A stretch of 64,000 bases of DNA from an uncultured bacterium (lineage in GTDB: Bacteria; Oederibacteriota; Oederibacteriia; Oederibacteriales; Oederibacteriaceae). The position numbers were made by a program, and so were the translations under genes. This document shows, one piece after another, positions 1 to 64,000 of the stretch (its first letter is position 1; each line of letters opens with the position of its first letter). Location: assembly GCA_965112635.1 (NCBI GenBank), contig OZ218778.1, forward strand, positions 320,001-384,000, written 5' to 3'. A model generated the notes under the pieces. That model was not told the DNA's origin. It saw nothing but the letters and a program-made list of their open reading frames with translations, and did no database searches.

Positions 1-851
1 TGATGGTTAAATTCCTGTAAAGAACCCTTTCCCGTGACCAACAAACCCAGCTGGCGGAGATCCTGGGGTAAACTTGAATTGACATACTGATAAACTTCCT
101 TATCCATGGTCATGGCGTTAGACAAAAAAGGGGTGGCCAAGATCAAAAAGGGCGCGGCTAGCGCCAGAGCATGTTTCCAGCAAAATTGTTTCACGGTTTT
201 TCTTTGCCGGGCATCAGCTATCAGCAGGATAAGACCCATTGCGACGCACCAAAATACAGCAATATGTTCCACCCACGCTTGCAGGCCCAGAAAAACAGAC
301 GCCCAAAAAGCGTCCCTGGCCTCACCCTGCCTGATGAATTTGGTCCAGAACAAGAGGAAAAAAGGCATGGCGGACGTGGACACCACTGCCACATGACCTC
401 CTGCGGCGTGTCCCATCCGCAAAGGAGCAAACCCAAAAATGAACCCTGCGACCATGCCCGCCCAAAAACTCAAGCCGTAATATCTCGCAAGTAAATAAAC
501 TCCCCAACCGGAGAAGCAAAAGGAAAGAAAATAACCCAGATTAAAAGCGCCAATGAGTCCAAGAAAAGGCTGGAGAATAAATTGTGCTAATCCATGCAAA
601 GGAATTGTTCCATCATAAGCCATGCTGATACCGTAGGGGAAAAGGATCATCCGCGTGAAAAAAGGGTTCTTGAGCAGTCCGACCGCGTGCTGGAAATGCC
701 AGGCTGCCCAGAGCATTCCCTCAATGTCTGAAGACCCCAGCAAGTGTGTCCCAAAATGCAGGATCCAGGGAAAAGTATAGAGACCGGTCAATAGGATGAA
801 TAAAGCAAAGGCCAGGCAATGCCCCTGCCTAGGGGAGTTGACGCGCTTCAT
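1..851 (-). CDS. Polytopic membrane protein, GT-C/YfhO-like glycosyltransferase candidate (3'-truncated by window edge)
   Basis: Not in the ORF track. Manual translation from ATG 851 is open to base 1: MKRVNSPRQGHCLAFALFILLTGLYTFPWILHFGTHLLGSSDIEGMLWAAWHFQ...NPFFTRMILFPYG... with many TM segments. Confidence 0.6.
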   Translation of the reverse strand, partial: MKRVNSPRQGHCLAFALFILLTGLYTFPWILHFGTHLLGSSDIEGMLWAAWHFQHAVGLLKNPFFTRMILFPYGISMAYDGTIPLHGLAQFILQPFLGLIGAFNLGYFLSFCFSGWGVYLLARYYGLSFWAGMVAGFIFGFAPLRMGHAAGGHVAVVSTSAMPFFLLFWTKFIRQGEARDAFWASVFLGLQAWVEHIAVFWCVAMGLILLIADARQRKTVKQFCWKHALALAAPFLILATPFLSNAMTMDKEVYQYVNSSLPQDLRQLGLLVTGKGSLQEFNH

Positions 852-912
852 TTTTATTTTTATTTTGAACATTCGGCACCATTAGTCAGTGATCGGCAAA
901 ACTCAAGGTTGA

Positions 913-1983
913 CTAGGAATTGAACTCCCGGACCGCTTCAAGCATGGCCAAATAATTGGGGACTGGGATATAATTGGCGACCGTGTTTCCGCTGCCGGCC
1001 GCATAACCGCCGGTTGGAGCGCAAGCCTCCAATATCCTCTTAGTGTGTTCTTTGATCTCGCTAGGGGTGTGCCTGCACAGGAAATCCACGTCCACGCCTC
1101 CGAAAAGGGCCACCCTGCTCCCCCACCGCTTTTTAGCTTCCGTGACAGGCATGATGACATCCTCGAACGAATGCTTGGCGTCGATCTTCACGTCGTCGAT
1201 CAGGTCATCCATGATGTCCTGGAGCTGTCCGCAGCTGTGTAGCAAGAAGGGTTTCCCGTTCCGGTGGGCCGCCTCGACGACCTTTTTTTGCCAGGGGAAA
1301 ACGTACTGACGCAGGACTTTGGGAGACAGCATAGTGGTGGTTTTATAGCCCAGGTCATCCCCGAACCGGTACACTCCCACGGCATCCATCTTGGACAAAC
1401 GCTCGGCGATTCCTACGATGGTCTTGCCGATCTTTTCAAAAAGTTTGGTGACGAACTCCTCATCCTCATAAACCTTGATGCACAGAGGCTCCAGCCCCAC
1501 CATGAACGAAGCGTGTTCAAAGGGCCCTCCGGAAGCACCCCCGATGATCTTCATCCCCGGCGGTAAAAGCTTGGCTATCTTTTCAAACAACGGGTAATCA
1601 AAAGCCTTGTCTCCTTCAGGCCAGTTGGCCGGATTTTCCAGGTCTTCCATGGTTCTGAGGATCCCGTTTTGTTCATTGACCCAGCTGCGGTTCCCCTTAG
1701 TATAGACCGCAGTATCCTCTACGGTCAGGTTTGGGTTTTCGGCAAAATTGGGGCTGTATTCTACCGGAAGATAGTCATAACCCAACTGCTGATAAAATGA
1801 AAGTCTATGACGCCAAAGCTGGACTTGGCCGTCCATGGTGGAACGGGCTATTTTGGAAAAATCAAAACCCATGACCGCTTCAATAATCTCATCGTCAGCG
1901 AAATGTTCATAAAGCGGGACTTTTGCAGGGACACCTTTGCGGGTAACGGCTTGCAGAATTAGATTAAAATCCGGTTTCATCAC
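913..1983 (-). CDS. Uroporphyrinogen decarboxylase / MtaA-CmuA methyltransferase family protein
   Basis: GDDLGYK, LLHSCG, FGGVDVD and GGYAAGSGN motifs. Start moved to GTG 1983 (or ATG 1980) after SD AAGGAG, because the longer ORF overlaps the tRNA. Confidence 0.85.
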   Translation of the reverse strand: MMKPDFNLILQAVTRKGVPAKVPLYEHFADDEIIEAVMGFDFSKIARSTMDGQVQLWRHRLSFYQQLGYDYLPVEYSPNFAENPNLTVEDTAVYTKGNRSWVNEQNGILRTMEDLENPANWPEGDKAFDYPLFEKIAKLLPPGMKIIGGASGGPFEHASFMVGLEPLCIKVYEDEEFVTKLFEKIGKTIVGIAERLSKMDAVGVYRFGDDLGYKTTTMLSPKVLRQYVFPWQKKVVEAAHRNGKPFLLHSCGQLQDIMDDLIDDVKIDAKHSFEDVIMPVTEAKKRWGSRVALFGGVDVDFLCRHTPSEIKEHTKRILEACAPTGGYAAGSGNTVANYIPVPNYLAMLEAVREFNS

Positions 1984-2000
1984 ATTTCTCCTTACTAAAT

Positions 2001-2077
2001 TGGTGGGCCCTGTAGGACTCGAACCTACGACCAAGAGATTATGAGTCTCCTGCTCTGACCAACTGAGCTAAGGGCCC
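2001..2077 (-). tRNA. tRNA-Ile2 (anticodon CAT, lysidine type), CCA encoded
   Basis: GGGCCCTTAGCTCAGTTGGTCAGAGCAGGAGACT-CAT-AATCTCTTGGTCGTAGGTTCGAGTCCTACAGGGCCCACCA; canonical cloverleaf resembling ileX rather than Met tRNAs. Confidence 0.92.
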
Positions 2078-2090
2078 GATCAAAAATATA

Positions 2091-2293
2091 ATAATGCGTT
2101 TCCGCTAGAGGGCCTTTAAGTCGTAACAGCTTTACGACTAAAGGGCCCCACACCTTTACGCCAAAGGGCGCAACTTTAATAATGCGTTTCCTCTCGTGGA
2201 GCCCTTATATCGAACAACGGTTCGATAAACAGGGCCCATGCGTTTAATTGCTCGGATCCTTAATTCGCAACAGTCTTGCTAATAAAGGGACTC
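2091..2293. repeat. Three tandem related hairpins, each preceded by ATGCGTTT
   Basis: ATGCGTTT at 2094, 2182 and 2238; hairpins at ~2110-2148, ~2198-2237 and ~2254-2292. Confidence 0.7.
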
Positions 2294-2427
2294 AAATAAA
2301 AATAATAATCCGTTTTTCTATGCTGAATAAGTGTTTTTCACGATCATTCAGCAGACTGCTACTCCGAGACTCTCTTTTGTACCCCTGCGGGGTACGCCTT
2401 CGGCGATCGAGGAATCTCATCCTTCTT

Positions 2428-2574
2428 AGTGAGCTGAAAAAGTCTCTCAATAGACTCTTTACACTCTTTATAGCCCTCGCATGAGGGGTCCCCGCACAGG
2501 CTCACGAGCTCAAGCTCGCATGCTTGAGCATGTGCCTGCGCACCTGGAGGGCGTGGGGACTTTTGCAGCGGACT
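2428..2574. mobile_element. MITE/REP-like palindromic element (~147 bp)
   Basis: Imperfect terminal inverted repeats AGTGAGCTGAAAAAGTC / GACTTTTGCAGCGGACT; nested stems GCCCTC/GAGGGC and GCTCAAGC/GCTTGAGC; no transposase. Confidence 0.55.
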
Positions 2575-2575
2575 G

Positions 2576-3070
2576 TTAATTCTTTTTGTCCGGCTCAAAA
2601 TTCTTTTCATTGAAAAAACTCAATATTCTTTCCGGTTTTTTGGGGAGCGCGTCGCCCGGGATCCTGTCGCACTCGATCTTGGTCAGGAACGAGTAGAGCT
2701 GCTTGGCGGTATATTCGACGATGCCCTTGATCTTGGCCAAAGCGCCGAGGTCTTCAAAAAGGATGACCAGGACGCTTCTTTCTGAAACACGCTTCATATA
2801 AATGTTCTTGTTTTCCCCTTCATGGAAGAGCACCTTGATCTTCTCGTCCCCCAGGTATTTGGCCAGTTCATCGGTGACCAGGAAGTTACAGGCGATCAAA
2901 GAAGCCAGCTCAGCCGGATTTCCGGCCCTCATGCGGCCCTCTCTCGTGATCAGGGCCCCGGACTCATCGATAATGTAGGCCTCGCTGGCTTCGGAACGCG
3001 ACAACAATTCGGCCAGATAGCGGTTGAGCACCTGGGTCATTTGGGAAGATATGAACAAATTTCGTTTCAT
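2576..3070 (-). CDS. mglB: Roadblock/LC7 domain protein (MglB-like)
   Basis: AYIIDESGALI...LASLIACNFLVTDELAKYLGDEKIKVLFHEGENKNIY...LVILF pattern; last gene of the mglA operon. Confidence 0.8.
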   Translation of the reverse strand: MKRNLFISSQMTQVLNRYLAELLSRSEASEAYIIDESGALITREGRMRAGNPAELASLIACNFLVTDELAKYLGDEKIKVLFHEGENKNIYMKRVSERSVLVILFEDLGALAKIKGIVEYTAKQLYSFLTKIECDRIPGDALPKKPERILSFFNEKNFEPDKKN

Positions 3071-3112
3071 CGGGCACGATCCTTCCGGGAAGCCGGGGGT
3101 CTGGCGCGGCGG

Positions 3113-3472
3113 CTACCCCATTTTACGGTAATAGAGCCAGCCGCCCAACAGGGTCAAAAGCCCCGCCAGCAGCAGGCAGAACATCGAAACGGTACGCAGT
3201 TTCATGCTGAGCTTATAAAATTCGGGGTCCACGGCTATGTATTTAACGATGAACAGGTTCGTAAAAAAATGGATCGCGGCGGAGATGACCAGGAGCAGGG
3301 AGCCTATGAACGGCAGGACCTCCAGGAACCGGCGTTCGATCAGGCCGAGCAACCTCCCCACGACCAACCCGTACAGGACCATGGCCAGGGCCAGCAATAA
3401 AAGGGCCGCCTCGTAAATAAAATGCCCGCGGGGCACCCCATGCAGCAAGGCGCGGAAATTCAACATGAACAT
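3113..3472 (-). CDS. Small 3-TM membrane protein, unknown function
   Basis: 119 aa with three hydrophobic segments; directly abuts the stop of the upstream gene. Confidence 0.7.
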   Translation of the reverse strand: MFMLNFRALLHGVPRGHFIYEAALLLLALAMVLYGLVVGRLLGLIERRFLEVLPFIGSLLLVISAAIHFFTNLFIVKYIAVDPEFYKLSMKLRTVSMFCLLLAGLLTLLGGWLYYRKMG

Positions 3473-3853
3473 TTAAAACTCCCAGTCTTTCTTAAAATGG
3501 GACAGCCTGGCCAGCGTCCGGTAGACCAGATAGCACCCGACCGCGCAGGAGATCCCTGATAAAAAAAGGAGGACATAGGCGATCTGTCTTTCCAAAATAA
3601 ATTCAACCACGCCGCCCTGCCCCGGGCCGGCCTGGACCAGGGTATAGACGGTATACAAAAGGATGCCCGAGGGGCCCCATTGCAGCAGTTGCCAGCCGGT
3701 CGGCGTCTCAAAGGAACGCTCCAGCTGGCGGGCGATCAGGCCGAGCATAAAAAAGGCCGCCCACAGCGCGACCCCTCCCAGGACCGCGACATAATTGGTC
3801 AGGGTGATATAGAGCAAATATTCGTTCGTGGACAGCAAAGATTTTATCATCAA
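3473..3853 (-). CDS. Small 3-TM membrane protein, unknown function
   Basis: 126 aa with three hydrophobic segments; ATGA overlap with the upstream gene. Confidence 0.7.
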   Translation of the reverse strand: MMIKSLLSTNEYLLYITLTNYVAVLGGVALWAAFFMLGLIARQLERSFETPTGWQLLQWGPSGILLYTVYTLVQAGPGQGGVVEFILERQIAYVLLFLSGISCAVGCYLVYRTLARLSHFKKDWEF

Positions 3854-4704
3854 ATCTCCAGGTCGATGATCCGGGAAAAAAGGTTCTTTATTTCCAGGGA
3901 AAGGGTGTCCGACTTACGCGCCCCGACCAAAGAACGGCAGCGGCGTTTTAACCCGTCGTGCAGCCGGTAGAACTGTTCCCTGGTAAAGCTTTTCAGGTGG
4001 GGCAGCCTCTTTTTGAAGTTCTGGTATTCAAGAAAAAGAAGATAAGATCCGTACCCGGGGATGAATTTCTCGCAGATGCCGCGCATTTCCTCCAAAACCC
4101 TTTTTTTCTGCAGGGTCAGGTCCACGGTCCTCATGGTGTGGGTGCCGGGACAATCCCAGCGGGTCCAGGACGCACCGGCGCCGGAAAGATCGGCCAACGG
4201 GAGCTGTTCCAGGAGCTGGTCATAGGGCGGCGAGAAAAAACCCACGATATTCCCGTCAGCGCAATAAACATAATGCTGTTCCCCCTCTTTTTCCAGCAAA
4301 AGCCCGGAAAGGGCCGTGTTTCTTTCCACAAAATTTTTAAGCTCCGGGATGGTCCTGGGGATCTCCCCGGGAGGGACGGTCCGGCCCGTCCCATGAATCA
4401 AACCCAATAAGGAAGACAGCAGGTCATAATCTATCTTGCAGATGTCCAGAAAAGCCCGGCTGGACTTGATCTTATCCAGCACCTTCACCAGGCCGTCCAG
4501 CCCCAAAGTTCGGTCCCCCTCGTATTCAAATAAGGCCGCGATCAATTCACTATCCCTGATAAAGATCAATCCTTCGGCATCGTCAAAAACGGCCCTGACA
4601 TAGCCGACGAAATTTTCCGAGCCCAGGCTGCCCAGGACCTGGCCGATATTAACATAGGTGGTATCGAGGTTTTTCTGGAGGACCTTGCCTTTGGGATACC
4701 GCAT
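3850..4704 (-). CDS. DUF2226/PatA-N-like domain protein
   Basis: N-terminus MRYPKGKVLQKNLDTTYVNI...FVGYVR...EGLIFIRDSELIAA resembles DUF2226/DUF4388-type domains; translationally coupled on both sides. Confidence 0.55.
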   Translation of the reverse strand: MRYPKGKVLQKNLDTTYVNIGQVLGSLGSENFVGYVRAVFDDAEGLIFIRDSELIAALFEYEGDRTLGLDGLVKVLDKIKSSRAFLDICKIDYDLLSSLLGLIHGTGRTVPPGEIPRTIPELKNFVERNTALSGLLLEKEGEQHYVYCADGNIVGFFSPPYDQLLEQLPLADLSGAGASWTRWDCPGTHTMRTVDLTLQKKRVLEEMRGICEKFIPGYGSYLLFLEYQNFKKRLPHLKSFTREQFYRLHDGLKRRCRSLVGARKSDTLSLEIKNLFSRIIDLEI

Positions 4705-5975
4705 CAGCTGTACATCCCCCCGTCCTGGTCCGGATCGAAAGAGCTTTGGCTCATTCTTTTGATCTCTTCCAGGAACCAGTTTATCTTGTTGACCATCTCC
4801 AGCTCATGGACCTTGTGAATGTTTTTTTGGATGGCCATCCTCCACTTGTTATAAAGTTCCAGGGCCGCCTCATCCCCGAATATCCTCTTTGCAATGGAAA
4901 ACCGGTTCCGGAGAAAATCAAAAAATGAATAAATAAAGATATCCTTTTCCTCATAATCGCCCAATATCCTGGAGGCATCCAGCTTCAGGAACATGAACTG
5001 CGCCTCCGGACCGGTCTTATCCAGCAGGAAATAGTTTTTACTGAAGAGAGGTCTGTCCACATGGTCCAAAACTTTCTGCGCGTGTTCTCCCAGCTGGGCC
5101 GTAAAAATATTATTGCTCTGTTCGATCAGGCTGTTGAAAAATACCAATGGGACCGAATCTTTTCTCTGCCCGGCGGGCTCCGGGGCCGGCTTTCCAGGCT
5201 TTACCGGCTGCGCGGTGTTTTCGAGGGGAGCCAGGTTCTTTTCATAGGCCTTCAACAGGCCCGCCTCGATCTCCACAGCCAGCTCTTCCTCTTTTTCGCG
5301 CTGATCCGTTGTTTGCAGCCTGATCAGGGCCTGGACTTTCGCTCCCAGTTCTTTCCAGACTTCCGGATATTTTTTGTCGATACCGGTCGCCAAACTGTCT
5401 TCGATCAGGTTTTTGATCCGCCAGATCTTCCTGACCAGGATAGGGGATACCGGCGCGGCAGGGTCCTGGCCGGCCGCCGGCTGTTCGTCCGGTCCGGCCT
5501 CTTCATCATCATAAAAGGATTCTTTGAACGATTCAAGGCCGACCACTTTTTTTTCGCACCGGTCCAGGATTCTTTTCAGTGCATTCTGGGTCTCTTTCAC
5601 TTTGGCCCTGATCTGCCCCAGCAAATTTGCGTGTTCGAACAGGATGATGAGAAGCGTCTCTTCACTGACCGACTGGAGATAGGCGCTGAGTTGCTTGTCC
5701 CTCTGGAAGATCAGCGAAAAACTTTTTTCTCCGACCTTCTTGGCCACTTCTTTGGTGGTGGCGTAATCCCCGGCCGCCAGCGCGGCAATGGTCGTCAAAT
5801 TTTTGTCCTTGGACTCGCCGGCATAGGCAATGACCTTCCCTGCCGTATCAATGAGCACCCCGAGGTTCACCTCATGGTCGCTGGAGTCCAGCAGCTTCTC
5901 CAGGGTCTCCTGGATGGCGGTTAGGGCCTCGTCCGGGATCAGAACATTAACATTACCGTCCTTGAGTTCTAACAT
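4704..5975 (-). CDS. MglB-like roadblock protein with ~280-aa C-terminal extension
   Basis: N-terminal VLIDTAGKVIA...IAALAAGDYATTKEVAKKVGEKSFSLIFQ; acidic/Pro linker followed by helical domains. Confidence 0.75.
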   Translation of the reverse strand: MLELKDGNVNVLIPDEALTAIQETLEKLLDSSDHEVNLGVLIDTAGKVIAYAGESKDKNLTTIAALAAGDYATTKEVAKKVGEKSFSLIFQRDKQLSAYLQSVSEETLLIILFEHANLLGQIRAKVKETQNALKRILDRCEKKVVGLESFKESFYDDEEAGPDEQPAAGQDPAAPVSPILVRKIWRIKNLIEDSLATGIDKKYPEVWKELGAKVQALIRLQTTDQREKEEELAVEIEAGLLKAYEKNLAPLENTAQPVKPGKPAPEPAGQRKDSVPLVFFNSLIEQSNNIFTAQLGEHAQKVLDHVDRPLFSKNYFLLDKTGPEAQFMFLKLDASRILGDYEEKDIFIYSFFDFLRNRFSIAKRIFGDEAALELYNKWRMAIQKNIHKVHELEMVNKINWFLEEIKRMSQSSFDPDQDGGMYS

Positions 5976-5994
5976 GCGACTAGAGGTCCTTTCC

Positions 5995-6576
5995 TCATTG
6001 GTAAACTCGCTGGAGAGCCAGTTCTGTCGCGGTCCTCAGGGTATCCATGACCCCGACCCCGTGCCTGGCAATGGCCTGATGGTAAGGATCACCGTTGGGA
6101 TTGAACCGGGATTGCAGCTCTGCGAGAGACAAACTCTTTTGAATATCGGCTTTGTTGTATTGGATCACCCGGGGGATATCCTGAGGGGCGACCTCGATCG
6201 CCTTGAGGTCTTGTTCCAGTAATTTCAGGCTTTGCTCGTTTTCCTCGGCCTTCGAGGCCTGGGAATCCACGACAATGACAATGACATCAGAGCCTTTCAG
6301 GATGAGTTTGCGGCTGGCGTCATAGTATTGCTGGCCGGGCAGGGTATAGAGATGCACATAGATCCTGTAACCGTCTATATTCCCCAGCATGACCAGTAAA
6401 AAATCAAAGAAAAGAGTGCGTTCGGTCGCTGTGTCCAGGGTCAGCAAATCTCCCCTCATGCTCGGAGAAACATACTTGCATATCTCTCTTAGATTGGTTG
6501 TTTTGCCGCCAAGACCGACCCCGTGATAAGCGATCTTGAAAACGATCTCCTTGGTTTGTTGATTAACGGTAGCCAT
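5995..6576 (-). CDS. mglA: MglA-family small Ras-like GTPase
   Basis: KIAYHGVGLGGKTTNL (G1), ERTLFFDF, YTLPGQ (G3), YNKAD (G4). Confidence 0.93.
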   Translation of the reverse strand: MATVNQQTKEIVFKIAYHGVGLGGKTTNLREICKYVSPSMRGDLLTLDTATERTLFFDFLLVMLGNIDGYRIYVHLYTLPGQQYYDASRKLILKGSDVIVIVVDSQASKAEENEQSLKLLEQDLKAIEVAPQDIPRVIQYNKADIQKSLSLAELQSRFNPNGDPYHQAIARHGVGVMDTLRTATELALQRVYQ

Positions 6577-6749
6577 GATCTTTTAACCTTTTCCTGTCTC
6601 ATTGCGAATTGGAAATATGAGAATTCGGTTAATTCTACAATGCCTTCCTTGGCTTCTGCAAGCTATTACTGGGGACTTAGAGTCGGGTCCTGTGAATGAG
6701 GGTGGGGAACAGCTGCGGACTTGCCTGTAAAAGATGAAAAAAAACGGCA

Positions 6750-8189
6750 CTACCAGCGGATCGCTCCGCCCAGCTCATCGTTGATCTTGGAATGGGCCTG
6801 ACCTACCAGGTCCGAGGCCTTGGAGATCTTATCATTAGTCAGGTCAAAATTCCCCTGATTCACGGCCTGGCTGGCCTCGTCCAGATCGGCATCGATCTGG
6901 CTGAGCAGTTCCGTGACCAAAGAACCATACCCCCTTCTCTGGATCTCCTGGACAGCCTCCCGTTGCTTCTCTATCTGGACCGACAGTTTTTTGACCATCG
7001 CCTGATCAGGAGTAAGCGTGGCTGTGGGAAGAGGAGTGAAAGTTTCCGTGGGTGTGGAGGTGGGCCTATGTTTGTGCCGGATAACCGGTGTCGGGGTTGG
7101 AGTCACGGTGGGCTGGCTGGTGGGTAATGGAGTCGCGGTCGGACTATAACCGCCCCTGGGACCTCCAGCAGGAAGGTTCGCGGGAGTTTTAGCCGGAACA
7201 CCCGGAACCTGTTTGTGGGGTGCTAGGTTCCCCTCTTGCTGGCCCCATCCCCTTCCGGTTGAAAATCCATAGGACAAACTGGCCAGATGGCTCATGCCCA
7301 GGTCGCCCCAGAGCGAAAGAGCATAATCCAGTTTCCACGTGTCATAATAAAAGCCCACTCCCGTATAAAGGCCGGCAAGGCCATCCAGCATCCGGTCATT
7401 CAGATCATAAGCATATCCCGTTCTGAGCGCCAGGAAAGACAAGACCCTGTACTCCCCTCCCATCCTGATCTCAGGATCATCATCCATATCTTTGGTTAGA
7501 TCGGCGTCGATCAGCAGATGGTGGTCCAGGGTACTCGTAGCCACTCCCAGCCTGAGCAGGGCAGCCTGGTCACTGCCCACGGAACGGAACTTCACAGGCT
7601 GTCCGATATTCCCAAAATACAAACCCGCCTGCATCCAGGAAGAGAGCTGATAAACCAGACCAAGGTCGACGGAAAAGGCGCTGGCGCTGTCAATGTCGAT
7701 GATCTCCTGGGCCATTTTTAAGGCCAATCCCACGGAAAGGTCGTCATTGAGCTCCAGACCGTAGCCGAGGGTATAGGCATAATCGCTAACGGTAAAGGAA
7801 CCGATCGGCCTATCATTCTCGTCATAAGCGTCTATCGGGGGACCTTGTAGGACAAAGACGCTTCCGGCGATGGTTCCAAAATTTTTCAGGGGCAAGGCCA
7901 CGGCTCCCGCGGAATAGCTCATATTGGCGAGATAACTGCTGAAGCCCAGTAGAACCTCCGTGTTCTTCAGGGACCCCAGTCCGCCGGGATTATAGAACAA
8001 CGAGTTGACATCCGTGGCGCAGGCTGTGTAGGCGCCTGCCATCCCCATGGGCCTGCCTCCAGATTCCAGATTCAAAAAGGTAAGCGAGTTCTGGCCTCCG
8101 CTGGTGCCCCGCATCTGGGGAGGCAGAATAAGAGTCATCGACACCAGCAGCATAAGCATCCAGACGTTGTTTTTGGGGCTCATTTTCAT
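6750..8189 (-). CDS. PorV/PorQ (UPF0164)-family outer-membrane beta-barrel with Pro/Thr linker and C-terminal helical domain
   Basis: Signal peptide; FLNLESGGRPMGMAGAYTA...SLFYNPGGL; barrel end LDYA...DLGMSHLASLSYGF; ~165-aa tail. Confidence 0.8.
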   Translation of the reverse strand: MKMSPKNNVWMLMLLVSMTLILPPQMRGTSGGQNSLTFLNLESGGRPMGMAGAYTACATDVNSLFYNPGGLGSLKNTEVLLGFSSYLANMSYSAGAVALPLKNFGTIAGSVFVLQGPPIDAYDENDRPIGSFTVSDYAYTLGYGLELNDDLSVGLALKMAQEIIDIDSASAFSVDLGLVYQLSSWMQAGLYFGNIGQPVKFRSVGSDQAALLRLGVATSTLDHHLLIDADLTKDMDDDPEIRMGGEYRVLSFLALRTGYAYDLNDRMLDGLAGLYTGVGFYYDTWKLDYALSLWGDLGMSHLASLSYGFSTGRGWGQQEGNLAPHKQVPGVPAKTPANLPAGGPRGGYSPTATPLPTSQPTVTPTPTPVIRHKHRPTSTPTETFTPLPTATLTPDQAMVKKLSVQIEKQREAVQEIQRRGYGSLVTELLSQIDADLDEASQAVNQGNFDLTNDKISKASDLVGQAHSKINDELGGAIRW

Positions 8190-10591
8190 CGGACCACCGC
8201 CAGTCTTCCTATCTTGCGGTTCCCGGTTTTTTTATCAGTGGCGATCCAGATATATAGGTCGCTTCCTACATCCACCCCGTCCTGATTTTTCAAATCCCAA
8301 ATAATGTCGCCTGGGCTGGTTTCTTCCAGGGTAATTACATGCCTGATATCCACGGTGTAAATGGCCACGGAAACCTGGGCGGTCAATCCTGTGAAATGGA
8401 TCATAGTGACCCCTTTATAGACCCGTGCCGGGTTGGGATAGGGGTGCATTTGAGTAAGGTCGGAAGGGACGGTCGTCACTGTGGGTGTCAATGAAGGGGT
8501 CAAAGTCTGGGTTCTCGTTCCTGTCATGGTACCGGTCAGAGTGACCGACCCGGTTGCCGTAGCGGTTGCGGTCAAAGAAGGGGTCAAGGTCTTAGTGATC
8601 GTGGCTGACGCCGAAGCAGTAGCCGACGCCGAGGCGGTAGCCGAGGCGGTCGCAGAGGAGGTCATAGTACTCGATATAATCGCTGTGAAGGTAGGAGAAC
8701 TACTGACCGTACTCGTCCCTGTGGCTGTAGCCGTCGGCGATGAGGTCCGGGTGGCGGTTGAAGTGCCGGTAGAGGCCAGGGTCTGGGTGGCCGTGGCTGT
8801 CGCTGAAGCAGTAGCCGACGCCGAGGCAGTAGCCGAGGCGGTTGAAGTGCCGGTAGAGGTCGGGGTCGGAGTAGCGGTGAAGGTGGTTGAAACAGTATTG
8901 CTGGGTGTTGCTGTCGCAGTGGTGCTCCAGGTATGAGTAGGGGTGGGAGAAGCAGAACTGGTGGAAGTATAGGTTGCGGAACATGTGTCTGTGGCGGTCG
9001 GGGAGTCAGTAGCAGAAGCAGTGGGGGTAGGCGTCTGAGTGGCACTCTTAGTGGCAGTCTCACTTGATGTCGCAGTGGCGGTATGAGTGTCTGATGCTGT
9101 CGCCGTACTCGTGCTGGTTACCGTGGCCGAAGCTGTGGCTGTTGCTGAGCTGGTGCCAGTAGGGGTCGCCGACTCTGTCCCTGTGATTGTACTGGTCTCC
9201 GTGGCCGTAGCTGTGGCTGTTTCAGTTCCCGTAGGGGTCTCAGTGGCTGTAGCAGTTTCTGTGGCAGTGGATGTTTGAGTTTCTGTCTCTGTACCTGTCG
9301 CTGATGTAGTGGCTGTCTCCGAACTGGTGCAAGTGGGGGTCGCCGACTCTGTCGCCGTGCCTGTACTGGTCTCCGTGGCCGTAGCTGTGGCTGTCTCCGA
9401 GCTGGTGCCAGTAGGGGTCGTCGTCTCTGTCGCTGTGTCTATACTGGTCTCCGTGGCGGTTGGCGTCGGAGTGATGTTCAACAAAACGGAGATATTATTA
9501 TCGCTGTAATTCGCTACAGCCATATCGAGCTTCCCATCCCCGTTGAAATCCCCCGCAGCCACGGAAAAAGGATTAGTTCCTACGCCATAATCCGTCTTGG
9601 CCAGGAACGTTCCATCCCCTTTTCCCAGGAGCAGGGAAATGCTATCAACCCCGGTTTGTCTATTTGCCACAGCCAGATCCAGGTGACCATCCCCGTTAAA
9701 ATCCCCAACGGCAATGGAAAAGGGATTATTTCCTACCGCATAATCCGTCTTTGGCCAAAACGTCCCATCCCCCTTCCCCAGAAGAATGGAAACTGTACAA
9801 GGGCTCCCTGCATAATTCGCCACCGCCAGGTCCGGTATCCCGTCCTCGTTAAAATCTCCCACAGCCACGAAAAAAGGCATGCTTTCCACGGCATAATCTG
9901 TTTTGGCCCCGAATGTCCCGTTACCGTTATTCAGAAGTATGGAGACGGTATCGCTTCCAGCATTCGCCACAGCCAGATCCGGGGCCCCATCCCCGTCAAA
10001 ATCCCCCACAGCAACGGATTGAGGACTGCTTCCTACGCCATCATCTGTTTTGGCCCCGAATGTCCCGTTGCCGTTATTCAGAAGTATGGAGACGGTATCG
10101 CTTCCAGCATTCGCCACAGCCAGATCCGGGGCCCCATCCCCGTCAAAATCCCCCACAGCAACGGACGAAGGATTACTTCCTACGCCATAATCCGTCCTCG
10201 TAGAGAAAACCCCTGCCGGCCCCTGAAAGAGTATAGAAATAGTATTGCTGCCCCCATTTGCGACAGCCAGATCATTATCCCCGTCTTGGTCGAAATCCCC
10301 CACAGCCACTGATTGAGGACCGCTTCCTACGCCAAAATCCGCCTTGACCCCGAACGTCCCATTGCGGTTATTCGGAAGTATGGAGACGGTATTGCTTCCC
10401 TGATTCGCCACCGCCAAGTCCGGCCACCCGTACCCGGTAAAATCCCCTACTGCCACGCAATAGGGAGAAGCGCCCACGCCATAATCCGTCCTTTGGAAGC
10501 AAACCGACTGCGAAAAAGCACAGACAGAGGTAAATACAAGGGATATCCAGGCAAGATGAAAAAATAGATATTTTTTTAATACTAATACCAT
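8186..10591 (-). CDS. Secreted FG-GAP/VCBS beta-propeller with Thr/Ser-rich stalk and T9SS-CTD-like C-terminus
   Basis: Seven GDF(N/D/T)xxGxxD(L/M)AVAN repeats; ~330-aa TAT/SAT tract; YPNP...WDLKNQDG...GRLAVVR. Start set at ATG 10591 (SD AAGGAG). Confidence 0.85.
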   Translation of the reverse strand: MVLVLKKYLFFHLAWISLVFTSVCAFSQSVCFQRTDYGVGASPYCVAVGDFTGYGWPDLAVANQGSNTVSILPNNRNGTFGVKADFGVGSGPQSVAVGDFDQDGDNDLAVANGGSNTISILFQGPAGVFSTRTDYGVGSNPSSVAVGDFDGDGAPDLAVANAGSDTVSILLNNGNGTFGAKTDDGVGSSPQSVAVGDFDGDGAPDLAVANAGSDTVSILLNNGNGTFGAKTDYAVESMPFFVAVGDFNEDGIPDLAVANYAGSPCTVSILLGKGDGTFWPKTDYAVGNNPFSIAVGDFNGDGHLDLAVANRQTGVDSISLLLGKGDGTFLAKTDYGVGTNPFSVAAGDFNGDGKLDMAVANYSDNNISVLLNITPTPTATETSIDTATETTTPTGTSSETATATATETSTGTATESATPTCTSSETATTSATGTETETQTSTATETATATETPTGTETATATATETSTITGTESATPTGTSSATATASATVTSTSTATASDTHTATATSSETATKSATQTPTPTASATDSPTATDTCSATYTSTSSASPTPTHTWSTTATATPSNTVSTTFTATPTPTSTGTSTASATASASATASATATATQTLASTGTSTATRTSSPTATATGTSTVSSSPTFTAIISSTMTSSATASATASASATASASATITKTLTPSLTATATATGSVTLTGTMTGTRTQTLTPSLTPTVTTVPSDLTQMHPYPNPARVYKGVTMIHFTGLTAQVSVAIYTVDIRHVITLEETSPGDIIWDLKNQDGVDVGSDLYIWIATDKKTGNRKIGRLAVVR
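9896..10165 (-). repeat. Near-identical 147-bp tandem duplication of one FG-GAP blade
   Basis: TTTTGGCCCCGAATGTCCCG... at 9901 and 10048 (offset 147); peptide GDFDGDGAPDLAVANAGSDTVSILLNNGNGTFGAKTD occurs twice. Confidence 0.85.
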
Positions 10592-10883
10592 GGAGCTCCT
10601 TTTAAATTGCCTTTTTTTCCCCTCGCCCTTTAGTCGGATCTGTGTGGACAGGGACTTGAAAAAAGGCCGAAAGGAATAGGCCAAATACAACAACACCTGT
10701 CCATTCCTTTGGAGAAAGGCGATGGGCATTAAAATAGGTTTTATGATCAAGATAAACTTGCATAAGACTGATTTCTGGTACGGGATAAAAAAGGCCCAGA
10801 AAAACTTTCCCAGTAACGGTTTAGTCCCGGCCCTCAGAAAGGAATACTACTTCTCGCAGCAGACTCAAGCGGAATGACGAGAG

Positions 10884-11999
10884 CTATCCAGTATAGTTCT
10901 CACAATATTTTTTGGTCCAACGTACTCTTTCTAAACACTCTTCCGGCGCTCCCTGGGGAAACTCGTCGGAAATGCCCAGGACCAGTTTAGGATGGAACAG
11001 CTTGACCAGCTTTTTGACGCAGGCCTCCAGTTCCTCGGCCTTGTAATAGGGCATAAAAAATACGGCCGGGATCCCGTCTAGCAGGATCTTGTCCCCCAGA
11101 TGCGCCTTCATCTCGTCAATGCTCACGTCTCCCTGCGGCAGAGGCGTCAGGGCCTCTATGCCGTCAAAGGGAAGGTCTTTTAGATACGGGAGGAGAGGCT
11201 TGAAGTATCCGTCAAAATGGGCGTAGGTGTATATCCCGGCTTTCCTGAGCTGGCCGACTCGCTTCTGATAGAAAGGAATAAAATATTTCTCAAAATAGGC
11301 CTGCGACAGGAGCTGGGCATGGACATTTTCGCCGAAATTCATGATATGGAGGCCCTTGGCCCTAGCCAACTGCTCATACAAGGAGTCATAGGAATCGTCA
11401 ATGGCTTTCATGAGGGTTTCCACCTTATCCGGCATGTCCGTCATGGCAAAAATAAAATCCTCCAAAGTGGACAGGTTGAGGCACATGGCCTGGTAGGGAC
11501 TGCGGGGCACCCAGAACTGCGGCTCTCCCCGGTCGCCCATGTTGGCCGCGCCCTTATCAAATTTTTCCTGGTTGAAAAGGTAGCTGGTGTTTTGCATCAG
11601 CCAGGTCGCCTTGTCGTAGTCCGCCCCGCTGACCACGGGAAATTTGGTCTCACGCCAGGTATTATCCTGGGTCCATTGGTGCTCTTCGGTCAGGGGCCCG
11701 AATGGGGTCTCCATCACAATGACCATGGATTTGCCTTCTATAGTTTTATTAGTGATCTTGACCTTGTCGGAATATTTCACCTCAATGGGGTCGGGCATGC
11801 CGGTGTAATAGTGGATATAGCGCATGGAAACATCCAGGTCGTCGTAAAATCCGAGGGTATCCATGGCCGCCAGCCGGGGCGATATGGTCTTGCGCTGTTT
11901 GTGGTAATCGAACCACGGCTCAATGCGCGGCTGGAAAAAAACGCAAGGGTTCTTCTTACCGGTGAAAACGTTCAGGTTCATCTCACGCTTGGTCATCAA
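10884..11999 (-). CDS. Uroporphyrinogen decarboxylase / MtaA-CmuA family protein
   Basis: YAHFDG, GIEALTPLPQGDVS, ILLDGIP and LVLGISD motifs. Confidence 0.8.
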   Translation of the reverse strand: MMTKREMNLNVFTGKKNPCVFFQPRIEPWFDYHKQRKTISPRLAAMDTLGFYDDLDVSMRYIHYYTGMPDPIEVKYSDKVKITNKTIEGKSMVIVMETPFGPLTEEHQWTQDNTWRETKFPVVSGADYDKATWLMQNTSYLFNQEKFDKGAANMGDRGEPQFWVPRSPYQAMCLNLSTLEDFIFAMTDMPDKVETLMKAIDDSYDSLYEQLARAKGLHIMNFGENVHAQLLSQAYFEKYFIPFYQKRVGQLRKAGIYTYAHFDGYFKPLLPYLKDLPFDGIEALTPLPQGDVSIDEMKAHLGDKILLDGIPAVFFMPYYKAEELEACVKKLVKLFHPKLVLGISDEFPQGAPEECLERVRWTKKYCENYTG

Positions 12000-12026
12000 T
12001 CTCCTCCTGCGTCAATAATGAGACTA

Positions 12027-12821
12027 TCATAGGACCTGCCTGTTCTTTGCGCAACGCAATCTTTGCACCAAGGCCATCTCATTCTTTCCCAGAGGCCGGA
12101 TGGCCAGGGGAACACCAAAATATTCCTGCCAGCCCTCGCCAAGCGCTTTGACAACTTCCTGAAAACTTGTTCTTTTGCCCAAAACCTCTTCTAAAGTCAC
12201 GATTTTATCCTTCAAGATCCTGGCGGATAACCCGGCTTTGGCTTGGAAACAGGACAGGACCTTTTTTTTGTCCAATCTCAGCAGAAGCGACCCGTGTTGC
12301 AGCCTGGCTGTCTTGGTGCGGCGCTGGGCGCTGCCGATGAGTTTTTTCCCGTCCACGGTCATATCGTAGCAGCTGTGCCGGGCCAGGCAGTAGGCCTGGC
12401 TGTCCTTGGAAGAAGGGCCCTTGGCTTCCCTAGCCAGGCTGGTCCTCACGCCCAAATGGTCCAGCAGGCCTTTTTGGAGTCCGGCCAGGATGGCCGCGTA
12501 AGACTCCCGGGTATTTTCGGGGATACGCCCCTCCGCCGCGTTCCAGACAAAGCTGTAGGTCACCTCATGCTCGTGGAAAAGAGCGCCGCCGCCTGTGACG
12601 CGCCGCACGATATCAATATGGTTCTTTTTACAATAAGTGACATCCGCGACCTCTTCTTTTTTTTGGAAATAACCCAGGGATAAGGCGGCTGGTTTCCAGC
12701 CGTAAAGGCGCAGGGTCGGAGGAATTTTTTTTTGGCCTGCTAAGGTAAGGAGAGCCTCGTCGACCGACATATTGGTCTCTCCATCCCGCTTTCCGGTCAG
12801 AAGCAGACGCCAGGGCCGCAT
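12027..12821 (-). CDS. Lipoate-protein ligase / octanoyltransferase (LipM-like)
   Basis: NMSVDEALL, LRLYGW, SLGYFQ, RRVTGGGA, KKLIGSAQ and LQHGS motifs; adjacent to the gcv genes. Confidence 0.9.
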   Translation of the reverse strand: MRPWRLLLTGKRDGETNMSVDEALLTLAGQKKIPPTLRLYGWKPAALSLGYFQKKEEVADVTYCKKNHIDIVRRVTGGGALFHEHEVTYSFVWNAAEGRIPENTRESYAAILAGLQKGLLDHLGVRTSLAREAKGPSSKDSQAYCLARHSCYDMTVDGKKLIGSAQRRTKTARLQHGSLLLRLDKKKVLSCFQAKAGLSARILKDKIVTLEEVLGKRTSFQEVVKALGEGWQEYFGVPLAIRPLGKNEMALVQRLRCAKNRQVL

Positions 12822-12830
12822 GGGGATGGC

Positions 12831-14288
12831 CTAGAGGGAGCCGGGTTTACGGTAACGCAGGTTGGGTTGGCGCGCTGCCGCAACCTCGTCCAGCCGGGAA
12901 ACCGGGGTGGTAAGAGGCGCATCATGGAGTCTTTGCGGCTGCTCGTTGGCCTCCTGGACAATGGATTTGATGGCCTCAATGAAGCTTTCCAAAGTTTCTT
13001 TGGACTCTGTTTCCGTAGGCTCGATCATCAGAGCCTCTTCCACGATCAGGGGAAAATAGACCGTGGGCGCGTGAAATCCGTAGTCCAGGAGCCGCTTGGC
13101 AATGTCCAAGGCCCGTATCCCCTTTTCCTTGAGGAGCCTGGCGGATAGAACGAACTCATGCTTGCAGGGTCCTGGATAGGGCGACTCCAGAACTTCCCGG
13201 AGCCGCGACAGCATGTAATTGGCGTTCAAAACCGCCTGCTCGCTCGCCTGCTTCAGTCCTTCGGGGCCCAGGCTGAGGATGTAGGCATAGGCCCGGACAA
13301 TGATCCCAAAATTTCCCAAAAACGACCTGACCCTGCCGATGCTTTGCGGCCTGTCGTAGATAAGCTCGAAAACTCCGCCCTTTTTCTCGATGGCCGGCAA
13401 AGGCAAAAAGGGTTCCAAGGACTTTTTGACGCCGATGGGACCGGAACCCGGCCCTCCTCCGCCGTGCGGCGTGGAAAAAGTTTTGTGCAGGTTGAAATGC
13501 ATCAGGTCCACTCCCATGTCGCCGGGCCGGCATTTACCCATGACCGCGTTGAGATTGGCGCCGTCGTAATAGACCAGCCCGCCCGCTTTGTGGACTTTGT
13601 CGCAGATGGTAGCGATCTCTTTTTCAAACAGGCCCAGGGTGTTGGGGTTGGTCAGCATCAAAGCAGCCACGCGGTCGTTCAAATGCCTGAGGAGGTCCTG
13701 AAGGTCGATTTGGCCGTGCCGGTCTGATTTCACCACCTGGACCTGGAAGCCCGCCATGGCCGCGCTGGCCGGATTGGTGCCATGGGCCGTGTCCGGTACC
13801 AAAATCACGTCGGGCTTTTTCCTTTTGGAGGAATGATAGGCCCGGACAATGAGCAGGGCGGTCATTTCTCCCTGCGCTCCAGCGGAGGGTTGCAAAGACA
13901 CGGCGTCCATGCCGGATATCTCGGCCAAAAAACCCTGCATCTCGTGGAGCAGGGCCAGCGCGCCCTGGCATTGGGAGGCCGCCAGGTAGGGATGAATGCG
14001 GGCAAACCCGGGTAGACTGGCCGCTTCTTCGTTGACCTTGGGATTGTATTTCATGGTGCAGGAGCCTAAAGGATAAAAATGGGAGTCCACGCCCACGTTG
14101 CGCTGTGACAAACGGGTAAAATGTCTGACCAGCTCCGGCTCGGAAACTTCGGGAAGCTGGGCGGGCTTTTGGCGCAGATATTTCGCGGGGACCAACTTGT
14201 CCACGGGAAGCGTCGGCACGTCCACTCTGGGCAGGGTACAGGCCCGGCGTCCCGGCTTGCCCAGCTCAAACAACAAAGGTTCGTTCAT
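12831..14288 (-). CDS. gcvPB: Glycine dehydrogenase (decarboxylating) subunit 2
   Basis: [39 protein letters not shown]. Confidence 0.97.
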
Positions 14289-15634
14289 TTGGCCGCGTCC
14301 TTTAAGGCTTCGACCAGCAGGTCGATCTCGGCCTTGGTCCTTTTTTCCGTCACGCTGAAAAGCAAATGGCCTTTAAGCTCAGGATAGAACCTGTCCATAG
14401 GGATACCACCCAGAATAGAGCGGCGCTTCAACTGTTCCTGGACCTTTTCCGCAGGAACAGGGGAAACAAGAGAGAACTCTTTGAAGAACGGAGCGGCAAA
14501 AGCTGGTTTGAACTTTGTCTTAGCCTGGATCTCACGCAAAGCATAGTGGGATTTTTGCAAACAGGCCTCGCCGACTTCCCGGATCCCCTGTTTGCCCAAG
14601 CAACCCAGGTATATGGCGGCCCGCAGGGCCATCAGAGCCTGGTTGGTGCAGATATTGGAAGTGGCTTTTTCGCGGCGGATATGCTGTTCCCGGGTCTGCA
14701 GGGTCAGGACAAATCCCCGGCGGCCCTGGGTATCCGTGGTCTGGCCGATCAACCTGCCCGGCATCCTGCGGACGAACTGTTCCCGGCAGGCTAGGAACCC
14801 AAAACCCGGCCCGCCAAAACTCATTTCCACACCCAAGCCCTGGCCCTCTCCCACGGCGATAGAGGCCCCCAGCTCTCCGGCTGGAGCAAGCACCCCCTGG
14901 CTGAGAGGATCCACGACCAGGACCAGCAAAGCGCCTTGGCTGGCGACTTCCCGATTAAAAGCAGCCAAATCTTCAAGACAACCGAAAAAATTGGGCTGTT
15001 GGACGATGACAGCGGCTATATCCTGGCTCAAATGCTCTTTGATGAACCCCGCATCGCTGACGCCATCCTTGAAAGGGACCTCGATGAAGGATAAATCAAG
15101 GTTCTGGGTGTAGGTCGTCACCACCTGCCTGTATTCGGGATGGACAGTGCGGCAGATCAGGAATTTATTACGGTTGGTGGAACTATGAGCCATCAAGACC
15201 GCTTCGGCCAGGCTGGAGGCCCCGTCGTACAGGGAAGCGTTGCTGACGTCCATGGCGGTCAATTCGGCCAACAGGGACTGGTATTCATAAAACGCCTGTA
15301 GCGAACCCTGGCTGATCTCCGGCTGGTAAGGGGTATAAGCGGTATAAAATTCGGACCGTCCCGCAAGATGGTCGATCACGCTGGGGATAAAATGGTCGTA
15401 AACGCCCGCACCCAGGAAATCAATATTTTTGTTGTTGTGTTGGTTCTGTTCGGCCATCCCGCTGAGGCGGCTGAGCAATTCCTGCTCCCCCTCCGGCCCA
15501 GGCAGCCGCAGAGGCTGCTGGCGTCTCAATGCTTCGGGGATGTCGCTAAAAAGGTCGTCCACGCTTGCAGCGCCTATCTGCTGCAGCATGGAACTTTGGT
15601 CTTCAGGCGTGACAGGAAGATAAGGAGAGGTCAA
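14285..15634 (-). CDS. gcvPA: Glycine dehydrogenase (decarboxylating) subunit 1
   Basis: [36 protein letters not shown]. Confidence 0.97.
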
Positions 15635-16023
15635 TGGCCGGCGCCCTCGGTCTTTAAAAATGCCTCATAGCCTTTGGCGTCCATGAGGTTGTTGAGCTCT
15701 CCAGGATTCTTAATCTCCACTTCCACCATCCAGCCGTCCTCATAAGCCGACTTGCTGACTGTCTCCGGATTGTCCAATAGTTTTTCGTTGACCGACACGA
15801 TCTTGCCGCTTACCGGGGCATTGACCTCAAACACGGCTTTGACCGACTCCACGTTGCCGAACGGTTTGCCTTGCACGACCTCCTGGCCCTGGGGGTTGAG
15901 CTCAATGAAAATGATGTCCCTGATCTCCTGGACCGCGTGGGCCGTGATCCCGAATTTCGCTTTATTGCCGCTGACTTTGACCCATTCATGGGATTTGGTA
16001 TATTTTAAATTTTCCGGTATCAT
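15631..16023 (-). CDS. gcvH: Glycine cleavage system H protein
   Basis: YTKSHEWV; lipoyl-Lys motif VESVKAV. Confidence 0.96.
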   Translation of the reverse strand: MIPENLKYTKSHEWVKVSGNKAKFGITAHAVQEIRDIIFIELNPQGQEVVQGKPFGNVESVKAVFEVNAPVSGKIVSVNEKLLDNPETVSKSAYEDGWMVEVEIKNPGELNNLMDAKGYEAFLKTEGAGH

Positions 16024-16130
16024 CTCTCTCCTTCCTAATTATTCAAGGTCATTTTCGCCTATTTTAGTACATCTGCCCTGTTTTCCTAGGCTCTTGTCAA
16101 AAAAAATCAGCCGGCTAGCCGTTCATATCC

Positions 16131-17210
16131 TCATTTTTTGCGCTGGTAGAACGGCAGGCCGCACAGGCTGGCCGCATAGCTTTTGCCCCTGATCTCAATG
16201 GACAGCGTTTCTCTGATCTGGTCCGACCGGACATAAGCCAGGGCAATGCCTTTGTCCAGGCTGGGAGAAAAAGTACCGCTGGTCACCTGCCCCACCGGGG
16301 TCTGGCCCTGCAACACCGGGCATCCCTGCCGCGGCACGCCCCTTTCCTGGAGCACTAGTCCCACCAATTTTTCTTTCACACCTTTTTGGGCTTTGGCCAG
16401 GAGCGTCTCCCTGCCAGCAAAAGGGCCTTTGTTGAAATTGACGAACTTTTCCAGCCCCGCCTCCATGGGCCCGTGCTGAAAGTCCAGCTCATGGCCGTAA
16501 AGCGGGAATGCCATTTCCAGGCGCAAAGTGTCTCTGGCCCCCAGTCCGACCGGCACGAGGCCGTCTCTGCGGCCTTCCTCGGACAAGATATTCCAGACCG
16601 TTTCGGTGTCCTTGGCAGGGCAAAACAGCTCAAACCCGTCTTCACCGGTATACCCGGTCCTGCTGAACAGCACCTGCACGGAGCCGACCTTGCCGCGTGC
16701 AAATCCATAGTAAGGGATGGGGTCCAAAGAAAGGGAGGTGGTGCGGCCGAGGATCTTTAAAGCAAGCGGCCCCTGGATCGCGATCATGCCCAAATGGTCG
16801 GACTGGTCGACGGTCTCCACTTCGCCTTTTTCTCTGCTCTGCAGCCATTGCAGGTCGCGGGCCGTGTTGGAAGCGTTGATGACCAGGAAAATCTCTTCGC
16901 CGTCGTTGGAGACCAGCAGATCGTCCAGCACTTCGCCGTTCTCGTTGCAAAAAAAAGTGTATTTAGAACGGCCCTGCGGGATCTTGGCCACATCAATGGT
17001 CACCAGAGATTGCAAAAAGGCCACCCGGTTGGCTCCCCGGATAACCACGCGTCCCATGTGACAAAGGTCGAACAGGCCCGCATTGGCGCGGGTCTGCTGG
17101 TGTTCCTGCTTGACGCTCTGGTATTGCACCGGCATGTCCCAGCCGGCGAAATCCACCATCTGGGCGCTTAATTTAACGTGGGTTTGGTATAACGGGGTTG
17201 GTTTTGCCAC
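16131..17210 (-). CDS. gcvT: Glycine cleavage aminomethyltransferase
   Basis: FAGWDMPVQY, SRTGYTGEDGFE, GLGARDTLRLE. Confidence 0.97.
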   Translation of the reverse strand: MAKPTPLYQTHVKLSAQMVDFAGWDMPVQYQSVKQEHQQTRANAGLFDLCHMGRVVIRGANRVAFLQSLVTIDVAKIPQGRSKYTFFCNENGEVLDDLLVSNDGEEIFLVINASNTARDLQWLQSREKGEVETVDQSDHLGMIAIQGPLALKILGRTTSLSLDPIPYYGFARGKVGSVQVLFSRTGYTGEDGFELFCPAKDTETVWNILSEEGRRDGLVPVGLGARDTLRLEMAFPLYGHELDFQHGPMEAGLEKFVNFNKGPFAGRETLLAKAQKGVKEKLVGLVLQERGVPRQGCPVLQGQTPVGQVTSGTFSPSLDKGIALAYVRSDQIRETLSIEIRGKSYAASLCGLPFYQRKK

Positions 17211-17278
17211 AGATCCCTTTCAGTCAATGCTCCGCTTTACTTACAGTACAAAATTTCCAATTAGTCGGCGCTGGATAA

Positions 17279-19021
17279 TTAGTCTAAAAACCCTTTTAAT
17301 TTTTTGCTTCTATTGGGATGTCTCAATTTTCTCAAAGCCTTGGCTTCTATCTGACGCACACGCTCCCTCGTTACATGGAAGATCTCGCCCACTTCTTCAA
17401 GGGTGTGGGGATAGGTGTTCTCGCCAATCCCAAAACGCAGCCTCAAGATCTCCGCCTCCCGGTCTTTAAGGGATGAAAGCACCTTGGCGATCTGCTCTTT
17501 CAAGATGACATAGGAAACGGCCGTGGAAGGCGAAACCGCCTCTTTATCCTCGATAAAGTCGCCTAAATGGCTATCTTTTTCTTCGCCGATAGGTGTTTCC
17601 AGGGAGATGGGCTCTTGGGCTATCTTCAAGATCCCCCGCACCTTTTCCACGGGGATACGCATCCTGGCGGCGATCTCCTCAGGGGTTGGTTCCTTGCCAA
17701 ATTTTTGGACCAAGCTGCGGGAAGTGCGGATCAGTTTGTTGATCGTCTCGATCATATGGACAGGGATACGGATGGTGCGGGCCTGGTCCGCGATGGCCCT
17801 GGTGATAGCCTGCCTGATCCACCAGGTCGCGTAGGTGCTAAATTTATAACCGCGGCGGTACTCGAATTTCTCCACAGCGCGCATCAGTCCGATGTTGCCT
17901 TCCTGGATAAGATCAAGGAATTGTAAACCGCGGTTGGTGTATTTTTTGGCGATGCTGACCACCAGCCTCAGGTTGGCTTCGACCAGCTCCATCTTGGCTT
18001 TATAAGTGTAACGTTCCCCTTCTTCGATCTTGATCCCCAGGCCTTTAAGAACATTTAAGGGATACTCGGCTTCCCTTTCTAAACTTCTGAATCTGCGTTC
18101 AATGTTCTGTAAGGTCTGCTGGAGGGTCAGCCATTCCTCCGCAGTCATCCCGCCGTGTGCGACAGCCTTTCTTGAACGGCTGCTTTTTCTCAAATCGGCG
18201 ACCGTCCGGCTGATCTCTTCGGGGGTAAGCTTCACCTTGTCCAGCAATAATTTCTTTTCTTTTTCCAGCTGAACGACGCGGTTGGCGATGCCCTTGATGC
18301 GGGCCACGATCTTGCCGATTTCCCTGTCGCTGAGATTCATGGCCGTGATGATGCCGATAACGACCTTGCGAACCTGGTTTTCTTTGTCCCTCAGTTTGTT
18401 CGTACCCTTGGCCTTGATTCTCTTCTGGATATCGACCAGCTTGCACCAGGTCAGGCGCAAACGTTTCAGTTGCTTTTTCAGCTGCTTAAAATATTTGCGC
18501 TTTATTCTTGGAGGGACTTCCATCTCACTGTCGATCTTTAACCCTTCGGTCAGGGGAACTTTCTCGCTTAAAATATCCACGACCAGGTTTTCCACAGCAC
18601 GGATGGTCAACTGGGCGCTAAAAGTGGCGTTCTGAACCTTTTGCTGGCCCGATTCGATGCGTTTGGCCAGGTTGACTTCCTGTTCCCTGGTCAGCAGGGG
18701 GACCTTACCCATCTCACGCAAATAAAATCGAACGGGGTCATCATCAGTGGAGGCAACCTCCACCAAGGTGGGAGTTTCATCGCGCTCGATCTCCGAGGTA
18801 GCCGCTTCGACGACCGTCTTCTCGACTTTCTTGTCATCTTTGCTGGAATCAACGATATCAATATCCATCTCGCCGAGCATGGTAAGGATATCGTCAATCT
18901 GATCCGATGAAATGACTTCCTCGGGAAGGATATCGTTCACTTCCTGATAAGTGAGGAAGCCCTTCTCTTTGCCCATTTCAATAAGTTGTTCGATTTCACC
19001 GCTTCGCTGGCCCTTCTTCAT
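17279..19021 (-). CDS. rpoD: Primary RNA polymerase sigma factor
   Basis: Region 1.1, [44 protein letters not shown]; long non-conserved region. Confidence 0.98.
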
Positions 19022-19075
19022 CTAACCTCCCAGAAACCATTAAACCTTTTTCGTCGAATAAATTTGCTCATAGCA

Positions 19076-20833
19076 TTAATTACGGGTTATTAAAAGATGC
19101 TGATAATCGCTCAATAGCTTGTGGAGTTTTTCTTGATCTCCTGTCTTTGCAGCTTCGGAGATCTGGTGTTTAAGTTCGCTTTTGATCTTGCGCTGGCCTA
19201 AACCTTTCAAGGTGCCCACAACCTCCTTGACGGCCTTGTCGATGTCATCGTATTTATTTTCTTCTAATAATTCTTTGGATATTTGCTTCATCAAGGCGGG
19301 ATTTTCCTCAAGCGCCGACAGGACCGAAGAGACGTTGATCGCTCCCTTTTCCTTGTAGGCTTTCTCCATCATCATAAAAATGTCCCTGTAAATATCGCTC
19401 TTAAAGTCACCGGCCGCCACCTGGTCCATGACGACCCTGATATATTCCGGATGGCTGATCAGCATCAGGACCAACTCCTTTTCGGCGAGGAAAGAATTTG
19501 AATTTTCTGTTTGAATATTCGATAAAACCTCTCTTTTCACATTGGCGATATTGCTAAAACCTTTGCTGAGAGTTTCTTTGGATATGCTCAGCCTCTCAGA
19601 AATGATCTTGAGGAACTCATCCTGTTCGATTTTATTTTCGACCTTTTCCAGAATAGGGAACAGCTCATCCAGCAGCTTGAGTTTATCCTCGATCCCGGGA
19701 TTGGGTAGCTTCTCAAAAGCACGATCAAAACAAAAATCGACAATGGAAGAGGCATTCTGTATCTTGCTCGCCAGCTCTTGGCTTGAAAATTTCTTTAGGA
19801 ATTCGTCCGGGTCTTTGGCTTCTTTGAGCAATACGAATTTTGGCCGCAGCGCCTGCTCAACCAATAAAGTGCCGCTCCGCTTGGCTGCCTTGATCCCCGC
19901 CTCGTCGCTGTCATACATTAAAAGGGCTTGCCGGGTGTATTTCTTCAGGAGCCGTACCTGGTTTTCGGTCAATGCCGTGCCTAAGGGAGCGACGGCGTAG
20001 GTAAATCCGGCCTGATGGCAGGCAAGCACGTCAAAATAACCTTCAACGATCAACGCCCTCTCCTGTTTTTGGACGGCATCTCTGGCTTGATAAAGGCCAT
20101 AAAGATGGTCTCCTTTTGTAAAAATAACCGATTCGGAAGAATTTAAATATTTCGGGAGCGAGTCATCCAAAGCTCTGCCCCCAAAAGCCACGATTTTTCC
20201 GTAAGAATTAAAAATCGGGAATAATACCCTTCCCCTAAAAGCATCAACCCAATCGTGATGATACTGACTGTAAACGGACAGCCCGGATTTTTTGACGATA
20301 TCCATGGAAAATTTCTTCTCCATGGCATGTTGCAGGAACTTTTTCCCCTGGGAAGGAGCATAACCCAGCTTGAATGCTTGGGTGATGTTTTCGTGGATCT
20401 TACGTTGTGCAAAATAATCTCTCGCCACTCCCGCAGAAGCATCCTGGCTCAAATATTGCTGATAAAAAAGGCTGGCTTCCTCATATAATTTATAGATCAA
20501 CTGTTTTTCTTCGTATGCCTTCTGCTCCTGTGGACTGTAATTGATTTCTCGGATCGGAACATGGGCCTTTTCGGCGAGGAATCTGACTGCTTCCTGGAAA
20601 TCCAGATGTTCTATTTTCATGATAAAAGTGAAAACGCTCCCCCCCTCTCCGCAACCAAAACAATGGTAGGCCTGCTTAGTTTGGCTGACAGAGAAAGAAG
20701 GGGTCTTCTCGACATGGAAAGGGCATAAACCTTTATGTTGGTTTCCAGCTTTCTTTAAGGCAACATAACCCGAAATTAATTCGACAATATCAATTTGACT
20801 CTTAATTTTTTCAATGATGTCTTGGGGAAACAT
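19076..20833 (-). CDS. dnaG: DNA primase
   Basis: CPFH...CFGC zinc finger, PKYLNS, TOPRIM IVEGYFD...YDSDEAG. Confidence 0.98.
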   Translation of the reverse strand: MFPQDIIEKIKSQIDIVELISGYVALKKAGNQHKGLCPFHVEKTPSFSVSQTKQAYHCFGCGEGGSVFTFIMKIEHLDFQEAVRFLAEKAHVPIREINYSPQEQKAYEEKQLIYKLYEEASLFYQQYLSQDASAGVARDYFAQRKIHENITQAFKLGYAPSQGKKFLQHAMEKKFSMDIVKKSGLSVYSQYHHDWVDAFRGRVLFPIFNSYGKIVAFGGRALDDSLPKYLNSSESVIFTKGDHLYGLYQARDAVQKQERALIVEGYFDVLACHQAGFTYAVAPLGTALTENQVRLLKKYTRQALLMYDSDEAGIKAAKRSGTLLVEQALRPKFVLLKEAKDPDEFLKKFSSQELASKIQNASSIVDFCFDRAFEKLPNPGIEDKLKLLDELFPILEKVENKIEQDEFLKIISERLSISKETLSKGFSNIANVKREVLSNIQTENSNSFLAEKELVLMLISHPEYIRVVMDQVAAGDFKSDIYRDIFMMMEKAYKEKGAINVSSVLSALEENPALMKQISKELLEENKYDDIDKAVKEVVGTLKGLGQRKIKSELKHQISEAAKTGDQEKLHKLLSDYQHLLITRN

Positions 20834-21025
20834 TATGTCACTCCTTTTAACACACAGAAGAAACAGGAAAAAATCTACACTGGAAAAAACTCCTTAATTC
20901 TTGTATTTTTGCTGAAAAAAACAAGAATTCGTTCCTTTTTTCGATTCTCCCGTCATACTTTAGTGACAGTTATCTTTAGCCACAATTAAGAGCTTGCTAA
21001 ACCGGTAAGAAAAAATGAAGGAGGA

Positions 21026-21223
21026 TTATTGACTTAACAGCCTATTTCTTGCCTGGGCTTTTCTGGCTGCAGCTGCTTGTTTTCTTTTCCGCCTGACTCT
21101 GGGAGGTTCGTAATACTCTCTTTTCCTCATCTCCGTAAGTAGACCCGCGTCCTGGACCTTCTTTTTAAATTTTTTTAGGGCTATTTCAAAAGATTCGTGC
21201 TCCTTGACCTTAACTTCGGCCAT
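21026..21223 (-). CDS. rpsU: 30S ribosomal protein S21
   Basis: [12 protein letters not shown]...RKREYYEPP; rpsU-dnaG-rpoD synteny. Confidence 0.96.
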
Positions 21224-21313
21224 GCTACTCCTTCCACTTGGTCTGACTAACCTTCTCTACACTTAAAACAGACTGAATTTACATAAAATTTCTAAATAGA
21301 GACAAATTAAGTC

Positions 21314-21344
21314 ATTATATAGCATACGTTTTTTCCAAAGTCAA
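21314..21344 (-). promoter_or_regulatory. Sigma70-type promoter upstream of rpsU
   Basis: TTGACT-N17-TATATAAT with a TG extension. Confidence 0.55.
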
Positions 21345-21475
21345 GAATGGGCTTAAGCGCTTTAAATCCTATATTCAAAATATTTCTTAAGTTTTTGGAA
21401 AGGTTTAAAAAGGAAATTCATGAAATGAATTAAGTTAAGCAATATCAACGTTTTTTAAATATTCTTATCAAAGAA

Positions 21476-21829
21476 TTACCCGGGAGGCCAACCCATCATC
21501 CTGCCACCCAAAACATGGAGGTGGATGTGCATAACATCCTGGCCCCCCAATTTATTGCAGTTAAGAATAGCACGAAATCCATCTTGAGCAATTTTTTGTT
21601 GTGCGGCAATTTTAGACGCCACACGCATCATTTTACCCAACAAAACGTCCTCCGATTCACCAACATCCATTAAGGTGCTTATATGACAGGAAGGCACTAC
21701 TAAAAAATGGACTGGGGCTTGGGGATGAATATCCCTGAACGCTACCACTTCCTCATCACGATAAATAATATCTGCAGGAATCGCTCCTTTCACAATTCGG
21801 CAAAAAAGACAATCTGGTTGGTGATCCGT
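21476..21829 (-). CDS. hinT: Histidine triad nucleotide-binding protein
   Basis: DCLFCRI...FRDIHPQAPVHFLVVP...HIHLHVLGGRMMGWPPG. The conserved N-terminus lies upstream of the track's GTG; probable ACG start at 21829. Confidence 0.9.
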   Translation of the reverse strand, partial: TDHQPDCLFCRIVKGAIPADIIYRDEEVVAFRDIHPQAPVHFLVVPSCHISTLMDVGESEDVLLGKMMRVASKIAAQQKIAQDGFRAILNCNKLGGQDVMHIHLHVLGGRMMGWPPG

Positions 21830-21905
21830 GGTATTTCCTCCCCAAATAAATTGTTTTAAAAAAATAAGAACTTCACCTAGGTGGGAAAATTGAGAGAAAC
21901 TTCGA

Positions 21906-23069
21906 TTAGGCGTTTATCTTCTTAACCGTCTCGTTTAAAGCTAATTTTAATAAACCAAAAGAAGCATTGACATCTGCCACAACATTTAATATTCCCTTTT
22001 TAGTTTCCATCAAAATGATTTGGGATGCTTCTGAACATATGATGATTAATCCCACGCCACCCCACTGCATTCTCATGGTAACACCAGCAGTCTTTTTGAA
22101 AAGCTGAATACCGGCTTCCCCGGCTCCCTTTTCATCCATACCTTTTACGAACGCATTGACGACCACCTGACCCGTCGGGGTGACAAGCATGCTACCCAAG
22201 ATGCCGCTTTTTTTGTTGAGGTCTTGTAAAATCGCTTCTAAATTAGAATCGAACGAAACAGGGGGGTTAGCCACAGCCACCTCTTGTGCCGGAACTTTCT
22301 GCTCCTTTACCGGCTCAGTGGCCTTAGGGGCAGCAGCGGGTTCCGAGGGCTCTCCTTTTTCATAGATCATACCACCGAGTGTTTTCATAACACTCAATAG
22401 ATCATCCCCAGTAATATTATCGGATTCGAAAGAGGCCCTAGAGGTTTCTGTAAACATACCTGGAAGGGATGATTCTTTGGAGGGTGTTGCTAATTGAACG
22501 ACAGGTTCTTTAGCAATATTACTTTCTTGCTGAACGCTTTCTTTTTTTACTTCCTCTGCTTTACCTTCTTCTTTTTTAACTGGTTCTTTAACGGGTTCCT
22601 TTGGAGCTGACTTCTTCTTTTCGTTTTTGGATGATTCAACCTGCTCCGGAACAATCCCCAATTTAGCCTGAACCTCAGCCATAAGACTTTGAATAGCGGT
22701 ATTATCCGGGTTGATACCCAATATCCAATCGCATTCTTGAAGAACTTTTTCTAGCTCACCTTGAATATTAAAAATATTGGCTATATAACTCCTGGCCAAA
22801 ATATTATTCGGCTCAATTTCAATGACTTTCTTGAACTCAGCTAAGGCTTCTGCATACATTCTTTTTTCCATATAGGCCCTGCCAATACATACTCTGGCGC
22901 TCATATAGGTAGGATGAATGACCAAGCCCTTTTGACAAACCTCAATAGCCTCGTCCCACATGCCATTTTTTCTATAGGTTTCTGCTAGAGGAAGAAAAAC
23001 TAATGATTCGGGATTTTGCTCTAATTTCTTCTGATATTCTTCGATTTCAGCGCGGGGGTCTTTAGGCAC
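21906..23069 (-). CDS. TPR protein fused to a C-terminal roadblock/LC7 domain
   Basis: N-terminal TPRs (FLPLAETYRKNG...EAIEVCQKGL), Glu/Lys/Pro linker, C-terminal GILGSMLVTPTGQVV...LNVVADVNASFGLL. Confidence 0.75.
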   Translation of the reverse strand: MPKDPRAEIEEYQKKLEQNPESLVFLPLAETYRKNGMWDEAIEVCQKGLVIHPTYMSARVCIGRAYMEKRMYAEALAEFKKVIEIEPNNILARSYIANIFNIQGELEKVLQECDWILGINPDNTAIQSLMAEVQAKLGIVPEQVESSKNEKKKSAPKEPVKEPVKKEEGKAEEVKKESVQQESNIAKEPVVQLATPSKESSLPGMFTETSRASFESDNITGDDLLSVMKTLGGMIYEKGEPSEPAAAPKATEPVKEQKVPAQEVAVANPPVSFDSNLEAILQDLNKKSGILGSMLVTPTGQVVVNAFVKGMDEKGAGEAGIQLFKKTAGVTMRMQWGGVGLIIICSEASQIILMETKKGILNVVADVNASFGLLKLALNETVKKINA

Positions 23070-23077
23070 TTATCCTC

Positions 23078-24167
23078 CTAAGAACAGCACTCTTTTAAAA
23101 CTGCATGGCAAATACTTTTTGGCGGGTTTTTAAGCAGTATAACATGGCCAATTTGGCGTGTCAATATAAGGCAAATTGCACCTAATCGCACCTTCTTATC
23201 CAATCGCATGGCATTCTCGATCCTCCCCACCGAACAGTTTCGGGCTTCAGTAGGCAATCCCACTGCTTTTAGAAGGTTAATGATTCTGTCTTTAACGTCT
23301 TTGGAACACAATCCCAACTCACAAGATAATTTGGAGGCAAAAACCATCCCTATAGAAATGGCTTCCCCATGGCTGAATTCCTTTGTAACCACTCACGGTT
23401 TCAATAGCATGCCCTACGGTATGGCCAAAATTTAAAAAGGCTCTTTTTCCTTTTTCTTCTCTCTCGTCCTTTTCAACAATCCTGGCTTTAATGAGACTTG
23501 TCCTCCAGATAATATGCTCCATAACGCTTGCTTTCAATTTGAGGATATCTTGGACATGGTTTTCAATGAATAAAAAGAGGTCTGGATCTCCAACCACGGC
23601 GCTTTTAATAATTTCAGCTAAACCATTTCTTATTTCCCTAAGGGGCAAGCTTTTCAAATACCCTAGTGAACTAAAAACTAAACGGGGCTGGTAAAAGCAA
23701 CCGATCATATTCTTTCCGCTGGGATGATCGATGGCAACTTTGCCTCCGATGCTGGAGTCAACCTGGGCCAAAAGAGAAGTGGGAACTTGTACCAACGGCA
23801 TTCCTCTTCGATAAGTTGCGGCGACAAATCCCCCCAAATCACCGACTACCCCCCCACCCATGGCCACGAATGTGGCACCCTGGTCCACCTTGGCGCGGAG
23901 CAGCCTACTATAAAGAAAGCATGCCATCTTCCATGATTTTGTTCTCTCCCCTTCTGGCACCAATATAACCTCGATCCGTGAGCCCTGCTTCCTGATAAAT
24001 TTCTCAAGTTGTCTGCCATATAAATCATAGAGCCGCGGATGAGTTAACAGCACAATCCAGTGATGTGCTGCCTGTTTTTTTAGTACTCCTATCAATTGGT
24101 TATTTGTAAATGCGCCCACATAAATAGGATATGAGTTGTTCTTTAAATTAACCCTAATTGTTTTCAT
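23078..24167 (-). pseudogene. aroB: 3-dehydroquinate synthase, split by a +1 frameshift near 23380-23385
   Basis: GGGVVGDLGGF, PTSLLAQVDSSIGGK and LNFGHTVGHAIE in one frame; HGEAISIGM...MRLDKK in another. May be a sequencing error. Confidence 0.85.
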
Positions 24168-24679
24168 GTATAGCCCTTCTTACGCACTGCCCCTATAATT
24201 TTATTGATAACCTGGCTTATGGTTTTGCCAGACGTAACCACGGAAAAATCAGCCATAGCATAATATTTCTCCCGAGCCTTAAATAATTTACGGACTACTT
24301 GTTCAATATTGCCTCTCAGCAAAGGCCTGGTCCGATTACTATCCTTCAGCCTTCGTAAGATCTCGCCTATCGAAGCCTTAAGGCGGATACTTATCGCCAA
24401 CCTTCGTATGGCCAACCTGTTTTTTCCCACTAAAATAATGCCGCCACCTGTTGCTAAAACAACGCCTGATTCTTTTAAAATATTACACAGAACCCTTGAT
24501 TCTAATTTTCTGAAATATTTTTCCCCTTTTTCTTCGAAAATATCCGAAACTGAGCGACCCTCCCTTTTTTCGATTAGCGCATCCGTATCAAAAAATCTCA
24601 AATTTAATTTTTTCGCTAGTCGCTTGCCAACGAGGGTCTTTCCAGTAGCCATAAATCCAATTAATACAATGTTTTTCAT
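24164..24679 (-). CDS. aroK: Shikimate kinase
   Basis: GFMATGKT, GEKYFRKLE, ATGGG, RPLL. Confidence 0.96.
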   Translation of the reverse strand: MKNIVLIGFMATGKTLVGKRLAKKLNLRFFDTDALIEKREGRSVSDIFEEKGEKYFRKLESRVLCNILKESGVVLATGGGIILVGKNRLAIRRLAISIRLKASIGEILRRLKDSNRTRPLLRGNIEQVVRKLFKAREKYYAMADFSVVTSGKTISQVINKIIGAVRKKGYT

Positions 24680-24686
24680 GAGGTAG

Positions 24687-25847
24687 CTAAAAGGTTTCGA
24701 GCTGATGGACGTAATGCTTAAAGTTTTGCTTCATTTCAAAAAGAGAGTCTCCCCCAAATTTTTCCCTCATTGCTTTGGCGATCTCGATGGCGACTACAGC
24801 CTCGCCAATGACCGAAGCTGAAGGGACAGCGCATACATCTGAACGCTCCATCGAAGCTTTTTGAACTTTCTTGGTATGAATATCCACCGAATTCAAAGGT
24901 TTCATGAGCGTAGAGATGGGCTTCATGGCCGCCCGGATCACGATGGTTTGTCCGTTAGACATTCCGCCCTCAATGCCCCCTGCTCCATTGGTTTTGCGAT
25001 AAAACAATCGCTTGCTTGGATGATAATAAATAGCATCGTGGACTCTGGAACCTGGCAATTGGCCGGCTTGAAAACCTAATCCAACATCAACTCCTTTGAT
25101 GGCTTGGATACTCATCAAAGCCCTGGCAATATTCCCATCCAGTTTATCTTCCCAATGTGTATAGGAACCCAAACCTACCGGGACATTTACAACTAAGATT
25201 TCAATCACCCCGCCTAGCGCATCTCCTGCTCTTTTCATTTTTTCAATAAGATTCATCGCCCTTTTCTCTGCATTTTTATCTGCCATCCTCACGGGGGACA
25301 AGTCAGCAGTCTTCTGGATTTGTAGGGGATTCAAATGAGTTTTTGAAACAACGTCCCCTATCCTCACAACATGGCTGACAACCTGGATGGAATATTCACA
25401 CAATAGTTTTTTTGCGCATGCTCCTACAGCCGTGCGCACGGCCGTCTCTCTTGCGCTTGCCCTTTCTAAAACATCACGGATGTCATTCAATCTATATTTC
25501 AAAACACCAGCCAGGTCAGCATGACCCGGACGAGGTCGAGTCACAGGCTTGATTTTTGCTTGTGACCCACCCTCAACCCTCATGATTTCCTGCCAATGCG
25601 CCCAATCATGATTATCGATTTCTAGGGCTACAGGGCTTCCAAGGGTTTTGCCAAACCGGACCCCGGAAAGAATCCTAACCTGGTCTTTTTCGATAGTCAT
25701 CCTTTGGCCCCTTCCAAATCCTCTTTGCCTTCTTTCCAGTTCCGGATTGATATCTTGGGCCGACAGGCATAGACCTGAAGGAAGCCCTTGGATAATGGCC
25801 AAAAGAGACTGGCCGTGGGATTCTCCAGCGGTGATATAGGAAAACAT
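24687..25847 (-). CDS. aroC: Chorismate synthase
   Basis: TAGESHG, PRPGHADL, ERASARETA, AMKPIST. Confidence 0.97.
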   Translation of the reverse strand: MFSYITAGESHGQSLLAIIQGLPSGLCLSAQDINPELERRQRGFGRGQRMTIEKDQVRILSGVRFGKTLGSPVALEIDNHDWAHWQEIMRVEGGSQAKIKPVTRPRPGHADLAGVLKYRLNDIRDVLERASARETAVRTAVGACAKKLLCEYSIQVVSHVVRIGDVVSKTHLNPLQIQKTADLSPVRMADKNAEKRAMNLIEKMKRAGDALGGVIEILVVNVPVGLGSYTHWEDKLDGNIARALMSIQAIKGVDVGLGFQAGQLPGSRVHDAIYYHPSKRLFYRKTNGAGGIEGGMSNGQTIVIRAAMKPISTLMKPLNSVDIHTKKVQKASMERSDVCAVPSASVIGEAVVAIEIAKAMREKFGGDSLFEMKQNFKHYVHQLETF

Positions 25848-25864
25848 TTTTTGCTCCTTAATAG

Positions 25865-25901
25865 AACAGGCAGGCTCTCAAAACATCATGGCCTGCCTGT
25901 T
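25865..25901. terminator. 11-bp stem hairpin between pilQ and aroC
   Basis: AACAGGCAGGC-N15-GCCTGCCTGTT; weak U-tract, so it may be a stabiliser or attenuator instead. Confidence 0.4.
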
Positions 25902-25937
25902 TCTCAATAGACGATTCTTCAACACTTATATTTATCT

Positions 25938-28037
25938 CTATTTGATAATATGAGGTGTCAAGAATATAAGTAACTCGATCTTCTCCTTGGTAACTGAGCT
26001 ACCTTTAAATAACATGCCAAGTAAAGGAATATCGCCTAGAACAGGGATCTTATATTCCTGTTTTTGGTCCTGATCCTTGATCATACCTCCAATAACAATG
26101 GTTTGACCATCCTGGACAGCCACAACACTGGTCACCGCCCTAGAATTGGTGGGGGGCGGACCATTGGCAATCGCGGCGCCGGTCTGAGAAACCACATTCA
26201 CAGTTAGAGGATGCAACGTGACCGTCTTATCATCGTTGCCAATCTCTGGTTGAATGCTTAAGGAAATCGGCAAATTTAAAAAATTAACGGTCTGAGTAGT
26301 TATAGTTTCAGGAGGATTCCCAGTGCTGGTGGTTGTCGGCACTCCCAAATAAGGAATGGTATCTTGGATAGTAAAATTAGCCAGGGTTCGGTCGAGAGCT
26401 GCAATTTTGGGGGTAGAAAGAATATTCGCTGTTCCTACTGACTCCATAGCAGCAAGCTGGGTAGAAAGGGCATGAGTATCTTGAATGCTTCCTATATTCA
26501 AATACGAAGTCATTGCATTACTGGCAATACTATTGTTACTCAGAAATGCGGTAGTGGGGTTCGCAGTTTGAAGGTTGCCCTGTGGTCCGTTAGTTAATTT
26601 CCAATTGATTCCCAAATCAGTTTCTTTATTCAGAGATACCTCAACTAACATCGCCTCGATCATAACTTGCTTCAAGGGGATATCCAATTGTTTGATCAAA
26701 CTTTCAATGGCAGGCATATTGTCAACAATATCTGTGACCACCAAACTGTTTGTTCTGGGATCGATCACCACCTTGCCATTTGAACCTTTTGACATAACAG
26801 AACCCTTAAGGATATCTGCGATCCGCTGCAAATTCGTTACATTCCAATCTTGAGCAGCACCGCCAGTCAGAACAGGGTCAGTGCTGGGAAAATTGAGGGT
26901 GAACACGCGGGTCACGATTGTTCCGGATGGCTCACTGTTTTGCGAAGCCTTTTTCTGAGTTGCCTGGCCAGAGGTGGCGCTCTGTACAGATCCTTTTTTT
27001 ATTGGTATCGCTAAGGCTCCTAGATCCACCATCGTTTCTTTTATTACTTCAAGATCATCGTCGGTACCTTTTAAAATAATATTGTTATTGGTTGTATCGG
27101 CGGTTAATTTGCCAACCCCAGTTTTGAGAACAGTGGAAAGCTGTCCCTGCAAAGTGCTAACATCTGCATTTTGTATAGTCAGCACTTCTGTGCTCTGGGG
27201 CAAAAGAGCTTTTTGAGCGGCAAGATCTTGCGCCATCCCCACATAAATCATACCTCTTTGAACATCAAAGTCATAATTTCCTGTTATTTGACCTACCACC
27301 ATACCTAAGGCCTCGAGAACCGTTACTTTGTCCGCCTTCACGGTTATCAACAAGCCTTGTATACTCTTATTGATAGTAATACCCAACCCTGCCTCAGCAG
27401 CCAAACCTGTTAACACCCCCGTAGCTTCCCCGCTTGTCACATCCAGAGAGACTAATTTCTTCAGCTTTTTCTGAGTAGCTTGGGGAGACAAGGGAACAAC
27501 TTCTGACGGTAGCGCCTCAAAGCCAAGATCCGACTTGCTCTTTTCTTCCTTTTTAACCGCAAAGAACAGCTGTGTGTCTGTTTGAAAAACTTGGTAAGCC
27601 ATAGCCTGTGTTAACTGAACAACCACCTTCACTTCCGCAGGAACTTTAATAACAGTATTAGTTACAGAGACGATATCCCCTTCGGAACTAGTCAATTCTA
27701 AAGGAGGGCCCATTAAAACCGCCTGGGGAATATTCAAAACTACTTGGTTCTTGGCAGCGCCTTTGGTCACCGTATATTTCAAATGGCTATCGCTGGTGAT
27801 CACCAGCTGAGACACTTCCTCTAGCTCCCTAATCTCCATATCCGTGATCTTAATAAGTTCAACTTCAGAACCTGTCGCTGGCGTTAATGCGGAAGAAGGT
27901 TTTGCAACTGCAACGGCCGCCTGGATCTGACAAACCTCTGTCAATAACATCAGCACTAATAATGTGAAAATTAATTCCACACCAGTATTGGTAATGCCCA
28001 AACCTTTTCTCTCCAGCCTCCCTTTCACCTGCATCAC
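25938..28037 (-). CDS. pilQ: Type IV pilus secretin
   Basis: AMIN-like N-terminus, DPRTNSLVV, LDIPLKQVMIEA, KIPVLGDIPLLGMLF...ELLIFLTPHII. Confidence 0.93.
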   Translation of the reverse strand: MMQVKGRLERKGLGITNTGVELIFTLLVLMLLTEVCQIQAAVAVAKPSSALTPATGSEVELIKITDMEIRELEEVSQLVITSDSHLKYTVTKGAAKNQVVLNIPQAVLMGPPLELTSSEGDIVSVTNTVIKVPAEVKVVVQLTQAMAYQVFQTDTQLFFAVKKEEKSKSDLGFEALPSEVVPLSPQATQKKLKKLVSLDVTSGEATGVLTGLAAEAGLGITINKSIQGLLITVKADKVTVLEALGMVVGQITGNYDFDVQRGMIYVGMAQDLAAQKALLPQSTEVLTIQNADVSTLQGQLSTVLKTGVGKLTADTTNNNIILKGTDDDLEVIKETMVDLGALAIPIKKGSVQSATSGQATQKKASQNSEPSGTIVTRVFTLNFPSTDPVLTGGAAQDWNVTNLQRIADILKGSVMSKGSNGKVVIDPRTNSLVVTDIVDNMPAIESLIKQLDIPLKQVMIEAMLVEVSLNKETDLGINWKLTNGPQGNLQTANPTTAFLSNNSIASNAMTSYLNIGSIQDTHALSTQLAAMESVGTANILSTPKIAALDRTLANFTIQDTIPYLGVPTTTSTGNPPETITTQTVNFLNLPISLSIQPEIGNDDKTVTLHPLTVNVVSQTGAAIANGPPPTNSRAVTSVVAVQDGQTIVIGGMIKDQDQKQEYKIPVLGDIPLLGMLFKGSSVTKEKIELLIFLTPHIIK

Positions 28038-29074
28038 TCCTCTCCCTCTTTGAGGTTAAAATTTATTTCCTTGTTCCCCTGAGTTAAAATTACATCCTTA
28101 TGGTCAATAATGCCAGTAACTCCCTTGATTTTCCAATTGTGGTTATCCAAGAGCCTTCCTTTCCTCAGTAAATAGACACTACCCGGCTTTGTCTTATCCC
28201 GGAAAATAGCCTCATTCCCTTCCTCCCCGGCGACATAACCGGTCAATTCTAAATTATTAATGTCAACTGAACTCAAATCGATATTATTGGTATAGGGTTC
28301 AAAGGGATTTCTCCGATTTTTTTCTTCATATACTGTCAGAGGTTTTATCCGCAATATGTCCTCATTGCCTCCTGGCTCCTGCGACATCCCCAACTTTATT
28401 CTCGCCTTTGAGGCCTCATAATACTCCATATCTTCCGGGCCAATCTTATCATACTCTTTGAGAGCTTCTTGGATCTTGCCGGTCTTCTCAAACCATTGAG
28501 CAAGGGTGAAATGAGCATAAGAATTTTTTGGGTCAACGCTGATCCACTTTAACAAACTTTTATAAACGTCCTTGGTTTGCCCTCTCCTTGAATATTCTTC
28601 AACAAGACGTTGGTAAGCCAAAGGATACGGAAACCGAAAAACGCAGTTCTGGTAAGATTTTAAAGCATCATCCCACATTCTTTTCTTGGCATAAAGATCG
28701 CCTTTGGCGATTATAGGTACAAAATCCATAGCATCCCATTTGGCGGCCAATGAATATTCAGATAAAGCTTTGTCAAAAACACCCTGGTACACATAGGAAA
28801 GGCCCAGATACATATGCGCTTGGCTAAAAGATGGATGGAGAGCGGCTTCCTTTTGGATTAATGCAAAACTTTTCTGGAACTGGTCAACATCTATCCTTCC
28901 CCCACTATACCAAGGTAAAGCTTCTTCAATTGCATTAATAGTGTTTTCAAACGAAGTGGTATCGCCATATACAGAAGAAAAAAGACCACTATGTAGAAGC
29001 ATAACAATAAAGACAGCTAATAAAAAATATTTTCTTAGGATCACAACAAATTCCTTTATATAATATTTAGTCAT
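28034..29074 (-). CDS. TPR-repeat protein with a C-terminal PilP-like domain
   Basis: Occupies the pilP position; TPRs followed by RRNPFEPY...NLELTGYV. Confidence 0.65.
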   Translation of the reverse strand: MTKYYIKEFVVILRKYFLLAVFIVMLLHSGLFSSVYGDTTSFENTINAIEEALPWYSGGRIDVDQFQKSFALIQKEAALHPSFSQAHMYLGLSYVYQGVFDKALSEYSLAAKWDAMDFVPIIAKGDLYAKKRMWDDALKSYQNCVFRFPYPLAYQRLVEEYSRRGQTKDVYKSLLKWISVDPKNSYAHFTLAQWFEKTGKIQEALKEYDKIGPEDMEYYEASKARIKLGMSQEPGGNEDILRIKPLTVYEEKNRRNPFEPYTNNIDLSSVDINNLELTGYVAGEEGNEAIFRDKTKPGSVYLLRKGRLLDNHNWKIKGVTGIIDHKDVILTQGNKEINFNLKEGEE

Positions 29075-29083
29075 CGATGCTCC

Positions 29084-29644
29084 CTAATGACCTGTGGTAT
29101 ACGCTAGAAGAGTCATGGTGATTCTCAAATTGGAAATCTTAGGTTTTGTCACATCGTATTGAATAGTGGTCACAAAAGCAGCTAAGGGTATCGGGGAAAC
29201 CCTCAAGTTACTGAGTAAATGACAAAAATTATTAAAATTGGTCGAGATGTTCATATCCATACAGATGGCATTGTAACCAATGCCCCCCGCATCCCGCCTC
29301 AAAGTCTTTCGGGGAGGATTGATGCCAGTATAAGAGACCCTGCTGTCCGCCATCAATTGCGTGATTTCATTGATCAAAGCAGGATAGCTTAAGGTATCGG
29401 GCAGCTTTCCCTGTAGATACTGTTGTAATTTGATTAACTGTTCACCTTTAAATTTTGCTAAATCGTACTGCTTAGCAACGGTCCTAGCATTTTCTAGCTT
29501 GCTCTTTTTATCCTGCAACTCAGAAAAACTTTGGGTAATCGCTTTGTCTAAAGGAATATAAATGTATCCAAAAAAACCATACAAAGCGACAATCACGACA
29601 ACCCCTATGACGATCCACATTTGCACCTTTTTTGATATTTTCAC
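29084..29644 (-). CDS. pilO: Type IV pilus alignment protein PilO
   Basis: N-terminal TM, coiled coil, KLP motif; pilMNOPQ order. Confidence 0.8.
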   Translation of the reverse strand: MKISKKVQMWIVIGVVVIVALYGFFGYIYIPLDKAITQSFSELQDKKSKLENARTVAKQYDLAKFKGEQLIKLQQYLQGKLPDTLSYPALINEITQLMADSRVSYTGINPPRKTLRRDAGGIGYNAICMDMNISTNFNNFCHLLSNLRVSPIPLAAFVTTIQYDVTKPKISNLRITMTLLAYTTGH

Positions 29645-29665
29645 CTAAAATCTCCGCTTAAATTT

Positions 29666-30250
29666 TTATAAATCTGGATACAAAGTATTTTTGCTTTCGC
29701 AGGTTATTCTAAATTGATAGAACGTTGTTCCGTTCTGTATGCTTTCTGTTATAGCGCCCAGAATGGACACATTAAACAAAGGACTCTGTCCAAGATTATG
29801 ATAAAACTCCAGAATGCGGTCCCTGTTGATTGAATAACCATCGATGTCGACCAATTTACCCGTTTTAGTCTTATCGGCACTCGTGGCCTTCCCCAAAGCC
29901 GAAATCCAAACCCCTTGGGGCAAACGAGCGCTCAAATCGTCCAAAAAAGACAACCAGACGGTTTGGTCTCCGGAAATGGATTCTAGAACAGCCATCTGAT
30001 CCTTTACTGATTTTTCTCTTGTCTCGATCTCCGTGACAAGATTGACCTTATCAATGAGTTCGGGAGCATTGAGCGCAACTTCCACTTGGTCAATCTCCTT
30101 TTTTATTTCATTAAGCACAGCAAGCTTCTGGAAATATAACCATCCAAGGACCAAAATCAGCAATCCGCCTGCCCCAATGATTAAGCTGTTCTGGAAACGA
30201 GAAACTCTTGCTTCCCTAATCTGAGGAGGCAGTAAATTTATCTGTATCAA
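29666..30250 (-). CDS. pilN: Type IV pilus alignment protein PilN
   Basis: INLLP motif, TM segment, LPQGVWI. Confidence 0.9.
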   Translation of the reverse strand: MIQINLLPPQIREARVSRFQNSLIIGAGGLLILVLGWLYFQKLAVLNEIKKEIDQVEVALNAPELIDKVNLVTEIETREKSVKDQMAVLESISGDQTVWLSFLDDLSARLPQGVWISALGKATSADKTKTGKLVDIDGYSINRDRILEFYHNLGQSPLFNVSILGAITESIQNGTTFYQFRITCESKNTLYPDL

Positions 30251-30252
30251 AT

Positions 30253-31365
30253 TTAGACCTTTCTTACGGCCAATCCTACTACAACAGGAAACAAAGCCGC
30301 TTTTTTACTTAGTGTATCTACCACATCCTGAGGGGCATCAATATTCTTAAAAGGGTTGTTCCACTCCACGGGAATCCCCAATTTTTCTTGCAAATACTTC
30401 TCCAAATTCTTTATTTCGGCGCTGCCGCCGCTTAATAGCAACTTTTGGATCGGTTTCTTTTTGGGTAAAGTTTCGTAATAATCAAAGAACTTCCTGATTT
30501 CAGAAATTAATTTGTTTAAAGTTGGACTGATGGCTTCAAAAATTTGGATCGAGCGATCTTCTTTATTGGGCATCCTCAAAAGAGAAAGATCGTCCGATTC
30601 CACCAGGATGCTGGCTTGAAGCTTTTTTAACTCTTCTGCCTGCTCAAAGCTTAAATTGAACTCGCGCTGTATGTCCTTGGTCAGATTTTCTCCGGCGACA
30701 AAAATATCCCGGGTAATCCTCATGTTGCTGCCTTCCATAATACTCACAGTGGATATTTTGGATCCGATATTTAAAAGGACCGTGGCGTCTTCTCCAAGCT
30801 CTTTGCCATAGTTCATCTCGAAAGCGTTGCAGAGGGCGAAGCAATCGACATCGATGATGATCGACCTCAACCCAGATTCCTTAAGGATCTTTAAATGCCT
30901 GTCCAAAACATCGTGTTTGGCGCCGACCAACAACACTTCGATCTTCTTTTGGTTATCTTCGGTGACCTCTCCCAAGATCTGAAAGTTAAGAGCGAATTGA
31001 TCCACATTGGGGATATATTGCTCCGCCTCGTATTGTATGACCCCCTTCAGTTCCTCTTGGCTCATCGCGGGTAATTTAACATTCCTCACGATGACGGCCT
31101 CGCCGGAAAGAGAGGTCACAACATTCCTGCTGTTGATCTTGTTTTCCTTAAAAATCTTTTTTATGGTTTCGGTCAGCAGGACTTCTTTTAACTCGGGGTC
31201 CAATTCTTCATCGCCGACCGACTCCGGCTTGGCGATATTCACGACTCCGCCTTTGACCCATTTCCATCCCTTTGAGGTCTGTTTCAATTGAACGAACTTG
31301 ATGGTGTAGGTGCCGATGTCTAACCCCACCAAGTTCGTGGACAACATTTTCTCAACAACACCCAT
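30253..31365 (-). CDS. pilM: Type IV pilus alignment protein PilM
   Basis: VGLDIGTYTIK, EAEQYIP, LSGGSA, NPF...VGLAVR. Confidence 0.94.
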   Translation of the reverse strand: MGVVEKMLSTNLVGLDIGTYTIKFVQLKQTSKGWKWVKGGVVNIAKPESVGDEELDPELKEVLLTETIKKIFKENKINSRNVVTSLSGEAVIVRNVKLPAMSQEELKGVIQYEAEQYIPNVDQFALNFQILGEVTEDNQKKIEVLLVGAKHDVLDRHLKILKESGLRSIIIDVDCFALCNAFEMNYGKELGEDATVLLNIGSKISTVSIMEGSNMRITRDIFVAGENLTKDIQREFNLSFEQAEELKKLQASILVESDDLSLLRMPNKEDRSIQIFEAISPTLNKLISEIRKFFDYYETLPKKKPIQKLLLSGGSAEIKNLEKYLQEKLGIPVEWNNPFKNIDAPQDVVDTLSKKAALFPVVVGLAVRKV

Positions 31366-31380
31366 CGATCTCCCTCTCCC

Positions 31381-32156
31381 TCACCAATGAAAGATAAAAA
31401 CTTGTGGCAGTATCATCGTAATCAAAGAACCTATCGCCATAAATGGCCCAAATGGGACAAAATCCTTCAGGCTTTTTTTACCTAATGCAATGAGGATGGC
31501 TGCCACTAACGCCCCTAATGTAAATCCCAAGACCAAAGAATTGAAAAGGCCCCGCCATCCCAAAAAAACACCTAGAACAGCCGATAACTTTACATCCCCT
31601 CCGCCCATTCCTCCTCGGCTGAGGGTTGCGATACCGCCCAATACAACGATCCCTAACAAAGCGCCAAGGACTGCATTGAACAAGCCTTGGCTCCAAGGGT
31701 TGACAAAACTCGTTACCAAAAAGAACAAAAATATAGGATACGTTATTTTATTAAAAATTAGCTGGTACTTTATGTCTAAAACAGTCACTACAAACAAGAA
31801 CGAAGCGAACACAAAGGGCAAATAAAACGAAACAGCTTTGAAATCAAACGAAAAAAAAATCTATTCCCTGTAAAAATGACTAACAAGAACAAATAAAGAA
31901 TAGAGTGGCTGGCCTCAACCCAAAAATACCTTGACGAGATGGGAGTCTTGCAAAATCGGCATTTTCTGCCCAATAACCAGTAGCTGATTAAGGGAATGTT
32001 GTCATACCACTGTATTGGCTGATGACAAGTGGGACAAAATGAACCGGGAAAAATAATTGAAATATTGCGGGGAATCCTATAAATGCAAACATTTAAAAAG
32101 CTACCTATGACTGCTCCCAACAATAATGTCGCGAGACAATATAAAGCCAAACCCAA
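31381..32156 (-). pseudogene. pilD: Prepilin peptidase, split at a T9 homopolymer (31851-31859)
   Basis: GSFLNVCIYRIP...CPTC...CRFC in frame 1; LD...GMGGGDVKL...VPFGPF in frame 2. T10 restores a single ORF. Confidence 0.85.
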
Positions 32157-32230
32157 CTCCTTCTAGGCTAAAAAGCCCAAGAAAGTAATTGTTCTAACGC
32201 CTCCCTCATTCTGAAAATAATATTTTTTTA

Positions 32231-32258
32231 ATTATATGCCGTGTTTTTGTATTGTCAA
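32231..32258 (-). promoter_or_regulatory. Consensus sigma70 promoter upstream of pilD-pilMNOPQ
   Basis: TTGACA-N16-TATAAT. Confidence 0.7.
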
Positions 32259-32368
32259 GGCAACTGTTAACAAAATGTTATTCATATTGATAAAGTTATA
32301 GGTGAATTGTTCTGAGAGTAAGGTAAGCTCTACTGAAAAACCCTTGAAAAGACATCAAAACATTAAGA

Positions 32369-33586
32369 TTAACTTACAAGACTCCCAAGGCTAAACATAG
32401 GCAAGAATAACGCAACAACTATAGAACCGATGGTACCGCCTAGAAAAACTATAATTAAAGGCTCCAGCATAGAGGTCAACGCTTCCACGGCGGCGTTAAC
32501 TTCTTCTTCATAAAACATTGAAATCCTCATGAGCATCTGGTCTAACGCGCCTGTTTCCTCTCCCACCGAGATCATGGAGGTCACCATAGGGGGGAAGATT
32601 TTGCTTTCTCTTAGGGGATCCGTAAATCCCTCCCCTTTTCTGACACTTTCCTTGGCTTTCAGGATGACCTTTTCAATCACAGAATTTCCAGAAGTCCTCG
32701 CCACGGTATCCAGAGCCTCCAGGATGGGAACACCGCTTTTGATCAATGTCCCGAGGGTGCTGGTAAAATTAGCGACGGCCGTCTTTTTTAGGAGCATGCC
32801 GATGCCGGGAAGTTTGAGCAAAAAATTGTCAAACGCATACCGGCCCTTAGGGGTTTTAACCCACATTCTGAACAAAATAAAACCTATAATACCCCCTATA
32901 ATGCCAAAAATAATATATCTGGCTAATCCATTGCTGACTGCGATTAGAATTCGGGTAGGAGCCGGTAACTCAGCCCCAAAACTATGGAATACGCTTTCAA
33001 AGGTGGGGACCACGGCAACCATGATAAAAATGACCACGGAACCGGCCACGGACAACACGACCGCAGGATAAGCCATAGCGCCTTTTATTTTCCGCTTCAA
33101 GCCTTCAGCCTTTTCTAGATACCCTGATAGTCGCTCCAAGATTTCTGACAACACGCCGCCCGCTTCACCGGACCGGATCATGTTGACAAAAAGCTCATTG
33201 AACACCTTTGGATGTTTGGCTAAGGCGTCAGCCAGAGTGCCACCACTGGAGATGTCATCTTTGACTTTACGCAGCACTTCACCAAAGGTTGGATTTTCCG
33301 CTTGCTCGGATAAAATGGTCAAACCTTGCATAATGGGAAGCCCAGAATTGATCATGACGGAAAACTGCCGGCAAAAAATAGAGATATCTTTTGTACTTAC
33401 TCTTTTTTTGGTCAAAAAACCTAGCAAGGACTTGAGATCAAAACCCTGGCCTTCTTTGCTCATGGAGACCAAGGTAAGCCTCTGCTGTTTTAGTTTGTCC
33501 ATAAAGGCTTTTTCATTTTCAGCGATAAGGCTCCCTGATACGACCGCGCCCTGTACATTTTTTGCCTTATAAGAAAAATTTGGCAA
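32369..33586 (-). CDS. pilC: Type IV pilus platform protein (T2SS F family)
   Basis: FCRQFSVMINSGLP, GEAGGVL, AMAYP, GEETGALDQML, LEP. Confidence 0.95.
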   Translation of the reverse strand: MPNFSYKAKNVQGAVVSGSLIAENEKAFMDKLKQQRLTLVSMSKEGQGFDLKSLLGFLTKKRVSTKDISIFCRQFSVMINSGLPIMQGLTILSEQAENPTFGEVLRKVKDDISSGGTLADALAKHPKVFNELFVNMIRSGEAGGVLSEILERLSGYLEKAEGLKRKIKGAMAYPAVVLSVAGSVVIFIMVAVVPTFESVFHSFGAELPAPTRILIAVSNGLARYIIFGIIGGIIGFILFRMWVKTPKGRYAFDNFLLKLPGIGMLLKKTAVANFTSTLGTLIKSGVPILEALDTVARTSGNSVIEKVILKAKESVRKGEGFTDPLRESKIFPPMVTSMISVGEETGALDQMLMRISMFYEEEVNAAVEALTSMLEPLIIVFLGGTIGSIVVALFLPMFSLGSLVS

Positions 33587-33627
33587 AGCAACTCCTTCCG
33601 CTTCGTCCTAACCTAAGATCGATAAAG

Positions 33628-34692
33628 CTATGCGGTATTATAGATTAACTTTTGAAGTTCTTTCGGGTCCAAAGTATGAGACATCGCTTCTTTGAAATTA
33701 ATCAGGCCTTGCTTATAAAGGTCCGCTAAAGCCTGATTCATGGTTCTCATTCCCTCTGACAACCCTGTCTGCATCGTTGAATACACCTGGTGGATTTTCT
33801 CTTCGCGGATAAGGTTTCTAATGGCTGGATTGAGGAGCAGCACTTCCACAGCGATACATCGGCCCGTTCCAGAAGCTTTAAGAAGAAGCTGCTGGGAAAA
33901 AATCGCCTGCAAAACAAAGGAGAGCTGCACTCGGACCTGCTCCTGTTGGTGCGAGGGAAAAACATCGATTATTCGGTTCAGGGTCTGGATAGCGTCCGTG
34001 GTATGCAAAGTCGCCAGCACGAGATGTCCTGTTTCTGCGATCGTCAAAGCCGCGTTGATGGTTTCCAAGTCACGCATTTCTCCGATCAGGATCACATCAG
34101 GGTCCTCTCTCAGGGCATATTTAAGAGCATTGCCAAAAGAGTCCGTGTCCGTCCCAACTTCCCTTTGATTGATAATGCACTTTTTATGAAAATGGATGAA
34201 TTCGATGGGGTCTTCCACAGTCAGGATGTGTCCCGGCCTGGAATTATTAATATAATCGACCATCGAGGCCAGGGTCGTTGACTTACCACTGCCCGTAGGC
34301 CCGGTGACCAAGATCAAGCCTTTAGGCAAATTGGCCAGACTGGCCGTGACTCCCGGCAACCCCAGTTCCTCGAAAGTCATGATTCTATTATTGATATTTC
34401 TCAAAACAGCGGCGACAGCACCTCTCTGCCGGAACACATTCATACGGATACGCCCTTTACCTTCGATGCCGAAAGAAAGGTCCAGCTCCTTGTTCCTTTC
34501 GAACCGTTCCTTATGGTCATCCGTAAGAACCGAATAGATCACTTCCTGTACGGTCTGGGGAGTGAGCTTTTCATATTCGGTAGGCAGGATGGCGCCATCA
34601 ATGCGGATCATGGGCGGCTTTCCCGCAGTTAAGTGAAGATCGGACCCGCCTTTTTCAAACAGTTCGTTCAATAACCTGTCAATGGTTACCAC
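33628..34692 (-). CDS. pilT: Type IV pilus retraction ATPase
   Basis: GPTGSGKSTT, LREDPDVILIGEMRD, AIRNLIRE. Confidence 0.96.
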   Translation of the reverse strand: MVTIDRLLNELFEKGGSDLHLTAGKPPMIRIDGAILPTEYEKLTPQTVQEVIYSVLTDDHKERFERNKELDLSFGIEGKGRIRMNVFRQRGAVAAVLRNINNRIMTFEELGLPGVTASLANLPKGLILVTGPTGSGKSTTLASMVDYINNSRPGHILTVEDPIEFIHFHKKCIINQREVGTDTDSFGNALKYALREDPDVILIGEMRDLETINAALTIAETGHLVLATLHTTDAIQTLNRIIDVFPSHQQEQVRVQLSFVLQAIFSQQLLLKASGTGRCIAVEVLLLNPAIRNLIREEKIHQVYSTMQTGLSEGMRTMNQALADLYKQGLINFKEAMSHTLDPKELQKLIYNTA

Positions 34693-34741
34693 ACGGCCCT
34701 CCTAGCCCACAATTCTATTAAAAATATAGCTTACCTTACCC

Positions 34742-35752
34742 TCAAGTGCAAGGGATAGGCTTCCCTGCGTAGATCTCCGGATTGACGAGATGGGCCGGCC
34801 TTTGGCATTTGAGAACAGCTAGAATATTGAGCGCGGCTTTTTCAGACATCTTCTCTCGGGTATGGACGGTCGCACTGCCTAAATGCGGGGTCAAGACCAC
34901 ATTCTTCATTTTCAGCAGCTCTGGATGGACCTCGGGTTCTTTTTCAAAAACATCCAATCCCGCTCCTGCCAGCTGATTATGGAGCAGGCTTTTCACCAAA
35001 GCCTGTTCATCGACCACGGGTCCACGGGAGGTATTGATCAGCATAGCACCCGCCTGCATCCACCCCAACTTCTCTTCATTGATCAGATGGAAGGTCTCCT
35101 GGCTCAGCGGCACATGGAGGGTCACAAAATCGGACTCGCTCAGCAGGGTTTTAAGGTCGACCCAGCGGGCATTGAGTTCCTCCTCCATGGACGGTTCTGC
35201 TCTCCGCCGAGAGGTGTAGAGTACTCTCATCTGAAAGCCAGCGGCCCGCCGTGCCATCGCCTGCCCTATCCGCCCCATACCAATGATCCCTAAAGTCTTC
35301 CCGAACACCTCGGTTCCCAGCAGCAACATCGGCTGCCAACCTTTGAACTGTCCTGCCCTTACCAGCCCATCTCCCTCCACCACCCTCCGCGCCAGGGACA
35401 TGAGCAGGGACCAGGCCAGGTCCGCAGTGGCTTCAGTCAGGATCCCGGGCGTATTGGCCACTGGGATCCTCAGCCTGGTCGCGGTAGCCACATCGATATT
35501 GTTCGTTCCTACGGCGTAGTTAGAGATCACCAACAGCTGGGGATTGGAGGTAATCACCTCCTGATCAACGGAATCCGACAGGAGGCAAAGCAGGGCTTGC
35601 TTGGATTTCAATCTTTGGATGAGTTCCCCTTTGATCAGAGGGTCTTGTCCTTCATAAACTTCCACGGCGCAATGCTCGCGTAAAAGTTTCAGTCCGGTTT
35701 CAGGGACCTTGCCGGTTACCAATACGTTTGGAGTTACAGCTTCCAAGGTCAC
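34742..35752 (-). CDS. gyaR: D-glycerate dehydrogenase / glyoxylate reductase
   Basis: NTPGILTEATAD, GMGRIG, INTSRG, DVFEKEP, PHLGSAT; GTG 35752 overlaps the aroE stop. Confidence 0.85.
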   Translation of the reverse strand: MTLEAVTPNVLVTGKVPETGLKLLREHCAVEVYEGQDPLIKGELIQRLKSKQALLCLLSDSVDQEVITSNPQLLVISNYAVGTNNIDVATATRLRIPVANTPGILTEATADLAWSLLMSLARRVVEGDGLVRAGQFKGWQPMLLLGTEVFGKTLGIIGMGRIGQAMARRAAGFQMRVLYTSRRRAEPSMEEELNARWVDLKTLLSESDFVTLHVPLSQETFHLINEEKLGWMQAGAMLINTSRGPVVDEQALVKSLLHNQLAGAGLDVFEKEPEVHPELLKMKNVVLTPHLGSATVHTREKMSEKAALNILAVLKCQRPAHLVNPEIYAGKPIPCT

Positions 35753-36615
35753 CTCTTCGTTTTCCTTAGCGCGGCCAGGAGTGCTTTTTTCATGGCGGGG
35801 ATCGGCGCCTTTTCCCCGGTCCACAATTCAAAAGATAAAGCGCCCTGGTACAAGAGCATCCCCAACCCGTCAATAGCCTTGGCTCCCTTGCTGCGGCCGG
35901 CCTTAAGCAAATCTGTATCCTTGCCGTACACCAGATCCATCACGGTCATGCCTTGGTGCAGCCAATCTTTTTTGAGCAAAGACTTGGCGCCGGGCTGCAT
36001 ACCCACCGAAGTGGCATTGACCAGGAGGTCGCTTTCACGGACCAATCCCGCAAGCTTGCGGTCCTTGAGGGACAACGCCAGTATCGTGGTCTTTGACCGT
36101 AACCGTTGCAAGCTGTTGATCAACTTGGCCGCTTTGAAAAATGTCCGGTTAGCGATGGAAAGCTTTGAAATTCCGGCGGAAACCAGGGCAAAAGCGACGG
36201 CCTGGGCTGCTCCGCCGGCTCCCAGCAGCACGGCTTTTTTTCCGGAGGGATCAAACCCGGCATCGCGCCGCAAACTGGTCAGTAGTCCCTGCACATCGGT
36301 ATTATACCCGATCAGTTTTTTCCCTCTGACCACGATCGTGTTGACAGCCTTGATCAGTTTTGCCTGGCCTTTGAGTTCGTCCAAAAAAGGTATGACAGCC
36401 TGTTTATGGGGAATGGTCACGTTGACCCCGTCCAAGGACATGGCGGAGATGGCTCGGACAGCTTCCCCTACCTGGGCAGGCGGTACCAGTAGAGGCAGAT
36501 AGACCGCCCTGACTCCCTGTGATTTAAAAGCCGCTTCATGCATGGTCGGGGACAGCGTATGGGCAATAGGAAAACCCATGACCCCGAATATTCTGACTGG
36601 CTTGTTTTGCTTCAT
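35749..36615 (-). CDS. aroE: Shikimate dehydrogenase
   Basis: HTLSPTMH, NVTIPHK, AVNT, GYNTD, GAGGAA, DGLGMLLYQG. Confidence 0.95.
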   Translation of the reverse strand: MKQNKPVRIFGVMGFPIAHTLSPTMHEAAFKSQGVRAVYLPLLVPPAQVGEAVRAISAMSLDGVNVTIPHKQAVIPFLDELKGQAKLIKAVNTIVVRGKKLIGYNTDVQGLLTSLRRDAGFDPSGKKAVLLGAGGAAQAVAFALVSAGISKLSIANRTFFKAAKLINSLQRLRSKTTILALSLKDRKLAGLVRESDLLVNATSVGMQPGAKSLLKKDWLHQGMTVMDLVYGKDTDLLKAGRSKGAKAIDGLGMLLYQGALSFELWTGEKAPIPAMKKALLAALRKTKR

Positions 36616-36736
36616 TTTAGGACCCTTCCTCAATTGAACTGCAGAATTGCTTACTATGATAATACTTCCCGGGCCAAGGGTGGGGGATTTTTTTAATTCT
36701 TTTTTCAGGAAACTCCGGCCCTATGGCCTCGGATTC

Positions 36737-38677
36737 CTACTCTTTGTGGGGCATTTCTTTTTTGCCGGTTTTAGTGTTTTCGTTCTGTTTGTTCAAGGCA
36801 CTGCGGGCTGCCACTTTGATGGTGGCGGACGGGTTGTTGGTCATCTCGCTCAATAACTTGGTGACTTTGGGATTATTAAAATACCCCAGGGTTTTTATGG
36901 CGGCCACTTGCACCGACTCTGGTTTTTTCTTTTTGAGGAACTCTTTGTTTCTGGCCAGCTGCATCAAGAGGCCGATAGCCTCCGGGGTTTGGAAATGCAT
37001 AGTCGCCATGCAGGCCTCCACCTGGATTACTTCACTCTCCTCTTTTTCTTTGGAAAAAACCGAACGGAATCCCACCATAGTGGATAAGGTTTGATAGGCT
37101 GCTTTGGTCCTGCTCTGCCCCAATAGGCGCAGCGCTTCGACCCGTATCTCCTGGTCCACGTCCGAAACGGCATCCAAAAGAAAATTCACCGACCTGAGGT
37201 TATGGATCCGCGACACGCATTTCATGATCTCTTTGCGCACTCCCGGATGTGGATGGTAAAAAGCTTTCTCCAGCTGTTCCAGCATCGATTCCTCATACCC
37301 GATGGTATCCACGACCTCCAGAATGCGTTTGGCCACATCATAGGGCACCAGGCTGTCGATCTCTTTTAACAGCTGGTCCGAAGCGTCCTTGCCGTATTTT
37401 TTTAGGATACCCGCCACGCTCTTGCGGAACTGATAGTTGTCCGACGCCTTGACGGCCTTGATGAGAGGGTCCACTGAAAATTCGTCGAACTTGAGGATAA
37501 CGGAATAAGCTTGTTCCTGGGCGGTCTTGTCCCCGCTCTTGAGGTCATTGACCAGCATTTGCATCGCTTCGCTGCCGGCCATCTTTTTCATGACTTCGCT
37601 GGCATACTGTACCCTGTTCTTAAAAATATCGCTTTCCACGACCTGATGCTTCTTGAACATATCAATGACACGGGTCCCTTTTTCATAATTCCCCTTCTGG
37701 AAACTCTTGGCCACATTCTCTTCCAGAAGACCAGCCATTTCCTGGTAGACCTTTTCGTTGGTCTCCCGGTCCTCAGTCTGGATGAACTTTTCCTGTAAAT
37801 GTTCCTGTATCTTTTGGTCTGAAAGACTCCCGATCGTGGGCGACATTTCCTTGAAAGAACGCACCGCATCCAGCCGCAGGTCAACCGAGTTGTTATCAAG
37901 GTTTTCGGCCACCTTTCCCACGACTTTAAAAGCCACGTCTCCCTGGGCGCAGGCATCCAGTTGCCTGAGGAGCTGGCCCATCTGCTGTCGTCGTTCAGGC
38001 TTTAAAAGGACACTGGCCTCCTCTGCGGTCCACTCCTGGGCTTGTATCAGTACCCTTTGTTCCGGCGTCATGGCCGGCCCGGCGGCCGCTCCTACCGGTA
38101 CCCCAAATCCAACGCCTCCTCCCATTCCGCCCCCCGTGCCGTCACCTCCGCCGCCTCCGCCTCCCCCGGTCCCTTCCTTGCCGCCTTCTCCGGTGCCTTC
38201 GTCCAGATAGACATACACCCTCTTTTCCACCTGGATGTTACTGACCTTGGCCGCCTGCAGGAGCGCCTCAAAATTTTCCTCTTGGTCTTTCCTCGGCCGC
38301 CGGCTCAAAAGTTCCATGAACGACTTGAATTCGTCCGGAGAATACCCCTTGTTAAAAATCATCCCCCTGATCTTATGTTGTTTGAAAGTTTCCACCAGAA
38401 GCTTGACGGCGCTGGAGGTGTCCCCTTTGGCCTGGATATAACTGCCGTTGACCAGCAGTTCGCCTTCTACCGCGGAAACGGTCAATGGATTTTTTTGTTC
38501 CAGCATGGCTTCCATGTTCTTGGCGATGGCGACCATGGATTCCTGGACGACTTTATGAGAGATGGGGTAGATCTGCAGGTTGGAAAGGGCGATACGCAGA
38601 TTGCGCAGCCATTGGGCCAAAGGCTGGGAGTTGGGTGCCTGGGACTGGGAAGCCTGTGGGTTATCTTGCTGATCCAT
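36737..38677 (-). CDS. HEAT-repeat protein with N-terminal YPxxH domain and Gly-rich linker
   Basis: LQIYPISH; poly-Gly tract; C-terminal HEAT-like repeats (IRVEALRLLG, VQVAAIKTLG). Confidence 0.75.
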   Translation of the reverse strand: MDQQDNPQASQSQAPNSQPLAQWLRNLRIALSNLQIYPISHKVVQESMVAIAKNMEAMLEQKNPLTVSAVEGELLVNGSYIQAKGDTSSAVKLLVETFKQHKIRGMIFNKGYSPDEFKSFMELLSRRPRKDQEENFEALLQAAKVSNIQVEKRVYVYLDEGTGEGGKEGTGGGGGGGGDGTGGGMGGGVGFGVPVGAAAGPAMTPEQRVLIQAQEWTAEEASVLLKPERRQQMGQLLRQLDACAQGDVAFKVVGKVAENLDNNSVDLRLDAVRSFKEMSPTIGSLSDQKIQEHLQEKFIQTEDRETNEKVYQEMAGLLEENVAKSFQKGNYEKGTRVIDMFKKHQVVESDIFKNRVQYASEVMKKMAGSEAMQMLVNDLKSGDKTAQEQAYSVILKFDEFSVDPLIKAVKASDNYQFRKSVAGILKKYGKDASDQLLKEIDSLVPYDVAKRILEVVDTIGYEESMLEQLEKAFYHPHPGVRKEIMKCVSRIHNLRSVNFLLDAVSDVDQEIRVEALRLLGQSRTKAAYQTLSTMVGFRSVFSKEKEESEVIQVEACMATMHFQTPEAIGLLMQLARNKEFLKKKKPESVQVAAIKTLGYFNNPKVTKLLSEMTNNPSATIKVAARSALNKQNENTKTGKKEMPHKE

Positions 38678-38693
38678 AAATCCAACCTCTCCT

Positions 38694-39323
38694 CTAGGAA
38701 AGTGATTTATCTATAGAACTCAAAGCGCAAAAGGACTCTACCTGTTTGGTTTCTTCGGGGTCCAGAGCGACGAATTCCACACCAAAACCCGGCATGGGTC
38801 CAGGCTGGCTGTGCGCCACCTGGCCAAAGACCTTTCTAAGGCTGCCCAGGTCGGCTAACACGATCTCCTCAAAGCAGATCAATTCTCCCTCTGAGAAATT
38901 CACCGGGGTCTGGAAATAAAGGCCGCCGCAGGAGATATTCAGGATAAATCCCGAGGCGATCTTACTGGTTTCCTGGAGGGAATAAATACTCGGGATAGGG
39001 ATGTTGACCCTTATGCGGACCGACTTGCGGGCGTTCAAACCTAGATCGTGCTTCTTGTCTTTAAGGTCCTGGTCTTGGCTGGAAACGCTCTGGGGAAATG
39101 CAAGGGGTTCTCCTTTTTTTACATTCAAGGAATTGACCATCCGCTGCAAGAAAATGTTAAGTTCGGGTTTGTCCTGGGTCTGGTTCAAAAGGACCGTATA
39201 GCCCGCCATGGCGGCATCATACTGTTTGATGTCCTGCTGTTCTAGCAGTCGGAGCACTTGTGACCTGAAATTTTGGAAATATCCTTCTCCTTTTCGTCCA
39301 AAAAAAGAAAAGATAGGGCTCAC
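38694..39323 (-). CDS. PilZ domain protein
   Basis: RKSVR and NISCGG motifs, FGVEF. Confidence 0.8.
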   Translation of the reverse strand: MSPIFSFFGRKGEGYFQNFRSQVLRLLEQQDIKQYDAAMAGYTVLLNQTQDKPELNIFLQRMVNSLNVKKGEPLAFPQSVSSQDQDLKDKKHDLGLNARKSVRIRVNIPIPSIYSLQETSKIASGFILNISCGGLYFQTPVNFSEGELICFEEIVLADLGSLRKVFGQVAHSQPGPMPGFGVEFVALDPEETKQVESFCALSSIDKSLS

Positions 39324-39439
39324 CGGTCCTCCGCTTTATGATTTTTTTACTGCAATACCTCAATTATACTACTCTAGAAATAGAGCCCAAAACAATTATT
39401 CCGCCCCGAGGCTCATGGCTAGTTAGGACCCAATAAAGA

Positions 39440-40702
39440 CTATTTCCCGGCCAAACTCTTGGCTGCTTCCAGTCCGGCCACATAACCGCTGGACCAGGCC
39501 CATTGCAAATTAAACCCTCCGGAGTCAGCGTCCACATCCACGATCTCTCCAGCCAAATAAAGTCCTGAAATGATTTTGGATTGCATTTGGCTGGTGATCT
39601 CCCTCGTATCCACGCCGCCCACCGTGACCTGAGCTTCCTTCAAGGGCCTCATTTTCTTGGGAGCAAACTCCAACTTCTTAATATTTTTGACTATCTCTTT
39701 CTTGGCCGACTCGGTGGTCTTCGCGGCCTTTTGTCCGGCATCCACTTTGCTGACCTTGAGGACCACTCCTGCCAGATTGGAGGGCAGCAGTCCGGCCAAA
39801 CACTCCTGACAGCTCTTGTCAGAACGAAGAGAGAACAATTTATCCAGGACGCCTTTGAGTTCTGCCGCTGAATATTCCTGCAACAGGTCCACCCTTATCT
39901 TGACCTTGCCTTTTTCCAGAAGAGGGGCTACATGCCTGGCCACTCCCATGACCGCCGGTCCGGAGAGTCCATATTCGGTAAACAGGACATCCCCTTGGTG
40001 GGAGGCCACCACTTTCCCGTCCTGCACGGCCTGGACCTGGGCTTCGAGTCGCAGTCCTTTGACCTCGCGGACCAGGGTTTCCATGGTTTCAATGGGGACC
40101 AGGCCGGCAAAGAGAGGAGTAACCCGATGCCCCCAGTTCTTGGCCCAAAACAAACCGTCTCCGCTGGAACCGAATTGATGGCCCGCTTTTCCTCCCGTGG
40201 TCAGGATCAACCTTGTTGCGGTCACCGGCCAAGCGTGCTCCAAATGGACTTGGAAAGACCCCTTTTCCTCTACCCTCTTGACCAGGGTTTTCACCTTGAG
40301 CACGGCACCGCTGGACTTGATGGCCTGCTCCAGGGCCGTGACCACGGTGGTGGCTTGACCGGTCCTGGGAAAAATACGCCCTTGGTCTTCTTCGGCAAGG
40401 ACAACCCCCAGGGACTCAAAGAATTGCCAGGTCTGATTTTGGTCGAATTGCCGGAAGATATCTTTGACAAAACCAGGGTTTTCACCGTGGAATCGGTTCG
40501 GGTCAAGGGTCTTATTGGTCAGGTTGCAGCGGCTGTTGCCGGTCACTAGGAGTTTCCGACCTATGTTCTCGTTCTTTTCAATCAGAACGACGCGTGCTCC
40601 GTTGCGGGAAGCGGTCAAAGCCGCCATGCATCCGGCCGCCCCGCCCCCGATGATGGCAATATCAAAGGCTTGCTCTTGGTTTGGCTCAGGCATTCGGCTC
40701 AC
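39440..40702 (-). CDS. HI0933/YhiN-family flavoprotein
   Basis: GGGAAG, GRKLLVTGNSRCNLTN, VTVGGV, GEIVDVD..GGFNLQWAWSSG. Confidence 0.92.
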   Translation of the reverse strand: MSRMPEPNQEQAFDIAIIGGGAAGCMAALTASRNGARVVLIEKNENIGRKLLVTGNSRCNLTNKTLDPNRFHGENPGFVKDIFRQFDQNQTWQFFESLGVVLAEEDQGRIFPRTGQATTVVTALEQAIKSSGAVLKVKTLVKRVEEKGSFQVHLEHAWPVTATRLILTTGGKAGHQFGSSGDGLFWAKNWGHRVTPLFAGLVPIETMETLVREVKGLRLEAQVQAVQDGKVVASHQGDVLFTEYGLSGPAVMGVARHVAPLLEKGKVKIRVDLLQEYSAAELKGVLDKLFSLRSDKSCQECLAGLLPSNLAGVVLKVSKVDAGQKAAKTTESAKKEIVKNIKKLEFAPKKMRPLKEAQVTVGGVDTREITSQMQSKIISGLYLAGEIVDVDADSGGFNLQWAWSSGYVAGLEAAKSLAGK

Positions 40703-41094
40703 TTACCTCCGGCAGCATCCGAGACCACCCAGCCCAGCAAACACCCCGCGGCCAGGCCTCCGAGGAATCCCAGGGCTGGCTGTATGCCCGAAGCGTTATC
40801 CGGGCTGGAAAAAACAACGGTCAGCTCTCCGGCTATCCCCCCGATCACGCCTGCAAAAGCAATGGCCTCCAGATCCAATTTCTTGGTCTTGGGCTGGCCG
40901 GGGTTCTCCGCCTGGGGCTTGGCATTATTTCTGACCTCAACCTGCACTTCGTCCGGGGCTTGGTAGTAATTTTCCGCGAGGGTCAAACGGGAAGCTTTGT
41001 CTGTTTTTAAGAACACGGAATTTTCTCCGGCCCCCCAGCTGAAGTTGGCCAGAGCCATCACGATAAGCCATAAGACGATCGTCCTGCGGAACAT
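40699..41094 (-). CDS. Hypothetical exported protein with C-terminal Gly-rich hydrophobic hairpin
   Basis: Signal peptide; two GxxxG-rich segments; lies between tatC and the flavoprotein gene, overlapping the latter. Confidence 0.6.
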   Translation of the reverse strand: MFRRTIVLWLIVMALANFSWGAGENSVFLKTDKASRLTLAENYYQAPDEVQVEVRNNAKPQAENPGQPKTKKLDLEAIAFAGVIGGIAGELTVVFSSPDNASGIQPALGFLGGLAAGCLLGWVVSDAAGGK

Positions 41095-41109
41095 CGTTCT
41101 CCTGTCTTG

Positions 41110-41898
41110 CTACGGGTAAAGGCTTTTCTTGTTTTTGCCCGGCGTGCTGCCTTTGGGTTGCGAGGTGGCCGTCAGCACCCGGCCGAACCAGATACCCACT
41201 TCGTAAAGTATCCACAAGCATATCATTAAAATCGTCATGGAAACAGGCGTGGGATCCGGGGTGATGATGGCGCTGAAGATCGCCGCGATCAGGTAGGCGA
41301 TCTTCCTTTTGTCCCGGAAGGTCTGCGGCCGGACCAGATGGAGAAAGGAAAGCAATCCCATGACCATGGGAAGCTCAAAGGGCAGGCTGAAGATCAGGAA
41401 CATGATGAACAAAAAGCTGCAGAACTCCTGGAGGGTGATCTTGGGCACCGCGTTCATGGAAGCCCCGTAGTTCAAAAAAATGTAAAGGGTGATAGGGATC
41501 AGCAGGTAGTATGTAAAAAGGATCCCCAAGACCAGGAAGAACATGGAGCCAGCTCCCAGCCACAGGGTGAACCTCTTCTGGTTCTTGCTCAGGGCCGGAG
41601 CCATGAACGCGTAGAGGTGGTAAAAAAGGTACGGGCAGATAACGGCAAGACTGATGAATAGGGAGATTTTAAAACTCGCGAGCAGCGGCTCCAAAGGATT
41701 GAGGAAGACCAACTGCGTGCCGCTGGGCAAAAACCGCCTGCTCAAGTATTGGATGGTCAGGGTGGCCCAGGAGTTGAAAAAACTGGGAGTAAAAAAGCTG
41801 AGGGTAAAGACGGCCACAAAGACCCCCAGGATCCACAGAACCCTATAACGCAACTCTGACAAATGTTCGAATAAAGGTTTGGGTTGTTCTTTTGGCAT
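41110..41898 (-). CDS. tatC: Twin-arginine translocase subunit C
   Basis: LFEHLSELRYR, FMAPAL, FELP, AIITPDP. Confidence 0.95.
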   Translation of the reverse strand: MPKEQPKPLFEHLSELRYRVLWILGVFVAVFTLSFFTPSFFNSWATLTIQYLSRRFLPSGTQLVFLNPLEPLLASFKISLFISLAVICPYLFYHLYAFMAPALSKNQKRFTLWLGAGSMFFLVLGILFTYYLLIPITLYIFLNYGASMNAVPKITLQEFCSFLFIMFLIFSLPFELPMVMGLLSFLHLVRPQTFRDKRKIAYLIAAIFSAIITPDPTPVSMTILMICLWILYEVGIWFGRVLTATSQPKGSTPGKNKKSLYP

Positions 41899-41950
41899 GT
41901 GTCTCCTGGAAGCTGGGTGCGCAGGTCTTAATGAAGAATAAAAAAAACGG

Positions 41951-42142
41951 CTACTTCTTTTTCCGGGCTTGTTTCTTGGGCGCTTCCTCGTGTTGTTTAG
42001 GAGGTTCCTCGGCCATGGACTTTTTGAACTCTTTGACTGCTTGCCCCAGGGACCTGGCCATTTCGGGCAGCTTCTTCACTCCCCCAAATAGGACCAAAAA
42101 GATCACAAGGATAACGATCAATTTAGGCATGTCTAAGGTCAT
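41951..42142 (-). CDS. tatA: Twin-arginine translocase subunit A
   Basis: TM helix, FG hinge, KKLPEMARSLGQAVKEFKK; ATG 42142 follows AGGAGG. Confidence 0.93.
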   Translation of the reverse strand: MTLDMPKLIVILVIFLVLFGGVKKLPEMARSLGQAVKEFKKSMAEEPPKQHEEAPKKQARKKK

Positions 42143-42244
42143 TATCTCCTCCTGGCTCAATGATTTTTTGCTTTTTATGCTCCTCGCCCTAAAGTGAGAA
42201 GGTGTTCATTGTAACCTATCCGCCCGCCGTTCGCACATATCTTT

Positions 42245-43063
42245 TCAAATGTGTGGTTGGTTCTTCTTTTTTGCTGTTAATATAAAATGAGTCAGGTATG
42301 GACTATGGTTATAACCATATGATATTTCAGAATAGTCCCGATTTGCCCTTTCCTCCTCCCACCCCCACTTCTCAATATTAAATGCCAATTCGTCTTCCCA
42401 CAATATGACACCGTCATCAAGATCATTGCTTTTCACAAAATCCATGGCCTCAGTTTTTACGACAAGGTCTTTCCACCAAGCTGCTGAATGATATCTAGAG
42501 AATTCTTTTGGCCACAAATTAGTGCCATTGTCATATTCATTAGGAAGACTACCAAGTTCTTCGGGGAAAAATTCCCTGCTAAAACAAGGACTGCCGATGC
42601 CTAAACAGCCGCCAGGCTTTAAGGTTCGCAATAATTTCGTCATAAACTCTAAACTACCGCCAAAATAATGGATCGCGTCCATGCAAAAAATCGCGTCAAA
42701 ATATTCGGAAGCAAAAGGAATCGACTTAGTAATATCCAGGTTCAGTGGAATGACTTGTAAGCTTTGGTCTTTCTCTCTTGTGAATTGAAATATCTTCTCT
42801 GGAGAAACCCACAAATCTACCGCAAAAACATGTGCGTGGAATTTGCCGGCTAAATAACACGAGGTCAAGCCGTTCCCACAGCCAAGATCCAGAATCTTTG
42901 ATCCGGCCTGCAATTCCATTGATCTGCACATTTTCGTGGCCAGATAAAGCCCGCCCGGTCCCATTTTACCGTCGTAAATATCTTCTATGGAGTAATTAGA
43001 CAGTTCGGGATATTGACCTTTATCAATTCTTCGTAAGCGATTTAAAACCTCAGCGGTTTTAAT
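42245..43063 (-). CDS. Class I SAM-dependent methyltransferase
   Basis: ILDLGCGNG, FDAIFC, LKPGG; the frame is open upstream to ATT 43063, which is preceded by AGAGGAG. Confidence 0.85.
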   Translation of the reverse strand: MKTAEVLNRLRRIDKGQYPELSNYSIEDIYDGKMGPGGLYLATKMCRSMELQAGSKILDLGCGNGLTSCYLAGKFHAHVFAVDLWVSPEKIFQFTREKDQSLQVIPLNLDITKSIPFASEYFDAIFCMDAIHYFGGSLEFMTKLLRTLKPGGCLGIGSPCFSREFFPEELGSLPNEYDNGTNLWPKEFSRYHSAAWWKDLVVKTEAMDFVKSNDLDDGVILWEDELAFNIEKWGWEEERANRDYSEISYGYNHSPYLTHFILTAKKKNQPHI

Positions 43064-43092
43064 GTTTGCAGCTCCTCTAATAAAAGTTTGCT

Positions 43093-43229
43093 GTGGACTT
43101 TCACTCTTTCACTATCGCCGCTACCCGGATAGCCCGTATGGGGCTGACTGGGCATTTGTTCTGGCAGATGCCGCACCCCACGCACAGGTCCGCGTCCACT
43201 TCCGGCCTCCGGACCCGCCTGGCTCCCGC
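43093..43229 (-). repeat. Orphan copy of the last 42 codons of the polyferredoxin gene (direct repeat of 44058-44194)
   Basis: 137 bp with 12 mismatches by manual alignment; encodes AGARRVRRPEVDADLCVGCGICQNKCPVSPIRAIRVAAIVKE*. Confidence 0.9.
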
Positions 43230-43253
43230 ATCGTAAGTATAGCTCTCTAAAAC

Positions 43254-43290
43254 AACAAAACCCCTGCTAACCCAAGCAGAGGTTTTGTTT
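43254..43290 (-). terminator. Intrinsic terminator after the TA module
   Basis: AACAAAACC-c-CTGCT...AGCAG-a-GGTTTTGTT hairpin with T-rich tail. Confidence 0.6.
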
Positions 43291-43310
43291 CACACAAGTA
43301 AACACACCTA

Positions 43311-43493
43311 TCACCCTTGATGTTGTTGAAGTTTTCGCCAGAAATCTCCAAGCCTTCCTTCATTCGCCCCTTTTTGAAAATAGACAATTTTCTCATCAGC
43401 CGTCATGTCCTTTGTCTCCCGATATATTTTCTCCTGCGCCTTCCGCTTTAATTCAATACAATCAAAACTCTTTTTTACTGCCAATTTAATCAC
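43311..43493 (-). CDS. Small putative antitoxin partner of the PIN protein
   Basis: KKSFDCIELKRKAQEKIYRETKDMT; overlaps the PIN stop codon. Confidence 0.65.
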   Translation of the reverse strand: MIKLAVKKSFDCIELKRKAQEKIYRETKDMTADEKIVYFQKGANEGRLGDFWRKLQQHQG

Positions 43494-43947
43494 GGCCCAG
43501 CACCTCCCTAGGTGTAACAATACTTAAAAGAGCATACCCTTTTTTAAGATTAACCTCGTTATATAAACGCATCTTCTCTAAATTAACAATGTGTTTGAAA
43601 TTCCACGAAACGATCGCATCAGCCTGATAAATAGTAGCGCAAGCTACATGGCCCGCGTCTGTCTCTGACTTTAAGGTTAATATCCCCGCTTTAATATAAC
43701 CTTCACTCAATTTTTCAACTTCCTTTGTAAAAATTACCCTTTCAAAACTCTGAATTGGAATCCTTTGAAATATGTTTTGTATATAATCTGGTGCATCCCT
43801 TAATTCATTAATAACCAAATCGCTGATCAAAACTTTATATTTCCCAGATGCAATACTATCCAGCAAACGCAGGGATTCCTCGGCAAACTCCTTATCAAAA
43901 CATCCCCCGAAAATTGAAGTGTCCAAATAGATCCGTAATGGTTTCAT
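43486..43947 (-). CDS. PIN-domain (VapC-like) toxin
   Basis: IYLDTSIF, DAGHVACA, IVSWNFKH; AT-rich relative to the polyferredoxin gene. Confidence 0.85.
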   Translation of the reverse strand: MKPLRIYLDTSIFGGCFDKEFAEESLRLLDSIASGKYKVLISDLVINELRDAPDYIQNIFQRIPIQSFERVIFTKEVEKLSEGYIKAGILTLKSETDAGHVACATIYQADAIVSWNFKHIVNLEKMRLYNEVNLKKGYALLSIVTPREVLGRD

Positions 43948-44065
43948 GTATTAACAATACCATATCAAACTTGCCCCATAAAGATTGAAGTTCAGGACTA
44001 TTCCCATATATGAAAAGTACCTAAAAAGGTGCCGGGCTTGGATCTTTAAAGGTTGTCGTGGACTT

Positions 44066-45628
44066 TCACTCTTTCACTATCGCCGCTACCCGGATAGCCC
44101 GCATGGGGCTTACCGGGCATTTGTTCTGGCAGATGCCGCACCCTACACACAGGTTCGCATCCACTTCAGGTCTCCTAACTCGCCTGGCTCCCGCCTTGCC
44201 CACTTTTTTAATAGCCTTGTCCGGGATGGGACAGTGTTCTTCACACACCAGGCACTCTTTGTTTTCCGCCCAGGCCAGGCAGATATCGCGGTCCACCATG
44301 GCCAGGCCAAGTTTGGTCTTTTCCTTGACCTCCAGCTCCAGGGCCGGGATGGCGCCCGTGGGGCACACCTGGCCGCACAGGTTGCATTCGTATTCGCAAT
44401 AGCCTATTTCCGGTACCAGCCTGGGAGTCCAGATGCCCTCTACCCCTGACTGCATCGCCGTGGGCTGCAATCCGTTGGTGATGCAGACCTTCATACAGTT
44501 GCCGCAGCGAACGCAGCGCTCTTTAAATTCGCTTTCTTTGAGCGCCGCGGGAGGACGGATCACCCCGCCCTCCTGGAACTTCCAAAAAGTTTTCAGCTGA
44601 GGTTTTTCTTTGACCTTGAGAAACTGAGCTGCCCAGCTGACAGAAGATAAGGATAAAAGTGAGGTGGTTGAGAGAAAAAGAAAATTAGCCCGGGTAAGTT
44701 TTGGGCCGCTTTGCTCTTCAGGGATTTTTTTCTGTTTTTTCCCAACACGGGAAAATGTAAAGCGGGTGACATCCTGGGGACAATCATATAAACAGTCCAT
44801 GCACAGGATGCACTCTCCCTTGGTGTAGTTACCGTCGTCATGGATGGCGCCCATCCGGCACTTTTTTTTGCATATCTTGCACCCGATACATTTACCCACG
44901 CTCCGTTCCAGCCAGGAAAACCTGGCTGTCAGACCATAGACAGCTCCCAGGGGGCACAAGGTTCGGCACCACAGCCTGGGTAGGACTAGGGCTGCTCCGG
45001 CAATGACCAGAAAAAAAAGAAAAATATAAAATGAACTGGAAAAATAATAAGGGGTGATCCCAAGTAAACTGTTCTTGAGCTGGCGGTAAAAGTCGTAGAC
45101 CGCGCCTGTCAGGTGCAGATCCCTAACCAGAAACATAAAAAACCTGTCCAGCCCAACTGTGGCCGTGGGGATGAGGTTGAGCGAGACAAACCTAGCCATG
45201 ATGGCCATGGGGTCCAAGACCCACGCCGCCTGGATACCGCCAAGGGCCAGGGTGAAAATAACCCCCGTGACAAATATTTTTATCCACCTCAACTTACGGT
45301 TAGTGGAGTCTCCGAGGCCCGGACCGGTCAATTTGGTTTTTTTGAATATCCTCACCCCGTCCAGGGTCGCTCCCAAAGGGCATATCCAGCCGCAGAAAAA
45401 CCTACCCAGCACTAGGGTGGCCAGGAGCATCAATATGGAAAAGATAAGGCCAGGCAACAGGATCCGTTCAGCCAGGGCCGTAAAAAGCATGACTGACGGG
45501 TTTATCTTGAAAAAAAGATCAGAGGGCAAACTTCCGTGCAGAGGATAGGTCGTGGACCAGAGTATATACACGAACAGGGCAAAGAAAAAGGCCTGCGACA
45601 GCCTTCGCACCATGATCCATGTTCGCAT
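44066..45628 (-). CDS. Membrane polyferredoxin (NapH/MauN-like N-terminus fused to NapG/MauM-like domain)
   Basis: GRFFCGWICPLG, WCRTLCPLG, IRPPAA, several CxxCxxCxxxC motifs. Confidence 0.88.
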   Translation of the reverse strand: MRTWIMVRRLSQAFFFALFVYILWSTTYPLHGSLPSDLFFKINPSVMLFTALAERILLPGLIFSILMLLATLVLGRFFCGWICPLGATLDGVRIFKKTKLTGPGLGDSTNRKLRWIKIFVTGVIFTLALGGIQAAWVLDPMAIMARFVSLNLIPTATVGLDRFFMFLVRDLHLTGAVYDFYRQLKNSLLGITPYYFSSSFYIFLFFLVIAGAALVLPRLWCRTLCPLGAVYGLTARFSWLERSVGKCIGCKICKKKCRMGAIHDDGNYTKGECILCMDCLYDCPQDVTRFTFSRVGKKQKKIPEEQSGPKLTRANFLFLSTTSLLSLSSVSWAAQFLKVKEKPQLKTFWKFQEGGVIRPPAALKESEFKERCVRCGNCMKVCITNGLQPTAMQSGVEGIWTPRLVPEIGYCEYECNLCGQVCPTGAIPALELEVKEKTKLGLAMVDRDICLAWAENKECLVCEEHCPIPDKAIKKVGKAGARRVRRPEVDANLCVGCGICQNKCPVSPMRAIRVAAIVKE

Positions 45629-45643
45629 GTAAAAAACGCTCCG

Positions 45644-46627
45644 TTAAACCTTTATCTGTTTGATCTTGGCGTTGGCCAGGTCTGAATTGCCGAACCCCCG
45701 GCTGATGGCTTCCTTCACATAAGGGACCTTTTGGTGGTCCACTCCCGCAACTTTGCAGGCATACATGTCGCAAAGGGTCGGGTCTGTTCCGGCGATCAGG
45801 GTCTTTAAAAGTTTGACGTCCTCAAGATCACCGCCGCTTGGCCCATGGTTGGTCAGATAGCGGTAACCATCGATGACGGTCAGATCCGGCTTGATGAAAT
45901 CGGTCATGTCCACCAGCTTCTTTCCTATCTGATTGTGGATCTTGCCGCGCACATCCGAGCAAATACCCATGAGATTTTTCATTGAAAGGGTCAACTTGGT
46001 ACCGCCGTGATGCTTCAGGATGGGAACATTGATGAACACATCGCACTCCACCGCGTCTCTATAGACCGGCCAGCCCTCCATGAGACTGTCATAGCTGAAA
46101 TGAGCCTTGACAGTGTTCCAGTTGTCCACCAAATACACCTTGGCCCCTTGGGCTTCGGCCGCTTTTTGGATACCGCTGTTGGCATAGCAGCGCCTGGGCG
46201 AGTTGCAGGTATTGTCAAATACATTGACCCGGCTGGCTCCGGCCTCAAAACACATGGCCACAATGGCCGCGACCACGTCCGGGTTGGTGTTGGCCGCCTG
46301 CTCGGGCGTGCGGTCCCAGCCGATATTGGGCTTGACCACCACGACATCGCCTTTTTTGACGAACAACCCCATCCCGCCCAGAGCTTCGATGGCTTTGTGG
46401 GCCATCTGTCCCGGGTCATCGCCCTGGGCCACGACCAGGTCATGGTTGCCTTTGACACCCGACGCTTTCCTGCCGTTGGAAGGAGTGGACTCGGCCAAAG
46501 CCCTCCTGGTCAGCCACGAGGGCAGCAATAGGGTTACTAAACCGGTCAGGCTCGCCGTAATAAAGGAACGACGGGACATTTTGCGATACCTGAAGACCTT
46601 TTTAACTAATTTTATGATTTTCTCCAC
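45644..46627 (-). CDS. DUF362 family protein with twin-arginine signal
   Basis: SRRSFI, VVVKPNIGWD, INVPILKHH...LSMKNLMG; GTG 46627 follows GGGAGG. Confidence 0.85.
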   Translation of the reverse strand: MEKIIKLVKKVFRYRKMSRRSFITASLTGLVTLLLPSWLTRRALAESTPSNGRKASGVKGNHDLVVAQGDDPGQMAHKAIEALGGMGLFVKKGDVVVVKPNIGWDRTPEQAANTNPDVVAAIVAMCFEAGASRVNVFDNTCNSPRRCYANSGIQKAAEAQGAKVYLVDNWNTVKAHFSYDSLMEGWPVYRDAVECDVFINVPILKHHGGTKLTLSMKNLMGICSDVRGKIHNQIGKKLVDMTDFIKPDLTVIDGYRYLTNHGPSGGDLEDVKLLKTLIAGTDPTLCDMYACKVAGVDHQKVPYVKEAISRGFGNSDLANAKIKQIKV

Positions 46628-46903
46628 TCGTGCCTCCCTTTTTGGCATAAATGCATAGAACTTTCTAAATATTAGCAAAAAAACACGGCCTCGTCTCTTT
46701 TGTTTCGTATCAAAGTGTATCAATCATCACTTTTCACTTATTGACTGATAAAATGTTTTTACAGCCTTGTTATAAAGAATACCCTCCCCTATAATTATTG
46801 AAGATTCTGTATCTGATATTATTTAACAATCGGGAAGGAACTTCCTTGCCCTCTAGTTGTCTAATAAAAGCTAGATATTAGACCCTCTTTTAAAGGAATA
46901 TAC

Positions 46904-49900
46904 ATGCAAGAAAAAGGCCAAACAAACTTTTTCCTTATAACCAGAAAGATCATCCTCTCCTTTATTTTTCTTACTGTTTTTCTGCTTGTGGCTGCCTTGA
47001 CCAGTTGGGGCCAGCAGGTCACAGGCATCGCGGTCCACGGCCCCTACAGCGGCCAGACTATCCTGACTTGGAATGAAGTGGATTCGCCAGTTACCTCGTA
47101 TATTAATCAGGGCCAGTTGGAAGGCCTCCTCCAGTATGGGCTGACTTCTACCCCAGTCGTGACCTACAATATTTACCGTTCTCTTTCACAAATTATCTCG
47201 GTCAATGCCTTGACCCCTTTCGCCACAGGAGTTCCACAACTCACGGGTTGGAACTACGAATACATTTCCAATACGGACGTCAATGGCTGTTACAACGCCA
47301 GCTCGCCGGCTCCTTTATTTGTTGTGGATGAAGGGCCAGGCAACATGACACCGCAGTCTCCCGTCACTCCAGGAACAGGTGTTTATGCCAATAACCCTGC
47401 TACAGCTGGGCAGGCCTATTATGCGATCACTGTGTCAACCGCTGGGGTAGAAAATAAGACCATTACTGTCGGCCAAAACTCTTTGGCTAGCCCGGTCAGT
47501 GAAACGGTCGGACAGGGCGACCCCATTCTTCAAAGCATCACTGCCGAAACGAACTGGAATTATGTTGCTGCTGATACCTGTTATGCCTATGCCAGGTGGG
47601 AGACCTTTCCCAATAGTTCCATAGCAAGCCACCCCATGAATTATGCTCTGCGAGTGCCCCAAGGAACATCTTTCCCGGCTCCTCTGGGGATAAACCTGCA
47701 TTGTTGGGGGGCCTGTGTCAACGACCCCTGTTTTTATCCTCCCAATGTGGGCGCAGCCAGTACCACCCCTCCGCATCTATCAATGCTTGTTAGTTCCAAT
47801 GAAGATCCCTATGACTGGTGGACGGGATATCATGAGCTGTATTATAGCGGGTCGAGCAGTCCCAGCTGGGCCACCAATGGTGTAGTCCATGATTATTCCG
47901 AACAGAGGATGTTATCTATTTACGATTGGATCACCGCCAATTGGAACGGTGGAGGGAAAGTAGATTCAACTAGGGGATTCATCGCTGGAGTATCTATGGG
48001 CGGCTCAGGAACAGCCATGTTGATGTTGCGTTATCCTGACCGGTTTGCCTGGGCCTATTCCAGCGTGGGAGTCCATATTCCTTTATTATCCCCAACTTTT
48101 GAGGGTTCTTACGCGGGTGTGTATGGCGACCCTACCTGGAATGTTCTATACCAGAGCCTGACCACCACGCCTCATATCAGGGCCTTTGACTATTTTGACG
48201 ACACCTGGTTCCTGGCCAACAACCCCCAGCAAGAGATAGGTTATATGTGCTTTGCCAATGGAAAAAATGATGGAGCTATTGGTTGGAACCAGTCCTGGTT
48301 ATACCTGCAGGCTATGAAAGCCGCCAAGATACCTTTTATTTTTTATTGGACTCAGAATGGACATAGCACACGAGCCTGCGGGCCCTATCCTAGTGCCGCT
48401 AATAATATGGCGTTGGATTTACAAAACAACCAGAGCCTGCCGGCCTTTAATAACTGCAGTCTGGATGATGATCCGGGGGACGGGGTTTGCGACGGCAGCG
48501 GCAGCGGCCTCAACGGCGGGACTCACGGAGCACCGGTGGGGGCTATTAATGGCTGGCTTAACTGGAATCCGGCCACGATCATAGATACCGCCGGTTCCTG
48601 GCAAATGGATATAGGCATGGTGACCGCGGCTCAAGGCCTGACCTGGGCGGCCAACTGCACCGTGGACCTGACCCCGCGGAGATTACAGCACTTTAGCGTC
48701 AGCCCTGCACAGTGTTTTAACTGGACCAATACAGACCTGAATTCCAGCACGGTAGTCCAGTCAGGAACGACCGCAGCCGATGCCAATGGCCATATCACCA
48801 TCACCGGCCTCATTCTCAAAAACCAGATCGCCAACGAGAACAGGATCAATATCTTTCCGCGGCCAGTGTGCGCCTCTCCCACGAACTCACCCTCTCCGAC
48901 CATGACCTACACGGCCGGGCCCTCGCAGACCGGCACTGCCACCTATTCCGCGACTCCTACGACCACTCAAACCACTACCATTACTCAAACCGCCTCAGCC
49001 ACCCCGACCTATACTGCCGGGCCCAGCCAGACCGGGACAAACACCAGTACTTCTACTTGTACTTTCACGGCGACCGCTGCCTGCGTGCAGTTCCTGGCTG
49101 ATTGCAAGATCGCAGAAGTTCCCAATGGAAATACCAACGGCAAAGTGGTCAATCCCACTGTAGGGTTTTCAGGCACGGTTGTGATAAATGGTACTGGCTC
49201 CATCACCTTTAACCCCTTTGAACCGGTAGGGAGCCCTACGGATGGGTTCTTTTGCGGGGTGGGCGGAGTTAACAACCAATCAGGATACTGGAACTGGTCT
49301 GGGGCCCAGGTAGGTAATATTTTCAATCCCAACGGCGGAGATGTTATTTTTTATTGGAAATCCTACGCCAGTCTTGCCCAGCGGAATACAGATAACAGAA
49401 CAGGATGGTGTTTTGGCGTCACAGACGATGGAACGAGAACAATATGGCGCATTGAAGTGACCCCGGGCGGTGGTTTTTGTACTATAACCTGGCAAGCAAA
49501 TAGCACTGGCGCCAATCAAGTCTTTGACACTACCTATACCGTCAATGCTGGAGAAATAGCAAAATTTAGATTATCGTGGACAGCTACAACGCAAACACTC
49601 TACATAAACGATATTTTAATTCAAACTGGCGCCACGACTGCCTACACTCCCAGTTGGGGCCCATCATCACAGTTTAATATCGGGGCGTCAGCTGGTGATA
49701 ATGGCTTTTCGGGCTGGAAAGCCTGCAATGATACTGTTGCCGACCTCCAGGTCAATGCCACTTGCGCGGGAAACACTAACACTCCCACTTTGACGGCTAC
49801 TTTGACCGGGACAGCCAGTCCGACAGCCACTCCCACCTTGACCTACACAGTCGGCCCCAGCCAGACGGCCACAGCGACTCCCACCATCACCACTACAGGC

Positions 49901-50752
49901 ACCGCGACCTGTACCGCCACGGTCACGGCATCGTCCAGCAGCACCGGAACCAGGACTTTCACTGGCACAGTCACAGTGACCCCTTCTCTTACCCTGACTC
50001 CCAGTTCTACGAATACCATCACCCAGACCCCGACTTCCAGCACAACCGCGACGGCCACCCAGACCAGCACGCAGACTCTGACTCCCAGTCAGACCCTTAC
50101 GGCCACGGCGACTCCCACCCGGACCAATACGGCCACCCAGTCCGCTACCTTTACCCAAACCCTGACCTCCAGCCAGACCTATACCATCACTCAGACTTTT
50201 ACTTCTACCGCGACCCCCAGCCAGACCTATACTTTTACCCAAACCGCCACCTTTACTCAGACTTCAACCCCCAGTCAAACCTTGACTCCTTCTAACACCG
50301 TGACTCCTTCCCTGACTGTGACCTCGAGCAACACCCTGACCTCCAGCCTTACCTTTACCAGCTCACCCACTTGTTCACCCACGGCCAGCGCACCCCTATG
50401 GATCGTGCAGCATGTTCCTTATCCCAACCCGGTCAGGGACATCAACGGTGGCATGAAAATTTACATCAGGATGACAGATGTGCCGGACCGCATATCCTTC
50501 CGAATTCACACAACAGCCATGCGGATGATCTGGGCTTCATCGGTAATAAGCCCGGCTGACTCCCCCTGGCTCCAGATCGAATATGATGGAGGGGTGGCGC
50601 TGTTTACTTATACGCTGCCTTACAATCTTAAGGATATGCACAACGTTGCCTTGGCCAACGGCATGTACTATTACACCATCACTGCCAACACCATGTCCGG
50701 TAAGAACAGCCGACAGGCCAGAGTGATAGGAAAATTTGTGATCACAAGATGA
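46904..50752 (+). CDS. Large secreted alpha/beta-hydrolase-like protein with lectin-like domain, Thr-rich stalks and T9SS-CTD-like C-terminus
   Basis: Signal peptide; GVSMG nucleophile elbow; two TxT tracts; YPNP...GMYYY...GKFVITR. Confidence 0.75.
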   Translation: MQEKGQTNFFLITRKIILSFIFLTVFLLVAALTSWGQQVTGIAVHGPYSGQTILTWNEVDSPVTSYINQGQLEGLLQYGLTSTPVVTYNIYRSLSQIISVNALTPFATGVPQLTGWNYEYISNTDVNGCYNASSPAPLFVVDEGPGNMTPQSPVTPGTGVYANNPATAGQAYYAITVSTAGVENKTITVGQNSLASPVSETVGQGDPILQSITAETNWNYVAADTCYAYARWETFPNSSIASHPMNYALRVPQGTSFPAPLGINLHCWGACVNDPCFYPPNVGAASTTPPHLSMLVSSNEDPYDWWTGYHELYYSGSSSPSWATNGVVHDYSEQRMLSIYDWITANWNGGGKVDSTRGFIAGVSMGGSGTAMLMLRYPDRFAWAYSSVGVHIPLLSPTFEGSYAGVYGDPTWNVLYQSLTTTPHIRAFDYFDDTWFLANNPQQEIGYMCFANGKNDGAIGWNQSWLYLQAMKAAKIPFIFYWTQNGHSTRACGPYPSAANNMALDLQNNQSLPAFNNCSLDDDPGDGVCDGSGSGLNGGTHGAPVGAINGWLNWNPATIIDTAGSWQMDIGMVTAAQGLTWAANCTVDLTPRRLQHFSVSPAQCFNWTNTDLNSSTVVQSGTTAADANGHITITGLILKNQIANENRINIFPRPVCASPTNSPSPTMTYTAGPSQTGTATYSATPTTTQTTTITQTASATPTYTAGPSQTGTNTSTSTCTFTATAACVQFLADCKIAEVPNGNTNGKVVNPTVGFSGTVVINGTGSITFNPFEPVGSPTDGFFCGVGGVNNQSGYWNWSGAQVGNIFNPNGGDVIFYWKSYASLAQRNTDNRTGWCFGVTDDGTRTIWRIEVTPGGGFCTITWQANSTGANQVFDTTYTVNAGEIAKFRLSWTATTQTLYINDILIQTGATTAYTPSWGPSSQFNIGASAGDNGFSGWKACNDTVADLQVNATCAGNTNTPTLTATLTGTASPTATPTLTYTVGPSQTATATPTITTTGTATCTATVTASSSSTGTRTFTGTVTVTPSLTLTPSSTNTITQTPTSSTTATATQTSTQTLTPSQTLTATATPTRTNTATQSATFTQTLTSSQTYTITQTFTSTATPSQTYTFTQTATFTQTSTPSQTLTPSNTVTPSLTVTSSNTLTSSLTFTSSPTCSPTASAPLWIVQHVPYPNPVRDINGGMKIYIRMTDVPDRISFRIHTTAMRMIWASSVISPADSPWLQIEYDGGVALFTYTLPYNLKDMHNVALANGMYYYTITANTMSGKNSRQARVIGKFVITR

Positions 50753-50819
50753 CCCGTAGCCGGATGGATGGATTTGGATTGCAATAACTTTGATGCAGGG
50801 CCGTGGACCCTGTAGTGCA

Positions 50820-50867
50820 AGCGGTCATACACAGAATAAAGCATTAAAAATATCAATAATTAAATAG
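50820..50867 (+). pseudogene. Relic C-terminal fragment homologous to the end of 51001..54633
   Basis: Encodes SGHTQNKALKISIIK* versus SGQTQKKALKISIIK*; 39/48 nt identical. Confidence 0.75.
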
Positions 50868-51000
50868 GAATTTGAACTAACTGCCACTCCCTCTTAAAAA
50901 CTATAAAAAACCCCTTCCCTGGTACCCGAAAAACCAAATAAATTCCTCTAAAGCTAATCATTTAAATATTTTTTGCTACAATGGGCTTCTAGGAGAGCGT

Positions 51001-54000
51001 ATGCATAAAACAGCTCTGATCCCTTGTAGGATTGTGATCCTATTACTGCTCCTCGTAGTATATCCCCTTCTTTTATCGGCCCAATCGACCCAATCCTGCC
51101 CACCCCTGTTTTATGTAGCCGGGAAAAGTTCTGAAGTTCCTGGTGGAAATGTTAACGGACAGCCTGTCAATCCACAGATAGGCCCGCCAGGTTTTGTCCA
51201 TTTGCAAGGCAATGGTTATGTGACCTTTGATCCTTTTGAGCCTGGCGGCTCCCCTACCGATGGTGTGATTTTTGGCCCAGGCGGCCAATCCCCCAACGGC
51301 GCCTATTGGAGCTGGACAGGAGCTAATGTAGGGAACATTTTCAACTCTACTTGCGGAAACGATATTACCTTCTACCTCAAGTCCAGCTATACCTGGGCCC
51401 AAAGGCTGGCTGGTCCTCAAACCTACGCCTGGGATGTCACCGATAACGGCGGCAATTCAGTGTTCAATTTTTCCTACGAGCAGATGGCAAACTCATGGCT
51501 GCAGTTCTGCTACCAGGTCGACGCGATTACTAACGTATGCTACATGGTCCCTGCAGGAACCGAAGATGCCCTGTTCGGACTGAATGTTATTTTAAAAGTT
51601 AGAATAAGATGGGATGGGACGAATTGTTATTTGTATCTTAATAACATCTTGGTCCAGATCACACCCTATACCCCCTTTGCCCCGGGTTGGGGCGCAAGCT
51701 CCGTATTTAACCTAGGAGCTACGGCAGCCGGTTTCCCTGGATACTGGAGTTGCATGGACAGCATCGCTGACCTTCAGATTGGCCCATCGAGTTCTTGCAG
51801 CTGCATCCCCACGCCCACACCGCCGGCCCTGGAAGCAGTCCCCTGCGCTTCCCCGGGCACCAACCCGGCTACCTTGACCGGTGTCATCAACACCTATTAT
51901 CCTGGCAATCAGTCCGTAGCGGCTGGGAGTACGGTTATCCCTGTGGGTGCGGCTGTGGGCGGCCCCGCAATCGCTACCGGAGACCTGCTGCTGGTCATCC
52001 AGATGCAGCAAGCAGCCATCAACTCCACCAATACAGTTCAGTATGGCGACGGGCTGGGTGACGCGTCAGGTTCCACGAACCTGCAAGGCACCGGAGTCTT
52101 TGAATACGCCATAGCCGCTGGACCGGTGGCCGGGGGCAATTTGACTCTCGCCGAACCCTTAATCAACAACTACACCGAGGCGGCCGCCACAGCTACCCAG
52201 GGGCAGGAGACCTATCAGGTGGTGCGGGTTCCCCAGTATTTTAACGCCACTTTGACCAATGGCTTGACCGCTGCTCCCTGGAACGGTTCTCTCGGAGGCA
52301 TCCTGGCCTTTAATGACGCGGGCACCCTAAACCTGAACAATGCCGTGGTAAGCGTGGATGCCAAGGGTTTCCGTGGAGGCGGCAGCCGGGAAATGAACGG
52401 CGGAATAGGTCTGGCCACGGACTACGTGGACTCAACAGGCAGCAATTTCAGCGGCCAAAAAGGTGAAGGCATTGCGGGCACTCCCTGGTGGGTGTATGAC
52501 GGCGCGGGAGTGGTCAATACAGGGTTGGAAGGATATCCCAACGGCAGCGCGGCCATGGGAGCGCCGGGAAACGCCGGCGGTGGCTGCACCGACGACGATT
52601 CTGATGGTACTCATGCAAGCAATGGAGGAGGCGGAGGCGGAGGCAATGGCGGCTTCGGCGGCCACGGCGGCAGCAGTTTTGGTTCAGATCTGCTCGTAGG
52701 AGGTTTCGGCGGGGCACCTTTCCCGGCCTCAGCCAACCAGCTCATTATGGGAGGAGGAGGAGGAGCCGGATCCACCAATAACAGCCCGGCCCCTGACAGC
52801 AGCGGTGGAAGAGGCGGTGGCATGGTCTTCTTGAAAGCCTGCACTATGGCTGGCAATGGGACCATTACTGCCAATGGAGAGGTTGGAAAAGACGCTGGGT
52901 TTCAATATCCCTCTGATGGTGGCGGTGGCGGTGGCGCTGGCGGGAGCATGCTGGTCCTGTCCGGAGCTGGGCTGGGCGGCTTGACCGTGCGTGCCGACGG
53001 TGGCAAGGGAGGAGATACGGGGCTGGATAGTCATTATGGGCCTGGAGGAGGAGGCGGTGGTGGCGTAGTGATGCTTTCCAACGCCCCCTTGGCCTCTTCG
53101 GCCATTGGAGGGATCAACGGTTTGACCTTAGGTAATGTCCCTTATAGTTCCACAGCCGGAACCAACGGTATTATCAACATGAATATTCCCTACCCTGAAA
53201 AGAGCTGCATCTGCGGAGTTTCTCCAACCTTCACCTTCACGGCAACATCCACAGCGACTCATACCAACAGCCCCACGCCCACCAGCACCTGCACAGCCAC
53301 CGCCACTCCCACTATTTCGCCCACGGCCACAGTGACGGACACCTCCACAGCCACACCCACTTTCTCTGCTACCGACACACCTTCTAATACGAGCACTATA
53401 ACTCATACAACTACGGCAACCTCCACGGATACCTGGATGCAAAGCCCGACCTTTACAGACACAGCCACTCAAACGGTTACCCCTACCCAGACTTTCACAC
53501 CCACAATATCCAATACCGCCAGCTCTACATCCACGACAACCTCTACGCTTACTATTACCCAAACTAGCTCCATGACTTGGACCAGTTCTCTGACCCTGAC
53601 CCCATCCCTGACCTGGACTCCGTCCAAAACCCAAACCCAGACCCATACCGCCACCGTGACCGCTACCAATACCCCGGTGATGACCAACCTGGAGCTCAAG
53701 GTCTACAACGAAGCCGGTGAAGTGGTCAAAACCTTCAGCAATGTCCTTGTCTTGGGTGGGTTTAGCGGTATCCAGCTTTCCTCAGGCAGCGGCTCTACCA
53801 TCTTTGACCCCAACTCCGGCCTCTTTGATATCGAGATCAAAAGCGCTGGCATCATCTACCATGTCCCCTGGGACGGCAAAAGCGACCTGGGCTACCTTGT
53901 GGACAGCGGGCAATATGTGCTTAAAGCCGATATCCCCGGCCTGCAAGGCAATACGGTCGTCATGCCCCTGACCGTGCTCAAGTCAGGAGACCTTTTGACC

Positions 54001-54633
54001 GTCAGTATCTACACCACCAGCGGAGAGTTGGTCAAACAGCTTTACCAGAGCTATTTCGTCCAGGGACAATTGGGAAGCATGAAGTTGACCAGTAATTTAC
54101 TGCAGATAAGCAATCAACCCACAGGGACAACCACGATCGGGATAAACATCTTTTCCTCCACAGGTCAGTTAATGGCAGATGGGCTAGGCTCCTTGAACCA
54201 AGCCCGCCTGACCTGGGACGGCACCACGGCCTTGGGCAATTATGTGCAAAGCGGAGAGTATTTGATCAAAATAGATCAGACCTACAACCACCAGCACGAT
54301 GTGCTGGTGCAAAGCGTGACCGTGTTAAGCTCCAATTTAAGCGGGTTTATGGACGCTTCGGTCTACCCCAACCCGTACCTCTCCACCCCAGACCACAAGG
54401 TATGGTTTAAGGTCGCTTTGCAGGACCAATCCAACCTGACCGTGAGAATTTATGATGTGGTGGGAGAGCTGGTGAACACCCTCAGCTTGCCCGCAGCCGG
54501 GCCTGGCATTGCCACCCTGGGTTGGGATGTCAATAATGCTGCGGCCGGTCTTTATGTGGGAATTGTAGAAGCCGCTTCACAGGTCAGCGGTCAAACACAG
54601 AAAAAAGCTTTGAAAATCTCGATCATCAAATAA
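51001..54633 (+). CDS. Large secreted adhesin-like protein: lectin-like domain, Gly-rich domain, Thr stalk, two FlgD-Ig domains, CTD
   Basis: GDLLLVIQMQ/YQVVRVPQY; many GGGGG runs; WDGKSDLG..SGQY and WDGTTALG..SGEY; YPNP...KISIIK. Confidence 0.8.
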   Translation: MHKTALIPCRIVILLLLLVVYPLLLSAQSTQSCPPLFYVAGKSSEVPGGNVNGQPVNPQIGPPGFVHLQGNGYVTFDPFEPGGSPTDGVIFGPGGQSPNGAYWSWTGANVGNIFNSTCGNDITFYLKSSYTWAQRLAGPQTYAWDVTDNGGNSVFNFSYEQMANSWLQFCYQVDAITNVCYMVPAGTEDALFGLNVILKVRIRWDGTNCYLYLNNILVQITPYTPFAPGWGASSVFNLGATAAGFPGYWSCMDSIADLQIGPSSSCSCIPTPTPPALEAVPCASPGTNPATLTGVINTYYPGNQSVAAGSTVIPVGAAVGGPAIATGDLLLVIQMQQAAINSTNTVQYGDGLGDASGSTNLQGTGVFEYAIAAGPVAGGNLTLAEPLINNYTEAAATATQGQETYQVVRVPQYFNATLTNGLTAAPWNGSLGGILAFNDAGTLNLNNAVVSVDAKGFRGGGSREMNGGIGLATDYVDSTGSNFSGQKGEGIAGTPWWVYDGAGVVNTGLEGYPNGSAAMGAPGNAGGGCTDDDSDGTHASNGGGGGGGNGGFGGHGGSSFGSDLLVGGFGGAPFPASANQLIMGGGGGAGSTNNSPAPDSSGGRGGGMVFLKACTMAGNGTITANGEVGKDAGFQYPSDGGGGGGAGGSMLVLSGAGLGGLTVRADGGKGGDTGLDSHYGPGGGGGGGVVMLSNAPLASSAIGGINGLTLGNVPYSSTAGTNGIINMNIPYPEKSCICGVSPTFTFTATSTATHTNSPTPTSTCTATATPTISPTATVTDTSTATPTFSATDTPSNTSTITHTTTATSTDTWMQSPTFTDTATQTVTPTQTFTPTISNTASSTSTTTSTLTITQTSSMTWTSSLTLTPSLTWTPSKTQTQTHTATVTATNTPVMTNLELKVYNEAGEVVKTFSNVLVLGGFSGIQLSSGSGSTIFDPNSGLFDIEIKSAGIIYHVPWDGKSDLGYLVDSGQYVLKADIPGLQGNTVVMPLTVLKSGDLLTVSIYTTSGELVKQLYQSYFVQGQLGSMKLTSNLLQISNQPTGTTTIGINIFSSTGQLMADGLGSLNQARLTWDGTTALGNYVQSGEYLIKIDQTYNHQHDVLVQSVTVLSSNLSGFMDASVYPNPYLSTPDHKVWFKVALQDQSNLTVRIYDVVGELVNTLSLPAAGPGIATLGWDVNNAAAGLYVGIVEAASQVSGQTQKKALKISIIK

Positions 54634-54655
54634 GAGAAAACAAACCCGGCCAAGA

Positions 54656-55840
54656 TTACCATTTCCCGTATTTCAATCCCGCCTTGATGTAGCGTTCGGC
54701 ATTGGCCAAAAATTTAGCGGTATGCGCCTCGACCGGCGTGGCCGAGGGCAAAAGAATAGTATGTTCTTTACCGCCAAGGCGAATGGCTGACTTGACCTTT
54801 TCTTCTATCTCGTCCGGCGACAGGGTTTCCATCCAGAGGAATTCAATATTTCCGACCAAGGTCATCTTACCGGCGTAAAATTGCTTGGCTTCCTCGAATT
54901 CAATATCCCCCTGGTCAGGTGGCTCGACCGGGTCCGTGGAATCTACCCCCATCTTGACGAACGAATCCAGCAGGGTTTTCACCTTACCATGGCAGTGCAC
55001 GTGTATTTTGGCCTCAGGGTCGCGCTGTTTGATGCGCCGCATGATCTCGCCGTCATAAGGCTCCACATATTTTTTCCACTGTTTTGGCCCCATCATGGGA
55101 GGAGACGCCCTCTCAATCCCGTTGAAATGCCAGAACGGCCCAACGCCCTGTCGAAGCTGGAAATCCACATTAGCCCAGGTCCGTTCCAACCAGGCGTCTG
55201 CCAGCATTTGGATGAGGATGGGTTCACTGAGGATCCATTCCAGCATCAGCTCGTACTCCATGACCCCGCAAAGCATGGCCACCATGGTATTGACGCTACC
55301 CCCGCCGAGGCAGTCCTTGCCCATTTCCTTACGGTATTGTCGGAAAGGTTCGTAATCCTCGGGTTTTCCTTGGCCTACGTAAAAGGGCACGGAAAGCATG
55401 ATCTCCACGTCGCGGGGAGTTTCGATGGGTCTGTGCATATCCCAGTTGGTCTCGACCCCCTCGTCCCGGTGAAAGGTCCAAAAAAGCTCGCCTTTGGGGG
55501 CATGCAGGATAAAGGTCTGTTCATATCGGTTGGGCCCTATCTTTTTCTCCGGACATTTCTCGATATATTTGGCAGGCGCCTCCAAAAAACGCTGGTAAGA
55601 GATCTCGGTAGCACAAGGCAAAGGCATAGGATTGTAGGGTTGTGGCACCGGATCGCAATACTCCTCCACCAACTCGGCCACCCGGATGAACCCTGGGTCT
55701 GCCCGCCAGCCGCCTGGCTTTTCCTTTTTTATATCCCGCATGGGTGACCAGCTGATGGGCGAGCCGATGGGGATGCGGTCCGTTTTCTGGCCGCGGTAGA
55801 CGGCAAGGATGCGTTTGCTGGATGTCAACAAGTCTGCCAT
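54656..55840 (-). CDS. Uroporphyrinogen decarboxylase / MtaA-CmuA family protein
   Basis: SSKRILAVYRGQKTDRIP, HVHCHG, DPVEPPDQGDI, TLVGNIE. Confidence 0.8.
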   Translation of the reverse strand: MADLLTSSKRILAVYRGQKTDRIPIGSPISWSPMRDIKKEKPGGWRADPGFIRVAELVEEYCDPVPQPYNPMPLPCATEISYQRFLEAPAKYIEKCPEKKIGPNRYEQTFILHAPKGELFWTFHRDEGVETNWDMHRPIETPRDVEIMLSVPFYVGQGKPEDYEPFRQYRKEMGKDCLGGGSVNTMVAMLCGVMEYELMLEWILSEPILIQMLADAWLERTWANVDFQLRQGVGPFWHFNGIERASPPMMGPKQWKKYVEPYDGEIMRRIKQRDPEAKIHVHCHGKVKTLLDSFVKMGVDSTDPVEPPDQGDIEFEEAKQFYAGKMTLVGNIEFLWMETLSPDEIEEKVKSAIRLGGKEHTILLPSATPVEAHTAKFLANAERYIKAGLKYGKW

Positions 55841-55848
55841 AAAATTTC

Positions 55849-56787
55849 CTAACCAACCTTTTCGGGACGCCCTTTGGCGTCAGTCTGGCGGAGAGCTGGA
55901 CTCATGAATTTTTTGCGGTAAGCCGCTGGAGACAGGCCCATGACCCGGATGAAGGTCCTGTGAAAATGGCTTTCATCGTCAAATCCCCAGTTGAGCGCCG
56001 TGGCTTTCACCGGCTCTTTGGATTGCAACAACTCGATCGCCGCGCTCTGGACCAGTTGCTGCAAAGCGAATTTTCCTAAACTTATTTTCATCAGATCATG
56101 GAATTCCTTGCAGAAGTTCGTACGGGTCATCCCGCAGGCTTTTGCTCCCTCGGCCACGCTGATCTTGCTGCGGCTGTTAAAAACCAGGTCAATGGCCGGG
56201 CCGATCTCACCCAGATTTCCCTTGGCATCCCCGTCCTTCATGGCCGGAGGCTGCCAGCCCCGCATGATCAGCATCAAAAGCCCAAGACATTCCAGCCTCA
56301 AGGCCACTTTATCAGGCCCGTCCAATTGGTCCAACCAGGATTGGTAGGTGATTATCTTTTTGGCCAGACTGAGGATTGTCCTTTTCTTCTCATAGTCCTT
56401 AAAATCAATCCCGGGCCTCTGGCTGGGTGGAACAAAAAATGGGGTCAAAAGGTTTAACCGTGGCTCTTCAGTAAAATGCATCTGGGACATCATCGGTGGA
56501 AAGAAAAAGATCACCAAACCGCTGGAGGGTTTTTCGATTATCTCCATCCCATGCGGTTCCCACATATTGGCTAGCCAGACTTGGCCCGGCCTGACCATGA
56601 GTTCATGGTCTGAGTAGATCTGTTTGGCCTTCCCGGAGATCAAAACTCCGATCTCCAGTTCATAGTGCCGGTCAAACATCCCCTCTTTATCGTTGAATTT
56701 GAAAGTCTCGATTGGTTTTGATGCGGAAAGGCCCAGGAACGCTGGAGTCATGGTCAAAATGCTGGAAGGTATATTGTTTTTCATCAT
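55849..56787 (-). CDS. AraC-family transcriptional regulator
   Basis: Cupin N-terminus (DRHYELEIG...WEPHG); C-terminal GFDDESHFHRTF...GLSPAAYR. Confidence 0.9.
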   Translation of the reverse strand: MMKNNIPSSILTMTPAFLGLSASKPIETFKFNDKEGMFDRHYELEIGVLISGKAKQIYSDHELMVRPGQVWLANMWEPHGMEIIEKPSSGLVIFFFPPMMSQMHFTEEPRLNLLTPFFVPPSQRPGIDFKDYEKKRTILSLAKKIITYQSWLDQLDGPDKVALRLECLGLLMLIMRGWQPPAMKDGDAKGNLGEIGPAIDLVFNSRSKISVAEGAKACGMTRTNFCKEFHDLMKISLGKFALQQLVQSAAIELLQSKEPVKATALNWGFDDESHFHRTFIRVMGLSPAAYRKKFMSPALRQTDAKGRPEKVG

Positions 56788-56962
56788 TTTTCCTTATTTT
56801 GTGCCTCAAATGTTTCACCTGCATTATATCCCATATCCCTTCTGTTTGGACGAATATCCAAGTTTTAGGATATGTTTTTTCAATGAAATATCAGGCTTTT
56901 TCGCTGTTTCAGGTGTCTAATTCTACAAAGAAACATTAAAGGCCATAGAGGAGATTGTTAAA

Positions 56963-58927
56963 GTGTTTAACAAAATTCGTCAAATTATAATCATGACAAC
57001 TTTGCTGATCCCTACTGGAACAAGTTTAAGCTGGGCCCAGTCACCCGCCGCCTATATAGACCCTGAGACTTGGCCATGGATTTGCCAATGTCAGGTCAGG
57101 AATCAGGCCTATCGAGCCGCCCATGGTGGTTTGTCCACAGGTATTGTCTGCCATTTCGGCGACTCAATTACTTATGCTAATCCTAATTCACAATGGGCCA
57201 GGAGCGGTAACGGGTTTACAGCGTCAGACACAGCCATAACACAATGGATGCATGTCAACGGCCACCAGGGGGGCACCGACCCGGCGCCTACAAGCACCAA
57301 TAATTTACCGGCAGATTGTTCGTCCATCAAGGGTGCTAACGATAGCATTTGGGGTAAAGACGGGTGGTGGCTGTCCATAGTGGATATGAGCGGTGCCTAT
57401 TCCAATGGTTCTTATACGGCCATGAGCGGGATAAACTCAACCGAATTTTTGGCCGGATCCGACAACCTCCCCACGCCTGACAAGATGATGGCCTGCTATG
57501 ACCCTGAGCTGGTCATTCTCATGCTGGGAGCCAATGTTGACAACAATGTGGCTACTTTCCAGAGCAACATGGACGCGATCATCCAAATAATCCTGGCCAC
57601 CAACTGTATCCCCATCCTGATGACTTCAACGCCCTGCGGGGGAACCACGGCGAGTTACAACGCGGCGGTCGTGGCCGAGGCACAAAAGTACAGCTTGCCC
57701 CTGATCGATTTTTACGGAGCGATCATGTTCTATCAGCCCGTGAACTGGAATGGCACTCTTCTCCAGCATAACCAGTGCCATCCCTCTGCCTCGGGCCTCA
57801 CCTACACCGCCTCAAGCGACCCCTATGCCGGCAATTACGCGGCTTTGGCCCAGGTGGGTTATTTGTTAAGGGGTTTCCTGATAGTGCAGAAAGTAAAAGA
57901 TGTGTATAACAACTGCATTGTGGGCCCGGCTTGCGGCTCGGGCACGAGTACAGCGACCAACACTCCGGTCCCGGCCAATACAGCCACCCAAACCCAGACT
58001 CCGACGCGGACTTTTACTCAGGCTCCGACAGCAACCGCAACCAATACAGCTACCCCCATGGGGACTTCCACCTATACTTTCACCCCATCGGCAACAGCAA
58101 CCAAAACTTCAACCTCGACCCAGACTGTAACATTCACCCAGACCCTGACCTCAAGTCAGACCTTGACCCCCTCTCAGACCCTGACCCCCAGCCAGACTTT
58201 GACCTCAACCCTTACCCCGACTAGGACTAGCACTTCTACCCAGACTTTGACTCCAAGCCAGACCCTGACCCCCAGTCAAACCTTTACTATCACGGTCACT
58301 TTTACTCAAACCACCACTTCCACCCAGACCTTGACCTCTACCCAGACTCTAACCTCGAGCCAAACCTATACTTCCACGCAAACCTCCACCTCCACGGTCA
58401 CTTCCAGCCAGACCTATACTTCCACCCAAACCTTTACCGTCACCCAAACCCTGACCTCCAGCAACACTCCTACTCCTTCCAATACCACCACCCCTTCCCA
58501 TACGGTGACTCCCAGCTACACCCTGACCTCCAGCATGACCTTTACCAATTCGCCCACTTTCACCCCTACCGCCAGCGCCCCTCTCTGGATCGTCAATCAT
58601 GTCCCCTACCCCAACCCCGTGAGGGACAACAACGGAACAAAGTTCTACATCAAAATGACGGATGTCCCTAACCACATATCTGTCAGGATTTACACGACCT
58701 CCATGCGCCTGGTTTGGGATTTTTCAATTGCCAATCCGGCTTTGCAAATCGAATATGACAACGAGGTCGCCTATTTTACCTTCACTCTCCCCTACAACCT
58801 GACGGACAATCACAATATGTCTCTGGCCAATGGCCTGTATTACTACTCCATCACGGCTAAAAATATGACCAGCTCTACCAATAGCCGCCAGGCCAGGGTT
58901 ATGGGTAAATTGGCTATTCTGAGATAA
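56963..58927 (+). CDS. Secreted SGNH/GDSL hydrolase with Thr-rich stalk and T9SS-CTD-like C-terminus
   Basis: FGDSIT, MLGAN, CHPS; TLTPSQ repeats; YPNP...GLYYY...GKLAILR. Confidence 0.8.
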   Translation: MFNKIRQIIIMTTLLIPTGTSLSWAQSPAAYIDPETWPWICQCQVRNQAYRAAHGGLSTGIVCHFGDSITYANPNSQWARSGNGFTASDTAITQWMHVNGHQGGTDPAPTSTNNLPADCSSIKGANDSIWGKDGWWLSIVDMSGAYSNGSYTAMSGINSTEFLAGSDNLPTPDKMMACYDPELVILMLGANVDNNVATFQSNMDAIIQIILATNCIPILMTSTPCGGTTASYNAAVVAEAQKYSLPLIDFYGAIMFYQPVNWNGTLLQHNQCHPSASGLTYTASSDPYAGNYAALAQVGYLLRGFLIVQKVKDVYNNCIVGPACGSGTSTATNTPVPANTATQTQTPTRTFTQAPTATATNTATPMGTSTYTFTPSATATKTSTSTQTVTFTQTLTSSQTLTPSQTLTPSQTLTSTLTPTRTSTSTQTLTPSQTLTPSQTFTITVTFTQTTTSTQTLTSTQTLTSSQTYTSTQTSTSTVTSSQTYTSTQTFTVTQTLTSSNTPTPSNTTTPSHTVTPSYTLTSSMTFTNSPTFTPTASAPLWIVNHVPYPNPVRDNNGTKFYIKMTDVPNHISVRIYTTSMRLVWDFSIANPALQIEYDNEVAYFTFTLPYNLTDNHNMSLANGLYYYSITAKNMTSSTNSRQARVMGKLAILR

Positions 58928-58973
58928 ACTTGATTTTTATATGGGACAGGTTGAATCCTCAGTGACCAGAAGA

Positions 58974-59057
58974 CTTTATGTGGGAATCATATAAGCCAAC
59001 TCCCTGGTGAGCGGGCAAACACAGAAAAAACCGTTAAAAATCTCGATCGTCAATTAA
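58974..59057 (+). pseudogene. Second relic C-terminal fragment homologous to the end of 51001..54633
   Basis: Encodes LYVGII*ANSLVSGQTQKKPLKISIVN* versus LYVGIVEAASQVSGQTQKKALKISIIK*. Confidence 0.8.
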
Positions 59058-59110
59058 GAGGAATAAACACTTGCTATAATATTTTGAGCAACCGTTTTCA
59101 CTCTGTTGTT

Positions 59111-60304
59111 CTAATCTTCATCAATCCCTTCGGTCGCCAACCTACCTGGCATTTTTTTATGACCCTGAAGATACGGTAAAAATAAAAAGTTGGCGATAAG
59201 CGTGGGGATTACGGCGCTGCCAATGACCGTGGCTACCAGGAACGAGTACTGCTCCTGGGTAACAATACCGTGCGAGAAGCCATATAGGGCCGAGATGGTC
59301 CCAAAGGTAAGACCCGTGGACATCATCAGCGTGTAATACCAGGTTTCTGCTTTCACTTTTCTGAAAATTCTGATCACAGGATACAGGCCGAATATTTTGG
59401 AGATCACCTTAGCGCTAAAAAGCGCCACTAGCACGATTGGTGCACCGGCCAAAGCAATGATGGAGACCAGCGAGCCAGCCCGGATAAAATAGAACGGTGT
59501 GAAAAATCCGACCGTAAGCATACGGAACCTCTCCACCCACTGGTGTTCCTTATAGGCAAACTCAGCCAAAAGCATGCCTGCGATATACGCTGGTAAAACC
59601 GCTTCGCTCCCAGACCAGACCGCAAGCGCACCCAGGCCAAAAAGCACCAGGATGACCCATTTGGATCGGATGGAGGCGGTTTTGTTTCCGTAAATCTTTG
59701 TCAGGAAAGAAGTAACCGCTGGAAACAACGCCAGGATAATCACGCTCGCAATGATAAAAATAACGGTTTTGTAGTCAAAGGGGGCGAAAATAAGTCCGAG
59801 GGCAATGACCGTGCCCAGGTCATTGATAAAACAGGCTCCCAGGATGCCTTTGCCGAACTCGGTTTTGTTAAAACCCGTCTCCAGCATAACCGCGTAAACC
59901 ACCGCCATGGAAGTGGTGGACAGGGCGATACCCGCCAGCCAGCTCGCCCGCGGGTCCCAATGGAGGATAAACCTGGCTAAGGTGGCGCATCCCAGAAAAG
60001 GAGCCAGGAACCCGATCAGGCCCACGATGACGACCTCTTTCCACTTGGAACGCATGACCTTGTGGTCCAGTTCCGCCCCGGCCAAAAAGGTGAGCAAAAC
60101 CGAGCCTGCCGAGGCGATAAAACGCAGCCACTCAAAATTGTTCCCGAAAGCGTTGGGCCCGCAATAATATCCGATGATATTGGCGGCAATAACGCCGGCG
60201 CATATTTCCACTAGCGCGATGGATATCTTGAAATGGTGCGCAATGATAGCTGACACCACGGCCAACCCCAGCCATAAAGCGGCGATAGTATAAATTTGTT
60301 CCAT
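59111..60304 (-). CDS. Cation:proton antiporter (CPA2 family), under a fluoride riboswitch
   Basis: ~12 TM segments, FLAGAEL, ALSTTS, FINDLG. Confidence 0.88.
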   Translation of the reverse strand: MEQIYTIAALWLGLAVVSAIIAHHFKISIALVEICAGVIAANIIGYYCGPNAFGNNFEWLRFIASAGSVLLTFLAGAELDHKVMRSKWKEVVIVGLIGFLAPFLGCATLARFILHWDPRASWLAGIALSTTSMAVVYAVMLETGFNKTEFGKGILGACFINDLGTVIALGLIFAPFDYKTVIFIIASVIILALFPAVTSFLTKIYGNKTASIRSKWVILVLFGLGALAVWSGSEAVLPAYIAGMLLAEFAYKEHQWVERFRMLTVGFFTPFYFIRAGSLVSIIALAGAPIVLVALFSAKVISKIFGLYPVIRIFRKVKAETWYYTLMMSTGLTFGTISALYGFSHGIVTQEQYSFLVATVIGSAVIPTLIANFLFLPYLQGHKKMPGRLATEGIDED

Positions 60305-60347
60305 ATTTCCCCTTTTAAAAATAGATTTCTTATGTGAAGCTCCAAAT

Positions 60348-60426
60348 AAAAAAAACTCCTACCATTTCTAGTAGAAGTTATTAACCTTGGTATGCAAGGT
60401 GGTTATGCGGCGAACTTCATCGCCTT
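60348..60426 (-). ncRNA. Fluoride (crcB) riboswitch with terminator expression platform
   Basis: GGCGATGAAGTTCGCC-GCATAACC-ACCTTG..CAAGGT-TAATAACTTCTAC, followed by TAGAAATGGTAGGAGTTTTTTTT. Confidence 0.9.
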
Positions 60427-60498
60427 TATTCTTTTAGGTAACACTATCATGTAATTTTTGTTAGTCAACAAAATCCATTCAAACCAACCGCTCAAAAT

Positions 60499-61068
60499 CT
60501 ACTTTATTGCCACACATCCGTGGGCATTTTTGAGGTTTAACTTTTCTCCGAGCTTAAACCCGCAGGATTGGGCGTCCTGCAAGCTCTCCTCAAACTCTTT
60601 TACCTGGACCACATGGGAAGGTTCGACCAATATCATCAGTCCGTTATTTTTAAGGCTGGCATAGACCTCAACCAAAGCTTTTTTACGATCAGGCATTTCA
60701 TGGAGAACAAATAATGCTAGGACAGCATCAAAAGTTCCGGCTAATTCCGGGATACCCAAACTGTCCGGCTGGCATTTCCTGACCTCAACCTGGCCGGACA
60801 ATCCTTTTTTGGAGACCCTTTTCTGCAAGGCTTTGAGCATATTGTCCTGGATATCCAGGGCATAAACCTTGCCTATTTCCCCCACCATTTTGCCAAGCGA
60901 AATAGTGAAAAACCCCATGCCCGGGCCTATTTCCAAGACACGCATGCCTGGTTTGATGAACCGGGCTAGAACTTTCTCCGGGTTAATGTTTAATCTGCGC
61001 AATGGATTGGTCAGCCAGAACCCCATCCACCAGGGAAAAACTCGGTGGTGATGTTTGTGCTCAGCCAT
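60499..61068 (-). CDS. Class I SAM-dependent methyltransferase
   Basis: VLEIGPGMGFFT, VYALDIQ, FDAV..FVLHE. Confidence 0.88.
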   Translation of the reverse strand: MAEHKHHHRVFPWWMGFWLTNPLRRLNINPEKVLARFIKPGMRVLEIGPGMGFFTISLGKMVGEIGKVYALDIQDNMLKALQKRVSKKGLSGQVEVRKCQPDSLGIPELAGTFDAVLALFVLHEMPDRKKALVEVYASLKNNGLMILVEPSHVVQVKEFEESLQDAQSCGFKLGEKLNLKNAHGCVAIK

Positions 61069-61107
61069 ATTTCCCCTTCCTGGTTTTTTATTAATCTGGA
61101 TGGTCTC

Positions 61108-61494
61108 TCAATGATAATTAAAAATTATTTGGGGTGTATTGGTCAGGGTATGGTGGATGGTGCATCCCTCAGCCGCGGCCTTGGCGACCTTTTTTGCTTG
61201 TTCCGGCAGACCGGCCGGCAAGTAAACTTCCACCATCAGCTTGCCGATACGATGGGGATTTTCAGCGTTTTCGCCTTTGACCTCGACCTTCAATCCCTTG
61301 CAGTCATATTTTTTCCTGAGCAGGTACTGGGACACAAAATAACCCACGCAGGCCGCATAAGAAGCGGCAAAATAATCCACCGGCGAAGGGTGGCAATCCT
61401 CTTCCCTGCCCTGGCACTGGCTGGTCATAAATTTCTTACCCTTGGTTTCCAATTCCAACTGGTCATCTTTTATCCATAACGCTGTAGCCTGCAT
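61108..61494 (-). CDS. OsmC/YhfA family protein
   Basis: PSPVDYFAASYAAC...GCTIHHTL. Confidence 0.8.
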   Translation of the reverse strand: MQATALWIKDDQLELETKGKKFMTSQCQGREEDCHPSPVDYFAASYAACVGYFVSQYLLRKKYDCKGLKVEVKGENAENPHRIGKLMVEVYLPAGLPEQAKKVAKAAAEGCTIHHTLTNTPQIIFNYH

Positions 61495-61534
61495 AATGAA
61501 CTCCTCCAGGGATATTTGGAAAGCGGTAAAGGAT

Positions 61535-61960
61535 TTACTGGACCTGCCAGCTTTGCGGGGTATATTCCATCAACTCGATGGCATTACCATCCGGGTCTTT
61601 GAGCCAGGCCTGCTTGGAATGGTCCATACCTACCCGGATGTTATCCACGGCCACGCTTTTGGCCTGCAATGCCACGACGACCTGCTCCAGGTTATTGACC
61701 TCTAGGCAAAAATGTTGGTAATGGGGGTTACCTTCGGTGGCCAGAGGGGTATGGTCGCCTCCCCAGACCTCGGTGGCGCCCTTGTTGTCGAATATTTCCA
61801 GGAAACTCATGTTCCCCAGCTCAAAATAATATCCGAACACCTTGCCTTTATCGGATTTAAAGTCAAATTTCACTTTCAAGCCCAGGGTATCTTTATAAAA
61901 CTCCACCATTTTTTGCATCTGGTCCGTGCGAAAACAAATATGTCCCAGCCGTTTGATCAC
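61535..61960 (-). CDS. VOC/glyoxalase family protein
   Basis: LGHICF..FY..LG, HFCLEV, DPDGNAIELM. Confidence 0.88.
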   Translation of the reverse strand: MIKRLGHICFRTDQMQKMVEFYKDTLGLKVKFDFKSDKGKVFGYYFELGNMSFLEIFDNKGATEVWGGDHTPLATEGNPHYQHFCLEVNNLEQVVVALQAKSVAVDNIRVGMDHSKQAWLKDPDGNAIELMEYTPQSWQVQ

Positions 61961-61988
61961 TTGGTCCTCCTCTTAATGGGCTAAAAGT

Positions 61989-62573
61989 TCACCTTACAAG
62001 GTCGCAGGCATCGCCCGGCATCCAATGGGCGTCCTTGCCTTCCCATTTGACGTTGCAGCCGATAGGGTTGGTCAGTTTGATGCTGACGGGTTTTCCGGAG
62101 GTATGTTCCTCCAGCACCCTGTCCAGGTCATTGACCGTCATTTTGCTGGTCTCCTTGGGATTGTCCACGCCCCTGCCGGTGTAGATGAGCTTGCGGTCAG
62201 CGTCAAAAACATAAAAGTGCGGGGTCCTGAGAGCCCCGTAAGCGCGGGCGATATCCTGGGACTGGTCGTACAGGTAAACCCAGGGAAATTTGTTCTGCCG
62301 CATTCGCTCCTTCATCCCCTCAAAACTATCCTCAGCGTGCGTGTGCTCGCTGTTGGAGTTGATAGCCACAAAGGTCACGCCTTTTTTCATATATTTCTCC
62401 GCTGTTTTCCGGGTTACCTCGTCCGACCCGATGACATAAGGGCAGTGGTTGCAGGTAAAGAACACGACCAGCGTGTTGGCATTCTTAAAATCCTCCAGCT
62501 TGTATTTTTTTCCGTCCGTGGCCGACAGAATAAAATCAGGTGCTTTTGCTCCGATCTCAAGGGTAAATGGCAT
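61989..62573 (-). CDS. Thioredoxin-fold AhpC/TSA family protein
   Basis: [35 protein letters not shown]. Confidence 0.9.
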
Positions 62574-62660
62574 ATTCTGGCTCCTTCTTAATGGATTTTT
62601 TAAACCTGATAAATATTATACACGACCTCGTTCGCAGCTTGAACAGAAAAACCAGCATCC

Positions 62661-63173
62661 CTAATAGGCCAGCAACCTTCTGGCCCCAAAGTAAACTTTT
62701 TTCCAATAGCTGTTGCTCAGCTTGTCCATACGGACGGCTTTACCTGTCGAGGGCGAATGAATAAAATGGCTTGACCCGGTCATCAATCCTACATGGGTAG
62801 GCCCTGAACCGGAAATAGCGAAGAACACCAAATCCCCATCCCTGAGGTCTTTCTGATCCACGGGAACGCCAGTCTGATACTGGTCCAAAGCCTCGCGCGG
62901 CAAGTCCAGTCCTATTTTTTTAAAAACATGCTGGGTGAAACCGGAGCAGTCAAACCCTTCGCCGTCTTGTCCGGTCCCGCCGTACTGGTACTTGGTCCCG
63001 ATCAGGGTTTTGGCATAGCTGACCATCCCATCCACTTGATGTTTATCCCTGGGAAAAGTACGACTGGATAAAGGCCCTTTGAGTCCTTGGGGGCTTCCGC
63101 ACCCGTATAACAGGATGGCAATTAAGTAAACACCCAAGAGGATTGGGTATCTTGCCGCTCGTGTTAGCATCAC
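62661..63173 (-). CDS. NlpC/P60 (C40) peptidoglycan peptidase lipoprotein
   Basis: Lipobox LYGC; YQYGG, FDCSGF, GDLVFF, HVG, FIHSP. Confidence 0.92.
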   Translation of the reverse strand: MMLTRAARYPILLGVYLIAILLYGCGSPQGLKGPLSSRTFPRDKHQVDGMVSYAKTLIGTKYQYGGTGQDGEGFDCSGFTQHVFKKIGLDLPREALDQYQTGVPVDQKDLRDGDLVFFAISGSGPTHVGLMTGSSHFIHSPSTGKAVRMDKLSNSYWKKVYFGARRLLAY

Positions 63174-63793
63174 TTCCCTATCAGGACCACATGGCCTTCG
63201 GAGAACAGGTTGGGTAATAAGACCCTCTCTTTGTATTTGCCGCCCACGATATGCAGCTGCTTTAGGATCTTAAAATTACGGGCCCTGCAGAAATCCTTGA
63301 AGTCCTTGAATGTGGACATATGGATGTTGGGTGTGTTGTACCACTCAAAAGGCAGTTTGGAGGACTTGGGCATCCGACCGGTCAGGAACAGCTTGAGTCG
63401 CAGGATGAAGTTCCCGAAATTGGGGAAGCTCACGATGGCGTGTTTGCCGATGCGCAGGATCTCCTCGATAAGGTTGTCGGGCCGCTGAAGCTGATGGATG
63501 GTCTGGCTCACGATGACATAATCGAACGATCCGCTTTCAAAATCGTCCAGCGACTCGTCCAGGTCCATCTGCAACACGGGGATGCCCTTTTTGACGCAGG
63601 ACGCGATTTCTTCAAAATCAATGTCCACGCCCATGGCCCTGGCCTTCTTCCGGCGGATAAGATAGTCCAGCAGGCTCCCTTCACCACAGCCCAGGTCCAG
63701 GACGCTGCTCCCCTCCTCGATCCAGCCGGCGATCACGGCCAAGTCGGCACGGTTCTCAATGGTCGGCAGTAAATTTTCAGTTTGATCGGTCAT
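63170..63793 (-). CDS. metW: Methionine biosynthesis protein MetW
   Basis: VLDLGCGEG, VSFPNFG, WYNTPNIH; overlaps metX. Confidence 0.93.
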   Translation of the reverse strand: MTDQTENLLPTIENRADLAVIAGWIEEGSSVLDLGCGEGSLLDYLIRRKKARAMGVDIDFEEIASCVKKGIPVLQMDLDESLDDFESGSFDYVIVSQTIHQLQRPDNLIEEILRIGKHAIVSFPNFGNFILRLKLFLTGRMPKSSKLPFEWYNTPNIHMSTFKDFKDFCRARNFKILKQLHIVGGKYKERVLLPNLFSEGHVVLIGK

Positions 63794-64000
63794 GATTTTT
63801 TCACCTTGTTATAAGTGGCGTCAATGAACAGCTTGATGATCTTCCCTTCCGTGTCCAGTTCCAGCAAAAAAGCGTCGTGTCCGTAGGAAGAGTCGATGTT
63901 GATATAAGTCACGTCCTTTTGGTTCTTGATGAGCGCATCCACTACCTCAACGGAGTGGTAAGGCGCAAACAGCCAGTCCGAGGAAAAGGACACCACCAGC
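63790..64000 (-). CDS. metX: Homoserine O-acetyltransferase, C-terminal part (5'-truncated)
   Basis: SFSSDWLF...SSYGHDAFLLE; metX-metW synteny. Confidence 0.88.
   Translation of the reverse strand, partial: LVVSFSSDWLFAPYHSVEVVDALIKNQKDVTYINIDSSYGHDAFLLELDTEGKIIKLFIDATYNKVKKS

Follow-up and report, generated by a model that had tools for sequence, protein, structure and literature searches.

Introduction

In rhs genes, as set out in the part of Jackson et al. 2009 concerned with C-terminal displacement (PMC2935791), recombination is anchored in a conserved upstream part, and the gene acquires a new C-terminal piece in place of its old one, which persists immediately downstream, dissociated, as in the orphan Rhs and CdiA tips; a circular intermediate was proposed. 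A related displacement is described for the T6SS effector-immunity modules of Vibrio cholerae in the corresponding sections of Kirchberger et al. 2017 (PMC5361080), where it is attributed to homology-facilitated illegitimate recombination, a mechanism defined in PMC3240628. There, a homologous anchor lies upstream, the illegitimate joint is formed downstream and the old 3' end is shifted back; two-sided homologous exchange, which is scarless, is assumed to be far commoner (PMC5361080). For type IX secretion system (T9SS) cargo, domain rearrangement and gene conversion are reported for Kgp, RgpA and HagA of Porphyromonas gingivalis in the relevant part of Dashper et al. 2017 (PMC5266723).

Here, we describe two orphaned 3' ends of sorting-domain genes in a 64,000-nt stretch of genomic DNA, called the window below, and compare the locus with these systems.

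Cargo genes and organization of the locus

The window belongs to an uncultured peat bacterium of a candidate phylum with a 2.88-Mb genome. About 68 surface or secreted "cargo" genes were found in this genome, with the common plan of a head, a Thr-rich linker and a sorting domain. In a six-frame genome scan, 68 sorting-domain matches were located at the end of frames of at least 150 aa; all strong matches (iE < 1e-9) ended on the last residue of the frame, and a few weaker ones ended 1-10 residues before it. Such placement at the very end of secreted proteins is that of a T9SS type A sorting domain. Cargo genes are closely packed in tandem arrays in which 40-82 nt separate one gene from the next; examples lie at 1.940-1.956 Mb and 204-229 kb. 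The barrel genes adjoining some of them gave only weak UPF0164/Toluene_X matches, and type IX export of the cargo is putative.

Two sorting-domain classes are concerned here. CTD-A is, by profile matching, a FlgD_ig/T9SS type A sorting tail, and that of P0002 passed the curated cut-offs of FlgD_ig (PF13860, 57.4 bits, cut-off 27), Por_Secre_tail (PF18962, 27.8 bits, cut-off 27) and TIGR04183 (25.4 bits, cut-off 23). The CTD-B domains of P0001 and P0003 had no Pfam or NCBIfam match at E <= 0.1. By hhalign, CTD-B was related to CTD-A with 93.5% probability and to CTD-C with 99.6%, so that its predicted homology to both holds only at the profile-profile level. A CTD-B profile matched 17 places in the genome at >= 95.6 bits.

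The features of the locus are listed in Table 1. P0001 consists of a signal peptide, an S9/esterase-like head (Pfam Peptidase_S9, 22.7 bits, also Esterase), a Thr-rich linker, a LamG-like domain, a second linker and CTD-B. It has a full-length paralog at genome positions 208728-212558 (74.7% DNA identity). P0002 is composed of a signal peptide, a LamG-like domain, an AgmC_N-like region found by profile search, a Thr-rich linker, two Ig-like repeats and CTD-A, and ends in SGQTQKKALKISIIK* (54586-54633). The URO-D family gene has no paralog above 25% identity in the genome. The only paralog of the AraC-type regulator at E <= 1e-5 (genome 207666-208541, 52% aa identity) precedes the P0001 paralog in the same relative position. 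The P0003 head matched Pfam Lipase_GDSL_2 at 30.5 bits, under the cut-off of 32.9; its best homolog, at 46%, is a paralog encoded by this genome, followed by one at 39%.

Table 1 Features of the locus (window coordinates)
Feature	Position	Strand	Description
Orphan 3' end of 4Fe-4S gene	43083..43229	-	parent gene 44066-45628 (-)
P0001	46904..50752	+	1282-aa secreted protein
CTD-B of P0001	50378..50749	+	sorting-domain subfamily with a 14-20 residue loop insertion (alignment)
Relic A	50820..50871	+	final 15 codons of a CTD-A gene with the stop, about 4 nt of flanking DNA
P0002	51001..54633	+	1210-aa secreted protein
C-terminal module of P0002, recently converted	53580..54594	+	starts within the linker, ends about 40 nt short of the stop codon
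90-nt direct repeat, intact copy	54550..54639	+	P0002 3' end and 6 nt past the stop
URO-D family gene	54656..55840	-	Pfam PF01208, E 1.5e-17
AraC-type regulator	55849..56787	-	Pfam HTH_18, HTH_AraC; divergent from P0003
P0003	56963..58927	+	654-aa secreted SGNH/GDSL-like hydrolase, Thr-rich linker, CTD-B
Linker and CTD-B tract of P0003	58259..58931	+	common to the unrelated-headed gene 208728-212558 (genome)
Relic B	58942..59063	+	final 38 or so codons of a CTD-A gene, 6 nt of flanking DNA
Na+/H+ exchanger family gene	59111..60304	-	Pfam PF00999, E 2.1e-31; convergent on relic B

Two orphaned 3' ends of CTD-A genes

An earlier note on this DNA reported that the 3' end of P0002 recurs as two orphan fragments, at 50820-50867 and 58974-59057, and both proved significant by profile search and shuffling. 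A DNA profile built from nine intact tails recovered relic A at E 3.4e-5 and relic B at E 1.3e-18 genome-wide. Its matches comprised nine intact close copies, the two relics and two distant intact copies; all others had E >= 1.2, and no further orphan CTD-A tail was found with this profile in the 2.88-Mb genome. By these sequence comparisons, both fragments are confirmed as significant copies of the CTD-A 3' end.

The secure part of relic A, translated as SGHTQNKALKISIIK*, starts 68 nt past the P0001 stop codon (50752). Nine of its 48 nt are mismatched to the P0002 tail, and our recount by codon position (0/0/9) agreed with the earlier statement that all mismatches lie at third positions. The best local alignment score was 59, against a shuffle maximum of 23 (n = 200). 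An extension back to 50753, at the P0001 stop, was marginal, with a score matched or exceeded in 3 of 300 shuffled sequences and in 5 of 300 genomic pieces. No partner copy of relic A was found upstream, and the 133 nt between relic A and P0002 matched the flank of no paralog.

The secure part of relic B is 82% identical over 90 nt to the intact repeat copy at the P0002 3' end (repeat family D12). Relic B as a whole carries two indels and one in-frame TAA (58992-58994), the internal stop already noted. The upstream extension to 58942 needs two gaps and, judged by itself, scored no higher than 5 of 300 shuffled sequences and 16 of 300 pieces drawn at random from the genome. Relic B begins 47 nt past the P0003 stop codon (58927), or 15 nt with the extension, which places it about 10 nt past the end of homology to the closest CTD-B tract. 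Both relics thus lie less than 100 bp behind CTD-B genes, as had been claimed; the accompanying statement that only two genes share CTD-B did not hold, given the 17 places above. No two tails are more alike than those of P0002 and relic B (6 differences, 2/0/4, dS 0.43). The URO-D/AraC/SGNH block is bracketed by direct repeats of 90 nt ungapped or 116 nt gapped, and the copies share 6 nt past the stop.

Compared with six intact tails, the relics differ by 10.3 (A) and 9.8 (B) nt per 48, against 10.0 among the intact tails themselves. The third-position share of the differences is 0.81 (A) and 0.75 (B) for the relics and 0.73 for the intact tails. In tail comparisons, dN was low and dS high or saturated, with almost no neutral decay in the relic tails. 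Because their differences match those of intact tails in number and third-position bias, the fragments are shown to be coding relics and not signals. Moreover, neither relic had excess RNA structure (folding z-scores +0.63 and +0.33), a promoter-like or terminator-like site or an Rfam match, and the alternative of a conserved non-coding signal, which the earlier note had raised, was dropped. The best explanation is that the fragments are non-functional, recently orphaned 3' ends of former CTD-A genes.

Exchange of C-terminal modules among cargo genes

The 3' module of P0002 is 97.5% identical over 1053 nt to genome positions 1901895-1902947 and 92.7% identical over 1238 nt to 206356-207593. 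With g204124 and g1901894, whose heads have no BLASTP match to that of P0002, about 1,040-1,050 nt are shared at 97-98% identity, whereas the 3' module of its true head paralog (69% aa identity) is just 89% identical. The CTD-A bodies of five genes are 93-100% identical and their last 48 nt 75-85% identical, the conversion tracts spanning from the Thr-rich linker to about 40 nt short of the stop codon.

Among CTD-B genes, the linker and CTD-B of P0003 are 78.8% identical over 676 nt to the esterase-headed gene at 208728-212558, and the shared tract stops 4 nt past the stop codon. The CTD of P0003 differs from its nearest relative with dS 0.70 and dN 0.065. Between P0001 and its paralog, identity drops from 80-92% to 64-72% right at the linker/CTD-B border, and dS between CTD-B of P0001 and its relatives is 0.85 or saturated. 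The histories of the CTD-B parts disagree with those of their own heads. The tracts shared by genes with unrelated heads start within Thr-rich linkers, at 53580 and 58259, where an anchor for displacement would lie.

C-terminal module shuffling, as read from these paralogs, is thus shown independently of the relics. The earlier proposal of such shuffling stands in that modules move in P0002, P0003 and P0001; its further idea of a cassette system, in the sense of a dedicated one, is not supported, no recombinase having been found in or beside the URO-D/AraC/SGNH block.

Other orphan tails and the 43-44 kb duplication

Genome-wide, CTD-A orphans are limited to the two above; six further orphan CTD tails were found, in mixed contexts. 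Three of the six lie beside IS transposases or within an IS-associated repeat, one behind a PALP/thrC-like gene and one 20 nt ahead of a barrel gene. The position of tails beside IS elements or behind a non-cargo gene indicates that plain rearrangement also produces such relics. Three of the eight orphan tails follow directly behind a cargo gene of a different CTD class.

At genome positions 1499929-1501861, an entire cargo gene is preceded by a 5' stump and followed by a 3' CTD tail of 45 codons. The stump and the tail both match one older family (76.6% and 86% to 95183-100639), and the tail, at 1501725, begins at the stop codon of the inserted gene. To judge from this layout, the site is a clear nested gene replacement in which both ends of the old gene were kept.

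The 3'-end duplication at 43-44 kb of the window, to which the earlier note had likened the relics, is real: the orphan copy is 90% identical over 147 nt to the intact end at 44048-44194 (family D9). Within 129 coding nt, 12 differences are distributed over codon positions as 2/0/10. The two copies are separated by an 818-nt insert that contains a PIN-domain gene and a 69-aa open reading frame without family match and has a GC content of 0.41, compared with about 0.5 in its surroundings.

Origin of the relics

The relics are ordinary debris of frequent recombination among surface-protein genes. Most events are ordinary gene conversion, begun in the repetitive linker and leaving no scar; they end where homology is exhausted, a few tens of bases short of the stop codon. 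The relics would stem from rarer events with homology on one side only. DNA ending just past a CTD-B stop codon, be it a linker and CTD-B alone, a whole gene or a gene block, would enter the second half of a resident CTD-A through an illegitimate joint, and the last 16-38 codons of the resident gene would be shifted downstream as an orphan ("C-terminal displacement"). For relic B, the whole URO-D/AraC/SGNH block may have entered through CTD homology, the alternative offered in the earlier note; entry anchored on the P0002 3' end would explain the direct repeat around the block.

We put the chance that the relics were cut off in this way, by incoming DNA ending at a CTD-B stop codon, at about even; that the CTD-A genes were truncated by the CTD-B DNA now upstream, and by a one-sided mechanism, is inferred. 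In both cases the old piece lies directly past the new C-terminus (68 nt for relic A, 15-47 nt for relic B), and the nested replacement at 1499929-1501861 is a precedent in the same genome. Entry of a block is additionally favoured by the lack of close paralogs of its genes in the genome and by the equal layout of the 43-44 kb insertion. Against displacement, no CTD-A 5' stump was detected before P0001 or P0003 (46700-47371 gave no hits), and the P0001 paralog combines the same head with CTD-B and has no relic behind it. Additionally, no recent in-genome CTD-B donor was found, the nearest relatives having dS >= 0.70; together with the nearly undecayed relic tails, this means that the swap would need an unseen, probably external, donor. 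No close relative or strain variant that would show a "before" state was found. No recombinase was found in or beside the block, whose GC content is normal. Four metagenome runs yielded no contig bridging the relics and were therefore uninformative on population heterogeneity.

The main rival is plain neighbour loss, a possibility to be taken seriously if on the unlikely side. Each relic would be the end of a separate tandem CTD-A gene that once stood behind the CTD-B gene and has otherwise been deleted; the left limit of the deletion would be set by selection keeping the upstream gene whole, and the CTD-B gene would be uninvolved. The tight tandem arrays of cargo genes, the orphan tails behind the PALP/thrC-like gene and next to IS transposases, the old combination of the P0001 head with CTD-B and the absence of both a 5' stump and a recent donor agree with such losses. 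However, three of the eight tails come right after cargo genes whose CTD class differs, and one of the three is demonstrably a nested replacement; this and the start of relic B within about 10 nt of the end of the shared CTD-B tract speak against neighbour loss. Neighbour loss would also leave the closeness of relic B to the P0002 tail and their shared post-stop bases unexplained.

A site-specific integrative element that supplied a surrogate 3' end and has since decayed could apply only to relic B and the 43-44 kb duplication, and we regard it as very unlikely. Prophage e14 and phage 21 integrate in icd of E. coli, where the insert ends up between two versions of the target 3' end that differ mainly at synonymous sites. 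Similarly, repeats of a gene 3' end with a few flanking bases bracket both inserts (D12 and D9), most changes between the repeat copies are silent (2/0/10 for the 43-44 kb pair, 2/0/4 over the last 48 nt for relic B) and the PIN insert is low in GC. However, neither insert contains an integrase or transposase, their content being URO-D, AraC and SGNH genes in one and the PIN-domain gene with the 69-aa frame in the other; the former block is of ordinary GC, its AraC and cargo layout is paralogous to the resident pair at 207-212 kb, and relic A lacks an upstream partner.

That the tails are functional, as conserved non-coding signals, small peptides or silent switching cassettes for surface proteins, is extremely improbable: the last 48 nt of relic A are open and all nine differences from the P0002 tail are at third positions, but every intact tail pair has the same pattern, relic B is broken by a stop and indels, and the structure, promoter, terminator and Rfam searches were negative. 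Programmed cassette or shufflon-type variation found no support, with only two CTD-A relics in the genome and no dedicated recombinase nearby.

Implications and comparison with known systems

The locus adds a case to the C-terminal displacement and gene conversion already known and opens no new mechanism. It lets a single genome of an uncultured candidate phylum show how a large T9SS-style cargo family evolves: the 3' modules evolve in concert, with conversion tracts limited by the linker and the end of homology, and from time to time the sorting-domain subfamily is switched and a scar remains. In annotation, such tails should be treated as pseudogene debris, not as small genes. The near-identical 1-kb 3' modules are an assembly hazard, and CTD type should be used with caution as a proxy for cargo history because heads and tails differ in history. 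A more far-reaching reading, which we consider very unlikely as a whole, is that class swaps are adaptive re-addressing, in which heads would move between CTD subfamilies with different outer-membrane shuttle barrels. Thr-rich linkers would then be universal recombination joints, and orphan tails would be footprints of a recurrent natural "plug-and-play" surface display in the phylum, run partly on DNA taken up from related strains.

Among the systems compared, e14 and phage 21 at icd resemble the locus in having 3'-end repeats with a synonymous bias, seen here in the 43-44 kb duplication and between relic B and the P0002 tail, but integrase or phage genes were not found in either insert. As in the displacement described in the rhs/CdiA account (PMC2935791), the new C-terminus is followed immediately by the old C-terminal piece. 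The cases treated there concern a toxin tip with its immunity gene, whereas the unit displaced here is a secretion-sorting domain, and the relics are 16-38 codons long, decaying and not in arrays; they start mid-CTD or later, without the re-usable core piece or partner gene of Rhs/CDI orphans. With T6SS displacement, as presented in the sections cited, the mechanism proposed here shares a one-sided anchor and an old 3' end pushed downstream. However, no retained functional gene, such as the immunity gene there, accounts for survival of the remnant, and anchoring would fall to the CTD or to a low-complexity Thr-rich linker. In the P. gingivalis cargo, according to the part of that work concerned (PMC5266723), the adhesin modules vary and the CTD is conserved, and the evidence comes from many strains, whereas here the sorting domain and its subfamily are exchanged, as seen among the paralogs of one genome from another phylum. 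In both, recombination reshuffles modular C-terminal regions, and the resulting mosaics disagree with the rest of the gene.

Genes and classes of C-terminal domain

All three secreted-protein genes of the array (P0001, P0002 and P0003) carry Thr-rich linkers ahead of the C-terminal sorting domain (CTD), which is of class CTD-A in P0002 and of class CTD-B in the other two. Between P0002 and P0003 lie a URO-D family gene and an AraC regulator gene, both on the minus strand.

Positions of the genes, relics, orphan tails and related sites (window coordinates count from the first of bases 320001-384000 of one 2,876,006-base contig)
Feature	Coordinates	Strand	Description
P0001	window 46904-50752	+	1282 aa, secreted; S9/esterase-like head, weak
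P0002	window 51001-54633	+	1210 aa, secreted; AgmC_N-like region
P0003	window 56963-58927	+	654 aa, secreted; SGNH/GDSL-like
Na+/H+ exchanger family gene	window 59111-60304	-	convergent on P0003
Relic A	window 50820-50867		copy of CTD-A tail behind P0001
Relic B	window 58974-59057		copy of CTD-A 3' end behind P0003
43-44 kb duplication with its insert	window 43083-44194		insert of 818 nt, low GC; PIN-domain gene 43486-43947 (-)
Nested gene replacement	genome 1499929-1501861		complete cargo gene 1500327-1501724 inside older cargo gene
Orphan tail	genome 1417666-1417980		other CTD class
Orphan tail	genome 1451631-1451712		other CTD class
Orphan tail	genome 2008621-2008702		other CTD class
Orphan tail	genome 2101937-2101979		other CTD class
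Orphan tail	genome 2103630-2103671		other CTD class

CTD-A scored above the curated cut-offs of FlgD_ig, Por_Secre_tail and TIGR04183, and CTD-B had no Pfam or NCBIfam match at E <= 0.1. Profile-profile comparison (93.5% probability to CTD-A, 99.6% to a third class, CTD-C) identified CTD-B as the same domain, enlarged by a loop insertion of 14-20 residues. The earlier note had limited this second type to the two window genes, but 17 places in the genome matched the CTD-B profile at 95.6 bits or more. Since the best match in 98 other genomes of the phylum reached 50.2 bits, the expanded subfamily is seen in this genome only; some CTD-B match at E <= 0.001 occurs in 77 of 99 genomes, this one counted. 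In a six-frame profile scan of the genome, 68 such domains ended open frames of at least 150 aa.

The AraC regulator (55849-56787, minus strand) and that at genome 207648-208556 (minus strand) are each other's sole paralogs at E <= 1e-5 (52% aa identity). Both are divergent from a cargo gene (a secreted-protein gene built as head, Thr-rich linker and sorting domain) of class CTD-B, and each pair stands directly downstream of a CTD-A gene, which suggests a regulator-plus-cargo unit. Additionally, a fluoride riboswitch (RF01734; 60365-60433, minus strand; 51.4 bits, E 9.5e-12) was found immediately upstream of the Na+/H+ exchanger gene.

Relics of CTD-A tails

As the earlier note had described, the last 48 nt (the tail, 54586-54633) of P0002 recur as relic A with nine differences, all at third codon positions, and its 3' end recurs as relic B with one in-frame stop codon (TAA). 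Relic B is 82% identical to that end over 90 nt. A DNA profile built from nine intact tails was run against the whole genome and recovered these nine copies (E <= 1.9e-19) and both relics (relic B at 1.3e-18, relic A at 3.4e-5). Two distant intact copies followed at 0.058 and 0.64, and no further genome match fell below E 1.2. Local alignment scores were 59 for relic A (shuffle maximum 23) and 100 for relic B (shuffle maximum 27).

With two gaps, relic B reaches 58942, 15 nt past the stop codon of P0003. The score of this extension alone was equalled by 5 of 300 shuffles and 16 of 300 genomic pieces, and the extension is moderately supported. A similar extension of relic A, back to the stop codon of P0001 (equalled by 3 of 300 shuffles and 5 of 300 genomic pieces), was marginal, sits poorly with the undecayed tail and was not relied on. 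Similar 'CCCG' starts were found behind the stop codons of other CTD-B genes. The upstream parts of the two relics resemble different CTD-A subtypes and have no indels in common, and a common origin was rejected. The 133 nt spacer between relic A and P0002 matched nine CTD-A downstream and nine related-gene upstream flanks no better than shuffles did; a match first seen with the flank of the gene that ends at 1950280 was dropped after this comparison.

Among six intact tails (15 pairs), the mean was 10.0 differences per 48 nt, 73% of them at third positions. Relic A differed from these tails by 10.3 (81% third positions) and relic B by 9.8 (75%), and dS between tails, relics included, ranged from 0.4 to saturated, with dN of 0.03-0.2. 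The third-position bias of the relics is thus the general pattern of the whole tail family. Because their counts, third-position shares and dS/dN match those of intact tails, the relics are further old members of the family, under protein-level selection until recently and little decayed since; relic B carries one stop codon and two indels. The alternative of a conserved non-coding signal, raised in the same note, was rejected on the lack of excess RNA structure (z +0.63 and +0.33), of a promoter or terminator pattern and of an Rfam family. On their sequence, the relics are coding debris.

Exchange of C-terminal modules

Shuffling of C-terminal modules was borne out without recourse to the relics, by comparisons of P0002, P0003 and P0001 with their paralogs. 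Over its final 1,050 nt, P0002 shares 97% and 98% identity with the genes at genome 204124-207606 and 1901894-1905550, whose heads have no BLASTP match to P0002; the gene with a truly related head (225343-229008; 69% aa identity) reaches just 89% in the 3' module. The common tracts start within the Thr-rich linker, for example at 53580, and stop about 40 nt short of the stop codon. The CTD-A bodies (the CTD ahead of the tail) of five genes are 93-100% identical, and their last 48 nt 75-85%. Conversion would rarely reach the tail, because homology ends at the stop codon.

For P0003, the linker and CTD are 78.8% identical over 676 nt to those of the esterase-headed P0001 paralog (genome 208728-212558), and this homology stops 4 nt past the stop codon. 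Identity between P0001 and the same paralog is 80-92% over the LamG-like domain and linker and drops to 64-72% from the first CTD-B codons on.

Two cargo genes, at genome 218378-222776 and 689233-691378, each occupy two overlapping frames, which may reflect a frameshift, a pseudogene or a sequencing error in the linker region.

Relatives and sequencing runs

The genome is the sole member of its family among the genomes searched. No match to the relic A region (801 nt) was found in 30 further genomes of the phylum. Outside this genome, the P0003 head has its best homolog at 39% identity, and the 90% clusters of P0001 and P0002 held no further full-length member. Six peat or sediment runs contain part of the window, the best of them 0.49 of its words. 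Contigs from four runs were short (150-485 nt), of low depth and mostly identical, and at these lengths and depths none bridged a relic. A loose joint at depth 2.1, connecting 58272 in the P0003 linker to 50336 in the P0001 linker, falls in low-complexity repeats and was given no weight.

Origin of the relics

At the nested gene replacement, the inner gene carries a signal peptide of its own and a CTD of a further class. On its 5' side stands a stump of 133 aa, and on its 3' side a CTD tail of 45 codons that begins at the inner gene's stop codon. Stump (76.6%) and tail (86%) both match the gene at 95183-100639, and represent one older family. A FadL/UPF0164-like barrel gene follows 29 nt after the replacement (whole site 1499929-1502783). 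This site indicates that incoming DNA ending at a cargo stop codon can replace the interior of an older gene and spare its tail. Relic B, which starts about 10 nt past the end of the P0003 homology to its nearest CTD-B relative, fits this picture.

The relics could have formed by two routes: the linker and CTD would be swapped in situ under an unchanged head, or a whole gene or block would arrive (for relic B, the URO-D/AraC/SGNH block, with the P0002 3' end as its anchor). Taken jointly, we give these routes an even chance. The smallest distance of any tail pair is that between the P0002 tail and relic B (6 differences, dS 0.43), which also agree at five of the first six bases past the stop; block arrival would explain this closeness, the common bases and the 90-116 nt direct repeat. 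Three results count against both routes: neither P0001 nor P0003 has a 5' stump upstream, the paralog of P0001 combines the same head with a CTD-B and no relic lies behind it, and no recent donor of CTD-B was found in the genome by dS (0.70 to the nearest in-genome relative for P0003, 0.85 or saturated for P0001). Unconnected loss of a neighbouring CTD-A gene would also leave a relic, an origin that we consider rather unlikely. For a swap, the donor would have to be external or lost, because CTD-B dS is high and the relic tails are almost undecayed. At both relics, we infer what happened and in what order from paralogs of this single genome.

Orphan tails elsewhere

Six further orphan CTD tails, that is, 3' ends without a gene of their own, were found in the genome by the six-frame profile scan and by searching the DNA with the 3' end of every CTD gene. 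Because the protein-profile scan missed both window relics, counts of short relics rest on the DNA searches and are lower bounds. One of the six is the tail of the nested replacement. Among the other five, one adjoins an rve-type IS transposase, two sit within a 0.9-1.07-kb repeat (99-100% identity) beside IS110 and IS5-type transposases, one stands behind a PALP (thrC-like) gene and one lies 20 nt ahead of a barrel gene. In addition, an IS256-family (Transposase_mut) element splits the CTD-B gene at genome 1003833-1007108 just past the YPNP motif of that gene. The eight orphan tails, window relics included, keep about 14, 14-17, 16, 27, 27, 38, 45 and 85-104 codons, and this range of about 14 to about 100 rules out that the old CTD was always cut at one position.

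The 3'-end duplication at 43-44 kb is real: the 818-nt insert parts the intact 3' end of a 4Fe-4S gene from a 147-nt orphan copy (90% identity), and the 12 coding differences between the two ends fall 2/0/10 by codon position. The order of intact end, insert and orphan end is that of P0002 tail, block and relic B, which suggests that insertion anchored on gene 3' ends occurs in this genome. No integrase was found in the insert. This layout resembles prophage insertion at icd of E. coli.

The window block has ordinary GC content, and no recombinase lies within or adjoining it. Together with the mixed contexts of the orphan tails and the lack of a fixed cut site, this argues against the dedicated cassette system for surface proteins proposed earlier; from that interpretation, coding relics and module shuffling are retained.

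Comparison with known systems

A narrow literature search combining type IX secretion, C-terminal domain and gene conversion returned PMC5266723 alone, and we do not claim that CTD-class switching is unreported. That paper describes domain rearrangement and gene conversion in the P. gingivalis gingipains and HagA, which are type IX secretion cargo, but in the account given there the CTD itself is constant. The closest described process to relic formation is the C-terminal displacement of rhs genes (PMC2935791), equalled by the displacement of T6SS effector-immunity modules, which PMC5361080 ascribes to homology-facilitated illegitimate recombination (as defined in PMC3240628). The relics and the exchange of C-terminal modules are a fresh example of an already known kind of process.
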